In this document: positions 1 to 60,301 of the stretch, in pieces | Layout: each line of letters starts with the position of its first letter | Position numbering within the stretch: the first letter of the stretch is position 1 | Source: a virus | IMG/VR virus record: IMGVR_UViG_3300045988_176983 | Location: 1 to 60,301 of that record | Length of the DNA: 60,301 bases | Strand: one strand, 5' to 3' | Translations under genes and position numbers: made by a program | Notes under the pieces: generated by a model | Seen by the model: the letters and a program-made list of their open reading frames with translations, nothing else | Told to the model about the DNA's origin: nothing | Database searches by the model: none

Positions 1-99
1 AGACTTGCTGAAACCCGAAGAAAAAAAGTGGCTTTTAGGCGTTAAACTAACGGTAAACGCCGAGGCGATAAATAATTCGGCGGAAAGCATAAACAAGGC
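1..99. repeat. Terminal direct repeat, an exact copy of 60203..60301. It is the assembly overlap of a circular or circularly permuted genome.
   Basis: The first 99 nt (agacttgctgaaacccgaag...ataaacaaggc) recur verbatim as the last 99 nt of the window. Confidence 0.95.
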
Positions 100-169
100 T
101 TTAAGCGACTTTTTAACGGTTTTTGAAAGGGAATTAAAAGCACAGGCAGACAAAGAAAAAGGTAATTAA
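1..169 (+). CDS. 3' part of a 103-aa hypothetical protein that starts at 60060 and crosses the circular junction
   Basis: The reading frame from ATG 60060 continues through the 99-bp overlap (position 60203 = position 1) to TAA at 167..169. It lies between terL and the portal gene. Confidence 0.6.
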   Translation, partial: DLLKPEEKKWLLGVKLTVNAEAINNSAESINKALSDFLTVFERELKAQADKEKGN

Positions 170-175
170 AGGACT

Positions 176-2053
176 ATGGCGAAAACGACTACGACACAAC
201 TTAATAACGACGAAAAGCGTGAGCAACAAAAAGCACTTAATCGTGAAAGGGTTGCCCGTTGTCGCGCCAAGAAAAAAGCAAGAGAGCAAGCCGAAAGGAA
301 AGCAAGCGAAATCAAAGCAAACTCGGCGCAGAACGGCGCGAATAATTCTTCTTTTACGCCCGTGTTAGACCGTTTCAGAAGTTTAATGCAGAATTACGGC
401 AGCGCGATTTCGGCGCAAGGGTTTTACTCGGCGTTCAGCAGGGCAGGCGGATATTGGGCGAATATGCCTACGGTGCAAAACCTGCGAATGAAAGGTTTGC
501 AGTCCTTGCCCGCGCCGTACAACAAAGACGATATCGCCGAATTTTTACGCGCTCCGTACCAAAACGAGATTCCGTTAAGGCAGACGAGCGAAACGCTTAA
601 ATGGACGGCTTATCCCTACTTTAAGATAGTAAAAACCTATCAGGACATACCGACTTACCGTTATTACTTCAAGCCGAAATACATAGAAGCCGAGGACGCG
701 AAAGCGAAAGAGTTCAAACGCGAAGCGATTTTACTCGATAAACTCAATAAAGAGTTTGCTCCCGACGTTCAGGCGCATAGGGTGGCGGGCGAAGCCTTAA
801 CGCAGGGCAAAGTTTTCTATTATCCGAGAGTAAGGGTCGATAAAACGCATAATCAGGTAAATTTCGCATTTATGACGGCTCTGCCGATAGATTGGTGTAC
901 GATAATCGGCAGAAACAACGTTTCGGGTTATACGGTTTCGTTCAACCTTATGTACTTTATGCAACCGGGAACGGACGTAAGACAGTACGGCGATTTGTTT
1001 TTGCCGTATCTTGACGATTTCAACGATATGTTTTCCGAGCCGAAAGAAACGGAAAGAAGCAGAAACGTCCGCTACGCAAGCGTTTCGTGTAAGGGCGTAG
1101 ATAAAAGATTTTACTACGACAAGGTTAAAACGAACGCGGCGGGCAGTCCGCAGGTTTTCGAGCAAAACGGCAGATGGTTCTATTACGTAAGTTTACCCGT
1201 CGAAAAGGTGTGGACTTTCGAGATAGACGACACGACCGTAAACGTCGCAAGCCCGTTGAGTGGTTTAATGATAACTTACGCGCAACAGGCGGATTACGAA
1301 AACGCGCAGATAAGTTTGCTCTTAAATCCGCTTATCAAGATATTTACGGGCGAAATACCGTATTTTAACGACGACGGAGCGACAAAACCCGACAATTACA
1401 GACTATCGGAAGCGGGCAAGTTTATGTTTGAAGCCTTTTTCGATAATCTTATGGCGGCAAATAATACGAGCGGAACGGCGTTTTTCTCTGCGCCCGTGCA
1501 AAACATTAAGTCGCACGATTATCCCGAAAGTGCGAACGCGAATAAGGTCGCAAGCAGTTTCAACGAATACGCGACCGAAAAGAGCGGACTTGCCGCAATT
1601 ATCCCGATAAGCGATCCGAAAGCGGGTCAGGCGAATTTGTCGGCAAAGTTGGAAGCGAGATATACCGAATGTATCTATCGTCAATTTGAACGAATGATAA
1701 ATACTATTTATAAATCGCTCAACCTTAATTACGAATGGGATTTCCACTTTTTCGGCACAATCTACACCGAAGAAGAAGAGCGTAAAAACGCAAATACCGC
1801 CATTGCGAACGGCGATATATCGGCGCATTTCGTTTTAGCCGCGCTTGACAGACAGAGTTGGGTAGATAAGTTGTCTATGATGAACGCGATAAAAGAAAGC
1901 GGACTTCTCGATATGCTTATCCCGCCGATAACGAGTTATACGGCGAAACAGGAAAACAGCGGTTTACCGCCTACGGGCGGAAGACCGAAAGCCGAGGGCA
2001 TAACCGAAGGCAACGAAAAAACCGCAGACAGCGGCGACGGCGGTAATCAATAA
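176..2053 (+). CDS. Portal protein (candidate)
   Basis: A 625-aa ORF with an RBS-like aaagga upstream. It is the first large gene downstream of the large terminase. The call rests on size and position typical of portals, not on a recognised motif. Confidence 0.55.
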   Translation: MAKTTTTQLNNDEKREQQKALNRERVARCRAKKKAREQAERKASEIKANSAQNGANNSSFTPVLDRFRSLMQNYGSAISAQGFYSAFSRAGGYWANMPTVQNLRMKGLQSLPAPYNKDDIAEFLRAPYQNEIPLRQTSETLKWTAYPYFKIVKTYQDIPTYRYYFKPKYIEAEDAKAKEFKREAILLDKLNKEFAPDVQAHRVAGEALTQGKVFYYPRVRVDKTHNQVNFAFMTALPIDWCTIIGRNNVSGYTVSFNLMYFMQPGTDVRQYGDLFLPYLDDFNDMFSEPKETERSRNVRYASVSCKGVDKRFYYDKVKTNAAGSPQVFEQNGRWFYYVSLPVEKVWTFEIDDTTVNVASPLSGLMITYAQQADYENAQISLLLNPLIKIFTGEIPYFNDDGATKPDNYRLSEAGKFMFEAFFDNLMAANNTSGTAFFSAPVQNIKSHDYPESANANKVASSFNEYATEKSGLAAIIPISDPKAGQANLSAKLEARYTECIYRQFERMINTIYKSLNLNYEWDFHFFGTIYTEEEERKNANTAIANGDISAHFVLAALDRQSWVDKLSMMNAIKESGLLDMLIPPITSYTAKQENSGLPPTGGRPKAEGITEGNEKTADSGDGGNQ

Positions 2054-2077
2054 ATCAGAAAAAGGAGCGACACTCAA

Positions 2078-2416
2078 ATGATTAGAGATAAAATGAAACT
2101 TGTATTAGACGGCAAAACCGTTGCGGGCGAAAGCGAGGTAATACCCAACGCCGTAGGCGAAATGCTTTTCGTTCAGGTTGACGGCACGGCTTCGGCGTTT
2201 ACTTTGCAGGTGCAAGGTCGTTGCAATCGCGGAAACGGCGATTTTGTCAATCTTACGGGTTTTGACGGCGCGTTTAATACGAAAAGTTCGGTTACTTCTA
2301 CGGGCGTGTACACGTACTACATAGAAGGTATGACCGAACTAAAAGTCAATCTCGTATCTGTCGTAGGCGGCGCGATTTCCGTCTACGCTATGACTACTAC
2401 TTCAAGGGGTAACTGA
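2078..2416 (+). CDS. Hypothetical structural-module protein (112 aa)
   Basis: RBS aaaggag lies 8 nt upstream of the ATG. The ORF is tightly packed with its neighbours. Confidence 0.6.
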   Translation: MIRDKMKLVLDGKTVAGESEVIPNAVGEMLFVQVDGTASAFTLQVQGRCNRGNGDFVNLTGFDGAFNTKSSVTSTGVYTYYIEGMTELKVNLVSVVGGAISVYAMTTTSRGN

Positions 2417-2417
2417 T

Positions 2418-4667
2418 ATGTCCGACGGTTTCTGGAAAATACTTGCGTTAAAAGGCATAAAAGGCGGCGGTGATACGCCAACGCAAGAAAAAACGGTTGC
2501 TCTCGATATGGCAAACGGCAATCAGATAATAACACCCGACGACGGCAAAATAATGACCCAAGCCACGGTATTAAAGCCTGCGACTATGGTTGCGGGGAAT
2601 ATCAAAAACGGCGTGAATATCGGCGGCGTGGTCGGTAGTTTAGTTGGGAAGTTGCCCGAAGAAACTAAAACTGTCGATTTGGCTATGGCGAACGGTAATC
2701 AGACCGTTAATACCGACAGCGGAAAGACAATGAGTGCCGTCGTAATAAGAAAACCCGCCACGTTAGTACCGTCGAATATAAAGAAAGACGTTGATATTGG
2801 CGGAGTTGTCGGCTCTATGGAATCGGGTGCGCTCGACGGACTTGTAGACGGTTCTATCACAAATTTCGTTATGCCTGCCGATAAAACGCAGATAGTACAA
2901 TATCGTTTTTACGGTTTTGAAAATTTGGTTTCGGCGGATTTAGGCAACGTTCAGGATATAGGCAATTACGCGTTTTATCAATGCGTTAATTTGGCGAGTA
3001 TAACGCTTCCCGAAACGACCGAAAGTATAGGCAATAATGCGTTTGACGGTGATTCAAACGTTACGCATTTAAGCGGAACTATCGACGGAAATATCGGCGA
3101 TTACGCTTTCAGAAATTTAATTAAAGTCAGCGAATGTGATTTTTCCGATTTTAATATTCATTCTTTGGGTCAGTATGCGTTTTCGGCTTTTGGCGGGGCG
3201 AGAACGAATCCGTCTCAAAATTTGCTCGTCGTAGACTTGTCAAAATCCGACTTAAACAAAATACCTCAATATTGTTTCGGCACGAGCAGTTCTACGAACA
3301 AAATAAAATATATGCAATTTACTTTCCCGAGTACCGTAAAATCGATAGACGGTTACGCCTTCGCTTATGCGGATAATTGTGATTTCTATTTTGCAAGTTC
3401 AACGCCGCCTACGTTATCGGCTACTACCGTATGGAATAATATTACTAACAGTAAAATATTCGTGCCGTATGGTTCGATAAACGCTTACAAAACTGAGACG
3501 AATTGGACTACGCAGGCAAGTAACATTATCGGTTACGTCGGCGCGGGAGTGTTATCCGTCGGAAGCGAGTTGCCAACTCTCGGCGCAGAAGGCTACGCTT
3601 TGACTTGGTTCAGCGACAAGGCTTGCACGGTATCCGCAACGACCGTCGAAAACGCCGATACGACGTATTATTGCACGATTGGCACTGAAAAAATCGGCTA
3701 CGGAGTTAAAACCGTTTATGCACAGTCTTGCGGCGTTACGATTTCCGACGGAACGAAAACCTATCGTGAAGGCGACGGTATTCTAACGGGTACGGTTGTA
3801 ACTATAACGACGGCGGCTACCGAAAGCGGATTTGTACCTTATCTCTTACAGGTAAACAATCAGGACTTCACGAGTGGCGATACGTTTACAATGAACGAAG
3901 ACCTGAATATTACTGCGATTTATTGGGATGGCGAAAATATTCCCGTACTGCCTGTATTCGGCGATAACAGTTGGGTTATGATACGACAAGCCTTCCGAAA
4001 CGGAATTGCCGCAACGTTGTGGGCTGTCGGCGACCAGAAAGAAGTTACGCTCGGCGACGGGAATACGTATCATATCAGAATTGCCGATATGCAATCGGGT
4101 AGATATAATCTTACCGATGGTAGCGGAACGACAAAAGGCGTTCTCGAATTTGTCGAGAGTTTACCAACGGGGTACGCTATTAACTCGTCGCAAGTTACGG
4201 ATGGCGACGTAACGGCATTTACGGCAGGCGGTTGGGCAATGTGTCAAATGAAGAACACTACTCTTGACGTAACCGTGTGGGGTTGGTTGACCGACGATAT
4301 GAAAAAAGCAATCAGTGAAATCACTCTTAACGAGTACAGTTATTCTTCGCCGTCGCCTCGTGAAAGTACGAATAAATTATTCTTACCCGCCGAAACCGAG
4401 ATTTTTATGTCGCGACATAAATCAGGCGAAGGAAGTCAAACGGGTTGCATAAAATATGATAGATTTGATTATTATGCCAGTGCGATAAACGATGAAGATT
4501 CACCAGTAAGGCAAAAGCACATGGTTGGAGGAACTCTCGTTAGTTGGGGGTTGCGGTCGCCAGTAGAGAGTAGTAAGTTTGATTTTTGCCGTGTTGGTTT
4601 TTACGGCAGTTACGACACAATTGGTGCAAGCAACGCAATAATGGTTTCCCCATGCTTTGCAATATAA
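2418..4667 (+). CDS. Leucine-rich-repeat (BspA-type) surface or receptor-binding protein with N-terminal tandem repeats
   Basis: 749 aa. It carries repeated IGxxAFxxCxxLxSIxLP-type LRR units (for example IGNYAFYQCVNLASITLPETTESIGNNAF). The C-terminal LFLPAETEI...WGLRSP motif resembles the WLRSP domain of gut Firmicute surface proteins, as recalled from memory. Confidence 0.7.
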   Translation: MSDGFWKILALKGIKGGGDTPTQEKTVALDMANGNQIITPDDGKIMTQATVLKPATMVAGNIKNGVNIGGVVGSLVGKLPEETKTVDLAMANGNQTVNTDSGKTMSAVVIRKPATLVPSNIKKDVDIGGVVGSMESGALDGLVDGSITNFVMPADKTQIVQYRFYGFENLVSADLGNVQDIGNYAFYQCVNLASITLPETTESIGNNAFDGDSNVTHLSGTIDGNIGDYAFRNLIKVSECDFSDFNIHSLGQYAFSAFGGARTNPSQNLLVVDLSKSDLNKIPQYCFGTSSSTNKIKYMQFTFPSTVKSIDGYAFAYADNCDFYFASSTPPTLSATTVWNNITNSKIFVPYGSINAYKTETNWTTQASNIIGYVGAGVLSVGSELPTLGAEGYALTWFSDKACTVSATTVENADTTYYCTIGTEKIGYGVKTVYAQSCGVTISDGTKTYREGDGILTGTVVTITTAATESGFVPYLLQVNNQDFTSGDTFTMNEDLNITAIYWDGENIPVLPVFGDNSWVMIRQAFRNGIAATLWAVGDQKEVTLGDGNTYHIRIADMQSGRYNLTDGSGTTKGVLEFVESLPTGYAINSSQVTDGDVTAFTAGGWAMCQMKNTTLDVTVWGWLTDDMKKAISEITLNEYSYSSPSPRESTNKLFLPAETEIFMSRHKSGEGSQTGCIKYDRFDYYASAINDEDSPVRQKHMVGGTLVSWGLRSPVESSKFDFCRVGFYGSYDTIGASNAIMVSPCFAI
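2490..2819 (+). repeat. Intragenic tandem duplication (two units of about 51 aa, 59-aa period)
   Basis: KTVALDMANGNQIITPDDGKIMTQATVLKPATMVAGNIKNGVNIGGVVGSL is repeated as KTVDLAMANGNQTVNTDSGKTMSAVVIRKPATLVPSNIKKDVDIGGVVGSM. Confidence 0.85.
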
Positions 4668-4718
4668 TCAAGTAATCTAAAAAATCGCCTCGCACCAAAG
4701 CGAGGCAAAGGAGTAAAA

Positions 4719-4946
4719 ATGGCGGTAATCGAAATTTACCCCTACGTTGACGAACAGGGGATAGAACACGAAAATCTCGTACAGCACAAAAGCGACGAGA
4801 ATAAACAAATTATCCAACTTGAAACGGGCAGAATATACGACGAGGCGATAGATTCATATCCTTGCAGATACACCTACGCCGAAATGATTCAGCCCGAAGA
4901 GAAAGAAATCGACGAAAACGTAGAGGCGGGAGAAAATGCAAACTAA
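4719..4946 (+). CDS. Hypothetical acidic protein (75 aa)
   Basis: RBS aaaggag is present. The ORF overlaps the next ORF start. Confidence 0.55.
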   Translation: MAVIEIYPYVDEQGIEHENLVQHKSDENKQIIQLETGRIYDEAIDSYPCRYTYAEMIQPEEKEIDENVEAGENAN

Positions 4947-5145
4947 TCGATACGCTTCTACGGGTTTTGCCCCGACGAATATACCGAGTAAAAGCGTACC
5001 TTCGTATACGGATATTCCCGATAACATAAAGACGATCGAGCGACTTGCAGAAGAGTGCAGACGGCGCGGTAATCGGCTTGAAATTATGAACGGTAAAGTG
5101 TACGAAGTAAAGCGGACTTTGCTTATGGAGTTAGATAAGGTATGA
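4936..5145 (+). CDS. Hypothetical protein (69 aa)
   Basis: RBS ggcgggag is present. There is a coupled ATGA overlap with the next gene. Confidence 0.5.
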   Translation: MQTNRYASTGFAPTNIPSKSVPSYTDIPDNIKTIERLAEECRRRGNRLEIMNGKVYEVKRTLLMELDKV

Positions 5146-5675
5146 AAAAGAGAGATTTTTACAATTACGACAACGCAGATTTTGCGTTTCTTAAACCGCT
5201 TATGCGTAAAATTATGACCGCATACGGCGAAGCGGAAAGGTTTTTCGCTTTCATAAAAGAGATAACTTGGGCGAAGTTCGGCTTAAAATCGCTTACGGGG
5301 TACATACACTCGCTCGAACACAAGCAACCCGATTACGTTGACGATTTTAAGGCTATTTTAGCCGAAAAGGGCTTGATAGTCGAATATCCGCCTATAAACG
5401 AACTCGTCGAAGAATTTGACGACCTCGATAAGGTTTTCGAGGTTTGCGTGGGTATAATCGACGAAACGGACGAAACGTTAAGAGAGTTCGTATTCGTTGT
5501 TGACGGCGAACACAGAGAGTTTTCCGCTCTTGCGAGAAAGGTCGAAGACCTGCAAATGCGTAACAGCGCGGACAGAGCGTTTTTGTTGGACGCATGGTCT
5601 ATGTGGGATAACGAGCCGTCGTACAGTTCTTTCGACAATTGGGTAAAGAACAACGCGCCGCAGATAAAAGAGTAA
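5142..5675 (+). CDS. Hypothetical protein (177 aa)
   Basis: Coupled start (ATGA). No motif was recognised. Confidence 0.55.
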   Translation: MKKRDFYNYDNADFAFLKPLMRKIMTAYGEAERFFAFIKEITWAKFGLKSLTGYIHSLEHKQPDYVDDFKAILAEKGLIVEYPPINELVEEFDDLDKVFEVCVGIIDETDETLREFVFVVDGEHREFSALARKVEDLQMRNSADRAFLLDAWSMWDNEPSYSSFDNWVKNNAPQIKE

Positions 5676-5706
5676 GCATGGCGACGAGTAAAAAAATTGG
5701 TGGATT

Positions 5707-6357
5707 ATGGCAGAACTTAAATCTATGGACGAGTTAAGGCAACTCGCCGAAAAAGAAATCGAAGAAAAAAAGAATAAAACCGAAGTCGCCGTAAAGCCCG
5801 CCGAAAGCAATCAAACGAGCGTAATGGACGTTGTAAAGGACAAAGAGAACGAACTGTTACAAACGAAAGAAGTGCAGGAATTAGGGCGTAGGTGCGGCGA
5901 AGAACGGATAAAATCCGACTTGGCGAAAGAAGCGAGCGAAATCCGCAAAAGAAACGTGCAAACCGCCGAAAGCCTTTACGAAACGGAAACGCGGGAATTA
6001 AGGCTCAAACACCTGCGGGCGCAACTCAATCGGCAACACAAGTACGAAATGGACACTCTCGAACAGGACGCGCGGCACACTCAAATGCTTAACAAGCGCA
6101 GAAAGCAAGTCGAAAAGTTCTTGTATTTATACAACAGCGCGCCCGAAAATATGGTCGAAGTCGTAGACGGCAAAGGAGAAAAGTACAAAGTGCCGAAAGA
6201 TTTCTCTTATTCGGATTTCGTAAACAGATTCCGTCAACTCGGCAGAAACTTATCCAAACTCGACAAGCCCATACTTCAAACGATAAAATGGGCGATAATT
6301 CTCGGCGTAGGCATAGGGATTATATTCCTTTTGAAACGCTTCGGAATTATCAATTAA
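5707..6357 (+). CDS. Coiled-coil protein with a C-terminal transmembrane anchor (216 aa)
   Basis: Charged, heptad-like sequence followed by WAIILGVGIGIIFLL at the C-terminus. Confidence 0.55.
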   Translation: MAELKSMDELRQLAEKEIEEKKNKTEVAVKPAESNQTSVMDVVKDKENELLQTKEVQELGRRCGEERIKSDLAKEASEIRKRNVQTAESLYETETRELRLKHLRAQLNRQHKYEMDTLEQDARHTQMLNKRRKQVEKFLYLYNSAPENMVEVVDGKGEKYKVPKDFSYSDFVNRFRQLGRNLSKLDKPILQTIKWAIILGVGIGIIFLLKRFGIIN

Positions 6358-6452
6358 CACAGATAAACGTCTTTTTTCAAGGAAGAGCAATGGTGGAAAC
6401 GGACTTTATAAAAAATAATTATCAAAAATCTATAAAAGGAGAGTAAACGAAA

Positions 6453-6770
6453 ATGGATTATGACGTTATCAATAAAGACCACGTTATCGTGGCTGAAATT
6501 GAGAAAAGACAAGCACTCGTAGACGATTACGAAAACAAAATCGTAAGACGGGCGCAACTCGCGGTCGAACTTGAAAACCTCGACAAAGAAATCGCTTCCA
6601 CCGATAAGAACAGATTATCCGCCGAAATCGTCGAACTCGAAGACTGCGCGGCTAAACTCGGACTTATCAGATACCCCGAACCCGAAGTAGTCGAAGAAGC
6701 CGACGTTGCGGAAGAGGTGCAGGCAGAAGCGACGGACGAGCCTGCGGCAGAACCGCAACTCGCTTATTAA
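6453..6770 (+). CDS. Hypothetical acidic coiled-coil protein (105 aa)
   Basis: RBS aaaggag is present. The C-terminus is rich in Glu and Ala. Confidence 0.5.
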   Translation: MDYDVINKDHVIVAEIEKRQALVDDYENKIVRRAQLAVELENLDKEIASTDKNRLSAEIVELEDCAAKLGLIRYPEPEVVEEADVAEEVQAEATDEPAAEPQLAY

Positions 6771-6790
6771 GTCGCGGAGGTAAAAAGGTT

Positions 6791-7111
6791 ATGTTAGATT
6801 GTATCAGACAGGAACTTCAAAAGACCAAAGCGAATATCGAAGCGTTGAAACAGTCCGAAATCGCAAATCAGAAAGCCAAAGCGAATATCGAAGTTATCGA
6901 ACCCGAAATGACAAGGCTCGAAACCGAAAAGCAGAAATGCTTAACTACCGCAAAGGCAGCCTACGATAAGCAGGTTTCCGAGATAATCAACAGTTACGAT
7001 TTGCAGAAAGCCGCTTTCAAGGATAAGGCTAACGAAAAGATTCAGGCAAAAGTAGAAGAAAGTTTCAAAGCCGTTATTACCGAAATCGATAAACAACTCG
7101 CCGCTGAATAA
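6791..7111 (+). CDS. Hypothetical coiled-coil protein (106 aa)
   Basis: RBS gcggaggt is present. It contains an internal KAKANIE repeat. Confidence 0.5.
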   Translation: MLDCIRQELQKTKANIEALKQSEIANQKAKANIEVIEPEMTRLETEKQKCLTTAKAAYDKQVSEIINSYDLQKAAFKDKANEKIQAKVEESFKAVITEIDKQLAAE

Positions 7112-7123
7112 GGAGGGATAGTT

Positions 7124-7654
7124 ATGGATTTTGTAGTAAACGTACTGCATAATCGCTATTATATGATATGGATTATGGCGGCTATTATATTTCTTCTTAC
7201 GCAGGCAATCAAGATACCTATAAAGCATTTTACGGCAAAAATAAAAGTAGAAAGAACCCGTAAAACGGTAAATTCGGTAATACTTTTACTGCCGTTTGCG
7301 CTTGGTTGCTTGGGTGAATACTTATACGATACTTATTTAATGAAAACTGCTTTTGACGTTGCCGCAGGTTTTATTCTCGGCGGTCAGTCTATTGCTCTTT
7401 ACGGCATATTCGAGAGATTTTTAGGCGTAAAGATAGAAAATCCCTACGATTGCGAAGAAGGGAAAGCGGTACTCGAAAAGGTTGACGAAGCGGTTGCAGA
7501 CGGAACTATTACTACTGACGAAATCAAAGAAATCGCAAGTGCTTCGGTAAACGGAAAAAGCAAAAAAACGAAAAAAGCCGATAAAAAGGCTGAAACGGTC
7601 GAAGAAACGCCCGATACTCTGCAAGAGTTTATCGACGGTATCGACTTAAAGTAA
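7124..7654 (+). CDS. Membrane protein with three predicted TM helices and a charged tail (holin candidate)
   Basis: RBS aaggaggg is present. Hydrophobic segments are YMIWIMAAIIFLLTQAI, VILLLPFALGCLGEYL and AAGFILGGQSIALYGIF, followed by a Lys- and Glu-rich C-terminus. Confidence 0.35.
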   Translation: MDFVVNVLHNRYYMIWIMAAIIFLLTQAIKIPIKHFTAKIKVERTRKTVNSVILLLPFALGCLGEYLYDTYLMKTAFDVAAGFILGGQSIALYGIFERFLGVKIENPYDCEEGKAVLEKVDEAVADGTITTDEIKEIASASVNGKSKKTKKADKKAETVEETPDTLQEFIDGIDLK

Positions 7655-7713
7655 AATCAACACAACTGAATATATAGCGGTTTCGCCAAACGGGGCGTAA
7701 ACGACAGCCAAAC

Positions 7714-7770
7714 GGGGCTATGAGAGAACTATCGGGATATTATTCCTGACGGTTGCTCGTAGCCCCTTTT
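7714..7770 (+). terminator. Hairpin plus T-run after the membrane-protein gene
   Basis: ggggctatgag (7714..7724) pairs with ctcgtagcccc (7756..7766) with one G-T wobble, and is followed by tttt. Confidence 0.5.
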
Positions 7771-7803
7771 ATATATTCAAAAAAGGCAAGCAGGTAAACG
7801 ACG

Positions 7804-9171
7804 ATGAGCAAATTCAAAACGATAACCGAAAACGGGAAAACTTACAATTCTTTTATCGGTAAACTTAAAATTCTTGCCGAAAAAGACGGTTGGCGGCAGA
7901 AAGCGGAATTATGGCTTCTCAACGATATAACGAACAACAACGATTGGCGTTACGAGCGTTTGGAAGAGCATAAAAACCTTTTTGCGAAAACGCCTATACT
8001 CGTCGCTTATGTGGGCGACAAAATCGGCGACGGACACAATTTCAGAGAGGTAAGCAACCCCGACGGAAGCGTTATCGCTTCGTTTATGAGTTCTACCGCC
8101 GAAAGAATAGTCGGTTTCTTCGATAACGACAGCGATATAAGAATCGAAGAAAAAGACGGTAAAAAATGGATAGTAGGCATTGGGTATATCTGGCAATGGT
8201 ACGCGCAGGAGTTGGTGGCAAAAATCAAGAAACAGGGTCTTGACGGAATGTCTATCAGCATAGAAACCCTCGTTGACGAAATGCACAAAGAAGGTTCTAC
8301 CGAAGTGTTTACCAAATACCAGATACTCGGCACGACTATATTGGGCGACGACGTAGCCCCCGCTGTAACGGGAGCGAATATCAGAGCCTTATCCGCTTTG
8401 GGCGTTGACAAGATTAGAGAAGAGACGTTACGAGTCGCGTCAATGCAAGAGCAAAAACAAAAAAATCCGCAATCAAAAACAAAAAAGGAGAACAAAGTAA
8501 CAGTTATGAAACTCAAAGACTTAAAAAACGGTAAGTTCAACGGGTTCAGAGTTGTCGGCGTAGACGGCGAAAAAGTCGCTCTTTTATCGCTCGACAAAAA
8601 CGACGCTTTTGTTTCTACCGCAGTTCAAGACAACGGCGAAATAGTCGAGGGCGTTAAAACCGCCGTCAACGCGACTGTTGTTTTTGGCGAAGGTGAGAAC
8701 GAAGTAAAAGTTGCCCTCGACGCGGTAATCGAAGATTTGACCGCCGAAAACGCCGAACTTAAAGCCGAACTCAATTCGGTCAAAGAAGGCAAAGAAGCCG
8801 TCGAAAAATCGCTTAAAACTATGCAGGATGCCGAAATGGCGCGTAGAAAAGAAGCGGTTAAAAACGCCGTCCGCGAACAACTCGCGAAGAACAGAGAAAA
8901 TTCTCTCGCCGATATCGCGGATAACGAGTGCGACGACCTTTTGACCGACGAAAAAGTCGCAAAGTATTCCGAAATGGAAGAAGACGGCAAGTTCGTTGGC
9001 GACGAAAAGGCGCGTTGCGACGTTGACGCGCGTTGTATGAGCATAATTCGCGAACAAAACAAAGCGAAAATGCAGAAGGCTTTCGCTTGGGAAATTCCCA
9101 AAACGAACTCCGATAAGAACAACGGCGGCGACGACGTTCAAAACCTTATCGACAAAATGACTAATCAATAA
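7804..9171 (+). CDS. Capsid scaffolding / prohead protease-like protein
   Basis: 455 aa, immediately upstream of the capsid genes. A globular N-terminal half is followed by a long acidic coiled-coil C-terminal half (AENAELKAELNSVKEGKEAVEKSLK...). The protease part is not proven. Confidence 0.5.
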   Translation: MSKFKTITENGKTYNSFIGKLKILAEKDGWRQKAELWLLNDITNNNDWRYERLEEHKNLFAKTPILVAYVGDKIGDGHNFREVSNPDGSVIASFMSSTAERIVGFFDNDSDIRIEEKDGKKWIVGIGYIWQWYAQELVAKIKKQGLDGMSISIETLVDEMHKEGSTEVFTKYQILGTTILGDDVAPAVTGANIRALSALGVDKIREETLRVASMQEQKQKNPQSKTKKENKVTVMKLKDLKNGKFNGFRVVGVDGEKVALLSLDKNDAFVSTAVQDNGEIVEGVKTAVNATVVFGEGENEVKVALDAVIEDLTAENAELKAELNSVKEGKEAVEKSLKTMQDAEMARRKEAVKNAVREQLAKNRENSLADIADNECDDLLTDEKVAKYSEMEEDGKFVGDEKARCDVDARCMSIIREQNKAKMQKAFAWEIPKTNSDKNNGGDDVQNLIDKMTNQ

Positions 9172-9191
9172 AAATAAAGGAGAACTCAACT

Positions 9192-9815
9192 ATGAGCAAA
9201 ATTCAAAATACTCGTTTTGAAGTATATGTTTCCAATTCGAAGAGAAACGACAATCAAAACGTAACGGGTAAATTCGGCTCGTTCAGCGGTAGCGATTTTA
9301 CGCCCGACGACTGCGCCGCAGGTTTCCTTTGCGTAACCAAAGACAGACTTCCGCTTTTGGGATATGAAAGCGCGGGTCTTAAAAACGCAAACAGTTATTA
9401 CATGATCGCGGCGGCGAGTGGCGCGGTTGCGGGTCTTCCCGGCGACAGAACGGGCATTTACGCTTGCAACACTTACGACGTGAACAAAGCCGTAGACAGC
9501 GACGGAATGGTAATCAACCTTCCCGGCAAAACGCTCGGTCTTGCTCTTCCGGCAGACGAAAGAGGCGACTTCACCGAACTTATGGTCGGCGAGCAGTACA
9601 ATTTCGGCGCAGGCAACTTCTCTACCGCCCCGTCCGATTCGCTCAAATTCGCTACGATTGCTAACGGCTTGCTTGTTGCGGTAGCGGCTGCGCCTACCGA
9701 CGGCAGTGTTTACTTTGCGATCGAAGATTTTGGCAAACGCTTTATCGAAGGCGCATATGACGGCGGTCAGAAGATTACCGTCAGATGTCTCCGCAGCGTA
9801 AAAGCCGCAGGTTAA
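9192..9815 (+). CDS. Head-module protein (possible decoration or auxiliary capsid protein)
   Basis: 207 aa with RBS aaaggag. It lies between the scaffold gene and the major capsid candidate. Confidence 0.35.
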   Translation: MSKIQNTRFEVYVSNSKRNDNQNVTGKFGSFSGSDFTPDDCAAGFLCVTKDRLPLLGYESAGLKNANSYYMIAAASGAVAGLPGDRTGIYACNTYDVNKAVDSDGMVINLPGKTLGLALPADERGDFTELMVGEQYNFGAGNFSTAPSDSLKFATIANGLLVAVAAAPTDGSVYFAIEDFGKRFIEGAYDGGQKITVRCLRSVKAAG

Positions 9816-9830
9816 TAGGAGGACAAAAGA

Positions 9831-11072
9831 ATGAACGCAAAATCCTTAAACGCTTTGTCGAGAGATATATTCTCTTACAAATCCAACAACAATCAAAAAA
9901 TCAAAGTTTGCTCTGCCGAAGGAAAGTCGAGAGAAATCAGCCGCGACGAACTTATCAGCGCGGGCAGACTTGCAACCGTCGAATATTTCGGCAGAATTGC
10001 GAACAAGAGCAGAAGCAATTCCTACGCTACCAAAGTAGAAGATTACGCGTCTTTTTCGCGTAACACTTGGGTAAACACGGTGCTTTTCTGCGCGGCGCAG
10101 GCTAACACGGTAATCGGTAAAGCCCCGTACTCGACTATGCAAGAAGTCGAAAACGACCTCGGACTTTACAAAAACCCGATTTTCCTTAACGCGTTGCAGT
10201 CGATTTCGCAAGAAGTTATCACGCCGTTGCTTCCCGCCGTTATGGACGGAGTAATGGACAAACTCGTTACTTGGGAAAGAGGCAGAATCGGCGAAACTAA
10301 ACTCGTAGACGTTTTGTCTAACGACTTCTTCGTATTCGACGACGATTCTTGGGGTTCTGTTTCGAGTAAACCGTATCAGTACCTTTACAAGAGCCAAGTC
10401 GCCGTTACGCCGAAGCCCTATACCGCGAAGACCAAAATCAAGTGGTATCAGGACGTTATCGACGGCGAAGCGGGTCGTTACTATGCGGCGTTTGCACGCG
10501 GCGCGGCAAGCAAAATGTACGCTATGACGCTCGGTGAATTTAACAAGGCAATCGCAGACACGAAATATATGCCTTCGGGTAGCGTAATCGACGGTTTCTC
10601 GCTTGATAACTGGAATCAGGCGTTAATGCAGTCGCAAGCACTTAACGGCGTTTCCCGCGCTCAACTTATGGCACTCGGCTCTCTTGCCGGACTTTCCAAA
10701 ATACTTCCTACGGTCGGCACTGACGGCGCGGTGGCGGGTATTCAGGGCGAAATCGGTACGGAGTTCGTAAGAAACGGTTTCCTTGCCAACGTCGCAGGCG
10801 TAGACCTTATCGAAGCGGGTCTTGCAGTTGTTCCCGGTACGCAGAACTACAATCCGAAATTTCTCGGTCTTGACGACGCGACGAATAAGAATATCTACGT
10901 TATGGCTAAAATCGGTTACGCGCCTATGGTAGGTGCAATTGCCGAGGGTTCACCCATAACCATTACGTTTACCCCCGAAGAAACCGCCGATATGACTATC
11001 GACATTTCGGAAACGTTGGTATTCGACATTAAACCCGCGTTCAGTTCCAGAATAATCAAGATTAAGATTTAA
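9831..11072 (+). CDS. Major capsid protein (candidate)
   Basis: 413 aa with RBS taggagg. The call rests on position after the scaffold gene and on a stable hairpin immediately downstream (11107..11134). Confidence 0.55.
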   Translation: MNAKSLNALSRDIFSYKSNNNQKIKVCSAEGKSREISRDELISAGRLATVEYFGRIANKSRSNSYATKVEDYASFSRNTWVNTVLFCAAQANTVIGKAPYSTMQEVENDLGLYKNPIFLNALQSISQEVITPLLPAVMDGVMDKLVTWERGRIGETKLVDVLSNDFFVFDDDSWGSVSSKPYQYLYKSQVAVTPKPYTAKTKIKWYQDVIDGEAGRYYAAFARGAASKMYAMTLGEFNKAIADTKYMPSGSVIDGFSLDNWNQALMQSQALNGVSRAQLMALGSLAGLSKILPTVGTDGAVAGIQGEIGTEFVRNGFLANVAGVDLIEAGLAVVPGTQNYNPKFLGLDDATNKNIYVMAKIGYAPMVGAIAEGSPITITFTPEETADMTIDISETLVFDIKPAFSSRIIKIKI

Positions 11073-11210
11073 CGGAATCGTCGGCTTAAACCGATATATA
11101 CGCAACACGACGGCAATATTGCTGTTGCCGTCGTTATACGGGGATAAGAGAAAAATGCGGCGTGCAACTCCCGCAATCCCCGAAATAAAATTTTCCGAAG
11201 GAGAAGAAAA

Positions 11211-11876
11211 ATGGCAGAGGAAATTAAAAAAACAAACAACACGAAACCTGCGGGTGAATCTCGCAAAACCTACACGGAAGCGGAACTTCACGATATTGTG
11301 AATAAAGCCGTCGCCGAAGCGGTGAAAGCGGCAATGCAAAACGTGCAGTCGCAGACGGTATACGTCAAGGACAAAGCGGACGAATACGTTACGCTTTTGT
11401 ATATGGGCGTTGTAGCCGAAGGTTCGACCGTACACCTTAATGACAGGTTAGGCGACATTCAGGGTAGAGGCGGTACGAGAGATATTCCTAAAAAGGAATT
11501 TTTGCAAAACCTTACGCCGGGCGTTCTCGACCGTTTGAAAGACAGAAGACTTATAGTCTTGTCCGGGCTTACGGACGACGAAAGAGAGCGTTACGGGCTT
11601 AAATACGAAGACGGCGAACTTCTTTCGCCCGATATTTATTACAAACTTTTATCTTTGCCCGAAGATACCATTTGTAAGATTTTCAAATTGGCTTGCCCCG
11701 AACACAAAGCGATAATCGCAACGCTTTATATCGACGCGTATATGGCGCACGACAACAGGGTAAATCAACCGCTTATTCAACGCCTCAACAACATATCGAA
11801 AGAAACGGACAAGGACGGAATGTTCAAAGCGATTCTTAAAGATATGGCGAGAGTTTTGGCAGATAACGCAGACTAA
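11211..11876 (+). CDS. Hypothetical head/connector-module protein (221 aa)
   Basis: RBS gaaggagaag is present. Confidence 0.55.
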   Translation: MAEEIKKTNNTKPAGESRKTYTEAELHDIVNKAVAEAVKAAMQNVQSQTVYVKDKADEYVTLLYMGVVAEGSTVHLNDRLGDIQGRGGTRDIPKKEFLQNLTPGVLDRLKDRRLIVLSGLTDDERERYGLKYEDGELLSPDIYYKLLSLPEDTICKIFKLACPEHKAIIATLYIDAYMAHDNRVNQPLIQRLNNISKETDKDGMFKAILKDMARVLADNAD

Positions 11877-11893
11877 AATAAAAGGAAAATAAA

Positions 11894-12628
11894 ATGACAC
11901 CGATTTTAGAAGTCTTAACGAAATATTGCGCTCAATACGTTGACGATATACGGCTTGAAGAATTGGCGGTAGACAATCCGCCGCTTTATGCGAGAAAAAT
12001 GTCGGCATATCTAAACGTGGCAATACCGCTTTTCAATAAACCCGCCGAGGTTTTGCCTTATTTGGTAGGCGATAAAAACGACCCCAAATACGTCGAGGCA
12101 AAGTACGACAATACGCAATACACGCTTACTGAAACTATCATTTCGTCGAAAGTGGTAAGTCTCGGCGACGAATACGTCGGCTTCGAGTTGTTTTCGGCGC
12201 ACGTTCTTACTCGCGACGCGTCGGGCAACGTTGTTTCTTTACCCGCTACCGAGTGCGAGTACGATAAAACGACGGGTAACGTAACGATAAACGCCACGGC
12301 GGATAATCCGATAGAAAAAGGCGTTGTATTCGATTTCGACTTCTATACGGACGGGTATTTTGCAAACGATTTGCCTATCGAAATGAAGAATATTCTCGGA
12401 ATGTGTTTTCAGGTCGTATGGCAAGACCGTTTCAATACCGATTGGCTTTCCAACGTTGCAAAAGTGGAAGATAAGAGTTTTTACGAACAAAACCGCGCCC
12501 GTAAAATGGATGCGGACACGGCTCGGCTCAATCAACTGCGCCGTAAACTTGCCGAAGAAATGAGGCAATACGAGCAAAATCTCTACTACAAAGCGACGAT
12601 ACCCGCCGTTAAACGGTTGCAGTTTTAA
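11894..12628 (+). CDS. Hypothetical head-tail joining module protein (244 aa)
   Basis: RBS aaaggaaaa is present. The call rests on gene order. Confidence 0.5.
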   Translation: MTPILEVLTKYCAQYVDDIRLEELAVDNPPLYARKMSAYLNVAIPLFNKPAEVLPYLVGDKNDPKYVEAKYDNTQYTLTETIISSKVVSLGDEYVGFELFSAHVLTRDASGNVVSLPATECEYDKTTGNVTINATADNPIEKGVVFDFDFYTDGYFANDLPIEMKNILGMCFQVVWQDRFNTDWLSNVAKVEDKSFYEQNRARKMDADTARLNQLRRKLAEEMRQYEQNLYYKATIPAVKRLQF

Positions 12629-12639
12629 GGTGAAAGATT

Positions 12640-13224
12640 ATGAACGAATATTTCAGAATAACCGACGAACTTATGCAAAAGGCAAAAACCTATATGCCGC
12701 TTGCAGATAAACAAGTCATTTCCTATCAGATAGCGAGGCATTGTCTTATTTCCGTAGTCGCCGAAAAGGAAGACCACGATATAAACGAGATCCTTGCGTT
12801 GCCTGCGGTTCAAGGCGAAAATGCGCCGCTTAAAGCAATACTCTTGCAAAACACATTGCTCGGCTTTTATTTCGACATTGAAATGGACGAAAAGAAAGAT
12901 TCTTACGAGCAGTATGATTTCTATGCAGGAGGCGCAATGATAAATCAAATCGAGAGATATAAGGTCAATCCATTATTCAAGGAAAAAGCCTTTGATATTC
13001 TCACAGATTTCAAAGAACTCCAAAGAATGGTGTACATAGAAATCGAAAATCTCAAATCTCACTACAATAACCCGATATATCGGTTGCTTTCGGCGTTGTC
13101 GGTATATTCCACGCCCGAAAGAGTTACGGAACTTGCAAAAAAACTGCAAGAAGAAGTAGCGAAACTCAATGTAAAATCGGATAAACCCGAAGACAGCGGT
13201 GCAACGGAGAAAGAAAATGCCTAA
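12640..13224 (+). CDS. Hypothetical protein (194 aa)
   Basis: RBS aaggtga is present. The call rests on gene order. Confidence 0.5.
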   Translation: MNEYFRITDELMQKAKTYMPLADKQVISYQIARHCLISVVAEKEDHDINEILALPAVQGENAPLKAILLQNTLLGFYFDIEMDEKKDSYEQYDFYAGGAMINQIERYKVNPLFKEKAFDILTDFKELQRMVYIEIENLKSHYNNPIYRLLSALSVYSTPERVTELAKKLQEEVAKLNVKSDKPEDSGATEKENA

Positions 13225-13918
13225 ATACAGTCAATGGTTTCCATACATAAACACGCAGGAAAGTTACAACGATATGTCGCAAATAACCGACCTTACGCGT
13301 AAAATATGCGATTACCTTATTGACGCTCCGCAAGGCGATTATCAGCCCGTAGACGACAACTCTTATTCTCGTTGCAGATTTTGGAAGTATCTTTATCACG
13401 ACGGCGCAAGACCTTTGTCGAAAGCATTGCCGACGATAAAAGAGAAAATGAGCGTCGTCTTCAATCCCGAAAGAGCGGAAAACCCGCCGACCGACAAAGG
13501 TTACAGGATATTCCCACAAATATGGGTAAAACAAAGTCAGACGGACGCTCAAACGCGCGTTTATGTATTTGAGGGAAGAGAAATGCCGAACGACAGTTTC
13601 AAAACGGCTACGGCAATTCACTTTTATATTTGGTCGCATTACACGAACGAAGCGAACTCGAAAGAACAAGAGTACAGCAGAACGATGGGTATTGAGCAAG
13701 CCATAATCGAAGCGTTGAACGGCGTAAATATGACCGGGATAGGCACGTTTATGTTTGACAGGCGTTGTCATCCCGACTGCGGAAGCCGTCCTATCTACGA
13801 CGGCGATATCAACGTCGGCAGAGAACTGATAATCGGGCTCGAACTCGCAACGACCAAAACGCCGTCGCCCGGTAACACGAATAATAAGCCCGATATTGGC
13901 GGCGTTAAACTCGCCTAA
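13199..13918 (+). CDS. Hypothetical protein (239 aa)
   Basis: Long ORF that overlaps the previous stop. The exact start is uncertain (an internal ATG at Met-7 is possible). Confidence 0.5.
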   Translation: MQRRKKMPKYSQWFPYINTQESYNDMSQITDLTRKICDYLIDAPQGDYQPVDDNSYSRCRFWKYLYHDGARPLSKALPTIKEKMSVVFNPERAENPPTDKGYRIFPQIWVKQSQTDAQTRVYVFEGREMPNDSFKTATAIHFYIWSHYTNEANSKEQEYSRTMGIEQAIIEALNGVNMTGIGTFMFDRRCHPDCGSRPIYDGDINVGRELIIGLELATTKTPSPGNTNNKPDIGGVKLA

Positions 13919-13931
13919 TAGAGGATCGACT

Positions 13932-14132
13932 ATGTGTGAAAATTTCGGAATGTACGAATTTTGCAAGTCTTGCCCGCAAGAGAATAAGGCTTGTTGCGTT
14001 GCTTATAAAAAACATAAAAAGAACAACGCCGTCGAGTTCGTTATAGACGGCAAAAAACTAAAATTCAGAGGTACGACAAATGAGCGAAAGCACGGCGAAA
14101 AGCAGAGCGGAAACGGAGTTAAAGGCACTTGA
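13932..14132 (+). CDS. Small Cys-rich protein (66 aa)
   Basis: An ATG preceded by agagga. The track ORF 13896..14132 begins with a non-ATG start. Contains CENFGMYEFCKSCPQENKACC. Confidence 0.4.
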   Translation: MCENFGMYEFCKSCPQENKACCVAYKKHKKNNAVEFVIDGKKLKFRGTTNERKHGEKQSGNGVKGT

Positions 14133-14283
14133 AGAAAAACTCGGAAATCTCACGTCTTTTATTAAAACGGTAGGTTTCCGCGAATTAAAACCCGCCATGC
14201 GCAGATTGTTAAGACGGCAGGCTTTTCATATGAAAAGATATGCAAAAATCTTACGGCGCAGAATAGAAATATGGGATAAGTAA
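14080..14283 (+). CDS. Small basic helical protein (67 aa)
   Basis: RBS cagagg is present. The ORF overlaps the previous ORF by 53 nt in another frame. Confidence 0.4.
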   Translation: MSESTAKSRAETELKALEEKLGNLTSFIKTVGFRELKPAMRRLLRRQAFHMKRYAKILRRRIEIWDK

Positions 14284-14295
14284 GGGCGAGCGAAA

Positions 14296-15636
14296 ATGTC
14301 TAATCAAAGCCAAAAATACATAAAAAATGCGATTGCGGCAAGCGATAAAATATCAACAGTGTTGAAAAATACACCGAAACAATACGCCGACCGTAAAACG
14401 CAATATATGGCAGAGCGGGCAAGAAAGTTCGATTCAAACCGCGCATATCTCGCAAGCGATTATTTTAATGCCGACGTGCAGGGATTATCGGTAGACGATT
14501 TCTATAAATGGATAAACACAAATATACGATTGTCAGACTTATCGTCTAACGACAGCAAGTCGTTTACGGGCAGTAAAACCGACGATTTTAAGTTAGTGTT
14601 ATTCCCCGAAAAGCATATCGAGTATTTTCCTATCGGCGCAAAGATAAAGACTGCGGGTAGCGTGTGGCTTTCCATAAACCCGTCGAATGTATCGAGCGTA
14701 AAGCCAACGGCGGTCGTTGCGCGTTGTAATTCGTCTTACAATTCATTCGACTATTACGGCAACGTCATAACCGAGCCTATTGTCGTTGAGCGTTACGCGA
14801 TGATGAACAACTCGAACGAAACGCCGAACAATCTCGTATTACCCGACGGATATTTCAACGTAACTTGCCAACTTAACGATAACACGAAACAAATTAAGCA
14901 AAATTACCGCTTAATTCTCGGCAGTCAGTCGTTTTACGTTACCGGGGTTACGGACTTTATTCAGGAATTTTCGGGCGATCGCGACAGTTGCCATTTACTT
15001 AATTTTACCATTCGCAAAGAAGAAAATATTAACGAATACGACGACTTGGAAAAGACTTTTATTGCGAACGGTAAAAACTCGATTTATTCGGCGACGCTTG
15101 ACGGCGCGGATAAAATCAAAGTCGGACAAACCGCTCAACTTACGGCGCATTTCTCGCTTAACGACGTTGAAATTTTGCCGACCGAGGATAAACCGCTTAC
15201 TTGGATATATTCTTCGAGTGATAACGGCGTGGTTTCGGTAAACGCAAACGGCGAGATTACGGCAAACAAGAACGGAAATGCGATTATCACGGCAACGCTT
15301 GCCGAAAATACGGCAATTACGGCAACGCTTGAAATTGCGGTGGCTGGCGACGTAAACGAGCCTTACGTGGCGTTTTTAGGCGTTCTGCCGACAGAGATTA
15401 CGCAGTACGACGAAGCCGTCGTAAAAGCGAGATATTATGAAGAGGGCGCAAAGACGAATAAACCCTTGTCGTGGTCTTTCGGCGGGGCGAACGGTAACTG
15501 CTATGTGGCGACGATAGCCCCGAAACAGATGTCGGCGCAAATTCAGTGTCTTAAAGCAAGCGTAGAGCCGCTTGTCGTTACGGTCAGTTACGGCGAGTAT
15601 TCGGCAACTACCGAAATCGCGTTAAACGGGTATTAA
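14296..15636 (+). CDS. Structural protein with C-terminal bacterial Ig-like (Big_2-type) domains
   Basis: The motifs VVSVNANGEITANKNGNAIITATL and a second unit are typical of Big_2 domains. Confidence 0.6.
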   Translation: MSNQSQKYIKNAIAASDKISTVLKNTPKQYADRKTQYMAERARKFDSNRAYLASDYFNADVQGLSVDDFYKWINTNIRLSDLSSNDSKSFTGSKTDDFKLVLFPEKHIEYFPIGAKIKTAGSVWLSINPSNVSSVKPTAVVARCNSSYNSFDYYGNVITEPIVVERYAMMNNSNETPNNLVLPDGYFNVTCQLNDNTKQIKQNYRLILGSQSFYVTGVTDFIQEFSGDRDSCHLLNFTIRKEENINEYDDLEKTFIANGKNSIYSATLDGADKIKVGQTAQLTAHFSLNDVEILPTEDKPLTWIYSSSDNGVVSVNANGEITANKNGNAIITATLAENTAITATLEIAVAGDVNEPYVAFLGVLPTEITQYDEAVVKARYYEEGAKTNKPLSWSFGGANGNCYVATIAPKQMSAQIQCLKASVEPLVVTVSYGEYSATTEIALNGY

Positions 15637-15640
15637 GACT

Positions 15641-15862
15641 ATGGCAAATAGATACGAATGTCCGAACGCGGTAAGAAAACCGCAGTTAGAATTTTTACTT
15701 TGCAAACTTTTAATGAAAGACGGCGAAAGTTATTCCAACGTTAAAGACAGCGTAAACGCAATGTGCGCTTATCAAAGGCATTGTAATTGCACTAAACGCG
15801 TCGAAAACACGGAAGAAGCGCAAAGTTGTTACAGATACCACTCGGAGCAAAAGCCCGATTGA
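15641..15862 (+). CDS. Small Cys-rich protein (73 aa)
   Basis: Compact ORF carrying several Cys and His residues. Confidence 0.4.
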   Translation: MANRYECPNAVRKPQLEFLLCKLLMKDGESYSNVKDSVNAMCAYQRHCNCTKRVENTEEAQSCYRYHSEQKPD

Positions 15863-15892
15863 TATACACCGATAAAAGGCAGGAGATAAGAA

Positions 15893-16720
15893 ATGAGCCA
15901 ATTATCACAATGGGAAAGGCAACAGAGAATTAGGCAAGGAAGACCCATTGAAATGCTTAATTTGACATTCTATCCCGTCAAAATGTCATTCTATGAGCAA
16001 TTTTTAGCGTGTAAAGACGCATTGATAATCCGATTAGGTACACTCCCTGTTAAGTACCAAATGAAAGATTATCTCAATGCCGTTTTCTCGCTTGAAATTG
16101 ACGAAACGGTTAAGAACGGAGCGGGTAGCGGTTTATTCAGCCGATTGTTGCTCTTAATGTCTTTATCTTTGCGGATAGATAATTTCGACATTAAAGAGTA
16201 CATGAAAGGCGAAAATATCGTTATCAGGCAGGTCGGCAAAGACCTTGAAATAGTCCGATTCAAAATGACGCAAGGCGATAATGTCGCGGAAATTACGCCC
16301 CAAGATTTTTCCGCATATATACGACCGCTTATTGCAGACCAGAACGGGCTTGAACTGCCCGACGACAGCGAAAACGAAGAACTTGTTTTAGCCCAAAAGC
16401 AATTACAAGAAATGCAATCGGGTAATCAGGTCAAACTCAAAACCGATTTAGGCAGTCTTATTTCGTCCGTAGCCTACTTTTCAAAGGTGAGCGAAAGAGA
16501 AATCGACGACTGGACTATTCGTGAGTTTGAGAACCGATTTAAGGCGATAGACCGTGATAAGAAATACACTCTTTACGGACAAGCCGAATTATCGGGAATG
16601 GTTACGTTTAAGAAAGGCAATCCGTTTCCGTCGTGGGCTTACGACAGTATCGACGAAACGATGGGTACTATGTCGGCAAGCGATTTAGGTAAGCAGTTAG
16701 GCGGCGTAAAACAAAAATAA
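15893..16720 (+). CDS. Hypothetical tail-module protein (275 aa)
   Basis: RBS ggcaggaga is present. The call rests on gene order. Confidence 0.5.
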   Translation: MSQLSQWERQQRIRQGRPIEMLNLTFYPVKMSFYEQFLACKDALIIRLGTLPVKYQMKDYLNAVFSLEIDETVKNGAGSGLFSRLLLLMSLSLRIDNFDIKEYMKGENIVIRQVGKDLEIVRFKMTQGDNVAEITPQDFSAYIRPLIADQNGLELPDDSENEELVLAQKQLQEMQSGNQVKLKTDLGSLISSVAYFSKVSEREIDDWTIREFENRFKAIDRDKKYTLYGQAELSGMVTFKKGNPFPSWAYDSIDETMGTMSASDLGKQLGGVKQK

Positions 16721-16738
16721 ATTAACAGGAGATTTTAT

Positions 16739-17863
16739 ATGAACGCATTTCATTTTGGTGATCCCAACCTTTTCGTAAAAGGTATTGCGGAAGTAAAAAT
16801 CACCGACGCGAAAGGCAATATTATCGGTTATGACACCGTTGCGAGCGAAGGTTCGGTTACGTCGTCCGTCAATCTCGGCGAGATAACCGGTGCGGTCGGC
16901 AACCCGTTGCTTATAACTATTCCCGATACGACGCGTCTTTCGGGTACTCTTACTTCGCAAGCGTTTTCGTTAAGACAAAGGGCAATGATAAGCGGCGGTA
17001 CGGTTAAGAATAACGGTGTTGTCGAAGTCGTAGAATCGGGTGTTGCGCCCGTCAGCGGCAAACTTACCATTCCCCACCTTGCGGATTATCCGCCGGCAAG
17101 AGCGTATACCCAAGATTCCGACGACACTTACGGTTTGTGTTACGTAAGACCTGCGGGAGCGACCGATTATACGGGTGAAAACGTCGGCATAGACCTCACT
17201 ACGGGTGTAGTGCAGGGTAACTATACGGGCGCGTCTTACGACATATTTTACTTTACGTCGGTTGCTTCGGCAAAGGTTCTCGACCTTCCGTCGAACTTCA
17301 CGCCGCAGGTTGCGGGTCTTACCTACAAATACAACGTTTACGCGAAACAGGGCGAAGCGGTTACTAACGGCTCGCTTGCGGGTTACTTGTATCTCGTTGT
17401 AAAGTACGCTCAATTCACGGGCGACGCAGGTATTTCCGCTTCGCAGACGGCAAACGCGACGACCGCTTACGACTGGCAGGCGTTGGCAAACGTAGACAAC
17501 ATACCCGACGCGACGGATTTCCGCGACTGCGCGAACTCGTCCGCTCCGTATGCTTACTACGTATACGTTCCGTGCGGCAAAGTAACCGACCAAGTAGAAG
17601 GCTTATTCGTCGTCGGTGGCGGTGTAAGCGCAAAAGTCGGCGCAAAAGTCCAAATCCCCGTCAAGTATTTGCTTAAAGACGGAACGGTTGCACAGCCCGT
17701 TTATTCGTCTTTGACCTATGCTTCTGCTGCGGCAGGAACGGCAAAAGTCGATAATAACGGCGTTGTCGAAGGCGTTGCGGCAGGTAATACGACGGTTACG
17801 ATAACCGTTCCCGACGTTACCCCCGCCGTCAAAGCGACTTGTACCGTTACGGTTACGGCGTAA
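16739..17863 (+). CDS. Major tail protein with a C-terminal Ig-like domain (candidate)
   Basis: 374 aa with RBS acaggaga. It ends in a Big_2-like unit (AKVDNNGVVEGVAAGNTTVTITV...ATCTVTV), is followed by a strong terminator, and lies upstream of the tape measure gene. Confidence 0.55.
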   Translation: MNAFHFGDPNLFVKGIAEVKITDAKGNIIGYDTVASEGSVTSSVNLGEITGAVGNPLLITIPDTTRLSGTLTSQAFSLRQRAMISGGTVKNNGVVEVVESGVAPVSGKLTIPHLADYPPARAYTQDSDDTYGLCYVRPAGATDYTGENVGIDLTTGVVQGNYTGASYDIFYFTSVASAKVLDLPSNFTPQVAGLTYKYNVYAKQGEAVTNGSLAGYLYLVVKYAQFTGDAGISASQTANATTAYDWQALANVDNIPDATDFRDCANSSAPYAYYVYVPCGKVTDQVEGLFVVGGGVSAKVGAKVQIPVKYLLKDGTVAQPVYSSLTYASAAAGTAKVDNNGVVEGVAAGNTTVTITVPDVTPAVKATCTVTVTA

Positions 17864-17876
17864 ATTTTTAACTAAA

Positions 17877-17927
17877 AACGCTGTCTACGCCCTGAAATAC
17901 GGGCGTAGATACGGCGTTTTGTTTTTA
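17877..17927 (+). terminator. Intrinsic terminator after the major tail gene
   Basis: tctacgccc (17884..17892) pairs with gggcgtaga (17901..17909), with an outer aacgc/gcgtt helix, followed by ttttgttttt. Confidence 0.7.
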
Positions 17928-17937
17928 TAGGTGTAAA

Positions 17938-18507
17938 ATGAACGATTTTCTGAAAGTTAATGTCAGGATAGTCGGGCTTGAAAATGACATAAAGAAGCAA
18001 GAAAAGATTATAGAAAATACAATTCCCAAAGCCCTACAATACGTTGGCGCAGAAATGATGTTTTCATTGCAAAAGCATATTGCGCAAGACTGGTATAAAG
18101 CCTATATTCCGAGTAGTTATCAAAGAAGAACGGATAATCCGAGTTTAGGAACTCCGCTCGGCAGTGAGAAAAATATGACCCCGGTAGGGAATATGGTTAG
18201 AGGGAAAAATTTAACTTTTAATTATTATCCTACGGGTGAACATATCGACGGATTTTATTATGTCCGAAACGGAAACGACTTAATTGAAAGTATACAGACA
18301 GGCAACTTATGGGGAGAACCGCCACCGCGCCCGTTTTGGAATAATTTCGTTCACGACCAAGAAAGGGAAGTAATCGAGAATTTTATAAATGGAATGAAAC
18401 AATTCGGCACAGAAGGAATAGAAGTAAAGGCGGACAACAACGAAAGTGTGGACTTGAAAGATTCCCTCTTAAAAAGCGAAAACGAACAAACACATTTTAA
18501 TATTTGA
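17938..18507 (+). CDS. Hypothetical tail-module protein (189 aa)
   Basis: It lies between the major tail and tape measure genes. No slippery-site frameshift partner was seen. Confidence 0.5.
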   Translation: MNDFLKVNVRIVGLENDIKKQEKIIENTIPKALQYVGAEMMFSLQKHIAQDWYKAYIPSSYQRRTDNPSLGTPLGSEKNMTPVGNMVRGKNLTFNYYPTGEHIDGFYYVRNGNDLIESIQTGNLWGEPPPRPFWNNFVHDQEREVIENFINGMKQFGTEGIEVKADNNESVDLKDSLLKSENEQTHFNI

Positions 18508-18552
18508 CAACAACCGAGAAATCCTCGGTAGTTATATAAATAGGAGCGACTT

Positions 18553-21500
18553 ATGGCAAAGATAATACTTGACGTAGAATTAAAAAATACACTTGCTACG
18601 CAACAGTTAAAGCAACTCGAAACTTCTATAAAGTCGGTTGCCGATTCTTTAAGCGGCGTAAAGGTAAACAAAGACCTTACGACGCAGATAAACTCTTTAA
18701 CGAAGTATTATAATTCGCTTGCGAAAGTCGCGCAAAAGACTTTACAGGTCAACAACAAAAATGCCATTGCGGAACAGAAATTAGCGCAAGAAAAGGCAAA
18801 AACCGCAACGGCAATGGCAAAGCAGGCAGATGCGGAAAATAAAGAATTTACCTCTAAAATAAAAGCGACCAAAGCGGTAGAAGACTATACTAAAACCGAG
18901 CAAAAAAACACGAAAGCAATAAAAGAAAACACCCAAGCAAACAAAGATAATCAACAGAGTATGCTTTCGATGATGCAGGGTTTCTTGCGCTGGCAAGTAG
19001 TCGCTACTTTGGTAATGAAACCGCTGAATCTTATTAGAAGCGCGTTTGCTTCTATCAATACAACTTTGGTTGAAACGGAAGATAGGATTATCGAGTTGCA
19101 ACGCGTTTTGCCGAGCGGCTCGATAGGTGATAAAGACCTTTCGGATAAATTGTATAAAATGGCGCAGGAATACGGGCAGACATTTGAAAACGTAAGTCAG
19201 ATAGCCCTTAATTTCGCGCGTTCGGGTATGAATACTGTCGAAACCTTAAAAGCGACGGAAGCGGCGGTTGTCGCTCTTAATGTAGCCGAACTCGACGCAA
19301 CGCAGGCTTCCGACGGCTTGATCGCCATAATGCAACAGTTCGGATTGTCTGCTGACGATTTAATGCTTATCGTCGATAAACTCAATATAACGGCGGATAA
19401 TGCTGCGGTTACGACCGATAAACTTTTAACGGCGTTGCAAAGAACGGGTTCTTCGGCGAAAAACGCAAATCTTAATCTTGACGAAACCGTAAGCATAATT
19501 ACCGCACTGTCGGAAGCGACGGGCAGAAGCGGTGAAAACCTCGGTACTGCCGTCAACTCGCTTATACAATTTTCTACGAAGAGTTCCGCGCTCGATACTT
19601 TCGCAAAATTAAGCGAAAATATGGCGAATATCGTCAACGATTTCCGCCACGGCAAAGGCACGGTGCTTGATATTTGGCAGGGTTTGTCGGAAGAAATCAA
19701 AAACACTAACGGGCAAAACGAAAGTATTCTCGGCACGCTGTTTACCGACGACGATTGGCGTAACCTTAACGACGAATTACAAGACGCTCTCGGCGAAAAT
19801 TACGCCAAAGTAACCGAAATCTACGACACGGCAAGTACGTTCCGTAAAAACTATTTTATCGCTCTCTTAAACAATATGGACAGCGTTAAAAAGGCACAGG
19901 AAACGTTAGCCGACGCTGCGGGATATTCTCAAAAAGAAAACGAGGAGTATTTAGATACTTATACTGCAAAACTTAATTCACTGAAAGAGCAGTGGAGAGC
20001 ATTGGTTAATGATGAACAAGGTTTCTTGGGATTCAAAAAGGTTTTGGTTCAAATCGCTTCATGGTTATTAACCGCAGTTAAGTATACAGGTGGTTTGCAT
20101 AGTATTATTCTGACAACTGCTTCTGCTTTGACTTTATTATATGCCCCTAAAATAATGGAGGGGTTAAACAAATTAAAAAATAGAATAAAAGAGGTTGTAA
20201 CAGAATTAAAAAATGTAAAATCCGCTTCTGCCGCGTCGAAGGCTGGGCTTGTCGGTTTGGCACTTGCCGCAATCGTAACAATAATAAGTGTTAGTAATCA
20301 AATTGCAAAAAGCATAAGCGAAGCAAAAACTGCCGTCATAGAAAAGGCATTTGAAGATTATGAAAATATTAAAGAATCGGCGGATAAATTATCAAGCCTT
20401 TATAGTGCATACCAACAATACAGTTCTATTCAAAATCGTACTGTTGAGCAAGATAAAACATATTCTCAAATACAAAAAGACATTGTAGAAAGTCTTGGAA
20501 ATCGTGCAAAAGCCTTAAAGGGATTAACAGAAGGCACAAAAGAATACAACGATAAATTAAATGAGATTACTTCGGAAGAAATGTTAAGTAATGCCAACAA
20601 GGCTTCCAAAGTAGCAAAGGAATATGAATATAGATTTCAACACGAAGAGGGATTAACTGGTTCAGGGTGGTTTAACGAGGTTCAACACAAGTATTATGAC
20701 GGGTGGAAAGCGATTTGGGATGATCTGTGGGAAAATGAACGTGGCGACCCAAATAGTTTAGATGATAGTTTGGCTTGGAATAAATTCATAGAGAATTTCC
20801 AAAAAGAGATGCCTATTGCGGATAGAATTTCCTATTTAAGGAAAATGTCTAAAAGATATTTGGATGCAGGAAACGATAAACGTGCAGGTTATGTCAATGA
20901 AATAGCGGATTACTATCAGAAACAGTACGATGCTTATATTGAAGCAAAAATACGTGAATTGACTTACTCTCAATTGGCAAAAGGTGATATTTCTTCGCAA
21001 GAAGATTATGAAAGTTTGTTTAATAGAATTGTCAATACTTTGTCTAAATACGGCGAAGTTAATGAGGCGGACGTAAAAGATATACTCGATAATTTATTAC
21101 GCTCGGAATCGAAAGGGTTTAACAATGTTGATGTTTGGTCGAACGATTTATCCAAAGTTGCAAGTAAGTATAAAGACATTGCAAACGCCTTAAAAGAAAT
21201 CCGCGACACCCAAAAAGAAACCGCCGATTACGAAGAAAAGCGATTAGCCGTTTTAGAAGCCGAAAAAGCGTTGACAGAAGCGCAAAATCAAAGAAACGTA
21301 AGAGTGTTTAATGCCGAAACGGGGAATTGGGAATGGCAACGCAACGAAGAAGCGGTCGAAAAGGCACAAAAGAATCTCGATAAGGCGAAAGAAAACGTTC
21401 AGGACGCGGCGTGGGATGACGTTCTGAATTTGTTAGATAAAGACAGCACGACTAACAAAGAATTGTTAGAAACGCTCGATAAATGGGCGAAAGCCTATGA

Positions 21501-21972
21501 GGGAACTTTCGGCGAAGGTGAAACGCCTGAATTTGTTGACAAAATTATCGACGCGATAGAAAAGAGCGGTCGCGTACATATTCGCTCGACAGAGGGCGAA
21601 GAGGGTGCAGACGGAACGACCGACGGAGAAGAAACGCCGACTTATGATAGCGGTGGTGTCTTGCACGGTTTAGGAGGCATAAAAGCGACTTCGCGCGACG
21701 AAATAGTGTTGCCTCCTGAATTAGCCGAGAAGATACTCAATCCGACCTCTAACGCTCAATTTAAGGCTTTTGCCGATAGTCTTGGGCTTTTATTCGGCGC
21801 AACAAACCGTAGCCCGATACTATCGCGTAGCGACATTATTACAAACGGCGGAAGTACGGTAAACAATTCCAACAGCAATGCTTACGTCGTAAACGGAGTA
21901 CCGATAAGCGCGGAAGACGCACAAACAAAAACAATCGTTCAATTATTTGAAAATATGGGTTTAGTAAATTAA
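18553..21972 (+). CDS. Tail tape measure protein
   Basis: 1139 aa, largely coiled-coil, with a central hydrophobic stretch (ASWLLTAVKYTGGLHSIILTTASALTLLYAP, LVGLALAAIVTIISV). The N-terminal core resembles TP901-type TMPs (ETEDRIIELQRVLP). Confidence 0.85.
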   Translation: MAKIILDVELKNTLATQQLKQLETSIKSVADSLSGVKVNKDLTTQINSLTKYYNSLAKVAQKTLQVNNKNAIAEQKLAQEKAKTATAMAKQADAENKEFTSKIKATKAVEDYTKTEQKNTKAIKENTQANKDNQQSMLSMMQGFLRWQVVATLVMKPLNLIRSAFASINTTLVETEDRIIELQRVLPSGSIGDKDLSDKLYKMAQEYGQTFENVSQIALNFARSGMNTVETLKATEAAVVALNVAELDATQASDGLIAIMQQFGLSADDLMLIVDKLNITADNAAVTTDKLLTALQRTGSSAKNANLNLDETVSIITALSEATGRSGENLGTAVNSLIQFSTKSSALDTFAKLSENMANIVNDFRHGKGTVLDIWQGLSEEIKNTNGQNESILGTLFTDDDWRNLNDELQDALGENYAKVTEIYDTASTFRKNYFIALLNNMDSVKKAQETLADAAGYSQKENEEYLDTYTAKLNSLKEQWRALVNDEQGFLGFKKVLVQIASWLLTAVKYTGGLHSIILTTASALTLLYAPKIMEGLNKLKNRIKEVVTELKNVKSASAASKAGLVGLALAAIVTIISVSNQIAKSISEAKTAVIEKAFEDYENIKESADKLSSLYSAYQQYSSIQNRTVEQDKTYSQIQKDIVESLGNRAKALKGLTEGTKEYNDKLNEITSEEMLSNANKASKVAKEYEYRFQHEEGLTGSGWFNEVQHKYYDGWKAIWDDLWENERGDPNSLDDSLAWNKFIENFQKEMPIADRISYLRKMSKRYLDAGNDKRAGYVNEIADYYQKQYDAYIEAKIRELTYSQLAKGDISSQEDYESLFNRIVNTLSKYGEVNEADVKDILDNLLRSESKGFNNVDVWSNDLSKVASKYKDIANALKEIRDTQKETADYEEKRLAVLEAEKALTEAQNQRNVRVFNAETGNWEWQRNEEAVEKAQKNLDKAKENVQDAAWDDVLNLLDKDSTTNKELLETLDKWAKAYEGTFGEGETPEFVDKIIDAIEKSGRVHIRSTEGEEGADGTTDGEETPTYDSGGVLHGLGGIKATSRDEIVLPPELAEKILNPTSNAQFKAFADSLGLLFGATNRSPILSRSDIITNGGSTVNNSNSNAYVVNGVPISAEDAQTKTIVQLFENMGLVN

Positions 21973-21986
21973 AGGAGATATTTCAT

Positions 21987-24140
21987 ATGGCTTTATTTCA
22001 ACCTTCGAACATAACGCCTTCGTCGTTTGCGGGCGTAGGCGGCGGAACGATAGACGCTTACGATAAATTTCAAATGTCGTGGCAATTGAACGGCAATTCG
22101 CAGTTAGTCGGATATTGCATTGATTCATATATTAAAAATGCCGATGGAACATATACGAGCGTCGGTCATTTCCCGCCGACGGGCGACCTAACTAACGATT
22201 TCGGCATAAAATTAAAAAAAGTCGATCCGCCTGTATTTCCGACGGACGCAAAAGGTAATCCGACGGTATTTGTTGCCACCGACACAAGCGGAAATAATAA
22301 TGAATGGGCGAGTTCCGGGTTGGAATTTCAACAGGGTAAAGAATATGCTTTATATATTACGCAAGTTTGGCAAGAAGGAACTACCTTAAAAAAAATAACG
22401 CAAGTTGCCCCGTCTGCCATTATAACGAGAGAAACTCCAACGCTTACCATAACTCGCGTAACGAATGGGTTAAACGAAGATTCAATAGAATTTACGGGAA
22501 CTTTTTCGCAGGCGCAAAACGATACCATATCGTGGGTGCAGTGGGTTCTTTACAATGCAGACGGGGATATAATCGACGATACTTTCCCAATTGCGACAAT
22601 GGTGTTAGAATACTTTTATGAAGGCTTGCTTGCGGGTGATTACAGGATTGTTTGCACTGTGGAATCGTCGAGCGGACAACTTGTTTCTGCCGAGCGATCA
22701 TTTACTGTTAGTCAAAATTTACCCGTAGGTACGCAATCACCTACGGTGTATTGTCGCTCTCCATATTCTTTAATTAGTTGGAACAAAAGTGCAATTACGA
22801 CTTCAATTCCCGTTATAGAAAATATCGGAACAGAATTTGTAGGGCAGCCGTCAAAGTATTGGCTCGGTTTCAAAAATCAAGACGCGTCAGGAAATCTTTT
22901 AACAACTGCAACATTGTTGTGGCAAAAAAAATATGTTAATGGTTTGGAATATGGCACATTGGATTTTCCTGCTGATACTTTCGTGTATATCCGGTGCGAG
23001 GTTGCAGATGATTTGACCTTTATTTTTGCACGGAGTAATACCGATGATAATATTGCAACAACTATCAGTTGCAGTAAGACAAATAAAAAAATCACAATCA
23101 AGACAAAACTTGATTTAGTAACCCAAACTTCTGAATTTGATATTGTTTCAAACGATATTATTATAGAAGTAGACAAAATAAGCAGACAAATTACATTGTA
23201 TGATAATGGTAAGGTTACGACTCAAACTGCGACATTGTTGAATTTAGGTATATGGCATATTCGCGTAAACAAATCAATGAACGGAACTTCTGCCGGTGCG
23301 ACTATCGAAGGGAAAATTGCGGGAATTGCAGTAAGTACAAAAAAACTTACAGTTACGAATAATATGTTTCAGGACGGCAATCCGTCGCAAAAGGATAGCG
23401 GAGTTTTATTTTTAACTGATTTTGCAAATAATAGTTACAACGCCGGCGATATTAACGGCGTAAAATCAAGTAGGGTCTTTTACAGAAAGGAAGCAAATGA
23501 AAAACAGTATCTCAAAATGGGCGTTTTCGATTCGACGATTACTTCGTTTAAGGATTTCGGAATAGTTCCGAGTAAGAAATTTTTCTATAAAGTTTACAAT
23601 GCGTATGACGGCTCTTATTTAACTTACGAAGACAGTAATGAGATTTCCCCGTATGATACGGCTTACTATTTAATCGAGGGTAGTCAAACGGCGGACGAGC
23701 CGAACATTTTCCACGTTTTAAGATATTGGAAATTCGGAAATAACATTTCGGCGGGAAGTGTAAGCAACAATAACACGCCGAATTGGCTCACAAACTTTAC
23801 GGGGTACAGGCTTCGTCAAGCGTCGTCGAGAAGAGGGCGTAGCGGTACGCTACAAGCCTTGTTATCAAACGTTTCAAACGTAAGTTATGCTGACACTTCC
23901 GACTTTATGGATTCGCTCTATGTGGCGAGTTTATCGCGGAATACTTTTTTCCTTAAAGACACGAAAGGTAACATTTATAAGGTCGCTATCTCTGCGCCGA
24001 TAACACAGACGATCAACACGAAAACGAACGTACAGGAAGTTACGGTTTCTATTCCGTGGGAAGAAATCGGCACAATGAAAAACGTTGCTTTAATTCAAAC
24101 GTCGGAAGACGCAAATTGGAACAATTCAAAGCAAAATTAA
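21987..24140 (+). CDS. Distal tail / baseplate protein (candidate)
   Basis: 717 aa with RBS aaaggaga. It is the first gene after the tape measure. Confidence 0.5.
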   Translation: MALFQPSNITPSSFAGVGGGTIDAYDKFQMSWQLNGNSQLVGYCIDSYIKNADGTYTSVGHFPPTGDLTNDFGIKLKKVDPPVFPTDAKGNPTVFVATDTSGNNNEWASSGLEFQQGKEYALYITQVWQEGTTLKKITQVAPSAIITRETPTLTITRVTNGLNEDSIEFTGTFSQAQNDTISWVQWVLYNADGDIIDDTFPIATMVLEYFYEGLLAGDYRIVCTVESSSGQLVSAERSFTVSQNLPVGTQSPTVYCRSPYSLISWNKSAITTSIPVIENIGTEFVGQPSKYWLGFKNQDASGNLLTTATLLWQKKYVNGLEYGTLDFPADTFVYIRCEVADDLTFIFARSNTDDNIATTISCSKTNKKITIKTKLDLVTQTSEFDIVSNDIIIEVDKISRQITLYDNGKVTTQTATLLNLGIWHIRVNKSMNGTSAGATIEGKIAGIAVSTKKLTVTNNMFQDGNPSQKDSGVLFLTDFANNSYNAGDINGVKSSRVFYRKEANEKQYLKMGVFDSTITSFKDFGIVPSKKFFYKVYNAYDGSYLTYEDSNEISPYDTAYYLIEGSQTADEPNIFHVLRYWKFGNNISAGSVSNNNTPNWLTNFTGYRLRQASSRRGRSGTLQALLSNVSNVSYADTSDFMDSLYVASLSRNTFFLKDTKGNIYKVAISAPITQTINTKTNVQEVTVSIPWEEIGTMKNVALIQTSEDANWNNSKQN

Positions 24141-24149
24141 GGTGGTTTT

Positions 24150-25463
24150 ATGGCTAATCAAAGCGAACGTTATTTAAGATATTTAGACGCGTTGTTAAAC
24201 CCGTTTCAAAAACTCACGAAATTAGAGTTTTTACAGCCCGATAATTCCGTTGCGTTCTTTTTGAGTAATGCCAACGGTTATCGGCGCGGTTACAACCCCA
24301 AATATCAATCATCGGCGTTAGTACAACAAGGCACGTTAAGCGTTTCGTTTCAGAACGGAGCAAGGCGAAAGGCGAGCATTACGCTTTCTGATATCGATAA
24401 CGCATTTGAATATAACGTCAACAACATTTGGTTCGGGCAAAAGATAAGGCTTTCTATGGGTCTTGTTTTGCCCGACGGAACGGATTTTTATTTACCGCAA
24501 ATGGTAGGGCTTATCAAAAACCCGCAGTCGGTATTAAGCGAAAATCAAAAAACGGTAACGTTTCCTTTGGTCGATAAATGGGCTAATCTTGACGGATCTT
24601 TATTCGGTAAGTTGACCGATACCTATACGGCAAAGCAAAGCACTGCGGAATATGCCGTATATATGGCAATCGCGAACTTATTAAAGACATCGATATACGA
24701 CCATAAATTAACCGAAGATATTAACGCAATGATAGATAACGTCGCGCCAATATTCACGAATTATTACGACGGAAAGAATTACGCCGTTTTAGATGGCGAC
24801 GGCTCTCAAACAAGAACGGCTTCTATGACCGAAATCCCGTTTGATATTTCAGAAAACGGCGGAAGCAACTTCGCTCAATTACTGCTTCAATTTAACGACG
24901 TTTTAGCGGGTATAATCGGCTACGACCAAACGGGGGCGTTGAGATTAGAACCATCGCAAACAGATATAAACGACATAGAAAAGCCTGTTTTGTGGCAATT
25001 CACGCAGCGCAACAGCACTCTTTCGCAAATATCCGAAACGATAAAAAACGACGAAGTATACAACGACGTGATAATTGTGGGCGGCGGCAACACCGACGGC
25101 GGTATATGGGGAAGAGCAAGCAATGACGATCCCAACAGTGATACAAGTATAAGCGCGATAGGGTTAAAGACATACCGTGAAACGAAAGCAAATTATTTTA
25201 ATACGAAGCAATGTACCGCGCTTGCCGAATATTACTTAAAGCGTAAAACTATTTTGCAAAAATCCGTCAACATAACGAGCAGTCAAATGTTTCACCTTGT
25301 TGAAAATCAACTTGTTTCGGTACAGAGAACGGATAAACCGCATAATCCGACGGAAAGACATTTAATAAACTCGTTCTCTCTACCAATAGGGGAAACAGGG
25401 GCAATGACTATAAACGCAACGAGTGTCGCCGATATACCGAATTTTACGGTTACGTCGAAATAA
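24150..25463 (+). CDS. Tail tip / baseplate hub protein (candidate)
   Basis: 437 aa. It is the second gene after the tape measure. Confidence 0.45.
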   Translation: MANQSERYLRYLDALLNPFQKLTKLEFLQPDNSVAFFLSNANGYRRGYNPKYQSSALVQQGTLSVSFQNGARRKASITLSDIDNAFEYNVNNIWFGQKIRLSMGLVLPDGTDFYLPQMVGLIKNPQSVLSENQKTVTFPLVDKWANLDGSLFGKLTDTYTAKQSTAEYAVYMAIANLLKTSIYDHKLTEDINAMIDNVAPIFTNYYDGKNYAVLDGDGSQTRTASMTEIPFDISENGGSNFAQLLLQFNDVLAGIIGYDQTGALRLEPSQTDINDIEKPVLWQFTQRNSTLSQISETIKNDEVYNDVIIVGGGNTDGGIWGRASNDDPNSDTSISAIGLKTYRETKANYFNTKQCTALAEYYLKRKTILQKSVNITSSQMFHLVENQLVSVQRTDKPHNPTERHLINSFSLPIGETGAMTINATSVADIPNFTVTSK

Positions 25464-25484
25464 GTAAAATAAAGGAGAATATAT

Positions 25485-26663
25485 ATGTCGAATTTGGCGG
25501 ATAGTTTAGCAATTAAACGCGCGATAGAACAGGTCGTAGACGAGAGAATCGCTAAAATAACGGACGTTTGTTTTAGAGTTTACAAGGCACTTGTTATATC
25601 GGTAAACGGCGACAAAATGACCGTAAATATTTTAGGTGATAAACTTGACGATACGATTACTATACCGTATTCTACCGCCGTTTCTGACGCTGTACGCGGA
25701 GATTATGTTTTAGTCGCAACAACTTACAATTCGTGGCGAAATGCCGTTGTATGGCAAAAGTGGAATTTCAAATCACCTGACGGCGGTGGAAAGATTGAAG
25801 TTGATACCGAAATGAGCGATTCTTCGACAAACGCCGTACAAAACAGAGTAATTAAGTCATACGTGGACGAGGTGGCAGGAACAAAGCAAGATCAGTTAAA
25901 TGAAACTCAACTTGCTGCGGTCAACAGCGGAATTACGCAAAGCAAGGTTACAAGGTATGACGAATTAAATCAAGTTGAGGCAAATCCATCCCAAGCGGGT
26001 TCGTATGAACTTACTAAATTGCAAGTAGGGAATACTGTGTACAATTTACCGACCGGCGGGGGCGAAATCCCAAGTGGAACGCCTGAAACCGCTATTCTTT
26101 TTGGAGACGGTCAGTGGAGAACACCTGTTGTAATAAATGGTGTATCTTTTAAGGATTTCTCGGATAAAAGTGCATCAACAAAAAAAATATGGACTCCGGT
26201 AATAGGTAGTCCATTTGCTACCGATTATTCGGGGAATATCAAATATTATGCTAATTCAAGGGCAAAAGCATATTGTGCAACATATCCCGGTTCTACTGTG
26301 CCGACTTGGTTTGATACTTTTGATAGCGAAACTTATGAAATGTTTCCTGTAACTTATTCATTACCCACTAATGCTACGGCAAAGGCGTATACAATAGCCC
26401 GCGATTTGAGGTGGTGTCGAGCCGTAACATTTATGGTAGGTCATAAAGACGGACATTTTATCATAAATACCATAACAGCCGCAATGTTGCACAATTCGAC
26501 GTTTGTTGGAAAGTATTTTACTGTTGACGATTCAAGCAATGGTTTTCAAATAATGATTTCAAATATGTCATCGACTTCAAACGGTGAAAGTACCACAATA
26601 ACCGTTAAAAATAGTAGTTACAATAATCTTACAAAAGGGCTATACGCCTTTCTATTGTATTGA
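25485..26663 (+). CDS. Tail fibre / receptor-binding protein (candidate)
   Basis: 392 aa with RBS aaaggaga. It carries a SSTNAVQNRVIKSYVDEV motif of the kind seen in phage tail fibres. Confidence 0.5.
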   Translation: MSNLADSLAIKRAIEQVVDERIAKITDVCFRVYKALVISVNGDKMTVNILGDKLDDTITIPYSTAVSDAVRGDYVLVATTYNSWRNAVVWQKWNFKSPDGGGKIEVDTEMSDSSTNAVQNRVIKSYVDEVAGTKQDQLNETQLAAVNSGITQSKVTRYDELNQVEANPSQAGSYELTKLQVGNTVYNLPTGGGEIPSGTPETAILFGDGQWRTPVVINGVSFKDFSDKSASTKKIWTPVIGSPFATDYSGNIKYYANSRAKAYCATYPGSTVPTWFDTFDSETYEMFPVTYSLPTNATAKAYTIARDLRWCRAVTFMVGHKDGHFIINTITAAMLHNSTFVGKYFTVDDSSNGFQIMISNMSSTSNGESTTITVKNSSYNNLTKGLYAFLLY

Positions 26664-26679
26664 GGAGAGTGATACGAGA

Positions 26680-27108
26680 ATGTATGTATTTAATTACAAA
26701 ATAAATGACCGCGAAGCGTTTACCTATTATTGGGTAAGGGAAAACGAAGATTACAAAAGAAATATTGTCAAAAACGCGGAATATGATTTTATTCTAACCG
26801 ACAGTATACCAAAGTTTGATATTTTCGGTGAATTATATCCCGTAGTTGACGAAATTACTTCGGTGAACGAAAACGGACACAAAGTCGGCACATTAAAATT
26901 AGTACCGCATATTCAAAGCGACGAGGGGAAAAGAGAAGAGATACGATACAATCGCGAGCAGAAGTGCTTTCCAATAATCAATCGCGGAAAGTTGTGGTAC
27001 GATAAACTAACTGACGAGCAATTAAAAGAGTTGGGCGAATGGTATGTGGCATGGTTAAATGCGCCTGAAACGATGATTGAGCCTGCCGATTTAGAATGGA
27101 TTAAATAA
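26680..27108 (+). CDS. Hypothetical protein, last gene of the rightward late operon (142 aa)
   Basis: RBS gaggagag is present. It is followed by a bidirectional terminator. Confidence 0.55.
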   Translation: MYVFNYKINDREAFTYYWVRENEDYKRNIVKNAEYDFILTDSIPKFDIFGELYPVVDEITSVNENGHKVGTLKLVPHIQSDEGKREEIRYNREQKCFPIINRGKLWYDKLTDEQLKELGEWYVAWLNAPETMIEPADLEWIK

Positions 27109-27114
27109 TAAAAT

Positions 27115-27160
27115 AAACGCGTTATTACACCTTTGAAAGTGCGATAACGCGTTTTTATGT
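27115..27160. terminator. Bidirectional intrinsic terminator between convergent operons
   Basis: aaacgcgttat (27115..27125) pairs with ataacgcgttt (27144..27154), giving an 11-bp stem with an A-run before it and a T-run after it. Confidence 0.75.
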
Positions 27161-27164
27161 TTAT

Positions 27165-27671
27165 TTAGGATAGCGGTCTATCGCCGATAAGATAGGCTTC
27201 TATTGCCGATTTAAGGGCTTCTTTTTTCCCATTGTCGGGCAACGTTTCAATGGCGGCGTTTATGCGGTCTAACACTCGTTCTCTACGTTGTTCGGCGGTT
27301 TCCTCCTCTCGGTCTTTCCTTTGCTCTCTTTTTTCTTTCCAGTCTTCGACCATAACGTTATCAAGTCGCCAGAGTTGTTTTCTTAATAACTTCTTTCGGT
27401 CTTCGATTTCGGCAAGTTGATTTTGTAATTCTTCCTTTTCGATTTTATTGCCGAGAACCTGTTTGCCGATTAAATAATAATCGGGGCAACCGTTCTTTGC
27501 GTCATAAACGGTAATATCTACTCTTTTGCCGTTTTCAAGTTCTATAATCGGTTCAAAAAAACCTCTTTCCTCACAAATCGGGCAATGGCAAATATCGACT
27601 ATTCTGCCTTGTATTCCGTCGTAAGTTATCACCTTATCGCCGACGTTAAATTTTATCTTTATATCTTCCAT
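27165..27671 (-). CDS. Hypothetical protein with a Cys cluster and a charged coiled coil (168 aa)
   Basis: RBS aaaggag is present. Contains CHCPICEERG and then a KREQRKDREEETAEQRRER-type stretch. Confidence 0.55.
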   Translation of the reverse strand: MEDIKIKFNVGDKVITYDGIQGRIVDICHCPICEERGFFEPIIELENGKRVDITVYDAKNGCPDYYLIGKQVLGNKIEKEELQNQLAEIEDRKKLLRKQLWRLDNVMVEDWKEKREQRKDREEETAEQRRERVLDRINAAIETLPDNGKKEALKSAIEAYLIGDRPLS

Positions 27672-27819
27672 TATTCTTTTGCTCCTTTAATTTATCGTAG
27701 CAGTCTTTGCATATTCCTGCGTATTTAGCCGTCCATATAAGGTCGGAATTAAAACATATCTTTCCGCATATTTCGCACGGTTTATAGTCTATCGTTGGCT
27801 GTGGAGTGTAAGGAAACAT
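27646..27819 (-). CDS. Small zinc-ribbon-like protein (57 aa)
   Basis: The start was moved to the Met preceded by aaaaggag. Contains CEICGK...CKDC. Confidence 0.45.
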   Translation of the reverse strand: MFPYTPQPTIDYKPCEICGKICFNSDLIWTAKYAGICKDCYDKLKEQKNNGRYKDKI

Positions 27820-27820
27820 A

Positions 27821-28288
27821 TCAAAACAACTCCTTTTCAATGATATCTCTGTGTTTACGTATGTTTTCTATTGTTTCTTCCGAAAGGGGAAGAATAGGCT
27901 CAACGTGGTATTCTTTTCTTAAATAAGCGAACGCAAAGCCGTAGGCATCTAACTCAACTTCTTGATTGTTGTAGTCGTTTTTATCGTTGCTGTTCGCCAA
28001 TGTTATGTCGTAGTCTTTTATTAAATCATGTTCGATTTGATAGCAATGCCGTAATTCGTGGGCAAGAATCATAATAAAAAATGCAAGATTTGCGTCGGTC
28101 ATATCGTTATAAAGAAATTGATTAGACAATAAGATAGTCAAATCGTCTTTGCTTCCCGTTACGGCAGAGACCAAAGTTTCCGTGGGAAATTTATCTTGCG
28201 GTTGCCATTTTATTTTCGGTTCTTTGATTTTGAGAATGTGGCAACACTCGTACATAGTCCTATGCAAGTACATTTTCCAATAGGTCAT
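27821..28288 (-). CDS. Putative zinc metallopeptidase (HExxH)
   Basis: The ILAHELRHCYQ motif is present. Which family (ImmA/IrrE-like or SprT-like) cannot be decided by eye. Confidence 0.5.
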   Translation of the reverse strand: MTYWKMYLHRTMYECCHILKIKEPKIKWQPQDKFPTETLVSAVTGSKDDLTILLSNQFLYNDMTDANLAFFIMILAHELRHCYQIEHDLIKDYDITLANSNDKNDYNNQEVELDAYGFAFAYLRKEYHVEPILPLSEETIENIRKHRDIIEKELF

Positions 28289-28617
28289 TATGCGGTGATC
28301 TCCTTTGCGTAAATATCGAAGTCGCTCGTTATATACATTTTTCGCTTTTTATTGTATTTCATTGTCTGAATCGTGATAAATTCTATCCCGAAGGCAACGT
28401 CGTTATTTATGCTTCGGTGTCCGTCAAAGCAATATTGTTTGTCTTTTGAAAGGTATTGTTCGGTATCTTCAATTGTCGATTGAGCGATCGTAACGAACGA
28501 GACCGATTGTAATTTTTCGTCCTGTTCGATATCCTTATATCCGAGTAATATCATTCTGTTTTTAATTTGCTCGCGGTCGGCGAGTTTTACAACTTGTGTT
28601 AATTGTTCGTAGTTCAT
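28288..28617 (-). CDS. Hypothetical protein (109 aa)
   Basis: RBS aaaggaaaaaac is present. A near-consensus promoter lies upstream. Confidence 0.55.
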   Translation of the reverse strand: MNYEQLTQVVKLADREQIKNRMILLGYKDIEQDEKLQSVSFVTIAQSTIEDTEQYLSKDKQYCFDGHRSINNDVAFGIEFITIQTMKYNKKRKMYITSDFDIYAKEITA

Positions 28618-28677
28618 TTTGTTTTTTCCTTTGCTTGCTGTTCGTCAAGCCTTATAAGATTTTATTTTGTGTTTTTA

Positions 28678-28706
28678 ATTATAACGGCTGTTCGCCGTAA
28701 AGTCAA
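28678..28706 (-). promoter_or_regulatory. Sigma-70-type promoter (TTGACT-17-TATAAT) reading leftward
   Basis: The minus strand reads cttgactttacggcgaacagccgttataat. One CGAACAG copy sits in the spacer. Confidence 0.6.
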
Positions 28707-28709
28707 GTG

Positions 28710-29657
28710 TTATACGCTTTGTAGGCTGTTCGTAAATTTATCCATTGCCGAGACGGCAGACTGAATGGCAGTGTCTTTATTGAGTATGTGCCGATAAACT
28801 TGTGCCGTTACAAGTGGGTTAGAGTGTCCGAGGTTTTGCGATATTTCGGTCATCGGCATACCGCTCAAATCGCATAAACTCGTGAAAGCGTGGCGTAATG
28901 CGTGAGTCTTTACACTATGTCCGCAGCAATGCTCGGTGTATCTATGAACGAGCATAAGCAGGGCAGGCGACGAGAATTGCTTCCATAATTTACCGCCGGT
29001 ACTTTTGCCGTTCTCGTCCGAATCCGTGCCGAAAAGATAATCGTTGTCGGTACACCAGTCGGGGCGAATACCGCTCGAAAGATACTCTTCGATTATTTCC
29101 TTTGCAACTCGCGGCATTGCAACAAGTCGTTGCTTATCGCCTTTGCCGTGCCGTACCATGATCCTGTTCTGTTCGAAGTCAAGGTCGGCGACGGTCAACG
29201 AACGCAGTTCGCTGTTACGCAAGCCCGCCTGCAAAAGTAAAACTATAATAGCGCGGTTTCTGATTATCGTTTTCCCGCTTAACCCGGTCGGAGTTTTCGT
29301 TATTAGGCTTTTGATTTCGTCGAGCGTTAAAAGGTCATACTCGACGCGTTGCTGTTCGGGTATCTCGTCAAGGTGTACGGGGTTTTCCTGTTCGATTTTC
29401 ATTTTGACGCACCACTCGAAAAATGAGTGTATGAAAATCATATACTGCCTTACGCTGTTTATCTTTATCCCGCTCATAGAAAGGCTTGAACGCCAATTTA
29501 CGACGGTTAAAGGCGTTATCTGTTCGTCGGCTTTCAAGAAGTCCGAAAACTTCCTGAAAGCCAAACTATAAGCCGTAACGGTCTTATCCGATTTCTTCAT
29601 AGAGGGTAGGGCGATAAGGTATTGAGTGCTTATCTCGTTAAATTGTTCTTTATTCAT
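28710..29657 (-). CDS. Tyrosine recombinase, XerC/XerD-like
   Basis: The C-terminal catalytic region reads HALRHAFTSLCDLSGMPMTEISQNLGHSNPLVTAQVYRHI (R..HxxR..Y pattern) and ARNSELRSLTV is upstream of it. The start was set at the second Met (29657), which overlaps the upstream micro-ORF stop. Confidence 0.85.
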   Translation of the reverse strand: MNKEQFNEISTQYLIALPSMKKSDKTVTAYSLAFRKFSDFLKADEQITPLTVVNWRSSLSMSGIKINSVRQYMIFIHSFFEWCVKMKIEQENPVHLDEIPEQQRVEYDLLTLDEIKSLITKTPTGLSGKTIIRNRAIIVLLLQAGLRNSELRSLTVADLDFEQNRIMVRHGKGDKQRLVAMPRVAKEIIEEYLSSGIRPDWCTDNDYLFGTDSDENGKSTGGKLWKQFSSPALLMLVHRYTEHCCGHSVKTHALRHAFTSLCDLSGMPMTEISQNLGHSNPLVTAQVYRHILNKDTAIQSAVSAMDKFTNSLQSV

Positions 29658-29814
29658 TTTTGTTTCTCTCATTTTTAAGCCGACTATTTTCTGCTTTTAA
29701 TTTTTTAATTCTTTTCTCGTACTTCAAAATCATTTGATTGATTTCGCAGTCTTCGCAATCGCCATAATCGTAGCAATACCCAAGTTTGCCTTGTTTACAT
29801 TTTTGTTGTTTCAT
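29650..29814 (-). CDS. Small Cys-rich / basic protein (54 aa), not in the supplied ORF track
   Basis: Translates as MKQQKCKQGKLGYCYDYGDCEDCEINQMILKYEKRIKKLKAENSRLKNERNKNE. RBS ggagaacagca is present. There is an ATGA overlap with the upstream gene, and its stop overlaps the recombinase start. Confidence 0.5.
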   Translation of the reverse strand: MKQQKCKQGKLGYCYDYGDCEDCEINQMILKYEKRIKKLKAENSRLKNERNKNE

Positions 29815-30104
29815 TGCTGTTCTCCTAAATGGTAAATTTTTGCGTTAAAATCCGTTGCTTTGGCTAAAATATCGCGGTGTTTGACCGAAAGTTTTACCGC
29901 CTTGTCTTGATTGAGTAAAACTAAAACCTTAAAAAAGCCGTGATATTCGCCGAGTTTTTGTTCAAGGCAATGTATCTTCGTGGCATTATCGATAGTCGCG
30001 TTATTGTTTAACGATTCCATATTTTGGGCAAGCCTGTTAAGATTTTCGACTGTCTTATCTTCAACTATCTTATTTTCGAGTTTTTGTAAAGTTATCTTTT
30101 TCAT
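29811..30104 (-). CDS. Hypothetical protein (97 aa)
   Basis: RBS aaggag is present. ATGA-coupled to the yopX-like gene. Confidence 0.55.
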   Translation of the reverse strand: MKKITLQKLENKIVEDKTVENLNRLAQNMESLNNNATIDNATKIHCLEQKLGEYHGFFKVLVLLNQDKAVKLSVKHRDILAKATDFNAKIYHLGEQQ

Positions 30105-30472
30105 TTTTCGCTCCTTAAAAGTTCGGGGTTGTCGTAAATATTGCCGATTACTTCAAAATAAGGCTCTGAAAACTTTGTAAAACCTGCAACTTCATAATTG
30201 TCCGAATAAATACCCCAACGCATTTGTTCAGCGTTCCACTTTACCTCGTATCGCTCAAAACCTTTCGCTATAATATCGCCTTCGAATATCTTCTCGCCGT
30301 TCTTATCGGTAAGTCCTGTATATTGTCCGACGGTTTCGGGGATAACTTCGATTTCACGCCAATATGTTAATTCCCCATAAATTTTAGTTGTATCTTTGAA
30401 AAACAATACACTATTGCCAACAACTAATTCGCCGTTGTCTACTCGCTTGCCCCTGAAAAGTATTTCTCTCAT
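30101..30472 (-). CDS. YopX-family protein
   Basis: MREILFRGKR...ETVGQYTGLTDKNGEKIFEGDII...EVIGNIYDNPELL matches the conserved YopX pattern. Confidence 0.85.
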   Translation of the reverse strand: MREILFRGKRVDNGELVVGNSVLFFKDTTKIYGELTYWREIEVIPETVGQYTGLTDKNGEKIFEGDIIAKGFERYEVKWNAEQMRWGIYSDNYEVAGFTKFSEPYFEVIGNIYDNPELLRSEK

Positions 30473-30513
30473 ATTAAATTCCTTTGCCCGCGATACCGCA
30501 CGGGCGCGGTTTA

Positions 30514-30717
30514 TTATATATTACAATCGTTTCGCTTAAAATCGGGTTCGTATTTGCGCGTTATTTCTATTGTCTGTGCCAAAGTTAAGCCGTCGCAATA
30601 TTCGATATAATCAACCGCGCTGTAATAATTGCCGTCTTTCAAGCCGTTGATTTTGCAAAACTCACGGAACAAGCCGCATTTATCTTTTAGGTTTTTTATT
30701 TTAGTCATTGCTCGCAT
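30514..30717 (-). CDS. Hypothetical protein (67 aa)
   Basis: The start was set at the Met preceded by aaggag. The track ORF extends to 30738. Confidence 0.45.
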   Translation of the reverse strand: MRAMTKIKNLKDKCGLFREFCKINGLKDGNYYSAVDYIEYCDGLTLAQTIEITRKYEPDFKRNDCNI

Positions 30718-31048
30718 AGTCTGCTCCTTTATCTGCATTACATTGCGTTACGGTAATACCCTTTAATGGTTTACTGTCAAGCAATGCCATATAGATATTG
30801 TCAACGGCTTTATATTCGGGAGTCATTGCAAATGTAGAATATACGCCCGAAAACAAACGGCGATATTCTGTCGCCCAGAGTTTAGAAAATTCTTCGGCGA
30901 TTATTTCGGGTGAGTGTTCCACGTCGGCAAGTATGCGTGTTTTAATTCTTTCGACTTCCGCGTCGTATATTTTGTTTTCTTCGGGTGTCGATACTCGGTG
31001 ATACCCGGCGGAATAGTCTTTCAAAGTTTTGAAAATGTCTTTTTTCAT
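30701..31048 (-). CDS. Hypothetical protein (115 aa)
   Basis: The start was set at MKKDIF, preceded by gacggaggc. The track ORF extends to 31087, but that extension overlaps a better micro-ORF. Confidence 0.5.
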   Translation of the reverse strand: MKKDIFKTLKDYSAGYHRVSTPEENKIYDAEVERIKTRILADVEHSPEIIAEEFSKLWATEYRRLFSGVYSTFAMTPEYKAVDNIYMALLDSKPLKGITVTQCNADKGADYASND

Positions 31049-31197
31049 TTCTGTTCGCCTCCGTCTTGTTCGTTTTTCTTTATCCAAAGGGCAGTTCTTT
31101 TGCCCTTTTTCGCCTTGTTTAAGGTTGTTGCGAAAACTGCAACGACCACTGCCGTGATTACGGCTAATAAGCCGATTAAAACCGCGTTGATTATCAT
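31045..31197 (-). CDS. Small single-pass membrane protein (50 aa), not in the supplied ORF track
   Basis: Translates as MIINAVLIGLLAVITAVVVAVFATTLNKAKKGKRTALWIKKNEQDGGEQK. RBS ggaggaacagc is present, with ATGA overlaps at both ends. Confidence 0.55.
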   Translation of the reverse strand: MIINAVLIGLLAVITAVVVAVFATTLNKAKKGKRTALWIKKNEQDGGEQK

Positions 31198-31406
31198 TGT
31201 TGCTGTTCCTCCGTGAAGATTATTATCTTATTTGTTTTTGTTGTGCCTATCGATATAAAAGTAACGATGTCGTTACTATGTTCTTCAAAGTAATCGCTTG
31301 CATTTTTCCAAGAAATATCGATAGTGTTCCCGTCGCCGTCGTGGTCTACGATTTGTATGTCGTTACACATATCTAAAACATTTTTAAGTTGTCCTAATGT
31401 TATCAT
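31194..31406 (-). CDS. Hypothetical protein (70 aa)
   Basis: ATGA-coupled on both sides. Confidence 0.5.
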   Translation of the reverse strand: MITLGQLKNVLDMCNDIQIVDHDGDGNTIDISWKNASDYFEEHSNDIVTFISIGTTKTNKIIIFTEEQQQ

Positions 31407-32089
31407 ACGGCAGCCCCCTTTATTTGTTCGACAAACTTTTGTGTGTTCTGTTCGATTGTTGTTTTGCTTTCGTCTGCGATACTGTTTATATTTATCGGCA
31501 ACAATACTGCCGAATAGTCCTTTTCGTTGATTTGAAGCGGGGAGTTTTCGTTCTTGCCGGTGAGAATATGCTCGAAGTCTGTTCCGATAACGCTAAAAGC
31601 CTTTTTAAGATAAAGCGCGTCGAAAAACTTGTTACAATACTTTATCGGGTATTTTTTTGCTTTTTTCTCGTTATAAAGTTTTATGTACTTGTCTATATTT
31701 TCGGCGATTATTTTATCGCTGTCGGTGAGTTCGTATTTTAACATACTTGCCGTTGTACGTAAGATATTGTTTGCGTCAATGCTTTCGTTTGCCGGGGTCT
31801 GCGGTAATGCGTTCAGTTCGGGCTGTTCTTCGTTCCATTTAACGAGAAGGTAGCCGTCGCATATAAATTGCTTTCCGTCCGGTGTATGCTGTATACCGTA
31901 AAGATTTTTACGCCATTCTTTTAAGCCGTTGTCGCAAACAATCTTCTTTACAGCGTTCAAAAGGCTCGTTTTAATGCCTTTCGAGGCTAATATATTCGTC
32001 TCTCTTTCGTAGTTTAATAAGTCGCGTAAATCGTCGATTTTGCCCGTGTTCAAAAGGTCAATACATTTTTCAATCGTTGCCGTGTTCAT
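31403..32089 (-). CDS. Hypothetical protein (228 aa)
   Basis: Long ORF in the coupled operon (TAATG junction). Confidence 0.6.
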   Translation of the reverse strand: MNTATIEKCIDLLNTGKIDDLRDLLNYERETNILASKGIKTSLLNAVKKIVCDNGLKEWRKNLYGIQHTPDGKQFICDGYLLVKWNEEQPELNALPQTPANESIDANNILRTTASMLKYELTDSDKIIAENIDKYIKLYNEKKAKKYPIKYCNKFFDALYLKKAFSVIGTDFEHILTGKNENSPLQINEKDYSAVLLPININSIADESKTTIEQNTQKFVEQIKGAAV

Positions 32090-32553
32090 TATTTATTTTC
32101 TCCTTCTTCTTTATTTTCTATTGTTAAAATTATATTGCTCTCGACGTTTTCAAGGGAGAAGCCGTTGCCTTTTGCCATACAGTGGAAATTGCCTAAAAAT
32201 TCAAAGTTAAGCCTAAATTTTCGACATAATGCGGCGTAATAGGCTTGATATCCTACTGTTCGATAGCATTTTTTACCTGCCGCCGAAGTGTACTCGGTTA
32301 AGATATAATCGTACTTCTTCCAATACCGCAAAATATCTTCCGCTTTTGTCGGCTGTTCGTCCGGCTGTTCGTTTAATTCTATGCTCGTGATTATAGACTG
32401 CAATTCTAAAACTGCTTGCCACTGTCTTTCGTTAAGGTTTTTATTATCGTGGTAAAGATAATTGATTTTTGCTCGCGCGTGTTTTATCGCGCCGGCGGCG
32501 GTTGCTACGCCGATTCCTACTTCTTTATTGATTTTCTCGCAATTGATTCTCAT
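32089..32553 (-). CDS. Hypothetical protein (154 aa)
   Basis: A gene in the coupled operon. Confidence 0.55.
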   Translation of the reverse strand: MRINCEKINKEVGIGVATAAGAIKHARAKINYLYHDNKNLNERQWQAVLELQSIITSIELNEQPDEQPTKAEDILRYWKKYDYILTEYTSAAGKKCYRTVGYQAYYAALCRKFRLNFEFLGNFHCMAKGNGFSLENVESNIILTIENKEEGENK

Positions 32554-32705
32554 TTTATATTTACTCCCGTGATTTTTTCGTTGTCTATAAACTTTTTCGC
32601 TTGCTCGCTGTTCGCGATAAAAAGCAAGTAGCGAGCGCGTTCCCGTTCCGAAAGCGGAAGGTTTAATTCCGCTTTCGCTTTGATTCTCTGTTCGTTCCTT
32701 TTCAT
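32550..32705 (-). CDS. Small helical protein (51 aa), not in the supplied ORF track
   Basis: Translates as MKRNEQRIKAKAELNLPLSERERARYLLFIANSEQAKKFIDNEKITGVNIK. There is an ATGA overlap with the next gene. Confidence 0.45.
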   Translation of the reverse strand: MKRNEQRIKAKAELNLPLSERERARYLLFIANSEQAKKFIDNEKITGVNIK

Positions 32706-32780
32706 ATTTTGCCCCCTTATGCGATTGCCGCTTTTATGCGGTTTCTTTCGTTGCTTGCCAAGCCGTAAAAGGCTTCGCCG

Positions 32781-33266
32781 TTAGAAAATCTCGCCGTTAG
32801 AAAATCTCGCCGTACAAACGTACTCTTCGAAGTCGTACAAGTTTTTTAATTTTGTTCGGCAAAAGTTAAGTATTTTACGAAGTTCGCGCTGTTCGGCTTT
32901 CTTTCTGTCAGAGTACGACATATCAAAATCGTCGTAATAGCCGTAGTACGCTTTTTCTTCGGCGCGTCCTTTCTTCCAATCGGCGGCGGAATAGTATTTT
33001 GTCAGGAACGCGCAACCGTAGGAGTCCGTCTTATCTTTAAGCAAGGTTTGCACGCCCTCATAATAACCGCTTTCGAGTTTTAATTGAAAATAGTTAAGTC
33101 CGTCGTTAAACTCGTCTACGAGTTTTTGAGCCTGTTCGAAGTCGTAGCCGTTATCGTCGAAGTATTCAGTCTCGCCCGTGTCCGGGTCTTCGTAATAATA
33201 GCCGTCGAAGTGTTTAGTCGCAAAAAGCGGGAAGTCGTTTTGATTAGTAAAGTTACAAGTAGACAT
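32781..33266 (-). CDS. Acidic hypothetical protein (161 aa)
   Basis: The start was set at MSTCNF, preceded by agagga. The protein is rich in Asp, Glu and Tyr. Confidence 0.5.
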   Translation of the reverse strand: MSTCNFTNQNDFPLFATKHFDGYYYEDPDTGETEYFDDNGYDFEQAQKLVDEFNDGLNYFQLKLESGYYEGVQTLLKDKTDSYGCAFLTKYYSAADWKKGRAEEKAYYGYYDDFDMSYSDRKKAEQRELRKILNFCRTKLKNLYDFEEYVCTARFSNGEIF

Positions 33267-33392
33267 AATTTTTTTATCCTCTGCGTGCTTGCCTGTTCGG
33301 GTCAAGTCTTACCGCTATTTTTTATTTTTTATCTGTTCGTCGTGTTATCTGTTCGCCGCCCCGCCTTTCAGGGAAGGGCGGCTGTTCGTTTA

Positions 33393-35156
33393 TTATTTTG
33401 CTATCAAGTCTATTACGGGCGTATATCCGAGCGTTTTATAATACTTCATAACGCTTTTAATATATCCGTCTGCGCCTGCGCCCGCAAAATTTACGAGTTG
33501 CAAGCCGCTTGAAGCGTCGCCATATTTTAGGCTGTTCGGCACTTGCGGAAGTATTCCGCGATATAAGGCGAACGCTTCGCCCCGGTGGAAGTGTAACTCG
33601 TCGGGCTTTCTTTTGCCGTCTCTCGTTATCGTTATTTTGCCCGCGTCGGAATATTGCGCCCACGCTTTTGCTTCTATGCTTTCAAGCGTTCCGCGGTATT
33701 CCTGCGCCATAAGTACCCATCCGTTGACTGTTAAAACGGTTACGCGTTCGCCCGGTTGTAAATAGGCTTGCGCTATCTGTTCGCTAACGGGCGCGGGAAT
33801 ATAGAACGGCTCGCGCTTGCTTGTCTCGGCTTTTTGGTTCGCTATCCACTCGGCGGCGTTTTCGCTGTCCGCCTGTTCGTCGAAGCCTTCGGGTAATTGC
33901 AAGATATAACGCGCATAACTAAACCCTTCGGGGTCGATAATAAATTGAAGTACGCCGTTATTATAAACCGCTACGCAATCGTGAGCGTACCATTTTACGC
34001 CTTCGCGCTGTTCGCTCGTGAATTTATCATAATTCTCTTCGTTGACTCGTTCGTCTGCCGTCGCCTGTCCGCCTTTACCTTTCAAGAAAGAGAAATCAAA
34101 CATAAACAACCGGCAAAAGTTCGCAAAAATCTTTTTGTCGTTATCGGAATAGCCGTTGAAGTCCACGCGGCGCGACGGTATAGCGTCCACTCTCGGCAAC
34201 TGTTCGCCGTCCTTTACGTATTCTTCAAGCCACTTTTCGCCTTCTTCAAGGCTCGCTATTTTGCGATATTCCGCAAGGTCAAAATATATCCTTCTTTCGT
34301 TTTCGGGTATATCCGTAATGATTGCCGCCTTCTCTATCTGTTCGCGGGCGATTGCGTCCTTCTGCGCTTGTATACGCGCCGCCGCCTCGTCCTTTTCGCG
34401 TTGTATTCTGTCGCGTTCGCATTGCGCCAAAAATTCCGCATGGTCTCTTTCTTCTTTTTCGGCTTTCCTTTTCTTGAAGTCCGCAATGTCCGCCCGCTGT
34501 TCGTCCGTCGGCTCGGTCTGTTCGTAATTGCCGGGGATTTGAAAATAACCGCCGTAAAAATGTACGTCGAAGTAGTCCGTCATACTGTCGGAGTCGTCGT
34601 AATTCCAAGAATCGGCAAGGGCTTTACAATAGGCTTGTACGGCGTTTAATTCGTCGCTGTCTTCAAAATATCCGTACTTGTCAGGCTCGCCCGTTCGTCT
34701 GTCCTTGTAGACGTGTTCGCGCCCATACGGCGAAGCCTTTATATATGCGTCTATTGTGTTGTATGTCGAAGTTATCGAAAATTTTACTTCGGGGAAGCGC
34801 GTTTTTAATTCTTTACGCAAAAGCGCGGCAACGTCTTTTACGGGCGGCAACGCGTTTTTGTCGTGTTGTTTTATCTCGCTTATATCGCAACGCTCCCAAA
34901 GGCTCGGCAAGCGATTTTTTGCCGCTTTTGCGGGAGTTTTCGCGCTCGTCGTCTGTTCGTCCGCGTTCGCCGTCGTTACGCCGTCAAGGGCGGTGCGTAT
35001 GGTCTCTTCGTCCGTGTAACCGTACCAAAGGCGGCGGACTCCGTGCCACCGGTAGCCGTTCGCTTTTAATGCGTTGCGCGTCTGTTCGTCGGGCTTGCCG
35101 GCGAAGGTAATCTCTAAACTGTTAAAATTATTATTTTTGTTTATTGCGTATTCCAT
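33393..35156 (-). CDS. Large acidic early protein (587 aa), function unknown
   Basis: The start was set at MEYAINK, preceded by acggaggc. The N-terminal motif KPDEQTRNALKANGYRWHGVRRLWYGY is followed by a central charged coiled coil. It contains nine Glu-Gln dipeptides, each encoded by GAACAG. Confidence 0.65.
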   Translation of the reverse strand: MEYAINKNNNFNSLEITFAGKPDEQTRNALKANGYRWHGVRRLWYGYTDEETIRTALDGVTTANADEQTTSAKTPAKAAKNRLPSLWERCDISEIKQHDKNALPPVKDVAALLRKELKTRFPEVKFSITSTYNTIDAYIKASPYGREHVYKDRRTGEPDKYGYFEDSDELNAVQAYCKALADSWNYDDSDSMTDYFDVHFYGGYFQIPGNYEQTEPTDEQRADIADFKKRKAEKEERDHAEFLAQCERDRIQREKDEAAARIQAQKDAIAREQIEKAAIITDIPENERRIYFDLAEYRKIASLEEGEKWLEEYVKDGEQLPRVDAIPSRRVDFNGYSDNDKKIFANFCRLFMFDFSFLKGKGGQATADERVNEENYDKFTSEQREGVKWYAHDCVAVYNNGVLQFIIDPEGFSYARYILQLPEGFDEQADSENAAEWIANQKAETSKREPFYIPAPVSEQIAQAYLQPGERVTVLTVNGWVLMAQEYRGTLESIEAKAWAQYSDAGKITITRDGKRKPDELHFHRGEAFALYRGILPQVPNSLKYGDASSGLQLVNFAGAGADGYIKSVMKYYKTLGYTPVIDLIAK

Positions 35157-35169
35157 AAAATAGCCTCCG

Positions 35170-35361
35170 TTACTTATTGAAAAAATATCTTGAAATTTCT
35201 TTATAAAGTCCTTCTTCGGTTTTATCCCACAAATCAAAATCAAGGGGATCGCCGTAATTATCGCGGAAATATTCCCGCAATTCCTTTATATTTTCGAAGT
35301 CGAAATCGTTACAAATGCGTTTTATCGCTTTTCGCTGTTCTTTTGTCATAATCGCCACCAT
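35170..35361 (-). CDS. Hypothetical protein (63 aa)
   Basis: TAATG-coupled to the upstream gene. Confidence 0.45.
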   Translation of the reverse strand: MVAIMTKEQRKAIKRICNDFDFENIKELREYFRDNYGDPLDFDLWDKTEEGLYKEISRYFFNK

Positions 35362-35735
35362 TAAATAAAGTAAACGCTTCTATTAAAATAAACTACTTTC
35401 TTCGGCTGTTCGCTAAAAAAGTAAGCCGTTACACCATCCGCGCCCGCGTGGAAAGTGCCGAAGGGCGTTATCGCGTTCGCTTCGTCGTCGCTTTCCGTCG
35501 TGTAAATGGCGTTGCGCTTGTCGAAGTGTTCGTGAAAAAGATTTACAAACGCGAAGCCGTCGAAGTCGCCGTGTTCGGCTGTCATAAACTTTTCAAACGC
35601 TACCGCTTCGGCGTTCTGTTCGCACTCATATTGCGCCCGAAGTGCCTCTTCGCGTTTTGCAATCGTTGCCGGCGACGGCTTACGCCCGCCGCGCCTGTTC
35701 GCCTTTTTCGGTTGATTGTATCTTGAAAACAACAT
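35361..35735 (-). CDS. Hypothetical protein (124 aa); start uncertain
   Basis: An open frame, but no obvious RBS precedes the first ATG. Confidence 0.4.
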   Translation of the reverse strand: MLFSRYNQPKKANRRGGRKPSPATIAKREEALRAQYECEQNAEAVAFEKFMTAEHGDFDGFAFVNLFHEHFDKRNAIYTTESDDEANAITPFGTFHAGADGVTAYFFSEQPKKVVYFNRSVYFI

Positions 35736-35877
35736 AATAAAAACCCTTTACGCGTGCGCGGCGTTTTTACCGCTCGCGCCTTACCGCGTTAGCCTGTCAT
35801 CATCGGGGCGGGGAGGCTATCCCACCGCCGAAGGCTTCAACCGTTGCCGGCTGTTTGCCTTTTCGACTGTTCGCGCC

Positions 35878-36147
35878 TTATATCTTGATATAGTCTTCGA
35901 TAAGCGTATTAAAATAGCCGTCGAAAGTCTTATCGCTTCGGCGATATGCTTTTAACAAGTCTTCGCCGTCTAAAAGAGTCGGCGCGGCGTAGTATTCCGC
36001 CGGGTAAGTTATTTTTATAACTTTTTTTTCACCGTAAAACCAATCATAAACGACATCAAGCCCGACTCCGTAGTTTTTCGCTTCTTCGTCTTTTTTCATT
36101 TGTTGCTTCAACTCATTGCAAAACGTTTTACTTGCTTTTATAACCAT
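35878..36147 (-). CDS. Hypothetical protein (89 aa)
   Basis: The start was set at MVIKAS, preceded by gggagggc. Confidence 0.5.
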   Translation of the reverse strand: MVIKASKTFCNELKQQMKKDEEAKNYGVGLDVVYDWFYGEKKVIKITYPAEYYAAPTLLDGEDLLKAYRRSDKTFDGYFNTLIEDYIKI

Positions 36148-36149
36148 TT

Positions 36150-36530
36150 TTAAGCCCTCCCGCAATCAAGACCTGCGCCCGTTTTCCATTCATAAATAGA
36201 TAATTGACGGCGCGCCCTTCCGATTTTTAACGCCTTTTTTTTGCTTTTTATGTTTTCGCTTATATCGATATAACAAAACCCATCATCGCACCAAAGCCCA
36301 ACGCACTCCGCCGCGCTTATGCTGTTTAATAACTCGTTGACCGCTTCAACGATTTTTTTCGGCTTGCCTGTTAAAATCTTGTAACAGTCGCGGCGGCTTA
36401 CTTGATAGCCCTTCGAAAATCTAACCGCTTCGCCGTCCTTGTTAAGCGTTGCGCCGCCGTTTTTGATAATCTCGAACACGTTCAAAAGTGTTATTTTTTG
36501 CGCCTTGTTTGCTTGCTTTTCGTTTGTCAT
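36150..36530 (-). CDS. Hypothetical protein, first gene of the leftward block (126 aa)
   Basis: RBS ggaggttgaaaaa is present. Confidence 0.55.
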   Translation of the reverse strand: MTNEKQANKAQKITLLNVFEIIKNGGATLNKDGEAVRFSKGYQVSRRDCYKILTGKPKKIVEAVNELLNSISAAECVGLWCDDGFCYIDISENIKSKKKALKIGRARRQLSIYEWKTGAGLDCGRA

Positions 36531-36628
36531 TTTTTCAACCTCCGCCCGGCGTGGCGCGTTTTGCGCTCACGGCTTACGGGCTTTTTTAATTTTTTCGTTA
36601 AAAAAAGCGACTTGCCACCGAAAAACGC

Positions 36629-36657
36629 TTGACAAGTCCGCTTCGCTTATTTATAAT
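36629..36657 (+). promoter_or_regulatory. Perfect consensus sigma-70 promoter (TTGACA-17-TATAAT) reading rightward into ORF-free DNA
   Basis: ttgaca at 36629..36634, a 17-nt spacer, then tataat at 36652..36657. Confidence 0.65.
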
Positions 36658-36936
36658 ACAAGCGAACGGGATCGCCGAAGGCGTTCTTGTTTGTGTGCCG
36701 TTTTCGCTCTGTCTGGTAAACGTTCGCGAAGGCGGCTTTTTTATGTCCTTTTCTAACTGTCTTTATTATACCATCATTAGAAAAAGAAGTAAAACAAATA
36801 CGCGCAAATCAAAAAATTGTGCAAGTGTATAATATATATTAAAATTACATATAAATAAAGAGATTATATAAATTATTATACAAATGTAATATTTTTATTA
36901 AAATTATATGCTTTTATCTTCGTTTATCCGATTTTT

Positions 36937-36963
36937 ACGCCGTCCGCCCGTCGGCGTTTTTTA
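36937..36963 (+). terminator. Intrinsic terminator candidate
   Basis: acgccg (36937..36942) pairs with cggcgt (36952..36957), followed by tttttt. Confidence 0.5.
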
Positions 36964-36999
36964 TTACTCAAAACACCACCGAACAACCCCGCAACCACG

Positions 37000-37022
37000 C
37001 CCGGCAACCCGCCCGGCAACCC
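37000..37022 (-). other. Canonical G-quadruplex motif (G3N5G3N1G3N5G3) on the minus strand; a tandem CCCGGCAACCC repeat on the plus strand
   Basis: The plus strand reads cccggcaacccgcccggcaaccc. Confidence 0.6.
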
Positions 37023-37167
37023 GTCCGCGCTTTCTTACAATTAAACGCAATACCAAAAACACAACCGCCGCCCAGAACGCCGAAAACAAACAGCCCAAAG
37101 CCCCGAAGCAATATATATAATTATTCAACAATGTTGATATAATAACAAGCGTTATTTTAACGCCCGC

Positions 37168-37370
37168 AAGCCCTTATATATATAAAAAGCCTTTATATAT
37201 TATAAATTGCCTTTATTATTGTAAAAGCCCTTTTCAATGCTTTTAACGCTTTTAAGCATATAAAAAGCCCTTACAACCTTAAAAGCCTTTATATTATGCT
37301 TAAACGCTTTTATATATCGTAAAAGCCTTTTTCATACTCTATATATTTTTAATGCATTGAAAAAGCCTTT
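37168..37370 (+). repeat. Iteron-like array of AAAAGCC(C/T)TT in AT-rich DNA
   Basis: Exact copies start at 37185, 37223, 37263, 37281, 37321 and 37361, with spacings of 38, 40, 18, 40 and 40 bp. Degenerate copies lie at 37168, 37205 and 37475. ATGCTT..AAGCAT palindromes are interspersed. Confidence 0.75.
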
Positions 37371-37622
37371 TCTATTTTAATAGCGTTTTCGTGATATTAT
37401 ATTTTAATGCTTAAAAGCATTTTAATATATTTTTCGTTTTTTATATGCTTATATGTTTTTTTTAATGCTATATATGAAAAAGCACTTCATCGCTTTGGCG
37501 TGTTCGCCGTTGCGACTTACGGAAGCCCAAGCCCGCGCCGCTTTTGCGTTGCGTTAGCCGTTGCCGAACGTGTAAAGGCTTTTCGGCTTGCGTTTGCTTG
37601 CGTGTTGCTTTTTGCTTAAATA

Positions 37623-37631
37623 TGTTATAAT
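37623..37631 (+). promoter_or_regulatory. Extended -10 promoter element (TGTTATAAT)
   Basis: tgt + tataat at 37623..37631. The -35 region is poor. Confidence 0.4.
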
Positions 37632-37724
37632 AACTATAAATTATCATAACACTTTTAGCCGTTGCGAGCCGTCCGCGCCGTTGCCGGGCGGGGGTAGGTT
37701 GCCGACTTCAAAGCCCGAAAAGTC

Positions 37725-37752
37725 GCCGCGCCCTTCGTATAGCGGCATTTTT
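37725..37752 (+). terminator. Weak intrinsic terminator candidate
   Basis: gccgc (37725..37729) pairs with gcggc (37742..37746), followed by attttt. Confidence 0.35.
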
Positions 37753-38017
37753 CGATACCTTGTTCATAAAACCATTTACGCGGTCAAGAATGTAAAAATG
37801 TTTAGTAAAAATGTAAAATAAAAGAGAGAGTGGATATAAAGGGATTGAAAGTATTAAAAACGTTGAAATTCTTAAAAGGCTGATAGAGTAAGGGTAGGTG
37901 TTGTTTAGACGGGTTTAAGGTCGGTGAGAGATAGTAGGCAGTGGATAGGCTAAGGGGGTTGAGTAAAGGGTGTAAGATACCTTATATAATATGACGATAT
38001 TTTGACACGGCAAAGTA

Positions 38018-38046
38018 TTGCTTTTAGTAGGTAGGTGTGGTAAAAT
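38018..38046 (+). promoter_or_regulatory. Promoter candidate (TTGCTT-17-TAAAAT with TGn extension) upstream of the tRNA pair
   Basis: ttgctt at 38018..38023, tgg at 38038..38040, taaaat at 38041..38046. Confidence 0.45.
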
Positions 38047-38098
38047 GCGAGGTGTAAAGACAAGGGCTGAATAAACTTGTGCCTGAGGGAGATGGTTT

Positions 38099-38281
38099 AT
38101 GAGGCTCTGCGGTTTCGCTGTTTTGTACATTTTCATTTCGCTATTTTTTACATTTTCAAGGGAAACTGCCATAGTTGCCTTCCCGGCTGTCTTTACAAAA
38201 ATGCAAGCGTTACTTCGACAGAGAGGGCGTAAGTGCGACGGCACTAAAACGATAGTAGGTGCGAGACCTGCCGCTTGCTAA
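38099..38281 (+). CDS. Possible small hydrophobic/basic peptide (60 aa); weak
   Basis: An ATG preceded by gggaga. The N-terminus LCGFAVLYIFISLFFTF is hydrophobic and the C-terminus is Arg- and Lys-rich. It lies in an otherwise non-coding region. Confidence 0.25.
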   Translation: MRLCGFAVLYIFISLFFTFSRETAIVAFPAVFTKMQALLRQRGRKCDGTKTIVGARPAAC

Positions 38282-38425
38282 ATTAAGTTTTGGGTGTATG
38301 AGACTAAAACCCATCTAAAAGGCGTAGTTAGTTGCCGTAGCGATTTTGTGGTCGGCGTTTAGGCGAGTAATTGTGCCTGACAAAAAGAAAGGCAGAACGC
38401 GCGTATAATACCTTTCTTTTTACAT

Positions 38426-38500
38426 AGCAGAGTAGGGCAGCGGTAGCCCGTCAGGGTCATAGCCTGAAAGTCGAAGGTTCGAGTCCTTCCTCTGCAACCA
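38426..38500 (+). tRNA. tRNA with anticodon CAU (Met, or Ile2 if modified); CCA encoded
   Basis: Hand-folded cloverleaf. The D-arm is gggc/gccc with loop agcggta. The anticodon arm is tcagg/cctga with loop gtCATag. The T-arm is gaagg-ttcgagt-ccttc. The acceptor is agcagag/ctctgca, with an apparent A1-A72 mismatch. Confidence 0.8.
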
Positions 38501-38509
38501 GTGTCGCTT

Positions 38510-38550
38510 GCGCCGATATCAATCGTTTGTCATATTGTTTATATCGGCGC
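38510..38550 (+). other. Perfect 10-bp inverted repeat (hairpin) in the inter-tRNA spacer
   Basis: gcgccgatat (38510..38519) pairs with atatcggcgc (38541..38550) around a 21-nt loop. A T6 run lies 10 nt downstream. Confidence 0.7.
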
Positions 38551-38572
38551 GGCGGCTAAATTTTTTGAATAT

Positions 38573-38648
38573 AGGGGCATAGCCAAGCGGTAAGGCAGCG
38601 GACTTTGATTCCGTGATTTCGGAAGTTCAAATCTTTCTGCCCCTGCCA
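38573..38648 (+). tRNA. tRNA-Gln (anticodon UUG); CCA encoded
   Basis: The acceptor is aggggca/tgcccct and the D-arm is gcc-aagcggtaa-ggc. The anticodon arm is gcgga-ctTTGat-tccgt and the T-arm is ggaag-ttcaaat-ctttc. It closely parallels bacterial tRNA-Gln. Confidence 0.85.
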
Positions 38649-38661
38649 AGCGGGGTAAGAA

Positions 38662-38916
38662 ATGACCGATAAAAAACTTAAAGAGTACATCTCGAAGATA
38701 AATACCGGGTGTTGCGGGCATATCTTCGATAAGAATAAATACCATATAGGGTATAAGCGATTTAAGTGTTGTAAGGTTGCGGTTTGTCTTGACTGTGAGA
38801 AAGAGCAGTACATAGGCAGTAAGATATGGAAACCGCTTTATAAATTTTTTACTCCGAGATTAAATATCGAGGCGACCGTTACTCATTACGGGAAAAACGT
38901 CTTTACGATCAAATAA
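38662..38916 (+). CDS. Small Cys-rich protein (84 aa)
   Basis: RBS gcggggtaaga is present. Contains CCGH...CCKVAVCLDC and is followed by a terminator. Confidence 0.5.
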   Translation: MTDKKLKEYISKINTGCCGHIFDKNKYHIGYKRFKCCKVAVCLDCEKEQYIGSKIWKPLYKFFTPRLNIEATVTHYGKNVFTIK

Positions 38917-38989
38917 TAATTATTGCCATTCCGATAACTTCTTTAACTCTGTTAAGTTGTTATTCGTAACCCCCATAAAATAACTAACA

Positions 38990-39020
38990 AAAGGCTTGCT
39001 TAAACGGCGAGCCTTTTGTT
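38990..39020. terminator. Bidirectional intrinsic terminator
   Basis: aaaggcttgc (38990..38999) pairs with gcgagccttt (39007..39016), flanked by an A-run and a T-run. Confidence 0.65.
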
Positions 39021-39060
39021 ATGCCCAAAATAGACCTAAATTGAACCTAAAAAACAAAAA

Positions 39061-39108
39061 CACTATATTTAGTGGTAAAACGAGGGGTTAAAACCACAAA
39101 ATATAGTG
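39061..39108. repeat. Interrupted 15-bp palindrome in the attP-like region
   Basis: cactatattt pairs with aaatatagtg, with inner gtggt pairing with accac. Confidence 0.7.
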
Positions 39109-39145
39109 CTTTTTAAGGGTGGTGGAGATAAGGGGAAAAGACAAA

Positions 39146-39179
39146 AGCCTAAAAAAACGGTGTTTTTAGGCTCTTTTTT
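39146..39179. terminator. Bidirectional terminator downstream of the integrase gene
   Basis: agcctaaaaa (39146..39155) pairs with tttttaggct (39163..39172), followed by ctttttt. Confidence 0.7.
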
Positions 39180-39250
39180 ATTATTATGTCGTATTTATTT
39201 TGGAATTTTATCTGTATTTATCCTATTTGTTATCATTTGTTATTTGTTTT

Positions 39251-39276
39251 GAACCCAAAAAATGAACCCAAAAAAT
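39251..39276. repeat. Tandem 13-bp direct repeat GAACCCAAAAAAT x2 abutting the integrase stop (arm-site candidate)
   Basis: Two exact copies at 39251..39263 and 39264..39276. ATTTGTTAT repeats lie just upstream (39224..39250). Confidence 0.6.
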
Positions 39277-40418
39277 CATTGTATGCGGGATATAATATTG
39301 CGTTTGTCTTCTTCGTATAAATGACCGTAAGTTTTGAGAACCTGCTCGACGGTATCGCCTATAAGGTCGGCTACGACGTAAACGCTTGCGCCGAGGTGAA
39401 TACACATAGAAACGAAAGAATGTCGTAGGTCGTGTATTCTTATGCGTTTAACGCCTGCTTTTTCGATATAGCGGTCAAACGCGTGAGCAAGGCTGTTTTC
39501 GTGTAAAGGGTGGTCGCCACTAAAATAAAACGGTTTCTGCGGGGTGTAATTTGCGAGAACTTTTTTAAGAGGGTCGCAAATAATTGTTTTAGCCCGGCGT
39601 TCGTTTTTAGTGGTGGTGATTTTGTAAGGGGAGTTGTCGGTTGTTTTCCGAGTATAAGTTTTGTCGAATACGATATAGTCGCGGTGTACGTCGGTATTGT
39701 GTAGGGCAAGAACTTCGCCTTTTCGCCGTCCTGTAAAATAGAGTGTGTTAAAAATGGCATAGTAGGCGGGGTTGTCCACTACGTCGATAAATTTAGCGAA
39801 CTCTTCGCGTGTCCAGAACTGCATTTCGGTTTTTTGTACGCGTTGCTTCGGCTTTTTTACTTTTTTAAGATTGTTAGGGTATTGATAGCGAGATTCGACC
39901 CAAGACAAAAACGCAGCCATTGTATTGCGGATATTGCAAAGACGACTGTAAGAATAAAACTCGCCCGTGCGAGGGCTGCGCGTACTCCATAATTTGTCTT
40001 GCCATTCGTAAAGTTTAGGTGGTGTTAAATCGGCAATTTTAGTGTTTCCAAAATAAGGCAAGATAAAATTGTTTAAGACGTTGGCTCGGTCGTAAATCGT
40101 GCTGTCTTTGTTTTGGTTTACCATTGAAGTGAGATAAATAGGAATAAGGCTTTCGACCGTTAATTCCTCTTTACCTTCGGCAATGGATTTTTCTTTTTTG
40201 AGAGGTAAATTTTTAACGATTTCGCAGTTTTTCGTTATGAAGTCTATATGCGCCTGCTTTGCGAGGGCTTTCGACTTGTAACCCGATAACTTTTTGTAGG
40301 TTTCTTCGCCGGTAGGGAGTATTACCCTGAAACGAATGTCGTAGACTTTTCCGTTTAATTTCGTCTGCCGTTCTTGTATGTTTGCTTTCGTGCTGCTTAT
40401 GTAGTACTTCTCGTTCAT
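39276..40418 (-). CDS. int: Phage integrase (tyrosine recombinase)
   Basis: 380 aa. The C-terminal region reads RIHDLRHSFVSMCIHLGASVYVVADLIGDTVEQVLKTYGHLY. The N-terminus is arm-binding/SAM-like. It lies adjacent to the attP-like repeats and the repressor module. Confidence 0.9.
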   Translation of the reverse strand: MNEKYYISSTKANIQERQTKLNGKVYDIRFRVILPTGEETYKKLSGYKSKALAKQAHIDFITKNCEIVKNLPLKKEKSIAEGKEELTVESLIPIYLTSMVNQNKDSTIYDRANVLNNFILPYFGNTKIADLTPPKLYEWQDKLWSTRSPRTGEFYSYSRLCNIRNTMAAFLSWVESRYQYPNNLKKVKKPKQRVQKTEMQFWTREEFAKFIDVVDNPAYYAIFNTLYFTGRRKGEVLALHNTDVHRDYIVFDKTYTRKTTDNSPYKITTTKNERRAKTIICDPLKKVLANYTPQKPFYFSGDHPLHENSLAHAFDRYIEKAGVKRIRIHDLRHSFVSMCIHLGASVYVVADLIGDTVEQVLKTYGHLYEEDKRNIISRIQ

Positions 40419-40420
40419 AA

Positions 40421-40768
40421 TTACTCGTAGAAAGTTACTCGACCGTTTGTATATCCGCTGCCGGTAAGAGTTAAAGTGCAGGTGAAGTATGTCCTGATTG
40501 TTGCCCCAAAACCGTTTGTAGCGTCAACGTAGGCTTCAATTTTATAATCGTTTGAGCCTAAACTCGTTACGTAACTACTTTTATAACTTGGGTATTTAGC
40601 CCCTGCGGGATTTTTTAATTTCGCAGAAACAATGTCTTGCATACATACCCAAGCATCGAGTTTTTTATCGTTCGAAGAACACGATAAGCCCGATTTTTTG
40701 TTGATTACCACAATAACAATGACGGCAACTATAAGAATTATTGCCGCTATAAAGCCTTTCTTTTTCAC
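40421..40768 (-). CDS. Membrane-anchored or secreted small protein (115 aa), lysogeny-module moron
   Basis: An N-terminal signal/TM segment (KKKGFIAAIILIVAVIVIVVI) is followed by Cys-containing CSS. Confidence 0.5.
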   Translation of the reverse strand: MKKKGFIAAIILIVAVIVIVVINKKSGLSCSSNDKKLDAWVCMQDIVSAKLKNPAGAKYPSYKSSYVTSLGSNDYKIEAYVDATNGFGATIRTYFTCTLTLTGSGYTNGRVTFYE

Positions 40769-41175
40769 AATAATTTCCCCTTAAACGTAGATTTCAATAC
40801 TTCTGCGACGTAATCGGTGTTGTAGGCTTTGGCGCGGCTTCTGATAAATCCGACACGTAAATCGCATAAATCGTAAATAAGTAATGCGATAAATATTGCC
40901 ACAAGCGAAACAGATAATATCGTCAAAAATTTAATCCATTTATTTTTGTGTTTTATCATCCTTTCGTAAAGGTCAGTTGTGTCATTTGATTTTGTTTCTA
41001 TTTTATCTTCTTGTAAAACGTCTAAAATCGGTTTCAATGAAAGATATCCGGGATCTCGCGTATTACCGTTAAAAATCTTTTTTACGGTCGATAGCGGAAC
41101 TCCCGATTTATCGGCAATGTCTTGTAAGGTCATATGCCGATTGTCTTTTAATTCGTTTAGATCTTCTTTTAGCAT
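40765..41175 (-). CDS. XRE-family HTH protein with a C-terminal TM helix
   Basis: MTLQDIADKSGVPLSTVKKIFNG forms the HTH. The TM segment is WIKFLTILSVSLVAIFIALLIYDL. Confidence 0.65.
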   Translation of the reverse strand: MLKEDLNELKDNRHMTLQDIADKSGVPLSTVKKIFNGNTRDPGYLSLKPILDVLQEDKIETKSNDTTDLYERMIKHKNKWIKFLTILSVSLVAIFIALLIYDLCDLRVGFIRSRAKAYNTDYVAEVLKSTFKGKLL

Positions 41176-41357
41176 TTCTTTTGATTTCCCCTTTTTATTT
41201 TCTATTCGACGAATTTTGTCGAAATTTATCCTAAAACCACGATTGGTGCTGAAAAGTACCGATATATGGCTGTGAAAGTATCAATATTGAGTCTTGACTT
41301 TTCCATATAAGGTGGTACACTTGAAACAAAAAGGGCGCAAGCCTTACGGAGGAAAAG

Positions 41358-41480
41358 ATGAACAATCCAACCAAAGAACAACAAGACCTTATCAATCAAA
41401 TCGACAACGACGAATTTACCGAAGTCGAACTTGATTTTTTAATCTTCTTTATGAAGGAAATACTTTCCAATCGCTCATAG
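41358..41480 (+). CDS. Micro-protein (40 aa), paralog of 45153..45272; not in the ORF track
   Basis: RBS acggagga is present. It translates as MNNPTKEQQDLINQIDNDEFTEVELDFLIFFMKEILSNRS and is followed by a ggaacgc-ttcg-gcgttcc hairpin. Confidence 0.6.
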   Translation: MNNPTKEQQDLINQIDNDEFTEVELDFLIFFMKEILSNRS

Positions 41481-41632
41481 TACCATAATCCATTTTCGGT
41501 AGGGGGAACGCTTCGGCGTTCCTCTTACTTTTTATCTATATGTCTATGACGGTTTTTCGACACTCAAACATCTTGCTTTTTGGTGTATACCGATTCTAAA
41601 ATGTAATTAAGAAATATTTCAAGGAGTGATAT

Positions 41633-41851
41633 ATGCCCGATATCGATGTTCACAATCTTTCGACTGCTGAAAAAATATCCGAGATATTAAAGGCTTTGCC
41701 GAAAGATAAGGCGGTCGTAATTAACATTTATATCACCGAAAACAAAAACATTTCTCATTCTAACATTTTTCAAAACGTTTCGGTTAGCGGTCGAGACGGC
41801 TTTACGGTTGGTACATATGACTATGACGAGACAACAACGCAAACGACTTAA
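41633..41851 (+). CDS. Hypothetical protein (72 aa)
   Basis: RBS caaggag is present. Confidence 0.45.
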   Translation: MPDIDVHNLSTAEKISEILKALPKDKAVVINIYITENKNISHSNIFQNVSVSGRDGFTVGTYDYDETTTQTT

Positions 41852-42029
41852 AGAGTTAAAGGATAGACCATTCGAGCAAATGACTTGCTCGGAATTATCC
41901 GAGTTTGACGATTTAAGCAGAAAGGCAATCGACGCAGGCAACACTGCCGTTATTGTTGCCTCTATCTTTTCTCTTGCGGTTCAAGCCGTATCTATTATCG
42001 GCAATTGTGATTTTTACGCTTTTAAGTAG
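41808..42029 (+). CDS. Small protein with a C-terminal TM helix (73 aa; start uncertain)
   Basis: Contains TAVIVASIFSLAVQAVSIIG. Confidence 0.4.
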   Translation: MVHMTMTRQQRKRLKELKDRPFEQMTCSELSEFDDLSRKAIDAGNTAVIVASIFSLAVQAVSIIGNCDFYAFK

Positions 42030-42046
42030 GTAAGTAAGGAGGTCTT

Positions 42047-42256
42047 ATGGATATATTCTTAATCCTTTCGGTTATAAGCGTTGTTTTAGGTACAATCTTC
42101 TATGGTTATGGCGCGGGTCTTGCTTTATACAGTATGGCTACGGGCAACGTTCCGAGTGATTTGAAGATCTTATTAGCCGAGATAGGTGTAATAGCAGGGC
42201 TTATACTGACAGCGTTAGGGATTACCGGATTGTGTATAATCAATCCGAAAATCTAA
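42047..42256 (+). CDS. Small two-TM membrane protein (69 aa)
   Basis: RBS taaggaggt is present. TM segments are IFLILSVISVVLGTIFYGYGAGLALY and IGVIAGLILTALGITGLCII. Confidence 0.55.
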   Translation: MDIFLILSVISVVLGTIFYGYGAGLALYSMATGNVPSDLKILLAEIGVIAGLILTALGITGLCIINPKI

Positions 42257-42705
42257 TTTAACGAAAAGTCGTATATAAACGTTTTCTTTTGTAACTTAAT
42301 GACTACCGAATAATCTTTCGGCATTTCAAAGTCGTAGTTTACTCTGAAAAATCCGTGCAGCATTAGCGGGGCATTAGGTTCTACCGGTATGTTCTCTAAT
42401 AGATTAGTTGTATTCCTTTGATTGTTTAAGAGCCGATACAAGGGAATTGATTTCGTTCCGAATAAGATTTCGCAACCGTAGACATAATCTCTTCGGTTTG
42501 TTTTGTTTATGAGTTTTATATCTACATCGACCGTGTAGAAGTTGTTACCTTTGATATATTGTTTTTCTTTTACCGTAACCGATAAAGGAAATCTGCGTTT
42601 AGCGGGCAAATTAAGCAAATAATGAATTATTCCTGCGCCGACAGAGATAAAAGCAAAACAACTTGCAATGTTTGCGATAATTTGCAGTATTTCAGTCCAT
42701 TCCAT
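42253..42705 (-). CDS. N-terminally anchored membrane protein (150 aa) next to the repressor (exclusion or abortive-infection candidate)
   Basis: Contains ILQIIANIASCFAFISVGAGIIHYL. The functional call rests on position only. Confidence 0.45.
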   Translation of the reverse strand: MEWTEILQIIANIASCFAFISVGAGIIHYLLNLPAKRRFPLSVTVKEKQYIKGNNFYTVDVDIKLINKTNRRDYVYGCEILFGTKSIPLYRLLNNQRNTTNLLENIPVEPNAPLMLHGFFRVNYDFEMPKDYSVVIKLQKKTFIYDFSLN

Positions 42706-42708
42706 ATT

Positions 42709-43245
42709 TTACTTTTTTCGTTGGCTTTTTAAGAAAACTATATATTCTTGTACCTTTTTGATTTCTTCCGGGGTTAAGTCGCCTAAAAGCGATTTTGCCT
42801 CGCCTTTTTTTTCTTCGTAAGCATTATCCGCTTTACCGTCAATAAAGTAACTGACGGGAACATTTAAGTATTCTGCTATTTTATTTAACTTATCAAATTT
42901 AGGGCTTGATTTACCTTTTTCCCAATCGGTAAATAATACGGTTGTAAGGTTGGTGTCTTTCGCAACTCTATAAGCGGTTAGCCCTTTCTTTTCAATTAAA
43001 TCTGCAAAATACTCGTATTTTACTTCTCCTTTCTTTTCTTCGTAAGTGTTATTAGGTTCAAATCCCATTAAATAAGCAGGTGAGACGTTGAAAAAATCTG
43101 CCAATTGTTGAACTTTTTTAACAGAGGGTATGGACGTTTTCCATTTATTAACGGAATTTTGAGAGAAACCTAATGTTTTTTCAAGGGTTGTTTTGTTTAT
43201 GTTGTTTTTTACACATAAATCAATAATCCTGTCGTAAAAAGTCAT
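42709..43245 (-). CDS. CI-like repressor with two XRE-type HTH domains
   Basis: The two HTH domains read TTLEKTLGFSQNSVNKWKTSIPSVKKVQQLADFFNVSPAYLMG and LTAYRVAKDTNLTTVLFTDWEKGKSSPKFDKLNKIAEYLNVPVSYFIDG. It is divergent from the cro-like gene. Confidence 0.8.
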   Translation of the reverse strand: MTFYDRIIDLCVKNNINKTTLEKTLGFSQNSVNKWKTSIPSVKKVQQLADFFNVSPAYLMGFEPNNTYEEKKGEVKYEYFADLIEKKGLTAYRVAKDTNLTTVLFTDWEKGKSSPKFDKLNKIAEYLNVPVSYFIDGKADNAYEEKKGEAKSLLGDLTPEEIKKVQEYIVFLKSQRKK

Positions 43246-43267
43246 AGTTACACCTCTTAAAAATTTA

Positions 43268-43313
43268 TAGGAAAAATATTCCTAAAACGCTTGACATAGG
43301 AAAATATTTCCTA
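43268..43313. promoter_or_regulatory. Two 17-bp palindromic operators
   Basis: O1 is TAGGAAAAATATTCCTA at 43268..43284. O2 is TAGGAAAATATTTCCTA at 43297..43313. Confidence 0.7.
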
Positions 43314-43319
43314 TATAAT
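43291..43319 (+). promoter_or_regulatory. Perfect consensus early rightward promoter (TTGACA-17-TATAAT) with operator O2 as its spacer
   Basis: ttgaca at 43291..43296 and tataat at 43314..43319. Confidence 0.75.
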
Positions 43320-43560
43320 ATAGCCAAGATATAACGAAGCGAAATAAAAACAACCCGTTATATCGCGGTCGCCAAATAAAAAAGGCGGTCGCAAAGGCTC
43401 TCCCCGTTGAAAGAGAGATGACGTTACGTTGATTTTTTTGTGGTATTAAAATTATAGCCTAACGGAATAACTTTGTCAACGGGAAAAGCCAAATTTAGTA
43501 ATTTTTCTTCGAAAAAGTAGAGAAATTACAGTTATTATAACATATTTAAGGAGGTGTCGA

Positions 43561-43758
43561 ATGTCGATAGGCGAGAAGATACGCGAAAAACGAAGAACGG
43601 CGAAGTGTAGTCAATGCGAATTAGCGAAAAAAATTGGCGTTGCGCAACCGACCGTTTGCAATTACGAGCGCGATTTAAGGACTCCGAGGATGCAGACTAT
43701 TAAAAAGATAGCAAAAGTTTTAGACACAAGCGTTGACTACCTTGTCAACGATAAGTAA
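43561..43758 (+). CDS. Cro-like XRE-family HTH regulator
   Basis: RBS aaggaggt is present. Contains CSQCELAKKIGVAQPTVCNYERDLRTP. Confidence 0.8.
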   Translation: MSIGEKIREKRRTAKCSQCELAKKIGVAQPTVCNYERDLRTPRMQTIKKIAKVLDTSVDYLVNDK

Positions 43759-43785
43759 TTAAATATTTTATGGGAGATACGAATT

Positions 43786-44058
43786 ATGCAAGACTCAATT
43801 AAACAGGACGAGAACGTAGTAAGAACCTACGCTCAAAGGGAACAGATATTCGCAAAAGAATATTTGGACGTAAACGATTTTATGCGCCTTTTCGGTATCG
43901 GCTTGCCGTCGGCTTACAAACTTATGAGAGACGTTAAGCGTAGCACGGACAGGCTGAAAATATCGGGCAGAGTACATATACAAGATTACTTCGAGTATTT
44001 TGACATACCCGACACGAGCCGTTACGTTCAACCGAAAGAGGTGAAGTCTGATGATTAA
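43786..44058 (+). CDS. Small DNA-binding protein (excisionase/MerR-like HTH candidate)
   Basis: Contains YLDVNDFMRLFGIGLPSAYKLMRDVKRS. Confidence 0.4.
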   Translation: MQDSIKQDENVVRTYAQREQIFAKEYLDVNDFMRLFGIGLPSAYKLMRDVKRSTDRLKISGRVHIQDYFEYFDIPDTSRYVQPKEVKSDD

Positions 44059-44308
44059 GAAAAAGAATTATTGGAACGAAGGCGTAAAAAATACTCTTAA
44101 CTACAATCCGAGAAATCATAAAGGGCTTATGACGAAAGATTTGCGCGGAAAAATCCGAAATCAATGCGAACTCGAAATGTGCCTTGTCTGCAATAAGAAG
44201 TGCAACGGCAATATGTGCGCAGAACTCAAAGAGCGTTGCAGGCAGGCGATAGCCCTTGAAAGCAATAAAAGAGTAAAAATGCAGGCGGTGAAAGCAAATG
44301 CGTTATAA
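44051..44308 (+). CDS. Hypothetical Cys-containing protein (85 aa)
   Basis: Coupled ORF. Confidence 0.45.
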   Translation: MIKKKNYWNEGVKNTLNYNPRNHKGLMTKDLRGKIRNQCELEMCLVCNKKCNGNMCAELKERCRQAIALESNKRVKMQAVKANAL

Positions 44309-44705
44309 GGTAGGAAATCAGGTTCGGGTATTACCCATAGTAGATATGCCCGAATTTAGCGAAGCAAAAATAGGAAGACTTGCTTTTATCGACGATATGC
44401 GGAAGTACTGCAATCGGATAGTAAGCATAACGAAAGTGAGAGAAGATGACGGCGTTTATCAGATAGCCGAAGACGGCGGAACGTTTATGTGGACTGACGA
44501 TATGTTTGACTGCAAACTCAAACCCACCGCAAAACGCATAAAATCGCCGCAGGAACGGTTTTTAGAAACTTCTTACGCCGAGTGTAAGGCAGATATGGAA
44601 AAATGGCGAGAAAGGGCAATTAACGCCGAAAGATTACTATCCGCGCTTGCCGCTTACGCTCCAAAAGCCGAAGAAAGGCTTAAAACTAAAAAATTAACGA
44701 GGTAA
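44298..44705 (+). CDS. Hypothetical protein (135 aa)
   Basis: Coupled ORF. Confidence 0.5.
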   Translation: MRYKVGNQVRVLPIVDMPEFSEAKIGRLAFIDDMRKYCNRIVSITKVREDDGVYQIAEDGGTFMWTDDMFDCKLKPTAKRIKSPQERFLETSYAECKADMEKWRERAINAERLLSALAAYAPKAEERLKTKKLTR

Positions 44706-44710
44706 TCAAT

Positions 44711-45142
44711 ATGCAAAAAGTTTATGCAATGGGTAATTTAACGCGCGACCCCGAAACGAGCGAAACGTCAAACGGAACAGCCTACTGTCGTTTTACGATA
44801 GCGGTAAGCAGACCCGTCGATAAGAACGGCAACAAGGGCGCAGACTTCTTTAATTGTCTTGCGTGGAGAAACACAGCGACCGCTTGCGGTAGATACCTTA
44901 AAAAGGGTAGCAAACTCGCGGTATGGGGAAAGTTCCAAAGCAACAACTACGAAGACAAAGACGGTAACAAACGTCAAAGGTGGGATTTAGTCGTAGACGA
45001 AGTAGAGTTCTTATCTTACGGCGACCAGAACGGAAACAATAATTCCGAATATCCGCAAGAGCCTGCTTATACGACAAAGGCTAAAAACGGTACGCAGGTT
45101 ACTATGTACCCGGCAGAAGAAGACGACAATTTACCGTTTTAA
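44711..45142 (+). CDS. ssb: Single-stranded DNA-binding protein
   Basis: The OB-fold pattern is GNLTRDPE...CRFTIAV...FFNCLAWRNTA, and the acidic tip EEDDNLPF is present. Confidence 0.9.
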   Translation: MQKVYAMGNLTRDPETSETSNGTAYCRFTIAVSRPVDKNGNKGADFFNCLAWRNTATACGRYLKKGSKLAVWGKFQSNNYEDKDGNKRQRWDLVVDEVEFLSYGDQNGNNNSEYPQEPAYTTKAKNGTQVTMYPAEEDDNLPF

Positions 45143-45152
45143 CGGGGGAAAT

Positions 45153-45272
45153 ATGAAAGAGTGGACAGCAGAACAACGCGACATTATCAATCAAATCGAC
45201 AATGACGAATTTACTGAATCTGAACTTGATTTCTTGATTTTCTTTATGAGAGATTTGATTTTAAGTCGTTGA
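45153..45272 (+). CDS. Micro-protein (39 aa), paralog of 41358..41480; not in the ORF track
   Basis: RBS gggggaa is present. It translates as MKEWTAEQRDIINQIDNDEFTESELDFLIFFMRDLILSR. Confidence 0.6.
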   Translation: MKEWTAEQRDIINQIDNDEFTESELDFLIFFMRDLILSR

Positions 45273-45285
45273 AAGGATAATAGCA

Positions 45286-45489
45286 ATGAGAATTTGTGTT
45301 ATTTGCGGAAAAAAAATAATTGACAAGGACATAAAAATTTTGGGTTATTCACAAGGTATGGCTGGCGTTGATTTGGGTGATGTTTGCAATGAATGTATTA
45401 GACATATTCAACAATGCAAATATTTTATTCCTGTCAAGGAAGAAACACCTATTGGCAAAGAAAATATAGAGGTTGAAGATAATGGCTGA
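45286..45489 (+). CDS. Small zinc-ribbon protein (67 aa)
   Basis: Contains CVICGK...CNEC. Confidence 0.5.
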   Translation: MRICVICGKKIIDKDIKILGYSQGMAGVDLGDVCNECIRHIQQCKYFIPVKEETPIGKENIEVEDNG

Positions 45490-46225
45490 ACGAAGAATGT
45501 TTACACAAAAGATAACCGAAAGTGATGCCTTTCTTGAATTGCCGTTATCTTCTCAATGTCTTTATTTTCACTTATGTATGAACGCCGACGATGACGGGTT
45601 TGTAAATAATCCTAAAAGGCTTATAAAAATGCTCGGCAATACAGAAGACGATATGAGACTGTTGCTTGCAAAACGGTTTTTAATCGCTTTTGAAAGCGGC
45701 GTTATCGTAGTTAAACATTGGCGGATGCATAATCTTTTAAGAAAAGACCGCTATAAAGAAACCGAATATAAAGACGAAAAAAAGAGACTTTTTCTTAAAG
45801 ATAACAATACCTACACGTTAGATTCGGAACAGGGTAAAAGCCTTATTGAAAGCGACGAAAAATCACTCAAAAATGAGGTGGCAACCGTCTGGCAACCAAA
45901 TGGCAACCGTCTGGCACCACAGGATAGTATAGTTAAGTATAAAGAAGAAAGAAAGGAAGAAAGTAAAGATAATATATATATCAATCATGCGCGTGAAGAG
46001 GAAACCTACGAGAGCATTATGAACGATTTCGAGGTTGAGCAAAGCGTAAGACCTATGATATGGAACTTTATCAAGCACTGCCAACTTAACGGACGAACTC
46101 TTACTAACGACAAACTTTCTAACATTCTCTTTGAAATGGATAAGCAAAGGCTTGATGCGGACGAAAAAATAAAAGCACTTCAAACGGCAATAAACGGCGG
46201 GTATTTCGATATTAAACGAATTTGA
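45482..46225 (+). CDS. Replication initiator / replisome-organiser-like protein
   Basis: The N-terminal pattern RRMFTQKITESDAFLELPLSSQCLYFHLCMNADDDGFV is typical of phage replisome organisers, as recalled from memory. Iterons plus an AT-rich tract lie inside the gene. The ATG at 45482 is preferred to the TTG at 45473. Confidence 0.55.
   Translation: MAERRMFTQKITESDAFLELPLSSQCLYFHLCMNADDDGFVNNPKRLIKMLGNTEDDMRLLLAKRFLIAFESGVIVVKHWRMHNLLRKDRYKETEYKDEKKRLFLKDNNTYTLDSEQGKSLIESDEKSLKNEVATVWQPNGNRLAPQDSIVKYKEERKEESKDNIYINHAREEETYESIMNDFEVEQSVRPMIWNFIKHCQLNGRTLTNDKLSNILFEMDKQRLDADEKIKALQTAINGGYFDIKRI
45879..45919 (+). repeat. Four 11-bp-phased TGGCA(A/C)C repeats inside the organiser gene, followed by an AT-rich tract (origin candidate)
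   Basis: tggcaacc occurs at 45879, 45890 and 45901, and tggcacca at 45912. The A/T- and purine-rich stretch follows at 45922..45985. Confidence 0.65.
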
Positions 46226-46244
46226 TTGAAAGGGGAGTACGAAA

Positions 46245-46679
46245 ATGCTGACGGCAAAACAAATGCTGAATAAAGAATACGACGAAGCAACGCGCCAACG
46301 GCTTATAAAAGCGGCGAAATTACTTCAAACGGGAACTCCGCATAAAGGAGTGCAGAAAGAAGAAATCGCCGAAACGGTAGGGCTGTCGGGCGAGCGAGAA
46401 GCAAGGGCTTACGTTTCCGCGCTTAAAAAGAGATTTCCGATAATCTCGCACAACGGATATAAAGGGTTTCGGATAGCGAAAACTTCGGATGACGTTCCCG
46501 ACAACGAACGAACTTTTTTCGAAGTGCTTTCGAGAGTTGAGGAGATGCTTTACGGAATACTTCCTAATCTTGATTTCGAGAAGAAAAACGGCATATCTTA
46601 CGCGCCGTTAGAAAAGGCTATAACCGCTTTCTTGCAAGCGTTAGACGAGCCGAAGAACGCGCAATTATTTATCGGGTAA
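46245..46679 (+). CDS. Hypothetical protein (144 aa)
   Basis: RBS aaagggga is present. Confidence 0.5.
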   Translation: MLTAKQMLNKEYDEATRQRLIKAAKLLQTGTPHKGVQKEEIAETVGLSGEREARAYVSALKKRFPIISHNGYKGFRIAKTSDDVPDNERTFFEVLSRVEEMLYGILPNLDFEKKNGISYAPLEKAITAFLQALDEPKNAQLFIG

Positions 46680-46686
46680 AAGTTTT

Positions 46687-47328
46687 ATGGGATATATCGA
46701 ATGGAAAAACAGAGAAGAATGGCTTAAAGCGAGAAGGAAAACGCTTGGCGCGAGCGAAGTTGCAAGCGCAATCGGAATGGGGTTTAATTCGCCGATAGTT
46801 GTGTGGGAAGAAAAGGTAGGTAGGCGAGAACCGAAAGACCTTTCGACCAACGAGAGAGTGCAGTACGGCGTACAAGCCGAAGAGCATATTAGAGCGTTGT
46901 TTGAACTCCAATGCAAAGGCAAATATTCGGTTGAGTATCACGCTTTCAGAGTTTACCACCACGCAAAGTATTCGTTCCTGACGGCAACGCTTGACGGCGA
47001 ACTGATAAGGTTCGACGATAAGGCTCACGGTATATGGGAATGTAAAACGGCGTGGATAATGAGTAAATCCGATTTGGAACGGTGGGATAATAACTCAATC
47101 CCGCAACACTACTTTATTCAAATATGCGACCAACTTGCGGTAACGAAATTTGATTTCGTTGTTCTGACGGCACAGTTGATATTCCCGGACGGGAAATCCG
47201 AAATTCGTCATTACACGATTGAGCGTAATGAAGTCGAAAGCGAAATCGAATACATAACGCAAAAAGCGGTTGAGTTTTGGAAGTTTGTCAAAACGAACAA
47301 GCGACCGCCGCAGACGTTGACACTTTGA
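46687..47328 (+). CDS. YqaJ-type (lambda Exo-like) recombination exonuclease
   Basis: Contains LGASEVASAIG...VVWEEKVG...LDGEL...GIWECKTA. Confidence 0.75.
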   Translation: MGYIEWKNREEWLKARRKTLGASEVASAIGMGFNSPIVVWEEKVGRREPKDLSTNERVQYGVQAEEHIRALFELQCKGKYSVEYHAFRVYHHAKYSFLTATLDGELIRFDDKAHGIWECKTAWIMSKSDLERWDNNSIPQHYFIQICDQLAVTKFDFVVLTAQLIFPDGKSEIRHYTIERNEVESEIEYITQKAVEFWKFVKTNKRPPQTLTL

Positions 47329-47338
47329 GGGAAGAACA

Positions 47339-49423
47339 ATGCAGATAAGTATGTTTGACGGCGATAAGCCTTTCAAGGTTGATAAACCGTTGAGATTGAT
47401 AACTCTTTTTTCGGGGTACGACAGTCAGGCGTTGGCTCTTAAATATCTCGGCGTGCCTTTCGAGCATTACAAAACGTGCGAATGGGCGATTCCGTCGATA
47501 CAGGCGTTAAAAGACCTGCACTTCGAGAACGACGACACCGATTATTCGGTCGGAATGAATAAAGCCGAACTCGTAGAAACTTTATATACGGCGGGCGTGA
47601 GTGCCGATTACAACGTGCCGCTCACGAAAGAACAATTGCAAAGATACGGCGAAAACAAATTGCGGACGATTTACAATAATATCCGCGCTTGCCACAATCT
47701 CGTTTCGATATGCAATGCAAAAGGCGAAGACTTGGGAATTAAAGAAACGAACAAATATTGTTACTTACTTACGTATAGTTTTCCGTGTTTAACAGCCGAT
47801 AGTTTAATTTTAACAAAAGACGGGTACAAACCGATTGTTGACATAAAAGTGGGCGATTATGTTTTAACAAAGTCGAACACTTGGCAGAAAGTTGCGAAGA
47901 AATTTTCAAATGGTATACATAAAACCTTTTACGTTCAAGGAATGAATTTTGAAAATATTCACTGCACTGCCAACCATAAATTTTATGTCAGGTCAAAATT
48001 TTATAAAGGACACAAAAAAATTCGTTCATTTACCGAACCCGCTTTCAAGGAAGTGAAAGATATAACGCGTAACGATTATTTCGGCGTTCCTGTTATTCAA
48101 ATCGAAAAGTTTTTTTATACAAACGATTTAGATTTTTGGTATATGATAGGCTATTACTTGGGCGACGGGTGGTTGAGTAAAAACGGAACAGATATATGCT
48201 TGGCTTGTAACGATAAAAAATTTGAAAAATTACAATCGCGACTTCTGAAAGAAAAATGGAATTGGACTTGCTATTTTTCTTCAACGTGTGGACGATTTAG
48301 GTTTTCAAATAAAAACATATACAAGTTCATTAAGAAGTATATCGGAACGGGTTGTAATAAAAAGAATATTAGTGCCGATATTTTGAATTTGCCTAAACAG
48401 CAACTTCAAGCATTGTTTGAAGGGTATTTAGACAGCGACGGTTGTGTAATCAATGGTAAAATGCAATTTTCTACGGTTAATAGGCAAATGGCGTATGGGT
48501 TTTCAGCGATAATAAATAAACTTTACCATAGGGCGGTAAGTTTTAATAGAACCAAAGTAAAACCACAAAAAGTAATACAGGGTAGAATTGTCAACCAAAG
48601 AGAGTGGTATTTATTGAGGTTTAACCCTAAAAACTCGAAACAGGACAAGGCTTTTTATGAAAATGGGTATATATGGTATCCGTTTAATAAAATCGAACAA
48701 GGCGACGACGAGTTTGTTTTCAATATGGAAATAGAAAACGACCATAGTTATATCGTTCAATCTTGTATCTCGAAAAATTGTCAGGACTTATCCGCCGCCG
48801 GGTTAGGCAAAGGTATGGAACGCGGGAGCGGCACTCGAAGCGGTATGCTTTGGGAAGTCGAAAGGCTTTTGAAAGAAACGAAAGAACTTCCGCAAGTGCT
48901 TTTAATGGAAAACGTAAAACAGGTAATCGGGCAAAAGAACATTAAAGCGTTCGCCGAGTGGGTAGCGTTTTTAGACGAACTTGGTTATCACTCGAAATGG
49001 CAGGTAATAAATGCGACGGACTTTTCAATTCCGCAAAACCGCGAGCGTTGCTTTATGGTAAGCGTACTCGGCAATCACTATTACGAATTTCCGAAAACAA
49101 TCGGCAACAAGTTAAAACTAAAAGACTTACTCGAAAAGTCCGTCGCCGAGCAGTACTACATAAGCGAAAAAATTGTTGAGACCTATTACAAGAGAAACAT
49201 TCTCAACGAGGAAAAGGGAAACGGTTTCAGGTTTGAGCCTACCGAGGGGGAAAACGTTGCCAACTCGGTGCTTACAAGAAACGGCAGTCGCCCTTGCGAT
49301 AATTACATTATTCAACGTTCTCACGGGTTCAATAAAGGCGGTAAGAAAAACGACTGCCCGGCAATAACGACGAGTGCATTTGAGCAAAATAATATGATTG
49401 TAGAGGTAAACCGTGAAGAATGA
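47339..49423 (+). CDS. DNA (cytosine-5) methyltransferase, N-terminal/catalytic module (motifs I-VIII), interrupted by an intein
   Basis: Motif I is LFSGYDSQ. Motif IV is split as TYSFP | intein | CQDLSAAG. Motif VI is LLMENV and motif VIII is QNRERCFMVS. Confidence 0.85.
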   Translation: MQISMFDGDKPFKVDKPLRLITLFSGYDSQALALKYLGVPFEHYKTCEWAIPSIQALKDLHFENDDTDYSVGMNKAELVETLYTAGVSADYNVPLTKEQLQRYGENKLRTIYNNIRACHNLVSICNAKGEDLGIKETNKYCYLLTYSFPCLTADSLILTKDGYKPIVDIKVGDYVLTKSNTWQKVAKKFSNGIHKTFYVQGMNFENIHCTANHKFYVRSKFYKGHKKIRSFTEPAFKEVKDITRNDYFGVPVIQIEKFFYTNDLDFWYMIGYYLGDGWLSKNGTDICLACNDKKFEKLQSRLLKEKWNWTCYFSSTCGRFRFSNKNIYKFIKKYIGTGCNKKNISADILNLPKQQLQALFEGYLDSDGCVINGKMQFSTVNRQMAYGFSAIINKLYHRAVSFNRTKVKPQKVIQGRIVNQREWYLLRFNPKNSKQDKAFYENGYIWYPFNKIEQGDDEFVFNMEIENDHSYIVQSCISKNCQDLSAAGLGKGMERGSGTRSGMLWEVERLLKETKELPQVLLMENVKQVIGQKNIKAFAEWVAFLDELGYHSKWQVINATDFSIPQNRERCFMVSVLGNHYYEFPKTIGNKLKLKDLLEKSVAEQYYISEKIVETYYKRNILNEEKGNGFRFEPTEGENVANSVLTRNGSRPCDNYIIQRSHGFNKGGKKNDCPAITTSAFEQNNMIVEVNREE
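47786..48778 (+). mobile_element. Intein (331 aa) with a LAGLIDADG homing-endonuclease domain
   Basis: Block A is CLTADSLILTKDG and block B is TANH. The LAGLIDADG motifs are WYMIGYYLGDGW and LFEGYLDSDGC. The C-terminal block is VFNMEIENDHSYIVQSCISKN. The +1 residue is the Cys of the methyltransferase PC motif. Confidence 0.85.
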
Positions 49424-50128
49424 AACAAAAGGCTGTATTGTCATCGGACGGCTTGGCGGTAAATTCGAGCATACTCTTGACCTTACAAGACGAGTTTATG
49501 ACGTTAATGCGGTTGCGCCGACTATAACGACGTGCGGGGGGGTAATACAGAACCTAAAATTATGGAAGAAAAAGATTATCGTTTTTACAATCAGGCGTGG
49601 GAGACTATAAAAAATCACGACTGTAAAGCGGGCGACATAGTAGACGCTTTTAACAAAAAAGTCAACGATAGTGGCATATCCCCGACGATTACTACGCGCC
49701 CGGAAGGTTTCAAAACCGCAATATTGTTAGTTGACGAACCGCAACAAGACAAAGAGATTATCGTCTTTGACGATTATAACGGTTGCGTAAAAGCCGACCA
49801 AAGTTCCGTCGGAACTTTGACACGGAATTGCGGGAACGACGCAATACGAAACGGAATAAAAATCGTAGAAAAAGAAGCGGATAGACAACAAGATATTGCC
49901 CCATATCGAATACGAAAACTTACGGAGCGAGAATGTGGCAGGCTTATGGGCGTTAAAGACGACGACATAGCCAAAATCGGCAAGAATTTAAGTCGGTCGG
50001 CACAATATCATATGTTTGGCGACAGCATAGTAACGAGTTGCCTTATGGCGATATTTGGCAAAATGTTTAACGTAGACTATGAAAGCAAAATTAAAGAATT
50101 AACAAAAAATTTAACAGGAGAGGGTTAA
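49413..50128 (+). CDS. C5-methyltransferase C-terminal module (target-recognition repeats plus motifs IX-X), with a reading-frame change at a G7 tract
   Basis: The frame-0 piece (GTG 49413, RBS agagg) reads ...RVYDVNAVAPTITTCGG. After G7 (49536..49542) the sequence continues in the -1 frame as GNTEPK...ISPTITTRPEG...RKLTERECGRLMGV...FGDSIVTS, ending at 50128. Confidence 0.6.
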
Positions 50129-50130
50129 AA

Positions 50131-51051
50131 ATGGAAGAATACAGCATTGACAAAGCGTTAGAAACGCTTGAAGAGACTAACACGCCGCAGACGATAGAAT
50201 TTAAGGTACAAAACGATTTCGTTGAAAAATTGCCTGCGATTTTATCCAACTGCGAGCAAGTAAAACAATGGGCTATCGCACAAACCGAAGCGGACAGAAA
50301 TCTCATACTTAAAACAGACGAAGACTTCGACAGCGGAAGAAAGCGTTGCGCCGAAATCAACAAGGTCGTCGCAAGTATCGAAAGCCGCAGAAAGGAAGTA
50401 AAAAAAGAGTATAACAAGCCCTATGAGTTGTTTGAAAAGAAACTCAAAGAAGTAACTGCGGTTCTTACCGAAGCGAAAGATAATCTTTGGTCGCAGATAA
50501 CCGCCGCCGAAGAAAAGGTTAAAGCCGAAAAGGAAAACGATTTCAAAAGATACTTCGAAAATCACGACGATTACGCAAAAATCAAAGATTATCGCGGTTG
50601 GGAGCAGATTTTCGACAAAACTTGGCTTAATAAAGGCAAGAAGTACGACACGGTATTCAAGGAAATCGACGGCAAAATTAAAACGGCATGCGACGAACTC
50701 GCGGCGATATCCGACCTGAACAGCGAATTTGAAACTGTGCTTTTGGTAAAGTACAAAAACGGCGCGAGCCTTACCGAAATATTGTCGGCGAACCGCGAAT
50801 TAAAAAAGCAGAAAGAAGAACTCGAACGTAAAAAAGCGGAACAACAGCAAGCGGCGGTTAAACAAAGTGTTGAAATGCCGACTGTTGAACAGCCACAAGC
50901 GCAGACCATGCAAGCCGAAGTTACGGAAACGGACGAAGAACTTATCTCGATCGATTTCCGCGTCGTATGCACGAAAACGAAATTAAAGGCTCTCGGCGAC
51001 TATATGAAAATAAACGGAATTAAATACGGCAGAGTGCCGAAAGGAGAATAA
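50131..51051 (+). CDS. Hypothetical recombination-module protein (DUF1351-like by position and composition)
   Basis: 306 aa, immediately upstream of recT, as is common in Firmicute phages. Confidence 0.4.
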   Translation: MEEYSIDKALETLEETNTPQTIEFKVQNDFVEKLPAILSNCEQVKQWAIAQTEADRNLILKTDEDFDSGRKRCAEINKVVASIESRRKEVKKEYNKPYELFEKKLKEVTAVLTEAKDNLWSQITAAEEKVKAEKENDFKRYFENHDDYAKIKDYRGWEQIFDKTWLNKGKKYDTVFKEIDGKIKTACDELAAISDLNSEFETVLLVKYKNGASLTEILSANRELKKQKEELERKKAEQQQAAVKQSVEMPTVEQPQAQTMQAEVTETDEELISIDFRVVCTKTKLKALGDYMKINGIKYGRVPKGE

Positions 51052-51056
51052 ACATT

Positions 51057-52067
51057 ATGGCAGTAAATAATACTCTCGCGCCGGTCAACGGCGAAGAAAA
51101 AGTAAAATTCGGTGTGGCGATACAAAGCCCGAAATATCAGGCACTTATAAACAGTACGCTACGCGATCCGAAAAGGGCTAACCGTTTTGTCGCGTCGGTT
51201 ATGTCGGCGGTAACGGCTAATCCGCTTTTACAGAACTGCACACCGGCTTCGGTTATCACTGCGGCGTTGCAAGGCGAAGCACTTGAATTAAGTCCGTCGC
51301 CCACGCTCGGCGAATATTATCTCGTTCCGTACAAGAAAAGCGTAAAAGACCCCAATACGGGTGATTGGATAAAAATCGCCCAATGTCAATTTCAGATAGG
51401 AACTGCCGGGCGCATACAACTCGCCATGAGAACAGGGCAGTACAAAGACCTTGACGCGGTTGACGTAAGACAGGGCGAATATCGCGGAAGAAACCCCGAA
51501 ACGGGAAAGCCCGTTATCAAGTTTTACGAAGACGAGAATATGCGCGAGAATTTGCCCGTTGTAGGGTATCTCGGATATTTCCTTTTAACGAACGGCTTTT
51601 ATCATTCGGTGTATTTCACCGTCGAGCAGTGCTTAAAGTGGGCTGAAAGATACAGCAAGTCATTCGACCGCAAACTTTACGAAAAAGTTAAGGACGGCGA
51701 AAAACTCGATTGGAAAGAAGAGCAGGCAGCAACTCAACCGTGGATAGCGCACACCGAAGAAATGTGCAAAAACCTCGTATTGCGCAGGGCGTTAAAGAAC
51801 GCGCCGAAATCAATCGAAATGCGTAATATAGTCGAGGGCGACGAAAAGACCGAAGCAGATATTTCTTCCGCGTTTAACGGAACTATGCCGCCCGCAATAG
51901 AACCGAAAGACAAAATTCAGACAGAGCAAAAGCAAGCAGAAGACGACTTCTTCGGCGATGAACCGCAGGAAGACGAGCAACAATCGCCCGTAGAAGAGAA
52001 GCCTAAGCGCGGGCGTAAGAAAGCCGAGCCGACGGCAGAAGCAGTAGAACAAACCGAAATAGGCTGA
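51057..52067 (+). CDS. recT: RecT-family single-strand annealing protein
   Basis: Contains ALINSTLRDPKRANRFVASVMSAVTANPLLQNCTPASVITAALQGEALELSPSPTLGEYYLVPY. Confidence 0.85.
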   Translation: MAVNNTLAPVNGEEKVKFGVAIQSPKYQALINSTLRDPKRANRFVASVMSAVTANPLLQNCTPASVITAALQGEALELSPSPTLGEYYLVPYKKSVKDPNTGDWIKIAQCQFQIGTAGRIQLAMRTGQYKDLDAVDVRQGEYRGRNPETGKPVIKFYEDENMRENLPVVGYLGYFLLTNGFYHSVYFTVEQCLKWAERYSKSFDRKLYEKVKDGEKLDWKEEQAATQPWIAHTEEMCKNLVLRRALKNAPKSIEMRNIVEGDEKTEADISSAFNGTMPPAIEPKDKIQTEQKQAEDDFFGDEPQEDEQQSPVEEKPKRGRKKAEPTAEAVEQTEIG

Positions 52068-52089
52068 ATAAAAGCAAAAAGGAAGAATA

Positions 52090-52608
52090 ATGTTAATTCA
52101 ACAATATTCTGAAAAACTAAAAAAATGGATGGTACTCGGCGTAGGTTACGTTTGTTGTAGAGAAGGTCAAACTCCTATACAAAAAACTATTACCCCTTTG
52201 AGAAACGGAACTACGTCGCGTATCCATTTTTCGGTAACGGTCGGCTCGGTACTTAACGAGAACAAACAGGCTGTGTACCACAATGTACCTTGCGCCATTT
52301 ACGCAAGCGAACGCACGAAAGAAATCTATAATTTTGCACTGTCGTTAAGGCGAAGAGATTTAGTGCAGTTTGCCGGATATATGTACGAAGGCGAAGTTAT
52401 CGATAATCAAGGCAATCCGAGAAGATTCAGAGAGGTACGGCTTAACTGGCTATTGCCTTTGAAGATATTTTTTAACGGAAACGTATCTATTCCGACAACG
52501 AATTTCAACGGAAAAGTTGAAAATGGAAATGAAAATATCAACACTGTTGATTTTTCTAATGCAGGCGAGAGCGACGATTTTTGGGAAGACGACGCAAAAG
52601 GAGAGTAA
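52090..52608 (+). CDS. Hypothetical protein, possibly a divergent OB-fold/SSB-like protein with an acidic tail
   Basis: 172 aa with a C-terminal ESDDFWEDDAKGE. The call rests on position after recT. Confidence 0.3.
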   Translation: MLIQQYSEKLKKWMVLGVGYVCCREGQTPIQKTITPLRNGTTSRIHFSVTVGSVLNENKQAVYHNVPCAIYASERTKEIYNFALSLRRRDLVQFAGYMYEGEVIDNQGNPRRFREVRLNWLLPLKIFFNGNVSIPTTNFNGKVENGNENINTVDFSNAGESDDFWEDDAKGE

Positions 52609-52611
52609 GTT

Positions 52612-53022
52612 ATGAGTTACAGAATGTGCTACGGACAGCGAAACAAACTCGGCAATAAGAAAGTCGTAGTAGACGGTATAGAGTTCGACAGCAAACGTGA
52701 AGCGGTAAGGTATTCCGAACTCAAACTTATGGAACGGGCGAAACTTATAAGCAACCTCGAACTGCAAAAGGAGTTTGAGTTGATACCTTCTCAACGCGAA
52801 CCCGATACGATCGGAAAGCACGGTGCTATCGTTAAAGGAAAAGTCATTGAAAGAGCCGTCAAATACATAGCCGATTTCGCTTATATAGACAACAGAACGG
52901 GGCAATTAGTCGTAGAAGACAGTAAAGGATATCGTAACCCGGCAAGCACGGAATACGCAAAGTTTGTAATCAAACGCAAACTTATGCTTTACAAGTACGG
53001 AATAAGGGTAAAGGAAGTATGA
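52612..53022 (+). CDS. DUF1064-type (PD-(D/E)XK, resolvase-like) protein
   Basis: Contains KLGNKKVVVDGIEFDSKREAVRYSELKLMERAKLISNLELQKEFELIP...YIADFAY...VVEDSKG. Confidence 0.65.
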   Translation: MSYRMCYGQRNKLGNKKVVVDGIEFDSKREAVRYSELKLMERAKLISNLELQKEFELIPSQREPDTIGKHGAIVKGKVIERAVKYIADFAYIDNRTGQLVVEDSKGYRNPASTEYAKFVIKRKLMLYKYGIRVKEV

Positions 53023-53225
53023 CGAAAGGAATTACCGAAAGTGTTTTAGAAGAAATCGAGAAAAGCGGAATGTCTATCAAATCGATTTCCGAAAAGAGCG
53101 GCGTAAGTCGCACGACGATTATGGGTTGGATAAACGGCGGGAATACGCCGACGATAGAAAACGCGGATTTTGTTCTTGCGGTATTGGGTAAACGATTAGA
53201 GATTGGAGAGTTGGGTAATGACTAA
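53019..53225 (+). CDS. Small HTH protein (68 aa)
   Basis: Contains MSIKSISEKSGVSRTTIMGWINGGNTP. Confidence 0.55.
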   Translation: MTKGITESVLEEIEKSGMSIKSISEKSGVSRTTIMGWINGGNTPTIENADFVLAVLGKRLEIGELGND

Positions 53226-53415
53226 AAGAAAAGTAATTCGTTGCGAACACTTAAACGCCGCTAAACAAAAATGCGGCAATTATATAGGCAAATTCGTCGG
53301 CGAAACTGTCATAATCAAGCGGCACGGCAGAGAGATACATATCGGCGCGGGGCAGTCCGTCGAAATCAAATGCGAGCGTTGCGGGGGCATAACGAAAGTC
53401 GAATGGAAACTCTAA
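53203..53415 (+). CDS. Small zinc-ribbon protein (70 aa)
   Basis: Contains CEHLNAAKQKCGN...KCERCGG. Confidence 0.5.
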   Translation: MESWVMTKRKVIRCEHLNAAKQKCGNYIGKFVGETVIIKRHGREIHIGAGQSVEIKCERCGGITKVEWKL

Positions 53416-54101
53416 TCGAAACAAACAAGGTTTACAACTGCGACTGTATAGAACTCTTACGTAATATGTCGGCAAGGGGGGTAAAGGCAGATTGGTGTAT
53501 AACCGACCCGCCTTACGGAATAGGAATTGAATCAATGTCGTTTACTAACGGCAAAGAGATTGCGGGGAACGCGAAAGCGAAAAGAAGAAACTATTCCGAT
53601 ACCAAACCGTGGGATAAACAGAGAATAACGAAAGAATATTTCGACTTAATCTTTAAGTGCAGTAAAAATCAGATTATTTTTGGCGGTAACTATTATACCG
53701 ATTATTTACCGCCGACGGCGAGTTGGGTTGTGTGGGATAAGCGTTGCGACGATAAAATGCGAAACGATTTTGCCGATTGCGAAATCGCGTGGTGCAGCAA
53801 AGGCGTTGCAAGAGTGTTTCATTACGTTTACAACGGAATGATTCAGGGCGATATGAAAGCCAAAGACGAACGATTTCATCCCACGCAGAAACCCACTCAA
53901 CTATGGGTCAACCTGATTAACTACTACACAAAGCCCGGCGATTTAATTCTCGATCCTTTTATGGGAAGTTTCACTACTGCGATAGCCGCGTACAGAACGG
54001 GCAGAAATTATATCGGGGCGGAACTCGACAAAGACTATTACGAGTTGGGAAGTAAACGGCTCGAAAAAGAAAAACAACAATTACGAATTTTTGATTTATA
54101 G
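53403..54101 (+). CDS. DNA N6-adenine or N4-cytosine methyltransferase (beta-class order)
   Basis: The DPPYG motif precedes LDPFMGSFTTAIAA. The start was set at METLIE; the track ORF begins upstream in an Arg-rich extension. Confidence 0.85.
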   Translation: METLIETNKVYNCDCIELLRNMSARGVKADWCITDPPYGIGIESMSFTNGKEIAGNAKAKRRNYSDTKPWDKQRITKEYFDLIFKCSKNQIIFGGNYYTDYLPPTASWVVWDKRCDDKMRNDFADCEIAWCSKGVARVFHYVYNGMIQGDMKAKDERFHPTQKPTQLWVNLINYYTKPGDLILDPFMGSFTTAIAAYRTGRNYIGAELDKDYYELGSKRLEKEKQQLRIFDL

Positions 54102-54109
54102 GAAACGAT

Positions 54110-54910
54110 ATGAGCAAAATCGATTTAAGGCTTGGCGACTGCTACGAACTCATAAAAACAATACCTGACAAGAGCATAGATTTAGTATATTGCGATATTC
54201 CTTACGATATCGAGGGTAACGGCGGTGGCGGGTGTTTCGGCGAAAAGAAACGCGATTACCACGCCGAATACGAAAAAGTCTGCGAAAACACAAACAGCAC
54301 GGCAAGCCGAGTGTATAAGTCCACAATGAAAAGTATTGACAATATCAAGGAAATTGCTTTCGGTATAGATTACGACATTTTGGACGAGTTTTGCAGAGTG
54401 TTGAAAAATATTTACGTTTATATCTGGTGCAGCAAAGCGCAGATTTTACCGCTTATGAATTATTTCGTCGGCGAGCGTGGGTGTCGCTTTGAAATTCTGA
54501 CGTGGTTGAAGTCAAATGCAATACCCACTTGCAACGGCAAATATTTAAGCGATACCGAATATTGCCTTATGTTCCGCGACGGCGGTAAGACCAAAATCGG
54601 CGGAACTATGAAAACGAAACAAAAGTATTACATAAGCCCGTTAAACGTAAAGGATAAAGGCAATTTTCTTCACCCGACGATAAAGCCGTTACCTTTCGTA
54701 GAAAATCATATTCTTAACTCGACGAAAGAAGGCGACACAGTTCTTGATTGCTTTATGGGTAGCGGAACGACAGGTTTAGCGTGTAAACACTTAAAACGAA
54801 ATTTTATCGGTTTCGAGATAGAGGAAAAGTGGTACAAGATAGCAAAAAGCCGAATCGAGGGTTACAACGCGTTCGGGCAGGGCAACTTTTTGGAGATAAA
54901 TGGATTATGA
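54110..54910 (+). CDS. Second DNA amino-methyltransferase (beta-class order)
   Basis: The CDIPYD motif precedes LDCFMGSGTTGLAC. Confidence 0.8.
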   Translation: MSKIDLRLGDCYELIKTIPDKSIDLVYCDIPYDIEGNGGGGCFGEKKRDYHAEYEKVCENTNSTASRVYKSTMKSIDNIKEIAFGIDYDILDEFCRVLKNIYVYIWCSKAQILPLMNYFVGERGCRFEILTWLKSNAIPTCNGKYLSDTEYCLMFRDGGKTKIGGTMKTKQKYYISPLNVKDKGNFLHPTIKPLPFVENHILNSTKEGDTVLDCFMGSGTTGLACKHLKRNFIGFEIEEKWYKIAKSRIEGYNAFGQGNFLEINGL

Positions 54911-55086
54911 CGGAAATCAGCGAGAAAGAGTTTTTGCAGTTAAAAGCAAAGCGACTAATGGAACAGTCAATCAAAAGCGAACAATGGAACGGCTTACCTG
55001 CCGAAACCCGGCAAGATATATTCGTTTTTGCATTGTTTGTAAATAATTATTTAGACAAAGTAGAGGGAAAGAAAAATGTACAATGA
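54907..55086 (+). CDS. Hypothetical protein (59 aa)
   Basis: ATGA-coupled to the methyltransferase gene. Confidence 0.45.
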   Translation: MTEISEKEFLQLKAKRLMEQSIKSEQWNGLPAETRQDIFVFALFVNNYLDKVEGKKNVQ

Positions 55087-55384
55087 ACAACAACAGAAAG
55101 AAATAGCGGAAATGGCAGAGTTTATTCACGGTAGGCGTGATAAAAACGGATCATTAAAAACGGCGCAGGCACTTTACGACGCGGGTTATCGTAAAGTTGA
55201 CGAAAAGACGCGGCAGTATTTGGAGTATATACCCGAAATGAAAAAAGCGTTTGACAAGGTTGCCGCAGAAACCGTCAACAAGTTCGCGAAAGAAGTAAAG
55301 AAAGAAGCAAATCGTTGCTACGAGTATGATATTGAAAAAATTATTGTTTCAATAGTTGATAATATTTTGAAGAGGTATGAGTAA
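55076..55384 (+). CDS. Hypothetical protein (102 aa)
   Basis: RBS agagggaaag is present. Confidence 0.5.
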   Translation: MYNEQQQKEIAEMAEFIHGRRDKNGSLKTAQALYDAGYRKVDEKTRQYLEYIPEMKKAFDKVAAETVNKFAKEVKKEANRCYEYDIEKIIVSIVDNILKRYE

Positions 55385-55386
55385 AA

Positions 55387-55698
55387 ATGAAATACACACA
55401 CGAAAGCGAAGAGTTAAACACTCTTTTAGAAGAACGCTTTTCTCGCTTTGTTTGCTTAACGATTGATGAAGCCGTTAAGTATGCAGGGGGCGAAAATCGT
55501 GAAATTTGCGGTTGGCACATATCTAACTTAAAGATTTACGACAAGCCGAAAGATTTATCCTGTTTTTATAAGCCTTGCCCGCAAAAAAACGTAATTTGCA
55601 GAGATTGTGAATATTTATTTAGGATAGACGGCAGTTGTATGAATATAGTAACCCGACCGCCGCAGTCGTATATGCGGGTTGAAGAGTGGGGAGAGTAA
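55387..55698 (+). CDS. ASCH/PUA-like protein (candidate)
   Basis: GWHISNLKIYDKPKDLSCFY...TRPPQSYMRV resembles the ASCH-type proteins common in Firmicute phages, as recalled from memory. Confidence 0.35.
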   Translation: MKYTHESEELNTLLEERFSRFVCLTIDEAVKYAGGENREICGWHISNLKIYDKPKDLSCFYKPCPQKNVICRDCEYLFRIDGSCMNIVTRPPQSYMRVEEWGE

Positions 55699-55700
55699 AA

Positions 55701-56738
55701 ATGCCGACGAGAAATGAACTAACTCAATTACAGTCTTTACCGCTTGAATTAAAGGTAATGCGTACTCAACAGCGCATACGCGAATGGGTACAGTATTACG
55801 GCATAGACGGCGTTTACGTTTCGTTTTCGGGCGGTAAAGACAGCACGGTTCTGTTGGATATGGTAAGGAAACTATATCCGACGATAAAAGCCGTTTTCAT
55901 TAACACCGGGCTTGAATATCCCGAAAATCAGCAATTCGTTAAAAGTTTCGACAATGTTGAAATTCTACGCCCCGCAATGCGCTTCGACGAGGTTATAAAA
56001 ACCTACGGATATCCCGTAATCGGGAAAGAGGTAAGCGAGTGTGTATATCAAGGGAGAATGGCGTTGACAAGTAATCGATCCCCGTATCGATTACAGAAAC
56101 TATTCGGCACGGCAAAGGACAAGAACGGCAACGAAAGCAAATACAACAAGACGAAGTACGCGCCGTTGCTTTTTACGGACTTTAAGATATCTCATATGTG
56201 TTGCAACGTTATGAAAAAGAAGCCCGCTCACGAATACAGCAAAATCACGGGCAAAATGCCTATGACGGCGCAAATGGCAGAAGAAAGTCAACTTCGCGAG
56301 CAGCAGTGGCTACGCAACGGGTGCAACGGTTTTGATATGAAATCGCCGATAAGTAACCCTATGAGTTTTTGGAAGGAGCAAGACGTTCTGCAATACATAA
56401 AGCAAAACAATCTACCGATATCAAAGGTATACGGCGAAGTCGTAGTAAAAGACGACGGCGGATATCAATACGGAGCAACGCTTTGCGACTGCGGTAAGTT
56501 ATGCACGACGGGCGCGAAACGGACAGGCTGTATATTCTGTATGTATTCCGCGCATTGCAAAGGCGACGAAAGGTTTTTATTACTCAAAAACAATCACCCG
56601 CGTCAATACGAGTATTGTATGGGCGGCGGGGCGTATGATACGGACGGCTTTTGGAAGCCGACCAAAGATGGGTTGGGTATGAAGCACGTCATAGACGAGA
56701 TAAATAAAATCTACGGAGACGGCTTTATAAAATACTAA
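55701..56738 (+). CDS. PAPS-reductase-family (PP-loop) protein with a C-terminal Cys cluster
   Basis: Contains the SFSGGKDSTVLLDM PP-loop and CDCGKLCTTGAKRTGCIFC. The start was set at the ATG preceded by ggggagag. Confidence 0.8.
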   Translation: MPTRNELTQLQSLPLELKVMRTQQRIREWVQYYGIDGVYVSFSGGKDSTVLLDMVRKLYPTIKAVFINTGLEYPENQQFVKSFDNVEILRPAMRFDEVIKTYGYPVIGKEVSECVYQGRMALTSNRSPYRLQKLFGTAKDKNGNESKYNKTKYAPLLFTDFKISHMCCNVMKKKPAHEYSKITGKMPMTAQMAEESQLREQQWLRNGCNGFDMKSPISNPMSFWKEQDVLQYIKQNNLPISKVYGEVVVKDDGGYQYGATLCDCGKLCTTGAKRTGCIFCMYSAHCKGDERFLLLKNNHPRQYEYCMGGGAYDTDGFWKPTKDGLGMKHVIDEINKIYGDGFIKY

Positions 56739-56878
56739 CGATGCAATCGCGGGGCGGCGCGTTTGTAAATAAAAATTATAATAAAAAACACCGATTGATA
56801 GATATAGGCTTAGTCAAGGGAGATCCGCCCGTTTCCCGAAAAAAATTTAATTATTACTAAAAAAATTTATGTAACCTC

Positions 56879-56907
56879 TTGACAAATTCGTAATTGTGAT
56901 GTAATAT
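56879..56907 (+). promoter_or_regulatory. Near-consensus sigma-70 promoter (TTGACA-17-TAATAT) upstream of the packaging operon
   Basis: ttgaca at 56879..56884 and taatat at 56902..56907. A second -10-like hexamer, taatgt, lies at 56910..56915. Confidence 0.65.
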
Positions 56908-56913
56908 GGTAAT

Positions 56914-57118
56914 GTAAATTGAATATAGGCGCGTTATGCGCCGTTGTAAATGACACTTTGATAGCACGGAACGATAAAGGTTTCGGAACTCGGACAAGGA
57001 GTTCTTAATTGCTTATGTGCCGCTTGGGTTACTCTTGTAAGAACAAGGGCATTGTGTCGTTTACGCAAATTGTCTTTATAAGCCTTGCGAGGTAACACTC
57101 GCAAGGCTTTTTTGTTTT
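56914..57118 (+). ncRNA. Structured leader/short transcript of about 200 nt, ending at an intrinsic terminator
   Basis: It lies between the promoter and the terminator and has no ORF. Hairpins are ggcgc-gttat-gcgcc, cggaac-gataaag-gtttcg, ggaactc-ggacaag-gagttct and ctcttg-taagaa-caaggg. There is long-range pairing between gtaaatgacac and gtgtcgtttac. Confidence 0.5.
57081..57118 (+). terminator. Strong intrinsic terminator 15 nt upstream of the terS-candidate RBS
   Basis: agccttgcgag pairs with ctcgcaaggct (a perfect 11-bp stem with loop gtaaca), followed by ttttttgtttt. Confidence 0.85.
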
Positions 57119-57132
57119 CCGCAGGAGTTAAA

Positions 57133-58218
57133 ATGGGCGTAAAAAAACAAGTCAGAAAGACGAGTACAACCGAATATTATTGCCATTCGTGCGGGACTAA
57201 ACTCACGGAAGAAAACAGCCGATACGAAGGTTCGCCGTATTGTTGGGACTGCGAAAGTAAGACATACGATGAGTTAAGGCAAAAGAACGGCGAATCGTTG
57301 GCTTTATTTTTCACTTGTTTGAAATACGACGTGCCGCTTTATCCCATGCTTTTAACCGAAGACCTGTTTACTGCGGACGATATATGGCTTGCCTATATAG
57401 ATTTGCTCGACAAAAACGATAAACTTTCAATCGACGAAAGATTAGCGACCTTTTCGGACGGCGAAACGAACCTTTTCAGAATATTCGGTAAGAATATGCA
57501 AGCAAAAGACTTTTCGGAATTTTGCAAGCGAGAGAAAGAAAGGCTCGATAAATTACCGGGAACGGCAGAACAACGCACGAAATGGGGCGAACGCAATCTT
57601 TGGCAAAACTTTCCTATAACGACGGCGGTATATAACGAACTCGATACGCAATACGATGCAATGGCTTCGAGATATAAGGGCGTTACTATCGACGACACTA
57701 TGGAAAGCACGATACGCCGAGTAGTCAAGTTGCGAGTCGTACAAGATTATCTGCAATCTATCGGCGACGCGGGCAGTTTCGATAAAGTGCAGAAGTCGAT
57801 TGACAGCATACTTGCTTCCGAGCAGTTACGTAAGAAAGACGAAAAGCCCGTCGAGGCGTTAAGGCTCGATTCAATGGTTTTGGCGTTGGAAAACGCAGGA
57901 CTAATGCAAAACGGCGATCTGCTCACTTACGACGAATTGATAGAAGTATTCAGAGATAAATTCGTAAAGTCGCCAAAGTATAAATACTCGCTCGACGTTG
58001 CAGACCAAGTAATACTCGATATTATGAACTCAATGCGTAAAAACGCCGACGAGCCGACTTTAATCAATCTGCCCGAAGAGTATGCGGCGGTTGACGAATA
58101 CGGCGAATTTGAACCCGAAGAAACCGAGCAGGAAAAGGAAGCGAAGCGTTATGCGGGGCTTACCAAAGTGCAGATTGAAAAAGCGGGTAAAAAGAGAAAA
58201 AACGGCGGTGAAGAATAA
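57133..58218 (+). CDS. Terminase small subunit candidate (361 aa, N-terminal zinc ribbon)
   Basis: RBS gcaggag is present. Contains CHSCGTKL...CWDC. It lies immediately upstream of terL and overlaps it (TAATG). It is larger than a typical TerS, so the call is tentative. Confidence 0.4.
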   Translation: MGVKKQVRKTSTTEYYCHSCGTKLTEENSRYEGSPYCWDCESKTYDELRQKNGESLALFFTCLKYDVPLYPMLLTEDLFTADDIWLAYIDLLDKNDKLSIDERLATFSDGETNLFRIFGKNMQAKDFSEFCKREKERLDKLPGTAEQRTKWGERNLWQNFPITTAVYNELDTQYDAMASRYKGVTIDDTMESTIRRVVKLRVVQDYLQSIGDAGSFDKVQKSIDSILASEQLRKKDEKPVEALRLDSMVLALENAGLMQNGDLLTYDELIEVFRDKFVKSPKYKYSLDVADQVILDIMNSMRKNADEPTLINLPEEYAAVDEYGEFEPEETEQEKEAKRYAGLTKVQIEKAGKKRKNGGEE

Positions 58219-60059
58219 TGCCGACGGGATATTATAGCGGTCAGGGTAAAAGGTGGTCGCAAAAACGCGGACGTTGGGAAACGGTAAACAAAGAACAGGC
58301 TTTCGATTACGATAACGTCAATCAAAAATCGTGGGCGTTGCTTATAAGTATATTCCGCTTTTACCCCGATTTCCTTTTAGATTTATTGCGGTCGCCGAAC
58401 GCGCCTTATGGGTTGGAACTGCCGCAAAGAATAATGTTGAGAGTACAGGCTCGATACCAAACGACCTATATCACGGGCGCAAGAGGTATTACGAAAACCT
58501 TCGTCGTGTTGGCGGGTAAGGAAGTTGACGGCGTTTTATATCCGGGCGAAAGAGTAAGGTATTTCGCGCCGAATCAAAAGCAGTCGGCGGTACTTGCTTC
58601 GCAGGCGTTCGCTTCGGTAGAGCGGTGTTATCCGTTGCTGTCGAGTTGGTGGAACAAAAACAACGACCGCGACGCAATGTTTAAGATAACGACGAATAAC
58701 GGCAGCGAGTTTTCAATGTACGCCCCGCGTGGAGACAACTTCGGCTCGTTAATCGGCGAAGAAATAGCCCAAGAGGGCGAAGACGGGTTCGACTTTACGA
58801 CGTTTGAAGAAGACGTTAAAAAGGGTCATAGGCTTACGAGAACGGTCAACGGCGTAAAAGACCGAACGAGAATACAATTAAAACAAGCGTATATATCCAA
58901 CGCGGCTTCGAGACAAAACAAGGCTTTTACGGTTTATCGGGCAATGGCGTTGAAGGCTATGAAATACGGCGATAAATACGACGGTTTTTGCATGGATATA
59001 TCGTGGATTTCCGCTTTGCTTTGTAATTTGCGTGATATAGCCTATTACAAGAAAGAAAAAGAAACGTCTTCCACGGAAGTGTGGAAACGCGAAATGGAAG
59101 TTACCTATACGGGTACGGGCGATAACCCTATGCTTACCGATGAGATTTTATCTCGCAGCAGAGTGTTAAAGTCTATGGAAAGCCGACATTGCGGCGATCC
59201 GAACGTCGTATACGTGGTTGCGCACGACGTTTCGTATGAAGAAGGGCAAAAAAACGCGCTCTGCGCCGACGTGGTGTGGAAGTGTACGAGATTTACCAAC
59301 GAAACGAAGCGCGATAAATACAGAAAACAAGCGGTGTGGGTCGATTCTTATCGCCCGCCGCATACGGAAGCCTTGCAGGCTCGGAAACTTAAAGATTTGT
59401 GGTTGCGGTTTTGTTTGAACGGCGGACAAGCGACGTATATCGTCGTAGATGCTCGCGCGGTCGGCAAAACGGTCGTGCAGGAACTTATGAAACCGACGAA
59501 CGACGGCACGCCGACGCTTTGTTGTTTCAAGCATTGCGCATATACCGAAATCGAACAGCCGAACGCGTTACCCGTTATCTATCCGCTTAAAGCGACGAGA
59601 GCGGGCGGAACGGACGACGAAGGCGTTATGATACGCTATCTGCAAAAAGAGTGGGAACAAGGCAATATCGAAATTCTTATTCCAAACGTGCTTGACGGCG
59701 TAGAAGCGTACAAACTCAACCACGGCATAAAAGATAACTTCGACGACGGTAAAATCGCGTTGCCGTATAAGCAAACTAACGGCTGGGTAGAAGAAATACA
59801 AAATCTCGAAGTCAAGCCGAGCGGCACTTCGGTTAAAGAAAGCAGAAAGCATAAGAGTATTCAAAGGGATAGACACTCGGCTGCAAAATACGGGTTAAGG
59901 CTCATTTCAATGCTCGAAGATACTCTCGTAAAAGAAAATTATCAACCGAAATCCGATTGGGATAAAAAGATAGACGAGTTTAAGCACGGCGGGTATATCC
60001 CGCAGGTTAAACGGACGAACAATAAAATTACAAGTCTGCTTTCGTTAAGGAAAAGATAA
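58218..60059 (+). CDS. terL: Terminase large subunit
   Basis: 613 aa. It has a Walker-A-like ITGARGITKTF, an acidic LIGEE segment and a C-terminal nuclease-like region (VVAHDVS, YIVVDARAVG). It lies upstream of the portal candidate. Confidence 0.75.
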   Translation: MPTGYYSGQGKRWSQKRGRWETVNKEQAFDYDNVNQKSWALLISIFRFYPDFLLDLLRSPNAPYGLELPQRIMLRVQARYQTTYITGARGITKTFVVLAGKEVDGVLYPGERVRYFAPNQKQSAVLASQAFASVERCYPLLSSWWNKNNDRDAMFKITTNNGSEFSMYAPRGDNFGSLIGEEIAQEGEDGFDFTTFEEDVKKGHRLTRTVNGVKDRTRIQLKQAYISNAASRQNKAFTVYRAMALKAMKYGDKYDGFCMDISWISALLCNLRDIAYYKKEKETSSTEVWKREMEVTYTGTGDNPMLTDEILSRSRVLKSMESRHCGDPNVVYVVAHDVSYEEGQKNALCADVVWKCTRFTNETKRDKYRKQAVWVDSYRPPHTEALQARKLKDLWLRFCLNGGQATYIVVDARAVGKTVVQELMKPTNDGTPTLCCFKHCAYTEIEQPNALPVIYPLKATRAGGTDDEGVMIRYLQKEWEQGNIEILIPNVLDGVEAYKLNHGIKDNFDDGKIALPYKQTNGWVEEIQNLEVKPSGTSVKESRKHKSIQRDRHSAAKYGLRLISMLEDTLVKENYQPKSDWDKKIDEFKHGGYIPQVKRTNNKITSLLSLRKR

Positions 60060-60301
60060 ATGAAAAAGTACAAATTATATGTTTCAACGTATCAAGCACT
60101 GTCGAAAGAGGTTGAATACACTTATTTCAGCCCCACAAGCAGCGGATATATGCTTGCATACCACTACGAGCCGATTGAGGGTATGAAAGAAGTAACGAGA
60201 GAAGACTTGCTGAAACCCGAAGAAAAAAAGTGGCTTTTAGGCGTTAAACTAACGGTAAACGCCGAGGCGATAAATAATTCGGCGGAAAGCATAAACAAGG
60301 C
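60060..60301 (+). CDS. 5' part of the 103-aa junction-spanning hypothetical protein (continues at 1..169)
   Basis: The ATG lies directly after the terL stop. The frame is open to the window end and runs into the terminal repeat. Confidence 0.6.
   Translation, partial: MKKYKLYVSTYQALSKEVEYTYFSPTSSGYMLAYHYEPIEGMKEVTREDLLKPEEKKWLLGVKLTVNAEAINNSAESINK
60203..60301. repeat. Terminal direct repeat (copy of 1..99)
   Basis: Exact identity with the first 99 nt. Confidence 0.95.

Follow-up and report, generated by a model that had tools for sequence, protein, structure and literature searches.

To our knowledge, few DNA signals are under selection strong enough to leave its mark on protein sequence; the oriented arrays of Chi, KOPS and the uptake sequences are examples, and all of the known ones belong to host genomes. 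KOPS and SRS are purine-rich 7–8-mers whose orientation is essential; KOPS are distributed chromosome-wide, sparse, and skewed around dif. The uptake sequences USS and DUS (Pasteurellaceae, Neisseriaceae) are host-owned, genome-wide and present in both orientations; they occur about once per kb or more, use tolerated reading frames, shape the encoded peptides, and sometimes form terminator stems. Other short elements act on the transcript or the non-template strand. In phage or accessory operons, T4 RegB sites (GGAG in early mRNAs), nut and ops confer control on a particular expression class or operon. The RegB targets are four nucleotides long and mostly part of a Shine-Dalgarno sequence, and nut and ops are present in just one or two copies per operon; we know of no dispersed array of 30–50 copies that is read in a comparable way. 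Phage T7 carries 36 co-oriented EcoP15I sites (CAGCAG), a bias that reflects escape from an enzyme needing inverted sites together with uniform gene orientation; the word is neither enriched nor regional in that genome. Chi, finally, is the host's own over-represented and skewed word, and co-oriented, clustered 7–8-mers of this type occur in phages at strand ratios of 20:3 (LLS) and 32:0 (MD8) (Zheng et al. 2025, PMC12315714). The Chi-rich lambdoid genomes are those that lack a Rec module of their own (PMC12315714).

The window, by which we mean the whole 60,301-nt stretch of phage DNA analysed here, carries an array of the word CTGTTCG. Exactly as a previous sequence-only reading had counted, 36 copies lie on the + strand between 27990 and 35873. 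The reverse complement is absent from this interval (strand ratio 36:0), and the window holds no + strand copy beyond the block. The remaining three copies are all on the - strand, at 4751, 6060 and 59552; the earlier reading had placed the first two correctly and the last one nucleotide off, at 59551. Both strands together contain 39 matches, compared with 6.9 ± 2.8 in shuffles (largest 18). CTGTTCG is the most frequent 7-mer of the block, and the runner-up without overlap to it reaches 13 copies. Because the block's genes run leftward on the minus strand, the mRNA-sense form of the word is CGAACAG, with a density of ∼4–6 per kb, or about one per 200 bp, a ∼70-fold enrichment in 8 kb. The other ∼51 kb of the phage is at chance level; a genome-wide count, proposed earlier as a possible refutation, thus reveals no comparable density or orientation bias outside the block. 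No flanking position is conserved around the 36 words, which indicates that the unit is a true 7-mer. Its degenerate core is also strand-biased: the sense strand of the block has 48 copies of the 6-mer RAACAG and 53 of the 5-mer AACAG, and the antisense strand has two of AACAG.

The array occupies an operon that converges on the tail and late genes and sits on the non-integrase side of attP, which is the attR end of the prophage. The features of the region are as follows.

27102..27167, no strand: bidirectional terminator-like inverted repeat separating the operon from the convergent tail genes
27165..36530, - strand: leftward accessory operon holding the array, ∼21 co-directional genes on a uniform coding strand
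27990..35873, - strand: array of 36 exact CGAACAG words in the gene sense (motif counts)
28678..28706, - strand: internal promoter-like TTGACT-17-TATAAT (sequence match)
28710..29672, - strand: Xer-like tyrosine recombinase, 320 aa, 5 words
29661..30511, - strand: word-free cassette insertion that includes YopX (30101-30472), from comparison with relatives
33393..35153, - strand: 586-587-aa protein with an LPD29 domain, 10 words
36765..36793, - strand: candidate operon promoter TTTACT-17-TATAAT with TG (consensus match only)
39120..39128, no strand: attP core TCTCCACCA
39276..40418, - strand: main phage integrase, a separate tyrosine recombinase, no words

The extent of the array matches the transcription unit. 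The candidate operon promoter lies within a divergent, AT-rich control region, and AT-rich DNA with 31-nt direct repeats (36.8–37.45 kb) is found just upstream of the array; at the other end, no word lies beyond the terminator-like repeat. The last gene of the operon encodes the Xer-like recombinase, in which the catalytic R, K, HxxR, H and Y are invariant. One word (28688-28694) sits inside the spacer of the internal promoter-like sequence, between the inverted repeat acgg/ccgt. The recombinase gene lies in a region that resembles an anti-defence or lysogenic-conversion region. A word-free stretch at 29527..31050 had been pointed out previously; it is real and consists mostly of the cassette insertion. 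This cassette is missing from three close relatives (L006, L007 and L010) and is free of the word, which indicates that newly acquired cassettes lack it.

Several lines of evidence show that the word is under selection at the nucleotide level. Synonymous within-gene shuffles yield 7.2 ± 2.1 copies (maximum 14 in 1000 runs) against 31 observed in coding sequence, so the codon-shuffled null suggested by the sequence-only reading fails to reproduce the count. The frame xxC GAA CAG is used by 22 of the 30 in-gene copies overall, and its reported preference in individual genes holds: the 587-aa ORF has 9 of its 10 copies in this frame, and the recombinase gene 4 of its 5. Glu-Gln accounts for 1.3% of the residue pairs encoded by the block, compared with 0.35% outside it (3.8-fold); GAA-CAG encodes 67% of these dipeptides in the block and 16% elsewhere, and the codon just before ends in C in 23 of 27 cases. 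Words also overlap TGA/TAA stops, occupy Shine-Dalgarno-to-ATG spacers, and sit in hairpin loops. The intergenic clustering described earlier stands for ∼6–8 truly intergenic window copies, but the word at 35406 is inside a 124-aa ORF and that at 28726 falls among the final codons of the recombinase gene. Across arrays, intergenic DNA accounts for 10% of the sequence yet 20% of the words. Moreover, 82–97% of words are intact in relatives, compared with 49–77% of background 7-mers. Shuffles, conservation and intergenic placement therefore agree with the earlier view of a DNA or RNA word that is selected and placed wherever coding tolerates it; judging from word placement, what counts is density, not exact position.

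Related prophage modules from uncultured gut Clostridia, more than 20 in all, carry arrays of this kind, so the homologous modules do carry a conserved oriented word, another point on which the sequence-only reading could have failed. Its core, RAACAG, is invariant among the module arrays, and the flanks vary by lineage. In every module the words are on the coding strand and point toward the recombinase gene and the operon end; across 11 array lineages, AACAG occurs 398 times in the sense and 35 times in the antisense orientation. In each lineage the array is confined to a single operon adjoining attP, and words are at background level in the upstream co-directional genes (integrase, repressors) and in the convergent tail genes. 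Arrays end at or before the terminator, and in two lineages (L175 and L178) the final word is the terminator stem. The only gene that accompanies the array in every lineage belongs to the Xer-like tyrosine recombinase family. The LPD29 protein is common in the modules and dispensable for the array: three arrays (L259, L260 and L262) lack it, and LPD29 genes relocated to other operons lose their words. Short versions of the protein retain just the N-terminal ∼55 aa, and the LPD29 model gave no fold match. More than 60 generic tyrosine-recombinase loci were checked and had no array, and one clade of the recombinase family itself (L181 and L275-L279) also has none.

The word does not appear to be a host-wide signal. 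In ∼27 kb of host DNA beside the integration site, part of which is another mobile element and which is thus an indicative rather than final sample, the word is at chance level without enrichment or strand skew: 21.6 kb from one host (L247) contains CGAACAG at 2:0 (∼2.6 expected) and RAACAG at 13:12, and two integration-site flanks (12 kb) contain 1+1 copies of CGAACAG. The rest of the phage is likewise unenriched.

We regard the heptamers as a positively selected, strand-specific 'operon tag' of temperate phages of gut Clostridia. Our best guess, to which we assign a probability of roughly 0.35, is that they act as a cumulative, strand-specific signal, recognised either on the transcript or on the non-template strand. 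The word would be read single-stranded, during or after transcription, by a sequence-specific factor that acts cumulatively with a small effect per copy; under this proposal density and orientation would matter and exact position would not. Candidates for this factor are RNA-binding proteins, ribonucleases and elongation factors. Its action might control elongation, processing or stability specifically in this operon and would thereby set the output of the distal genes, including the recombinase. An RNA-level motif was among the options listed by the sequence-only reading; it fits the anatomy best, and no reader for it was found among the module proteins, none of which carries an RNA-binding or RNase annotation. 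In seven of seven lineages, folding predictions for the sense RNA leave words unpaired 2–4 times more often than composition-matched k-mers, with no such bias in the predicted antisense RNA. Under a stricter flank-shuffle control, accessibility of the window words is not significant (p = 0.29); the signal is weak, and purine-rich surroundings alone may explain it. The proposed reading resembles RegB, nut and ops in giving operon-specific control from the transcript or non-template strand. By itself, an RNA model leaves the association with the recombinase family unexplained. No module examined has a gene inverted inside its array, so transcript-level and DNA-polarity readings are inseparable.

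We know of no described system that accounts for the CGAACAG array. A broader interpretation, which we rate a little short of an even chance, is that RAACAG arrays are an undescribed cis-acting signal, a dense polar tag on the sense strand of mobile accessory operons with a dedicated reader, either the Xer-like recombinase acting outside recombination or a Clostridial RNA or DNA machine. Such a tag could provide operon-autonomous control, e.g., by metering recombinase expression, by blocking or unloading loop-extruding or translocating complexes, or by marking self nucleic acid in an anti-defence island. The array is owned by a mobile operon, is 10–50 times denser than known oriented signals, and is conserved in many uncultured human-gut Clostridia phages. 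Identification of the reader could lead to a regulatory or protective mechanism not previously seen in gut phages, and the array itself offers a simple sequence signature for finding modules and a handle on gene control in uncultured organisms.

A factor-binding array and a translocase polarity signal, both raised by the sequence-only reading, are possible, and each has a version that involves the recombinase. In the first, each word would be a half-site that binds one Xer-like recombinase monomer on DNA without recombination, building a polar nucleoprotein array. By analogy, such an array might serve autoregulation, silencing, or the blocking or unloading of SMC-type complexes, as with Bacillus subtilis XerD bound at XDS half-sites. 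We consider this unlikely. In its favour, the recombinase family is the sole gene found with every array, even those without LPD29, generic tyrosine-recombinase loci have none, and the word core is kept across lineages like the recombinase. A half-site of a simple tyrosine recombinase is 6–8 nt, the same size as the word. Against this, word and recombinase co-vary loosely (L259 and L172 share the same word at 54% identity), and the array-bearing L136 is nearest to the array-less L278 clade. There is no conserved full inverted site of the kind expected for a tyrosine-recombinase core, with two inverted half-sites around a 6–8 bp spacer; the only inverted pair, at 36368-36387, is at chance level and present in the closest relatives only. 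Mosaic and deletion junctions lie away from words, and duplex binding alone needs no strict co-orientation with transcription.

In the second version, the words would act as a KOPS/SRS-like guide that loads or orients a host FtsK/SpoIIIE-type translocase, or another motor, toward an Xer-like site. FtsK-KOPS-XerCD/dif is the sole coupling of co-oriented 7–8-mers with an Xer recombinase known to us, and all array modules combine these two elements, with every word aimed at the recombinase gene and operon end. The purine-rich motifs GGGNAGGG, GAGAAGGG and GAAGAAG resemble the purine-rich words, and differences in the flanks between lineages could mirror differing hosts. Nonetheless, we find this quite doubtful. 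The host sample shows no strand skew (RAACAG 13:12 in 21.6 kb), and no dif-like or otherwise conserved site shared across lineages was found. The array also maps onto a transcription unit and not onto DNA that flanks a site, and at one word per ∼200 bp in a phage operon it is ∼50 times denser than chromosomal KOPS.

The leading hypothesis of the sequence-only reading, a Chi-like array for host AddAB/RecBCD, is not supported, and we judge it very unlikely. On such a model, + strand CTGTTCG would convert an enzyme entering from a DNA end on the 36.5–38 kb side, and the array would thus protect the DNA and favour recombination, as in lambdoid phages without a Rec module. The window array does share with the lambdoid Chi arrays of LLS and MD8 and with the Chi-rich P1 a short, clustered word of near-uniform orientation (here 36:0 in 7.9 kb) whose density counts, and the lambdoid co-oriented clusters are documented precedents (PMC12315714). 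The AT-rich direct-repeat region at 36.8–37.45 kb could be an origin or an end, and contigs of two relatives break there. However, the contig ends of eight relatives are scattered (21.9, 36.5, 36.8, 39.3, 39.7 and 41.4 kb) and give no sign of a physical end at 36.5–38 kb. Lambdoid Chi arrays adjoin the open cos end; the window array is mid-map beside attP, ∼24 kb from the terminase gene. In contrast to Chi, which the host over-represents and skews, the word is at chance in the ∼27 kb host sample and in the remaining 51 kb of phage sequence. The phage encodes a YqaJ exonuclease, RecT and SSB, and thus belongs to a class mostly without Chi. Known Chi sites are G-rich, which the word is not, and Chi does not predict the link to the recombinase operon, with which the array is co-inherited, or the confinement to its sense strand. 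Should the array prove to be true Chi or KOPS, it would define such motifs for a major gut clade.

It is highly improbable that the word is an asymmetric N6-adenine methyltransferase site (Type III, Type ISP/IIG, BREX-like or phage orphan) that serves as a strand-specific mark or decoy. RAACAG has the same form as the known asymmetric NNNCAG sites CAGCAG, ACRCAG and GATCAG; the host encodes a 1352-aa ResIII+Eco57I enzyme 6 kb from attB and the phage three methyltransferases; and T7 offers a precedent for orientation bias, with an asymmetric NNNCAG-type word in ∼36 copies on one strand. However, restriction sites should be avoided or orientation-biased, not ∼70-fold enriched in one 8-kb operon, and, unlike in T7, three opposite copies elsewhere in the genome would permit head-to-head cleavage.

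We give hardly any credence to a non-adaptive by-product of local mutational, repair or gene-conversion bias, or of a Glu-Gln protein preference: many words do fall at Glu-Gln, some at positions conserved across the LPD29 family, and comparison with relatives shows turnover through single transitions, but the twofold intergenic enrichment, the choice of GAA-CAG after a codon ending in C, conservation above background, recurrence in over 20 modules whose flanks are specific to the lineage, and decay of the array once LPD29 leaves the module all argue against it. A DNA uptake sequence was rejected because the word, though it shares tolerated frames, peptide shaping and terminator stems with USS and DUS, is phage-borne and limited to one operon and one strand rather than host-wide. 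An integron-like cassette array was likewise rejected, as most words are inside ORFs and junctions are not at words; cassette junctions among relatives fall at ribosome-binding sites, at ATG codons, and at one GCAAGCC microhomology.

The array of co-oriented CTGTTCG heptamers in this prophage is genuine, under strong selection and maintained through evolution. The window holds 39 copies, against 6.9 ± 2.8 in dinucleotide shuffles. Our recount returned the 36 + strand copies that the sequence-only reading had reported at 27990-35873, over the same span, and agreed with its claim that the block holds no inverse copy: the reverse complement is absent inside the block, and the + strand form is absent outside it. 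The three other copies it had noticed are present at 4751, 6060 and 59552, all on the - strand. CTGTTCG ranks first by far among the 7-mers of the block, where the best non-overlapping word reaches 13 copies. Because flanking positions are not conserved, the unit is the bare heptamer, and because every block gene lies on the minus strand, its coding-sense reading is CGAACAG.

Selection on the word acts at the nucleotide level. Thirty of the 36 copies fall within ORFs, and 22 read as xxC GAA CAG, which bears out the reading frame preference seen earlier; synonymous shuffles within genes, proposed at that time as a check, yield 7.2 ± 2.1 copies (maximum 14, n=1000) against 31 observed. The Glu-Gln enrichment also stands (40 in 3034 block residues versus 45 in 12966 elsewhere). 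Within the block, 27 of 40 Glu-Gln pairs are encoded GAA-CAG, 23 of these 27 after a codon ending in C; outside it, only 7 of 45 are GAA-CAG, two of them after such a codon. Likewise, 27 of the block's 43 CAG codons lie in in-frame GAA-CAG pairs, the majority of which are words. Protein sequence and codon choice alike are bent toward the word. In five relatives that share 87-95% identity, between 82 and 97% of the words survive intact, compared with 49-77% of background 7-mers, and words are gained and lost at sites with a single mismatch. The 1.5-kb word-free stretch remarked on earlier proved to be largely a cassette insertion (29661-30511) missing in three relatives; new cassettes therefore come in without the word.

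The window comprises the whole genome of a temperate, siphophage-type phage, with the following layout.

Genome layout of the window
up to 27.1 kb, + strand: terminase and structural genes
36530 to 27165, leftward: accessory operon, encoding a 586-aa LPD29-domain protein, YopX, many small unknown proteins and an Xer-like tyrosine recombinase
control region: AT-rich, with two tRNAs
lysogeny genes: attP, main integrase, repressors
early region, rightward: SSB, YqaJ exonuclease, RecT, three methyltransferases

A relative whose assembly shows it as an integrated prophage let us place the attP/attB core TCTCCACCA at 39120-39128; it recurs in L002 (~6170-6180), in L171 (~7295-7305) and in L247 (~11.6 kb), a host contig with an unoccupied attB region. 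The operon therefore lies at the attR end of the prophage, and its transcription runs inward, convergent with the tail genes. The prophage inserts into a large serine recombinase gene at its 3' end and thus sits beside or within another mobile element; past it lie the host core genes peptidase M18, pst-phoU and a two-component system. Named homologues and genome matches indicate uncultured gut Clostridia as hosts (Eubacteriales, Lachnospiraceae, Acutalibacteraceae, Roseburia-like).

The array defines a family of gut Clostridia prophage accessory operons. We gathered the gene neighbourhoods of the recombinase and of LPD29 homologues in Logan/ENA assemblies, GTDB genomes, IMG/VR and metagenomes; they contain more than 20 further modules with a dense co-oriented array, each lineage with its own form of the word.

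Coding-sense word by module
L135: CTGAACAG
L131, L136, L258: GAACAGA
L172-L174, L259-L262: AGAACAGA
L140, L175-L180, L266-L270: TAAACAG
L271: CAGAACAG

In sequence logos AACAG is invariant and preceded by a purine, and the outer positions vary by lineage. Across 11 lineages AACAG occurs 398 times in sense and 35 times in antisense, and RAACAG reaches 4-6 per kb in typical arrays, against a host DNA background of ~0.6 per kb on each strand. Since L259, L260 and L262 carry arrays (35-37:0-1) without LPD29 upstream, the Xer-like recombinase, with its invariant catalytic residues, is the sole universal companion of the arrays. A related recombinase clade without arrays (L181, L275-L279) is the exception. 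Arrays are absent from all of >60 generic tyrosine recombinase loci, and absent or reduced to a decaying remnant where LPD29 genes stand in other operons without the recombinase (L130, L132, L141, L144). GenBank phages gave no near matches, an IMG/VR triple-word scan returned nearly exclusively tandem or coding repeats and revealed no other families, and full-text literature searches found neither the word nor such arrays in these modules described. Some unrelated IMG/VR contigs carry short, iteron-like intergenic clusters of 5-6 co-oriented CGAACAG, 10-67 nt apart (L029 1581-1702, L121 1325-1526, L052 7956-8282, and L023), in some cases with sparse dispersed copies.

Each array extends over a block of uniformly co-directional genes and stops at the terminator or earlier; the terminator stem of L175 and of L178 is formed by the array's last word. 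Co-directional genes upstream and convergent genes downstream hold the word at background. Words are placed in the Glu-Gln frame, across TGA or TAA stops (hence the T in CTGAACAG and TAAACAG), in Shine-Dalgarno-to-ATG spacers and in hairpin loops, and intergenic DNA, 10% of the arrays, holds 20% of the words. Spacing is irregular, and we saw neither a conserved partner element nor a fixed spacing around the words. Irregular spacing, cheapest placement and operon-wide extent indicate selection for number and orientation rather than position, as expected if a machine reads many weak sites cumulatively. Among ~30 modules we found no natural inversion of a gene within an array.

Several operon genes are preceded by a repeated leader element: RTAAG, one base, a 4-bp stem, a bulged A, a 2-6-bp stem and a loop, often GNRA, followed by GGAGG and then ATG.

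Leader element copies
window, minus strand: 36550-36577, 35757-35784, 33288-33312, 28633-28655
L135: 7174, 7794, 8094, 9072, 11960, 14937
L134: 3969, 5914
L174: 2654

The stems vary between copies yet remain complementary through compensatory changes, and the element may act in RNA processing, stability or as a translational operator. In the window the word itself makes two of the loops; a general tie between words and this leader was rejected, as the hairpins occur in some array lineages only.

We tentatively favour, at a probability of about 0.35, a reading in which the copies would add up to a strand-specific signal that controls this operon and is sensed on either the transcript or the non-template strand. 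In predicted sense transcripts, words are 2-4x likelier to be unpaired than composition-matched k-mers (7/7 lineages, p 1e-6 to 3e-3); the complementary words of the predicted antisense transcript show no accessibility bias. However, flank shuffling around the window's words does as well as the native flanks (p = 0.29), so accessibility lends weak support to an RNA reading, and purine-rich surroundings may be its cause. The array is like known oriented-oligomer systems in form, but their defining features are missing or not demonstrable here.

Next in standing, though doubtful, is an array of recombinase half-sites on DNA. The recombinase is universal to the arrays, but word and recombinase co-vary only loosely and no full inverted site is conserved. 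The Xer link also makes a KOPS-like guide attractive, but this is an unlikely reading: the host DNA sampled shows no skew, as for Chi, and no conserved dif-like or other recombination site shared across lineages appears among shared 12-mers.

Still less likely is a Chi-like array for AddAB/RecBCD, the leading idea of the sequence-only reading. In the 21.6-kb unoccupied attB region of the host contig the word is at chance and unskewed (CGAACAG 2:0, RAACAG 13:12), and 12 kb around an integrated relative holds 1+1 copies. Little host DNA was sampled and part of it belongs to another mobile element, so we rate Chi as disfavoured rather than refuted. The other 51 kb of the phage hold three copies. 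Among lambdoid phages, genomes without a Rec module are the ones with many Chi sites, co-oriented and clustered terminally (LLS 20:3, MD8 32:0; PMC12315714); this phage carries its own exonuclease, annealase and SSB. Eight relatives' contig ends are scattered over the window and give no sign of a physical end at 36.5-38 kb, where the two contigs that do break fall in AT-rich repeats. Very improbable are a non-adaptive bias, set against the codon and conservation evidence, and an asymmetric methylation site.

Several candidate readers and sites were also rejected. The LPD29 protein gives a good AlphaFold model (pLDDT 87) with no PDB fold or sequence match, and arrays exist without it. The word is not a crossover point: junctions lie at ribosome-binding sites, ATG codons or GCAAGCC microhomology. 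A 1.3-kb in-frame-looking deletion within one relative's LPD29 gene (L005/L009, window 35092|33771) was first taken as word-to-word recombination, but at base level its junction is the 7-nt GCAAGCC microhomology; both endpoints lie 3-12 nt from a word, which may reflect chance or an assembly variant. The window's sole inverted core pair (36368-36387, CTGTTA-caagattt-TAACAG), inside the first operon gene just upstream of the array, was rejected as a recombinase core site and is kept in the closest relatives only. Poor sequence fit removed ECF-sigma -35 elements, Spo0A and SinR boxes, primase sites, a T7 class II terminator, the phosphorothioation motif GAAC, and anti-tag or CRISPR ideas.

Other features of these genomes deserve mention. 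Phage tRNA-Met(CAT) and tRNA-Gln(TTG) (38426-38500 and 38573-38648, +) lie in a rightward unit between the operon control region and attP. The AT-rich region 36800-37450, between divergent promoters, contains four direct repeats of ~31 nt each (37242-37433) along with several inverted repeats; two relatives' contigs break there, and it could represent operators, an origin or a mere assembly-breaking repeat. A C5 cytosine methyltransferase gene is split by an intein with a LAGLIDADG domain (47339-49423) and followed by a separate ORF with C-terminal methyltransferase motifs (49532-50128). In the host contig L247 (ERZ28621889 scaffold_3), positions 1-3992 encode a 1352-aa protein with a ResIII helicase and an Eco57I-type methyltransferase part, similar to a Type ISP/IIG restriction-modification enzyme, ~6 kb from attB and adjoining an integrase and a rolling-circle Rep gene; such enzymes recognise asymmetric 6-7-bp sites and require these in head-to-head pairs. 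Finally, the CTGAACAG-type module and its divergent neighbour (L133/L135 2374-6929 and 14126-16749) encode an Acb2/Tad1-like sponge, DarA_C, DUF4942 and a proteasome-like protein, anti-defence-type genes whose presence suggests that these regions are anti-defence islands.

Follow-up and report, generated by a model that had tools for sequence, protein, structure and literature searches.

The window, as we call the whole 60,301-nucleotide stretch analyzed here, comes from a temperate, siphovirus-like phage with genes for a portal protein, a tape measure protein, an integrase and RecE/YqaJ-RecT. It carries ORF1, which encodes the N-terminal portion of a C5-cytosine methyltransferase and is interrupted within motif IV, between Pro149 and Cys481. 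There the reading frame continues without a stop through 331 additional codons, the translation running ...CYLLTYSFP / CLTADSLILTKDG...SCISKN / CQDLSAAG..., with the slashes marking the ends of the insert. Placing the 331-residue insert between TYSFP and CQDLSAAG, as in the original prediction, is exact by translation and by comparison with intein-free homologues. Given the base composition of the insert, the chance of 331 stop-free codons is ~3e-13; its G+C content is 33%, as against ~44% in the flanks. We consider it very probable that this insert functions as a class 1 intein and encloses a LAGLIDADG homing endonuclease (Table 1), where function, meaning both splicing and DNA cleavage, is deduced from the sequence.

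Table 1. Features of the interrupted methyltransferase locus, in window coordinates
Feature	Position	Strand	Details
ORF1, C5-cytosine methyltransferase N-terminal ORF	47339..49423	+	694 aa, by translation
N-extein	47339..47785	+	149 aa; motif I LFSGYDSQ; ends TYSFP (Pro149 = -1); PF00145, TIGR00675
Motif I, LFSGYDSQ	47405..47428	+	in N-extein
Apparent upstream co-conversion tract	47773..47785	+	sites -13, -10, -4 and -1 synonymous, donor-like (P0002-type)
Probable class 1 intein with nested double-motif LAGLIDADG homing endonuclease	47786..48778	+	993 nt, 331 aa
Predicted N-terminal splicing region	47786..47977	+	block A (Cys1, CLTADSLILTKDG) to block B (CTANH; Thr61, His64)
Block B, CTANH	47963..47977	+	intein residues 60-64
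Predicted homing endonuclease core	48143..48445	+	LAGLIDADG motif 1 to motif 2; PF14528 match
LAGLIDADG motif 1, MIGYYLGDGW	48143..48172	+	intein residues 120-129, Asp127
LAGLIDADG motif 2, LFEGYLDSDGC	48413..48445	+	intein residues 210-220, Asp218
Predicted C-terminal splicing region	48716..48778	+	block F and block G
Apparent downstream co-conversion tract	48779..48784	+	+6 site donor-like; backbone pattern back by +16
C-extein of ORF1	48779..49423	+	starts at Cys481 (CQDLSAAG); PF00145 match
Methyltransferase C-terminal ORF, start	49413..49610	+	65 aa here, shortened by the G7 tract
ORF1 stop, TGA	49421..49423	+	shared by several variants in the cluster
Remaining methyltransferase C-terminal part	49532..50128	+	another target-recognition module and motifs IX-X
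G7 tract	49536..49542	+	frameshifts the C-terminal ORF in the window

The host methyltransferase

ORF1 matches PF00145 (E 2.7e-33) and TIGR00675 (E 4e-30), and motifs I, IV (PC), VI (ENV) and VIII (QxRxR) occur in order, while motifs IX-X are absent from the same polypeptide. The C-extein proceeds from CQDLSAAG through motif VI (LMENV) and motif VIII (QNRER) to one target-recognition module (CPAITTSAFEQNN). With the intein removed in silico, motif IV lines up with M.MpeI and M.HhaI without gaps, and the TYSFPCQDLS of M.MpeI is identical to the spliced motif. This puts the PC-motif Cys at +1, and we take that residue, from established knowledge of M.HhaI Cys81, to be the catalytic nucleophile. 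This alignment supports the proposal made originally, that the methyltransferase contributes its own catalytic cysteine as the +1 residue.

The remainder of the enzyme lies downstream. A C-terminal ORF begins at a GTG that overlaps the ORF1 stop, with a Shine-Dalgarno sequence (AGAGGT) upstream, and its start region encodes an extra target-recognition module. This module is the second indel among the alleles; flanked by similar PxITT-coding sequence, it is placed ambiguously by MAFFT, and BLAST coordinates are used for it. The final part of the methyltransferase is in the frame of ORF1, yet stops intervene, and it matches PF00145 profile positions 243-323 of 324. The window and contig L003 differ over 4184 nt by one mismatch and one extra G, which gives L003 a G8 at the tract and an intact 238-aa C-terminal ORF matching PF00145.

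A sequencing error behind the ORF1 stop was considered and dropped, as several variant sequences have the same stop. The conserved stop, followed by a Shine-Dalgarno sequence and GTG, points instead to a split gene rather than to decay. Functional split C5 enzymes are known, M.AquI being an example, and fragment complementation of M.SssI is the subject of a paper (PMC3404938). The split of the host gene and the downstream frameshift were both missed in the initial reading of this DNA. The 363-aa spliced product foreseen there has the right length but, with motifs IX-X in a separate, frameshifted ORF, covers no more than the N-terminal portion of the methyltransferase. Because of the G7 frameshift, the copy in the window's genome may yield no active methyltransferase even if splicing occurs.

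Splicing blocks, fold and the two clades

The Cys start and TANH block on which the intein call was founded are borne out in an alignment of 68 family members, in which Cys1, Thr61, His64, His320 and Asn331 are invariant. Each of the 67 aligned sequences that reach beyond the junction has Cys at +1, and one sequence ends at the junction. Block F is VFNMEIENDHSYIV (intein residues 311-324), with Asn313 in the usual place of an Asp and His320 present. Block G is SCISKN (residues 326-331), with Lys330 penultimate, Asn331 terminal and Cys at +1; the translation thus upholds the predicted Asn-Cys ending. Asp127 and Asp218 are retained in 67/68 aligned sequences, and in one family member Asn stands in place of both of these LAGLIDADG residues. 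Assignment to class 3 was rejected, given the presence of Cys1 and the absence of a WCT triplet.

The profile searches agree in part with what had been anticipated. LAGLIDADG_3 (PF14528) reaches 35.6 bits where its gathering score is 22.5, in support of the two LAGLIDADG motifs. Hint_2, PT-HINT and TIGR01445 match from intein residue 1 and the Intein_splicing match ends at residue 331, the correct ends in each case, but all of these scores fall under the curated cut-offs. Matches of the intein to PDB sequences include the Prp8, DnaX and gp41-1 inteins.

In the AlphaFold2 model of the intein (pLDDT 95.4, pTM 0.92), the N- and C-terminal segments together form a Hint fold. The best Foldseek match of the model is the TliVMA intein (7qsu; E 6e-17, TMq 0.73), followed by PI-SceI, PhoVMA, PI-PfuI and PI-TkoII, with whole chains covered for TliVMA, PI-SceI and PI-PfuI; the mini-inteins 4oz6 and 6frg are also matched. 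The predicted endonuclease core matches I-DmoI and I-Tsp061I over ~180 residues (TMt 0.51-0.58), and the order of secondary-structure elements agrees with the pseudo-dimeric alpha-beta-beta-alpha-beta-beta-alpha LAGLIDADG fold. TliVMA and PhoVMA (7qsu, 7qss, 7qst), PI-SceI (1vde, 1lws) and PI-PfuI (1dq3) are solved bifunctional LAGLIDADG inteins, with which the modeled intein shares a split Hint domain and a two-motif LAGLIDADG endonuclease nested within it, as well as Cys1, TxxH, the block F His, the terminal Asn and Cys+1. The structural match to this group (E 6e-17 to 1e-11, TMq 0.56-0.73) comes with sequence identity of only 12-15% and a different host protein. Unlike these solved inteins, the window intein has a penultimate Lys for His, a block F Asn for Asp and a Pro at -1.

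These same three residues are its departures from the textbook class 1 set. Asp at position F:4 is common in inteins but not universal. The Lys in place of His at the penultimate position, picked out in the original prediction, is indeed present and is a trait of the whole clade; penultimate Gly, Lys or Ser has already been reported in phage inteins, and splicing has been demonstrated for one with Gly (PMC5050341). Most inteins tested so far are blocked by a Pro at -1 (PMC6486613).

Within the family, the -1 residue is Pro in every case at the motif IV site, and the penultimate residue varies by clade at this one insertion site (H, K, A or S). Asn313 is found throughout the SKN/SAN clade, to which the window intein belongs, and Asp occupies F:4 in the VHN clade, so that across the 68 aligned sequences the block F Asp-to-Asn change accompanies the replacement of His at the penultimate position (K/A330). 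The combination of SKN/SAN with Asn313 occurs in 30/68 sequences (29 relatives and the window); these are 50-67% identical among themselves, P0002 excepted at 96%, with the other catalytic residues invariant. The paired swap of block F Asp for Asn and penultimate His for Lys or Ala suggests an alternative arrangement for thioester transfer and Asn cyclization. Tentatively, and with the odds close to balanced, we suggest that the motif IV Pro-Cys inteins are a large family that evolved to work with a -1 Pro and with the host's catalytic Cys as +1, and that the SKN/SAN clade has arranged its residues in this alternative way. Useful inteins could be derived from the obligatory -1 Pro and the coupled Asp-to-Asn and His-to-Lys/Ala changes. 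Provided that splicing of the motif IV inteins is efficient, the family would readily supply Pro-tolerant inteins, and the two clades would be a natural pair in which to study how the block F and penultimate residues cooperate.

In the splicing mechanism we envisage, ORF1 would be translated as a 694-aa precursor with its catalytic loop interrupted. Cys1 of the intein would bring about an N-S acyl shift at the Pro149-Cys150 bond, and the catalytic Cys481 (+1) would accept the N-extein by trans-thioesterification. Cyclization of Asn331 would then free the intein, and an S-N shift would leave TYSFP-CQDLS, with motif IV intact. His64 of block B and His320 of block F are conserved and may serve as catalytic helpers. 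In a clade that has Asn313 for the block F Asp and Lys330 for the penultimate His, Asn cyclization presumably falls to the block F His.

The intein is under purifying selection, with a dN/dS of 0.14 overall, 0.09 in the Hint part and 0.19 in the endonuclease part; the exteins give 0.08-0.11 (0.08 for the N-extein against L001). The low value in the Hint part lends indirect support to splicing. This bears on whether the intein might be decaying, its splicing no longer efficient and the methyltransferase of the window phage a pseudogene or otherwise non-functional. Such a reading could draw on the non-canonical Lys330, Asn313 and Pro at -1, on the end of ORF1 before motifs IX-X and the frameshift at G7 in the ORF that follows, and on the family member that has lost both LAGLIDADG Asp residues. 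We find it decidedly unlikely. Decay does not fit dN/dS values this low in intein and exteins alike, nor the retention of SKN/SAN with Asn313 in 30/68 divergent sequences whose remaining catalytic residues do not vary. The near-identical L003 has G8 and the intact C-terminal ORF, the conserved ORF1 stop with its Shine-Dalgarno sequence and GTG is a sign of a split gene, and phage inteins with penultimate Gly, Lys or Ser are on record, of which the Gly one splices (PMC5050341).

Intein-free alleles and probable homing

Four homologues (P0040, P0057, P0086 and P0095) are intein-free, read TYSFP/CQDLS without a gap and have exteins 84-95% identical to those of the window; alignment with them yields the clean 331-aa insertion between Pro and Cys that had been expected. 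At the nucleotide level, the syntenic contig L001 is without exactly the 993 nt of the insert (residues 150-480) and is 92-95% identical on both sides. The N-extein shares 95% nucleotide identity with this intein-free allele, and window positions 49551..55375 share 94.6%. With the insertion point at the slash, the L001-type intein-free site reads …TTACAGTTTCCC/TTGTCAAGACTTATCC…, also given as …CTTACTTACAGTTTCCC/TTGTCAAGACTTATCCGCC….

The precise absence of the insert from alleles with 93-95% identical exteins speaks against a non-intein reading. Neither a group I intron nor an endonuclease gene standing on its own was kept as a candidate, given that the frame is open and the insert ends form a Hint fold in the model. 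It is true that actinophage methylases do hold endonuclease insertions that are not inteins (PMC9957025, PMC11855218), and the insert might by analogy be a resident methyltransferase domain, a retained fused endonuclease, or an intron or independent endonuclease gene wrongly taken to be in frame. Besides the exact absence from close alleles, such readings run against the predicted Hint fold with Cys1 and with Asn331 followed by Cys+1, and against a frame open for 331 codons in 33% G+C DNA (chance ~3e-13); moreover, the enzyme would be disabled if an insert stayed within its PC catalytic loop. We regard a non-intein origin as effectively refuted, its remaining probability being negligible.

The intein and its exteins have different nearest relatives. 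The closest intein is that of P0002, which is 95.8% identical in amino acids and 96.4% in nucleotides, although the exteins of the two are just 64-72% identical. Conversely, P0010 has exteins 81-88% identical to those of the window but an intein only 40% identical. P0010 and P0012 are the closest intein-bearing methyltransferase relatives, and both carry the other intein clade, at 40% identity. Informative-site analysis of the window, L001 and L009 delimits the co-conversion tracts to <19 nt upstream and <16 nt downstream; outside sites -13, -10, -4, -1 and +6, nearly all informative sites in the window are L001-type. The window allele thus looks like an L001-type methyltransferase backbone recently invaded by a P0002-type intein, and the intein looks both mobile and functional. 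The window and L001 form a natural before-and-after homing pair, alleles ~95% identical with and without the intein, and donor-type tracts of <19 nt per side are unusually sharp evidence that little flanking sequence moves with it.

In such a homing cycle, the endonuclease of the excised protein (Asp127, Asp218) would cut the motif IV coding sequence of intein-free alleles, and repair from an intein-bearing copy would insert the intein, possibly assisted by the adjoining phage YqaJ/RecT genes. A genome scan for the host returned relatives of <=59% identity in gut Bacteroidaceae and Paludibacteraceae assemblies, matches that do not in themselves name the host.

It is conceivable that the intein doubles as a post-translational switch, with splicing and methyltransferase activity tied to redox state or infection timing and the changes in blocks F and G tuning the splicing rate. 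The catalytic Cys also serves as nucleophile at +1, with Cys1, Cys327 and Cys481 near one another, so splicing could depend on redox or timing. An active site is impossible before splicing, the clades differ at the penultimate position within one insertion site, and in mycobacteriophage the penultimate residue alters precursor accumulation (PMC5050341). We nonetheless think this unlikely, as no sequence feature demands regulation, presence/absence polymorphism in near-identical phages shows the intein to be dispensable, and the signatures of mobility all fit a purely selfish element.

Occurrence of the Pro-Cys site and known relatives

Whether this insertion site was already populated had been left unsettled; it is heavily so in public data. 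An intein lies at the PC site in 116 of the best 120 protein homologues, and among 50%-cluster representatives (top 150) in at least ~80 of the ~91 with readable junctions. The junction pattern S[FYW]P left 10 of the best 120 homologues as 'other'. Re-inspection of nine found the same intein in eight, which belong to a methyltransferase subfamily with HGSP/C, and a matching C-terminal junction only in P0062. Among the cluster representatives, 57 were initially 'other', and phmmer placed 30 of their junctions, mostly PC-T variants of motif IV. Public sequences from phages and metagenomes commonly show this arrangement, so the window intein is a good example rather than a novel kind, and our understanding of how inteins function is unchanged by it.

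In GenBank and IMG, such genes are labeled 'DNA-cytosine methyltransferase', 'Dmt' or 'hypothetical'. Plain methyltransferase labels inflate protein lengths and hide a mobile element, and many records would be put right if motif IV Pro-Cys were marked as a place where inteins recur. Our searches of the accessible literature found no description of an intein at the motif IV Pro-Cys of C5 methyltransferases; co-occurrence hits to a CASP14 paper and to work on C. thermocellum, a B. thuringiensis phage, Nodularia, Thermus phages and Bryopsis plastids had no bearing on the site. Among GenBank phages the gene had no megablast match, and the phage of the window is absent from that collection. A 2025 survey does list C-5 methylases (IPR001525) among intein hosts (bioRxiv 10.1101/2025.01.02.630785).

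Inteins at the same site, unannotated, are present in GenBank phages: Lactobacillus phage Nyseid (AUV59832.1), Escherichia phage UE-S1 (UTS53451.1), a P1-type Dmt (UYD72463.1) and Mannheimia phage 587AP2. Their insertion point is identical to that of the window (…FP/C…N/CQ.xS), and they are likewise of the LAGLIDADG type, 26-27% identical to the window intein across residues 1-331. They differ in belonging to the canonical clade (…VHN/C; 312-341 aa), whereas that of the window is of the SKN/SAN clade with a block F Asn, and their exteins are from very different methyltransferase subfamilies.

The methylase inteins of actinobacteriophages share with the window intein a class 1 type, a LAGLIDADG endonuclease and a DNA methylase host (Kelley et al. 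2016, PMC5050341; Gosselin et al., PMC9957025; bioRxiv 10.1101/2025.01.02.630785). As here, their penultimate His is poorly conserved, with Lys among the alternatives, and horizontal transfer appears to have occurred between divergent methylases. The characterized examples, however, lie in N6/N4 methylases (PF01555), at another motif (HV/C…KN/CPLQ). Gp68 of Mycobacterium phage Doug is 25% identical to the window intein and ends in VVKN/C.

The intein and its host enzyme

The insert in the methyltransferase N-terminal reading frame (ORF1) is a class 1 LAGLIDADG intein at the catalytic Pro/Cys of the phage's C5 methyltransferase, and profiles, fold and intein-free alleles bear out both the observation and the interpretation of the original prediction. 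Translation of ORF1 gives …KYCYLLTYSFP, then the 331-residue insert, then CQDLSAAG…, exactly as first read, with the TANH block, both LAGLIDADG motifs and the SCISKN/C junction at their expected places (see table). G+C is 33% in the insert versus about 44% in either flank. Its open frame is no chance event, because the probability of 331 open codons at this base composition is about 3e-13.

Features of the intein-containing methyltransferase and its surroundings (window coordinates unless stated)
Feature	Position	Strand	Details
ORF1	47339..49423	+	694 aa; stop TGA 49421..49423
Insert	47786..48778	+	993 nt, 331 residues; N-terminal CLTADSLILTKDG, C-terminal SCISKN
CTANH	intein residues 60-64
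MIGYYLGDGW	intein residues 120-129
LFEGYLDSDGC	intein residues 210-220
VFNMEIENDHSYIV	intein residues 311-324
Second-ORF region	49413..50128		GTG start 49413
Poly-G tract	49536..49542
Extra module	49393..49552		about 159 nt; compared with L001 around 2670
Recombination/modification module	46687..47328, 50131..52067, 53271..54910, 55686..56738
Segment differing from L001	55375..55654		about 280 nt; L001 8471..11526, about 3 kb

The profile matches anticipated for an intein were found in part. LAGLIDADG_3 scored 35.6 bits against a curated cut-off of 22.5, whereas Hint_2, PT-HINT, Intein_splicing, Hom_end_hint and TIGR01445 matched the correct ends of the insert, every one below its cut-off; the N-terminal models begin at intein residue 1 and the Intein_splicing match finishes at residue 331. 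A PDB sequence search returned a matched stretch only in intein chains (Prp8, Spl DnaX, gp41-1), the fifth chain listed, a fatty-acid synthase domain, having none. An AlphaFold2 model built from an alignment of 67 relatives (mean pLDDT 95.4, pTM 0.92) found TliVMA as its best PDB match (7qsu, E 6e-17, TMq 0.73), followed by PI-SceI, PhoVMA, PI-PfuI and PI-TkoII, all of them whole bifunctional inteins. Taken by itself, the central part matches I-DmoI and I-Tsp061I, whereas the ends match mini-inteins. Cys1, Thr61, His64, His320 and Asn331 are invariant in a 68-sequence family alignment, both LAGLIDADG aspartates are retained in 67 of the 68, and Cys follows the intein in 67, the last sequence stopping at the junction. 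The predicted splicing and endonuclease element is very probably active.

The flanks match Pfam DNA_methylase (E 2.7e-33) and NCBIfam dcm (E 4e-30). In silico removal of the insert leaves the 363 residues foreseen for the spliced product, which align without gaps through motif IV with two solved C5 methyltransferases, M.MpeI and M.HhaI; M.MpeI has the identical TYSFPCQDLS. This identifies the Cys following the insert as that of the PC motif, which is the catalytic nucleophile, as is well established for Cys81 of M.HhaI and as had been proposed here. The insertion is clean: TYSFP/CQDLS runs uninterrupted in four intein-free homologues whose exteins are 84-95% identical. One of these lies on contig L001, which has the same gene order as the window (YqaJ, methyltransferase, DUF1351, RecT) and 94.9%, 91.7% and 94.6% nucleotide identity in three blocks around the gene, with a first gap of exactly the 993 nt of the insert.

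Homing and recombination context

The intein very probably homed recently into this methyltransferase. Its nearest relative (P0002, on contig L009) is 95.8% identical in amino acids and 96.4% in nucleotides, with only 64% identity in the N-extein and 72.5% in the C-extein; the homologue P0010 has exteins 81-88% identical to those of the window and an intein just 40% identical, from the other of the two family clades (VHN and SKN/SAN, named for the last intein residues). Co-conversion was scored at sites distinguishing L001-type from L009-type alleles. The window has the L009 state at -13, -10, -4, -1 and +6; from -19 and +16 outward, almost every informative site shows the L001 state, so the window allele is an L001-type backbone with an intein from a P0002-type donor, which contributed less than 19 nt of 5' flank and less than 16 nt of 3' flank. 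Intein dN/dS against L009 is 0.14 overall, 0.09 in the Hint part and 0.19 in the endonuclease part; for the exteins against L001 it is 0.08-0.11. These values speak for a functional element.

The phage's own RecE/YqaJ-like exonuclease and RecT adjoin the methyltransferase gene and could carry out the double-strand-break repair needed for homing. The surrounding recombination and modification module comprises these genes and DUF1351, and synteny with L001 adds a PAPS-reductase-like gene and two N6_N4 methyltransferases, which brings the DNA methyltransferases of the phage to at least three. A short segment of the window stands opposite some nine small ORFs of L001, including YopX, between blocks 92-95% identical; here two phages that are nearly identical elsewhere differ by the swap or deletion of a module.

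Junction residues and occurrence of the site

Three positions depart from the textbook: the penultimate residue is Lys330 rather than His, as first noted, block F has Asn313 where Asp is usual, and the -1 residue is Pro149. Block F Asp accompanies …VHN in 36 of the 68 sequences and …SN in two, and block F Asn accompanies …SKN or …SAN in 30 (the window and 29 relatives); in this alignment the block F and penultimate residues thus vary in concert. Loss of the penultimate His, including its replacement by Lys, is known in class 1 mycobacteriophage inteins, one of which splices well with Gly there, the block F His being thought to substitute (PMC5050341). Mycobacterium phage Doug gp68, an N6/N4 methylase, carries a 25% identical intein also ending VVKN/C. 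The PC motif dictates Pro at -1, and every family member inspected at the motif IV site has it. Natural and engineered inteins with Pro at -1 are reported mostly to fail (PMC6486613), which makes it the single feature that a specialist might think worth an experiment. The element is of modest interest for this obligatory Pro, the linked block F and G substitutions and a sharp natural record of homing.

Among the 120 best protein homologues, 116 have an intein at the same site and four are intein-free. In a full HMMER scan with the intein alone, 5771 cluster representatives passed E≤1e-3, and 371 of them passed E≤1e-30; most of the top 150 lie at the motif IV Pro/Cys, in methyltransferase subfamilies that differ greatly, after contexts that include TYSFP, HGSP, GGSP, FGFP and GGFP and before CQ or CT. 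Relatives with the N/CQD junction occur in genomes and assemblies from many phyla, and the arrangement is present, with no intein annotation, in the GenBank phages Lactobacillus phage Nyseid, Asteriusvirus UE-S1, some P1-type phages (in Dmt) and Mannheimia phage 587AP2. C-5 methylases appear among actinophage intein hosts in a 2025 preprint (bioRxiv 10.1101/2025.01.02.630785), and a 2016 survey has only N6/N4 methylases (PMC5050341); in the literature searched, we found no paper describing the Pro/Cys site itself. This site has many occupants, is under-annotated and has seldom been described; the window intein adds one more and does not represent a new type of element.

In Escherichia phage P1 isolate OP279344.1, dmt (2270..5311), annotated merely 'Dmt', holds a 341-aa LAGLIDADG intein at Pro/Cys of the C5 domain (GGTP/CFTAGH…AVVHN/CQAFS); the P1-type phages RCS47 and vB_EcoM-Ro157c2YLVW also have an intein there. 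In Mannheimia phage 587AP2, the annotation divides a gene of this type into two overlapping CDSs, one labelled hypothetical protein and the other cytosine-specific methyltransferase; the reading frame shifts right after the C-terminal intein junction.

The split methyltransferase

The original prediction overlooked that ORF1 stops ahead of motifs IX-X. Several cluster sequence variants share this stop as VN[R/C/S]EE*, and a second ORF overlaps it, with a GTG start and an upstream AGAGGT (Shine-Dalgarno). The methyltransferase in the window is a split gene, and with the intein in ORF1 and a separate second ORF, this lineage's enzyme would need splicing plus association with a second polypeptide.

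Contig L003 differs from the window over 4184 nt by one mismatch and one G. With eight G, its second ORF encodes 238 aa, which cover motifs IX-X as well as an extra target-recognition module; the window and contig L004 have seven, leaving only 65 aa, with a possible 188-aa restart at ATG 49565. The difference may be a homopolymer error, or it may reflect phase variation by which the set of recognition modules changes; the enzyme encoded by the window may be turned off or altered. Intein-free L001 encodes a single 538-aa chain that lacks the extra module.

That module sits between similar PxITT-coding sequences and introduces the stop and the restart responsible for the split; in the homologue P0079 a homologous module is in frame (…RRVYDTNGIAPTQHTCGGGN…). 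Members of this family may often be split, or otherwise interrupted, in the variable region. Downstream of the P0002 and P0010 genes, after gaps of 214-367 nt (L009 5100..5314 and L010 5160..5527), lies a separate ORF that matches PF00145 weakly.

Follow-up and report, generated by a model that had tools for sequence, protein, structure and literature searches.

How can a phage methyltransferase gene be of any use when it is broken twice, once by a stop codon after the catalytic motifs and once at a run of seven guanines? This question is raised by one locus of the window, by which we mean the whole stretch of viral DNA analysed here (60,301 nt). A sequence-only reading of the locus had proposed that the first break may separate the chains of a true two-subunit enzyme, that one extra G at the second would give a single 238-aa C-terminal subunit, and that the G7 run is a phase-variable switch, a programmed -1 shift or a sequencing error. 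All its statements on the sequence held (the stop of ORF1, the GTG and its ribosome-binding site, the break at G7, and motifs IX and X), and it overlooked a 331-aa LAGLIDADG intein in ORF1. We argue that the locus is probably a contingency locus that switches anti-restriction methylation, with the window carrying an OFF copy (G7).

Layout of the two methyltransferase genes

The features of the N-terminal part and of the first junction, with the evidence for each, are:

47339..49423, + strand: N-subunit precursor gene ORF1, 694 aa (ORF; Pfam; stop shared with 363-aa intein-less alleles)
47786..48778, + strand: intein, 331 aa, with a LAGLIDADG homing-endonuclease domain (in-frame insertion relative to 363-aa alleles; Pfam; PDB match)
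49034..49063, + strand: motif VIII, QNRERCFMVS (ORF1)
49220..49411, + strand: TRD A (NGFRFEPT...CPAITTS...NNMIVEV), the last N-subunit module (aligns with the first TRD of M.H2I and M.Rho11sI)
49355..49375, + strand: CPAITTS (ORF1, TRD A)
49402..49407, + strand: Shine-Dalgarno AGAGGT of the C-subunit gene (within the ORF1 VEV codons)
49413..49535, + strand: C-subunit gene start (GTG) and TRD B, VKNETKGC...RVYDVNAVAPTITTC (starts of relatives; pN/pS; M.H2I homology)

ORF1 contains C5-methyltransferase motifs I-VIII, a first target-recognising module (TRD A) and the intein, and its exact protein was found on 10 contigs. It matches Pfam PF00145 with E = 2.7e-33, and ORF3 matches the C-terminal end of this model with E = 1.5e-8. 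Motifs I, IV (PCQ), VI (ENV), VIII (QxRxR), IX and X are found in the canonical order, which fulfils the criterion for a C5 methyltransferase. An AF2 model of a single-chain relative (P0006, pTM 0.84) matches M.MpeI, M.HhaI and M.HaeIII with a target-normalised TM of ~0.8; a PDB sequence search with the C-subunit matched motifs IX-X only.

The intein lies in motif IV, between the Pro and the catalytic Cys (YSFP/CLTADSLIL...SCISKN/CQDLS), and is a precise in-frame insertion relative to intein-less 363-aa alleles (P0031, P0036) that end at the same stop as ORF1. Among Pfam matches, LAGLIDADG_3 is above the cut-off (E = 2e-8), and Hint_2 (E = 3.8e-6) and Intein_splicing (E = 4.9e-5) are below it; in a sequence search of PDB, the Prp8 intein scored best (E = 0.008). 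CTANHKF represents block B TxxH, the +1 Cys comes directly after the C-terminal Asn, and the usual penultimate His is replaced by Lys (SKN/C). The insertion, the terminal residues and the TxxH block meet the sequence criteria for an intein; that it splices is inferred.

At the first junction, the TGA of ORF1 (49421-49423), 3' of motif VIII and CPAITTS, is overlapped for 11 nt by the C-subunit gene, whose GTG at 49413 follows the AGAGGT after 5 nt and opens a frame (ORF2) reading ...RVYDVNAVAPTITTCGG. Shine-Dalgarno-type sites precede 42 of the 58 genes of the window, and relatives keep GAGGTG or GAGGTA here. Because a TAA at 49407-49409 closes the ORF2 frame on the 5' side, ORF1 and ORF2 could be fused only within ~12 nt that hold no homopolymer. 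The split is conserved: N-subunits of relatives have 363-371 aa and the same stop (P0031, P0036 with 153 members, P0068 and others), those of 363 aa ending in EVN(R/C)EE in many lineages, and separate C-subunits of 200-265 aa (P0002, P0003, P0005, P0007, P0008, P0013, P0020) begin with MKNE... or VKNE... at the position equivalent to GTG 49413. At 90% identity, the N-subunits fall into 11 clusters, one of which has 153 members, and the C-subunit clusters match them. A Shine-Dalgarno and an ATG or GTG overlapping the TGA recur across many lineages, and the distant relatives L021 and L022 also have two genes (with a 4-nt overlap and a 4-nt gap, respectively). The layout of M.AquI-type enzymes is thus met, with adjacent genes carrying motifs I-VIII and IX-X and the split inside the variable region. 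A programmed +1 shift at this junction was rejected, given that GAA-TGA permits no tRNA re-pairing and that the junctions of L021 and L022 differ. The recurrent overlap and ribosome-binding site support the proposed two-subunit enzyme; the assembly of the subunits and their joint activity are inferred.

The T(I/L)T-type repeats had been likened to multispecific phage C5 methyltransferases, and this likeness held. By BLASTP, the four TL-type modules are collinear with the tandem TRDs of M.H2I and M.Rho11sI; in a module alignment, modules A-D share the consensus ..VG....VY...G..PTLTT...G......IVE with the three H2 modules, and TRD B is homologous to the M.H2I TRD IMIGHIDLKGHDAIKRVYSPDGVSPTLTTMGGGHREPKI. 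The enzyme meets the criterion for this class (motifs VIII and IX separated by at least two tandem TRDs that have a T-L/I core). The repeats are in all likelihood tandem target-recognising domains, and a separate target for each is inferred by analogy with the multispecific enzymes.

A homopolymer of variable length in near-identical phages

The second break and the remainder of the C-subunit comprise:

49536..49542, + strand: poly-G tract, G7 (lengths in relatives; same-strain pairs)
49541..49569, + strand: inter-module linker GGTAATACAGAACCTAAAATTATGGAAGA, G-N-T-E-P-K-I-M-E (comparison of relatives)
49543..49610, + strand: out-of-frame tail of the 65-aa truncated product, VIQNLKLWKKKIIVFTIRRGRL followed by a stop (translation; recurrence on contigs)
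49562..50128, + strand: rest of the C-subunit (ORF3), 188 aa from ATG 49562, in the ORF1 frame (Pfam PF00145; pN/pS)
49679..49699, + strand: TRD C core, SPTITTR (ORF1 frame)
49808..49828, + strand: TRD D core, VGTLTRN (ORF1 frame)
49913..49954, + strand: motif IX, RKLTERECGRLMGV (ORF1 frame)
50015..50032, + strand: motif X, FGDSIV (ORF1 frame)

The tract is the only run of at least seven G or C in the window and is 1 nt below the in-frame length, G8, which reads GGG GGG GGT (Gly-Gly-Gly). A8/T8 runs are present at 22388, 22924, 26180, 36022 and 42805. After G7, sense resumes in the ORF1 frame with GNTEPK..., SPTITTR, VGTLTRN and motifs IX and X. One such run in 60 kb is not beyond chance (shuffles have 1.2 on average, and at least one in 67 of 100), and it is its location where the frame breaks, together with the comparative data, that makes the run significant.

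These data show that the length changes between close relatives. Across 17 related contigs, the tract is always uninterrupted and is G7 in five, G8 in six, G9 in three and G10 in three, so that 11 of the 17 are out of frame. The exact strain of the window is represented by ~10 contigs with G7 and two with G8. A G8 contig (L019, ERZ28615530) has 99.97% identity with the window across 5846 nt, differing by one substitution and the tract, and encodes exactly the 238-aa fused subunit that had been predicted; in G8 relatives the C-terminal module is a single ORF. The flanks of the tract have no mismatch in 1200 positions between the G7 sequences (the window and L020) and L019, and one in 1200 between another pair, L001 (G8) and L002 (G9). 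Recorded proteins include truncated products of the G7, G9 and G10 alleles, and one of these occurs on 52 contigs; the 65-aa product is identical on seven contigs and occurs on three more with V instead of M as first residue. Only 10 short proteins came back when homologues of the 43-aa TRD B peptide were sought; they were informative for the G9 and G10 states and not for counts. A second lineage has six poly-G tracts in one methyltransferase gene (G6 to G12), and its close relatives differ almost solely at these tracts. The locus meets the criterion of a contingency locus, i.e., a coding-region repeat whose length shifts the frame between close relatives. This polymorphism across the phage family was beyond what the sequence-only reading could know. 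All comparisons were made between assembled consensus sequences, not reads, and do not show heterogeneity within populations or the rate of switching.

Could G7 simply be a sequencing or assembly error, the real sequence being G8? Homopolymers are error-prone on some platforms, and the platform used for the window is unknown. Against this, the same 65-aa and 188-aa G7 products are found on 7 to 10 contigs assembled by three pipelines (JGI, ENA and Logan), which makes a one-off error unlikely. Furthermore, a SPAdes-style contig with ~54x coverage (L020, ERZ1745226) is 100% identical to the window, G7 included; identical strains of the second lineage have identical tract lengths in different metagenomes; and no homopolymer indel other than the tract separates the window from L019 or L020. 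We give this explanation very little credit and reject it on the grounds of recurrence and reproducibility.

Recoding is another remote possibility. It would have the G7 allele expressed by a -1 slip of the peptidyl-tRNA-Gly, or by transcriptional slippage, with the frame restored in a fraction of the products. Slippage in the P site by one base, from GGG back to GGG, is feasible and would yield precisely the protein of the G8 allele, and recoding would fit purifying selection on alleles that are mostly out of frame. On the other hand, there is no stimulatory RNA structure 3' of the tract (z = 0.54) and the tract reads as a poor X XXY YYZ tandem site (zero-frame context C GGG GGG GTA), which makes a programmed shift unlikely. 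Moreover, the lineages diverge in sequence past the 29-nt linker, and G9 and G10 alleles would need different shifts. A programmed -1 ribosomal frameshift was thus rejected, its site criteria not being met (no structure, no tandem slippery site, no downstream conservation). Of the three options proposed for G7, the phase-variable tract is the one favoured.

Selection on out-of-frame alleles

In a rival explanation, the tract is just a mutational hot spot, and G7 an ordinary inactivating change in a dispensable gene without any adaptive switch. A number of observations favour it: out-of-frame alleles are in the majority, which also fits a relaxed need for the enzyme because the phage has two further DNA methyltransferases, and a low-coverage relative (L014) has an additional frameshift at an A run. 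Yet we find it unlikely for three reasons. First, out-of-frame alleles show no secondary decay: every one yields the normal C-terminus when the tract is corrected to an in-frame length, and pN/pS downstream of the break is 0-0.3 (0-0.27 for 49562..50128), pairs of OFF alleles included. They are still under purifying selection. Second, the tract is unbroken in the 17 contigs, and in most of the ~20 contigs of the second lineage, even though GGG is the rarest Gly codon of the phage (12% of Gly codons, with GGG-GGG in none of 52 Gly-Gly pairs). Third, near-identical strains alternate between in-frame and out-of-frame states. The homopolymer is retained in the divergent lineages L005, L021 and L022; L023 has mixed codons at this site, and M.H2I and M.Rho11sI have GGA GGA GGT. 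Since GGG is so rare and the homologues in Bacillus phages encode Gly-Gly-Gly without a G run, the homopolymer seems to be maintained by selection and not by coding need, which we consider likely. The piece upstream of the tract, TRD B, has a pN/pS of 0.05-0.5. This conservation and the homology to an H2 TRD rule out that ORF2 is non-conserved junk.

The tract has 7 to 10 G in otherwise identical phages and therefore most likely switches methylation of the phage DNA on and off. The mechanism that we propose would be as follows. The enzyme would be a multi-TRD C5 methyltransferase of a temperate gut phage and consist of two chains. Its N-subunit, with motifs I-VIII and TRD A, would first splice out the intein at the catalytic Cys, and its C-subunit, which comprises TRDs B to D plus motifs IX and X, would be made from the coupled GTG start. 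The poly-G run after TRD B would change length by slipped-strand mispairing during replication. G8 would give the 238-aa subunit and an active enzyme (ON); G7 and G10 would give truncated peptides of 59-75 aa and G9 an immediate stop at a TAA, so that motifs IX and X would not be made and the enzyme would be OFF. A phage population would thereby mix methylating and non-methylating variants, as a hedge in which methylation would pay in hosts with restriction enzymes that 5mC blocks, and its absence in hosts, or lysogens, that restrict methylated DNA. The activity of the enzyme, its loss out of frame, a high rate of reversible switching and the selective reason are all inferred. The sole support for high-frequency reversible switching is indirect: alleles in the OFF state have stayed intact, with purifying selection acting on them.

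The tract might instead switch specificity, with translation restarting at ATG 49562 (MEEKDY...) to yield a 188-aa C-subunit without TRD B that still assembles, leaving only the target of TRD B unmethylated. The 188-aa ORF is called by gene callers on seven contigs, the TAA of the G9 state lies 17 nt upstream of this ATG, selection is purifying downstream even between OFF alleles, and there are natural variants of working length without TRD B (P0001). Nevertheless, no Shine-Dalgarno is found upstream of ATG 49562, compared with the 42 of 58 phage genes that have one, more distant relatives have I, L or V in place of the Met, and the stop of the G7 allele lies 45 nt beyond the ATG. We doubt this explanation. 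A bolder version, also improbable, would have the poly-G tracts at TRD boundaries switch the methylation repertoire combinatorially: each frameshift would remove the modules to one side of it, and translation would resume with the module that follows (at ATG 49562 in the window). The gene in the window has one tract, and the related gut-phage lineage up to six per gene, each varying independently. Motif IV of the related lineage contains a conserved CCA-TAA-GA-CCT insertion, which the ribosome might bypass. If this were true, one phage genotype would give progeny with many 5mC patterns and not simply an on/off choice. The simple on/off switch remains our preferred reading.

Significance and comparison with known systems

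Phage methyltransferases have a double effect: the phage DNA is shielded against restriction enzymes but becomes a target for nucleases that depend on methylation. If the on/off switch is random, a temperate gut phage would keep both options, and its lysogenic host could acquire a switchable epigenome. The host is assigned only from relatives in one Christensenellaceae and one Lachnospiraceae MAG; a search of the phage collection for near-identical DNA gave no match, and the 24-nt linker pattern was not found in species-representative genomes. Our data, drawn from many human-gut-type metagenomes, provide widespread natural evidence for contingency loci in phage DNA-modification genes, for which experimental proof is so far restricted to T2 agt. 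They also imply that the "frameshifted" methyltransferase fragments of viromes, namely the 65-aa and 188-aa ORFs of dozens of contigs, are not junk but represent alleles of a single gene. Finally, different TRD modules follow the 29-nt linker in different phages, and the linker is near-identical in DNA even between modules that are 44% identical. The family is thus a library of shuffled TRD modules with DNA-conserved linkers, which may aid the engineering of methyltransferase specificity.

Both natural and engineered C5 methyltransferases split in the variable region are active (PMC3404938). As in M.AquI and in fragment complementation of M.BspRI, M.HhaI and M.SssI, the large chain has motifs I-VIII and the proximal variable region, the small chain has the distal variable region and motifs IX-X (PMC3404938), and the genes are adjacent. 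Here, in contrast, the multi-TRD array is interrupted between two complete modules, with an 11-nt start/stop overlap, an intein in the N-chain and a variable poly-G tract in the C-chain gene. The intein shares with LAGLIDADG inteins the N-terminal Cys, the TxxH block, two LAGLIDADG motifs, the C-terminal Asn, the +1 Cys and the existence of intein-free alleles; it differs in its C5 methyltransferase host, in a +1 residue that is the catalytic nucleophile and in having Lys for the penultimate His. In the literature searched, whose coverage is incomplete, no phage C5 methyltransferase was described as having an intein or a poly-G tract.

The multispecific enzymes M.H2I and M.Rho11sI are likewise phage-borne, with a single catalytic core and tandem TRDs of ~40-50 aa with a P-T-(L/I)-T-T core; M.SPRI and M.Phi3TI are other multispecific C5 methyltransferases of Bacillus phages. 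The enzyme of the window is 27% identical to the first two, collinear over ~480 aa, and its TRD B is clearly homologous to one of the H2/rho11s TRDs, GGG..EPKI included. Unlike it, they are single chains without an intein or a G run of five or more.

Phasevarions, such as the poly-G tract of the Campylobacter jejuni Type IIG gene cj0031 (PMC4889913), also rely on a coding homopolymer in a DNA methyltransferase whose length shifts the frame. They are encoded in bacterial chromosomes, mostly by Type I, III or IIG enzymes, whereas ours is a phage-borne orphan C5 enzyme with the tract at the boundary between specificity modules. The closest precedents among phages, the poly-A tract of T2 agt and the poly-G tracts of Campylobacter Fletchervirus receptor-binding proteins, differ in enzyme class, tract base and host group (here gut, Clostridia-like), and our evidence is only comparative metagenomics. 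What they share with this locus are homopolymer frameshifts in a phage gene that lead to mixed progeny. In T2, the poly-A contingency tract toggles DNA modification between two Type IV restriction systems (bioRxiv 10.1101/2025.10.21.683753), and the likeness thus extends to a DNA-modification enzyme caught in a trade-off between two restriction systems.

The two-gene split and the insert in the first gene

The locus is best read as a two-subunit phage C5 methyltransferase with several target-recognising domains (TRDs) and a hypermutable poly-G tract in the gene of the C-subunit, a reading that we hold to be likely. Sequence comparison establishes the anatomy of the locus, its length polymorphism and the signals of selection. 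The anatomy in the window is as follows.

47339..49423, ORF1, the N-subunit gene (694 aa; match to the C5 methyltransferase family PF00145, Pfam, E = 2.7e-33)
47786..48778, insert in ORF1, putative intein (331 aa, residues 150-480)
49402..49407, AGAGGT upstream of the ORF2 start (spacer 5 nt)
49413, GTG start of ORF2
49536..49542, GGGGGGG, the sole G or C run of at least seven in the window

ORF1 stops at a TGA (49421-49423) downstream of motif VIII (QNRERCFMVS) and of the first TL-type unit, CPAITTS. The frame of ORF2 is closed by a TAA at 49407-49409, so that the two overlap by only about 12 nt, without a homopolymer. The ORF2 product, VKNETKGC...RVYDVNAVAPTITTCGG, leads into the G run, beyond which the sense resumes in the ORF1 frame with GNTEPKIMEE..., SPTITTR, VGTLTRN, motif IX (RKLTERECGRLMGV) and motif X (FGDSIV), up to the stop at 50128; this segment matches the C-terminal end of PF00145 (Pfam, E = 1.5e-8). 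The sequence-only reading had described this succession of a stop after motif VIII, an overlapping GTG and a change of frame at seven Gs, and it held in every detail; it overlooked the intein.

At the overlap between the ORF1 stop and the ORF2 start (junction 1), the enzyme is divided over two genes, and this division is conserved. A homologue search with the frame-corrected sequence spanning both junctions returned three types of relatives. First, N-subunit relatives form many protein clusters of 363-371 aa, all ending precisely in ...EVN(R/C)EE* (e.g., P0031, P0036 with 153 members, P0051-53, P0062, P0065, P0068, P0070, P0072, and P0091). Second, C-subunit relatives are separate proteins of 200-265 aa that start with MKNE(I/T)(K/Q)GC... 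and continue uninterrupted through TTCGGGNTEPKIMEE (e.g., P0002, 91% identical, P0003, P0005, P0007, P0008 with 42 members, P0013, and P0020). Third, single-chain relatives carry other module combinations (P0001, P0004, P0006, P0009, P0010, and P0012). In relatives, the DNA of the junction retains GAGGT(G/A) and, beyond a spacer, a start codon (ATG or GTG) overlapping the TGA, and the two-gene layout recurs in distant relatives with a 4-nt ATGA overlap (contig L021) or a 4-nt gap (contig L022). Because these keep the layout with differing junctions, translational coupling is favoured over a programmed shift. Assembly of the two subunits is inferred. M.AquI is arranged like the present locus: one of its chains has motifs I-VIII and the proximal variable region, and the other has the distal variable region and motifs IX-X. 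In other C5 enzymes, fragments produced by engineered splits within the variable region complement each other (PMC3404938). Separately, the related contig L004 shows, in the stretch L004:3950..4040, a nonsense codon (GAA TAA for GAG CAA) 12 codons short of the normal N-subunit end, and a tandem duplication of ~13 nt at the subunit junction.

ORF1 exceeds its closest relatives by the 331 aa of the insert, which we identify as a LAGLIDADG intein, its splicing being inferred. Intein-free 363-aa alleles, common among relatives, read ...YSFPCQDLSAAG... at the insertion site, where the window has ...YSFP/CLTADSLIL......SCISKN/CQDLSAAG... (slashes mark the insert borders). The insert falls directly between the motif IV Pro and the catalytic Cys, and this Cys, the nucleophile of the enzyme, is residue +1 relative to the insert. 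It begins with Cys and ends with Asn, has CTANHKF as its TxxH block and two LAGLIDADG motifs (Pfam LAGLIDADG_3, E = 2e-8), and carries Lys as penultimate residue, where His is usual. Among solved structures the Prp8 intein matches it best, though only marginally (E = 0.008), and the intein-bearing protein has 15 cluster members.

Length variation and selection at the poly-G tract

Junction 2, within the C-subunit gene, is a length-variable poly-G tract. We compared 17 distinct related contigs (window included) from IMG/VR, ENA, Logan, and one NCBI MAG, and the G run is uninterrupted in 17/17.

Length of the G run at junction 2 in the related contigs
G7: 5 contigs (window, L003, L004, L016, L020)
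G8 (in frame): 6 contigs (L001, L005, L014, L017, L018, L019)
G9: 3 contigs (L002, L013, L015)
G10: 3 contigs (L024, L025, L026)

The window allele, G7, is out of frame, and the loss of activity in this OFF state, like the rate of switching, is inferred. G9 meets a TAA stop at once, and G7 and G10 enter a few dozen out-of-frame codons. Over 5846 nt, L019 differs from the window by 1 substitution and one additional G, and it encodes precisely the fused 238-aa C-subunit that had been predicted for one extra G; L001 and L002 differ at 1/1200 flanking bases. In exact-sequence look-ups for the window's strain, the truncated 65-aa G7 product was on 7 contigs (3 more have V as residue 1), the 188-aa product of the ORF from ATG 49562 on 7, and the 238-aa G8 product on 2. 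Truncated products of other lineages are also on record for G7, G9 (...TTCGGG*), and G10 (...TTCGGGVIQNLK), and the G7-type P0130 of the L004 lineage occurs on 52 contigs.

We ranked four rival explanations by weight, the last being that G7 is a plain sequencing error. This is all but excluded, and was rejected since no homopolymer indels were found elsewhere between the window and L019 or L020, the latter a SPAdes-style contig at ~54x coverage that shares 100% identity with the window, G7 included. Third in rank is recoding on the G run, which is very unlikely; against it, RNA structure was looked for downstream of the window's tract and none was found. The second rival, in which translation restarts at ATG 49562 and switches specificity, is unlikely: Shine-Dalgarno sites precede 42/58 window genes, and this ATG lacks one. 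As a separate observation, TRD C of L014 (reverse strand, ~5x coverage) contains an added frameshift at an A6 run ~190 nt downstream of the G tract, the sole non-G homopolymer break observed in the methyltransferase gene.

Shuffling of the 60-kb window yields 1.2 G7 runs on average; a single one is unremarkable, and its significance must therefore be drawn from context. Three lines of evidence make selection on the homopolymer likely. First, GGG is the rarest Gly codon of the window phage (12%), and 0/52 Gly-Gly pairs in its long ORFs are encoded GGG-GGG. Second, the homopolymer is retained in divergent lineages, as G8 in L005 and L022 and as G9 in L021 (in frame, GGG GGG GGG). Third, the homologous Gly-Gly-Gly is GGA GGA GGT in M.H2I and M.Rho11sI, whose genes have no G run of five or more, and GGT GGT GGA in contig L023. 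Selection also shows in the coding sequence: pN/pS is 0.05-0.5 in TRD B and 0-0.27 in the motif IX-X segment, pairs of OFF alleles included. Each out-of-frame allele, once its tract is reset to the in-frame length, is open to the normal ...LTGEG* end. Gene decay was rejected on the grounds of these intact alleles and low pN/pS. The heaviest rival, in which the gene is dispensable and the tract merely a non-adaptive hot spot of mutation, remains unlikely.

Specificity modules, phage context and a second lineage

By homology, the TL-type repeats are very likely tandem target-recognising domains. Among annotated phage proteins, the multispecific enzymes from Bacillus phages H2 and rho11s match the 238-aa subunit best (30% identity across 83-87% of it). 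The spliced, frame-corrected enzyme is collinear with M.H2I and M.Rho11sI over ~480 residues; its TRDs A, B, and C pair in order with the three TRDs of these enzymes, TRD B (IVIGRLGGKFEHTLDLTRRVYDVNAVAPTITTCGGGNTEPKI) aligning to IMIGHIDLKGHDAIKRVYSPDGVSPTLTTMGGGHREPKI, and one consensus is common to the window's four modules and H2's three. Relatives differ in the sets and numbers of modules, joined at I-V-E type linkers. The 29-nt linker after TRD B (window 49541..49569; L001-L005, L013-L018) is near-identical in DNA, even between modules 44% identical in protein, and is followed by a different module in each lineage. Since linker DNA is near-identical while modules differ, recombinational shuffling of specificity modules is suggested. 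For the single-chain relative P0006, AF2 predicts the M.MpeI/M.HhaI/M.HaeIII fold (pTM 0.84), with TRD 1 at moderate confidence and TRD 2 not placed.

The window encodes further genes of interest, besides RecT, YqaJ, and SSB neighbours.

28710..29672 (-) and 39276..40418 (-), two tyrosine-recombinase (phage integrase family) genes
53271..54101, second DNA methyltransferase (N6_N4, DPPY motif), with G6 at 53476..53481 near the gene start
54110..54910 and 55686..56738, third DNA methyltransferase (N6_N4) and PAPS-reductase-domain gene, just downstream

The two integrase-family genes make the phage probably temperate, and its Shine-Dalgarno frequency is consistent with a Firmicutes-type host. With the C5 enzyme and two N6/N4 genes, it has three methyltransferases. 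The G run of the second could be another variable tract: the window has G6, L001-L003 have G7, and L013 has G8. L003 seems 1 nt out of register there, where the locus ends. In L005, a 44%-identical relative, upstream methyltransferase modules contain a G10 (3805..3814) and a G8 (3913..3920), both apparently out of frame, and the TRD B tract (G8) is in frame.

A pattern search retrieved 20 IMG/VR contigs from at least 10 metagenomes, together with a prophage from a Christensenellaceae MAG. In this related gut-phage lineage (L029-L048), poly-G tracts number six in the C5 methyltransferase gene (L033:6419..8892); every one occupies a Gly-Gly(-Gly) site within a module and varies in length among contigs (G7-8, G6-10, G8-12, G6-9, G6-9, and G7-10). 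Close relatives diverge almost solely at these tracts: over 5581 nt, L035 and L037 differ by 4 substitutions and 4 indels, and all 4 indels are in poly-G. Tract lengths are identical in L036 and L038, identical strains from different metagenomes, which argues that the calls are reproducible and not random assembly noise. Purifying selection on the coding segments between tracts is strong (pN/pS 0.02 and 0.19).

Two further observations concern L033. A conserved 8-nt insertion (within L033:6860..6900, where the sequence becomes TTT CCA TAA GA CCT TGC CAG), the same in 14 contigs of the lineage, lies precisely between the motif IV Pro and Cys codons, the site of the window's intein. It introduces a stop and shifts PCQDLS... 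to another frame without ATG, GTG, or TTG start, and the following 154 codons have pN/pS = 0.02 despite the stop. A translational hop is conceivable because matched Pro codons flank the gap, and remains no more than a possibility for something as yet unexplained. More G8 tracts, at 10351, 13066, and 14040, occur in a MazF/PemK-like toxin gene and two other methyltransferase-like genes, and poly-G tracts seem to cluster in DNA-modification genes.

Comparison with known contingency loci

The literature searched contains phase-variable bacterial methyltransferases and phage contingency loci, and none of it reports a phage C5 methyltransferase with a poly-G tract. The bet-hedging rationale is inferred by analogy: a tract switching methylation would parallel the agt contingency tract of phage T2, which shifts the susceptibility of that phage between one Type IV restriction system and another.
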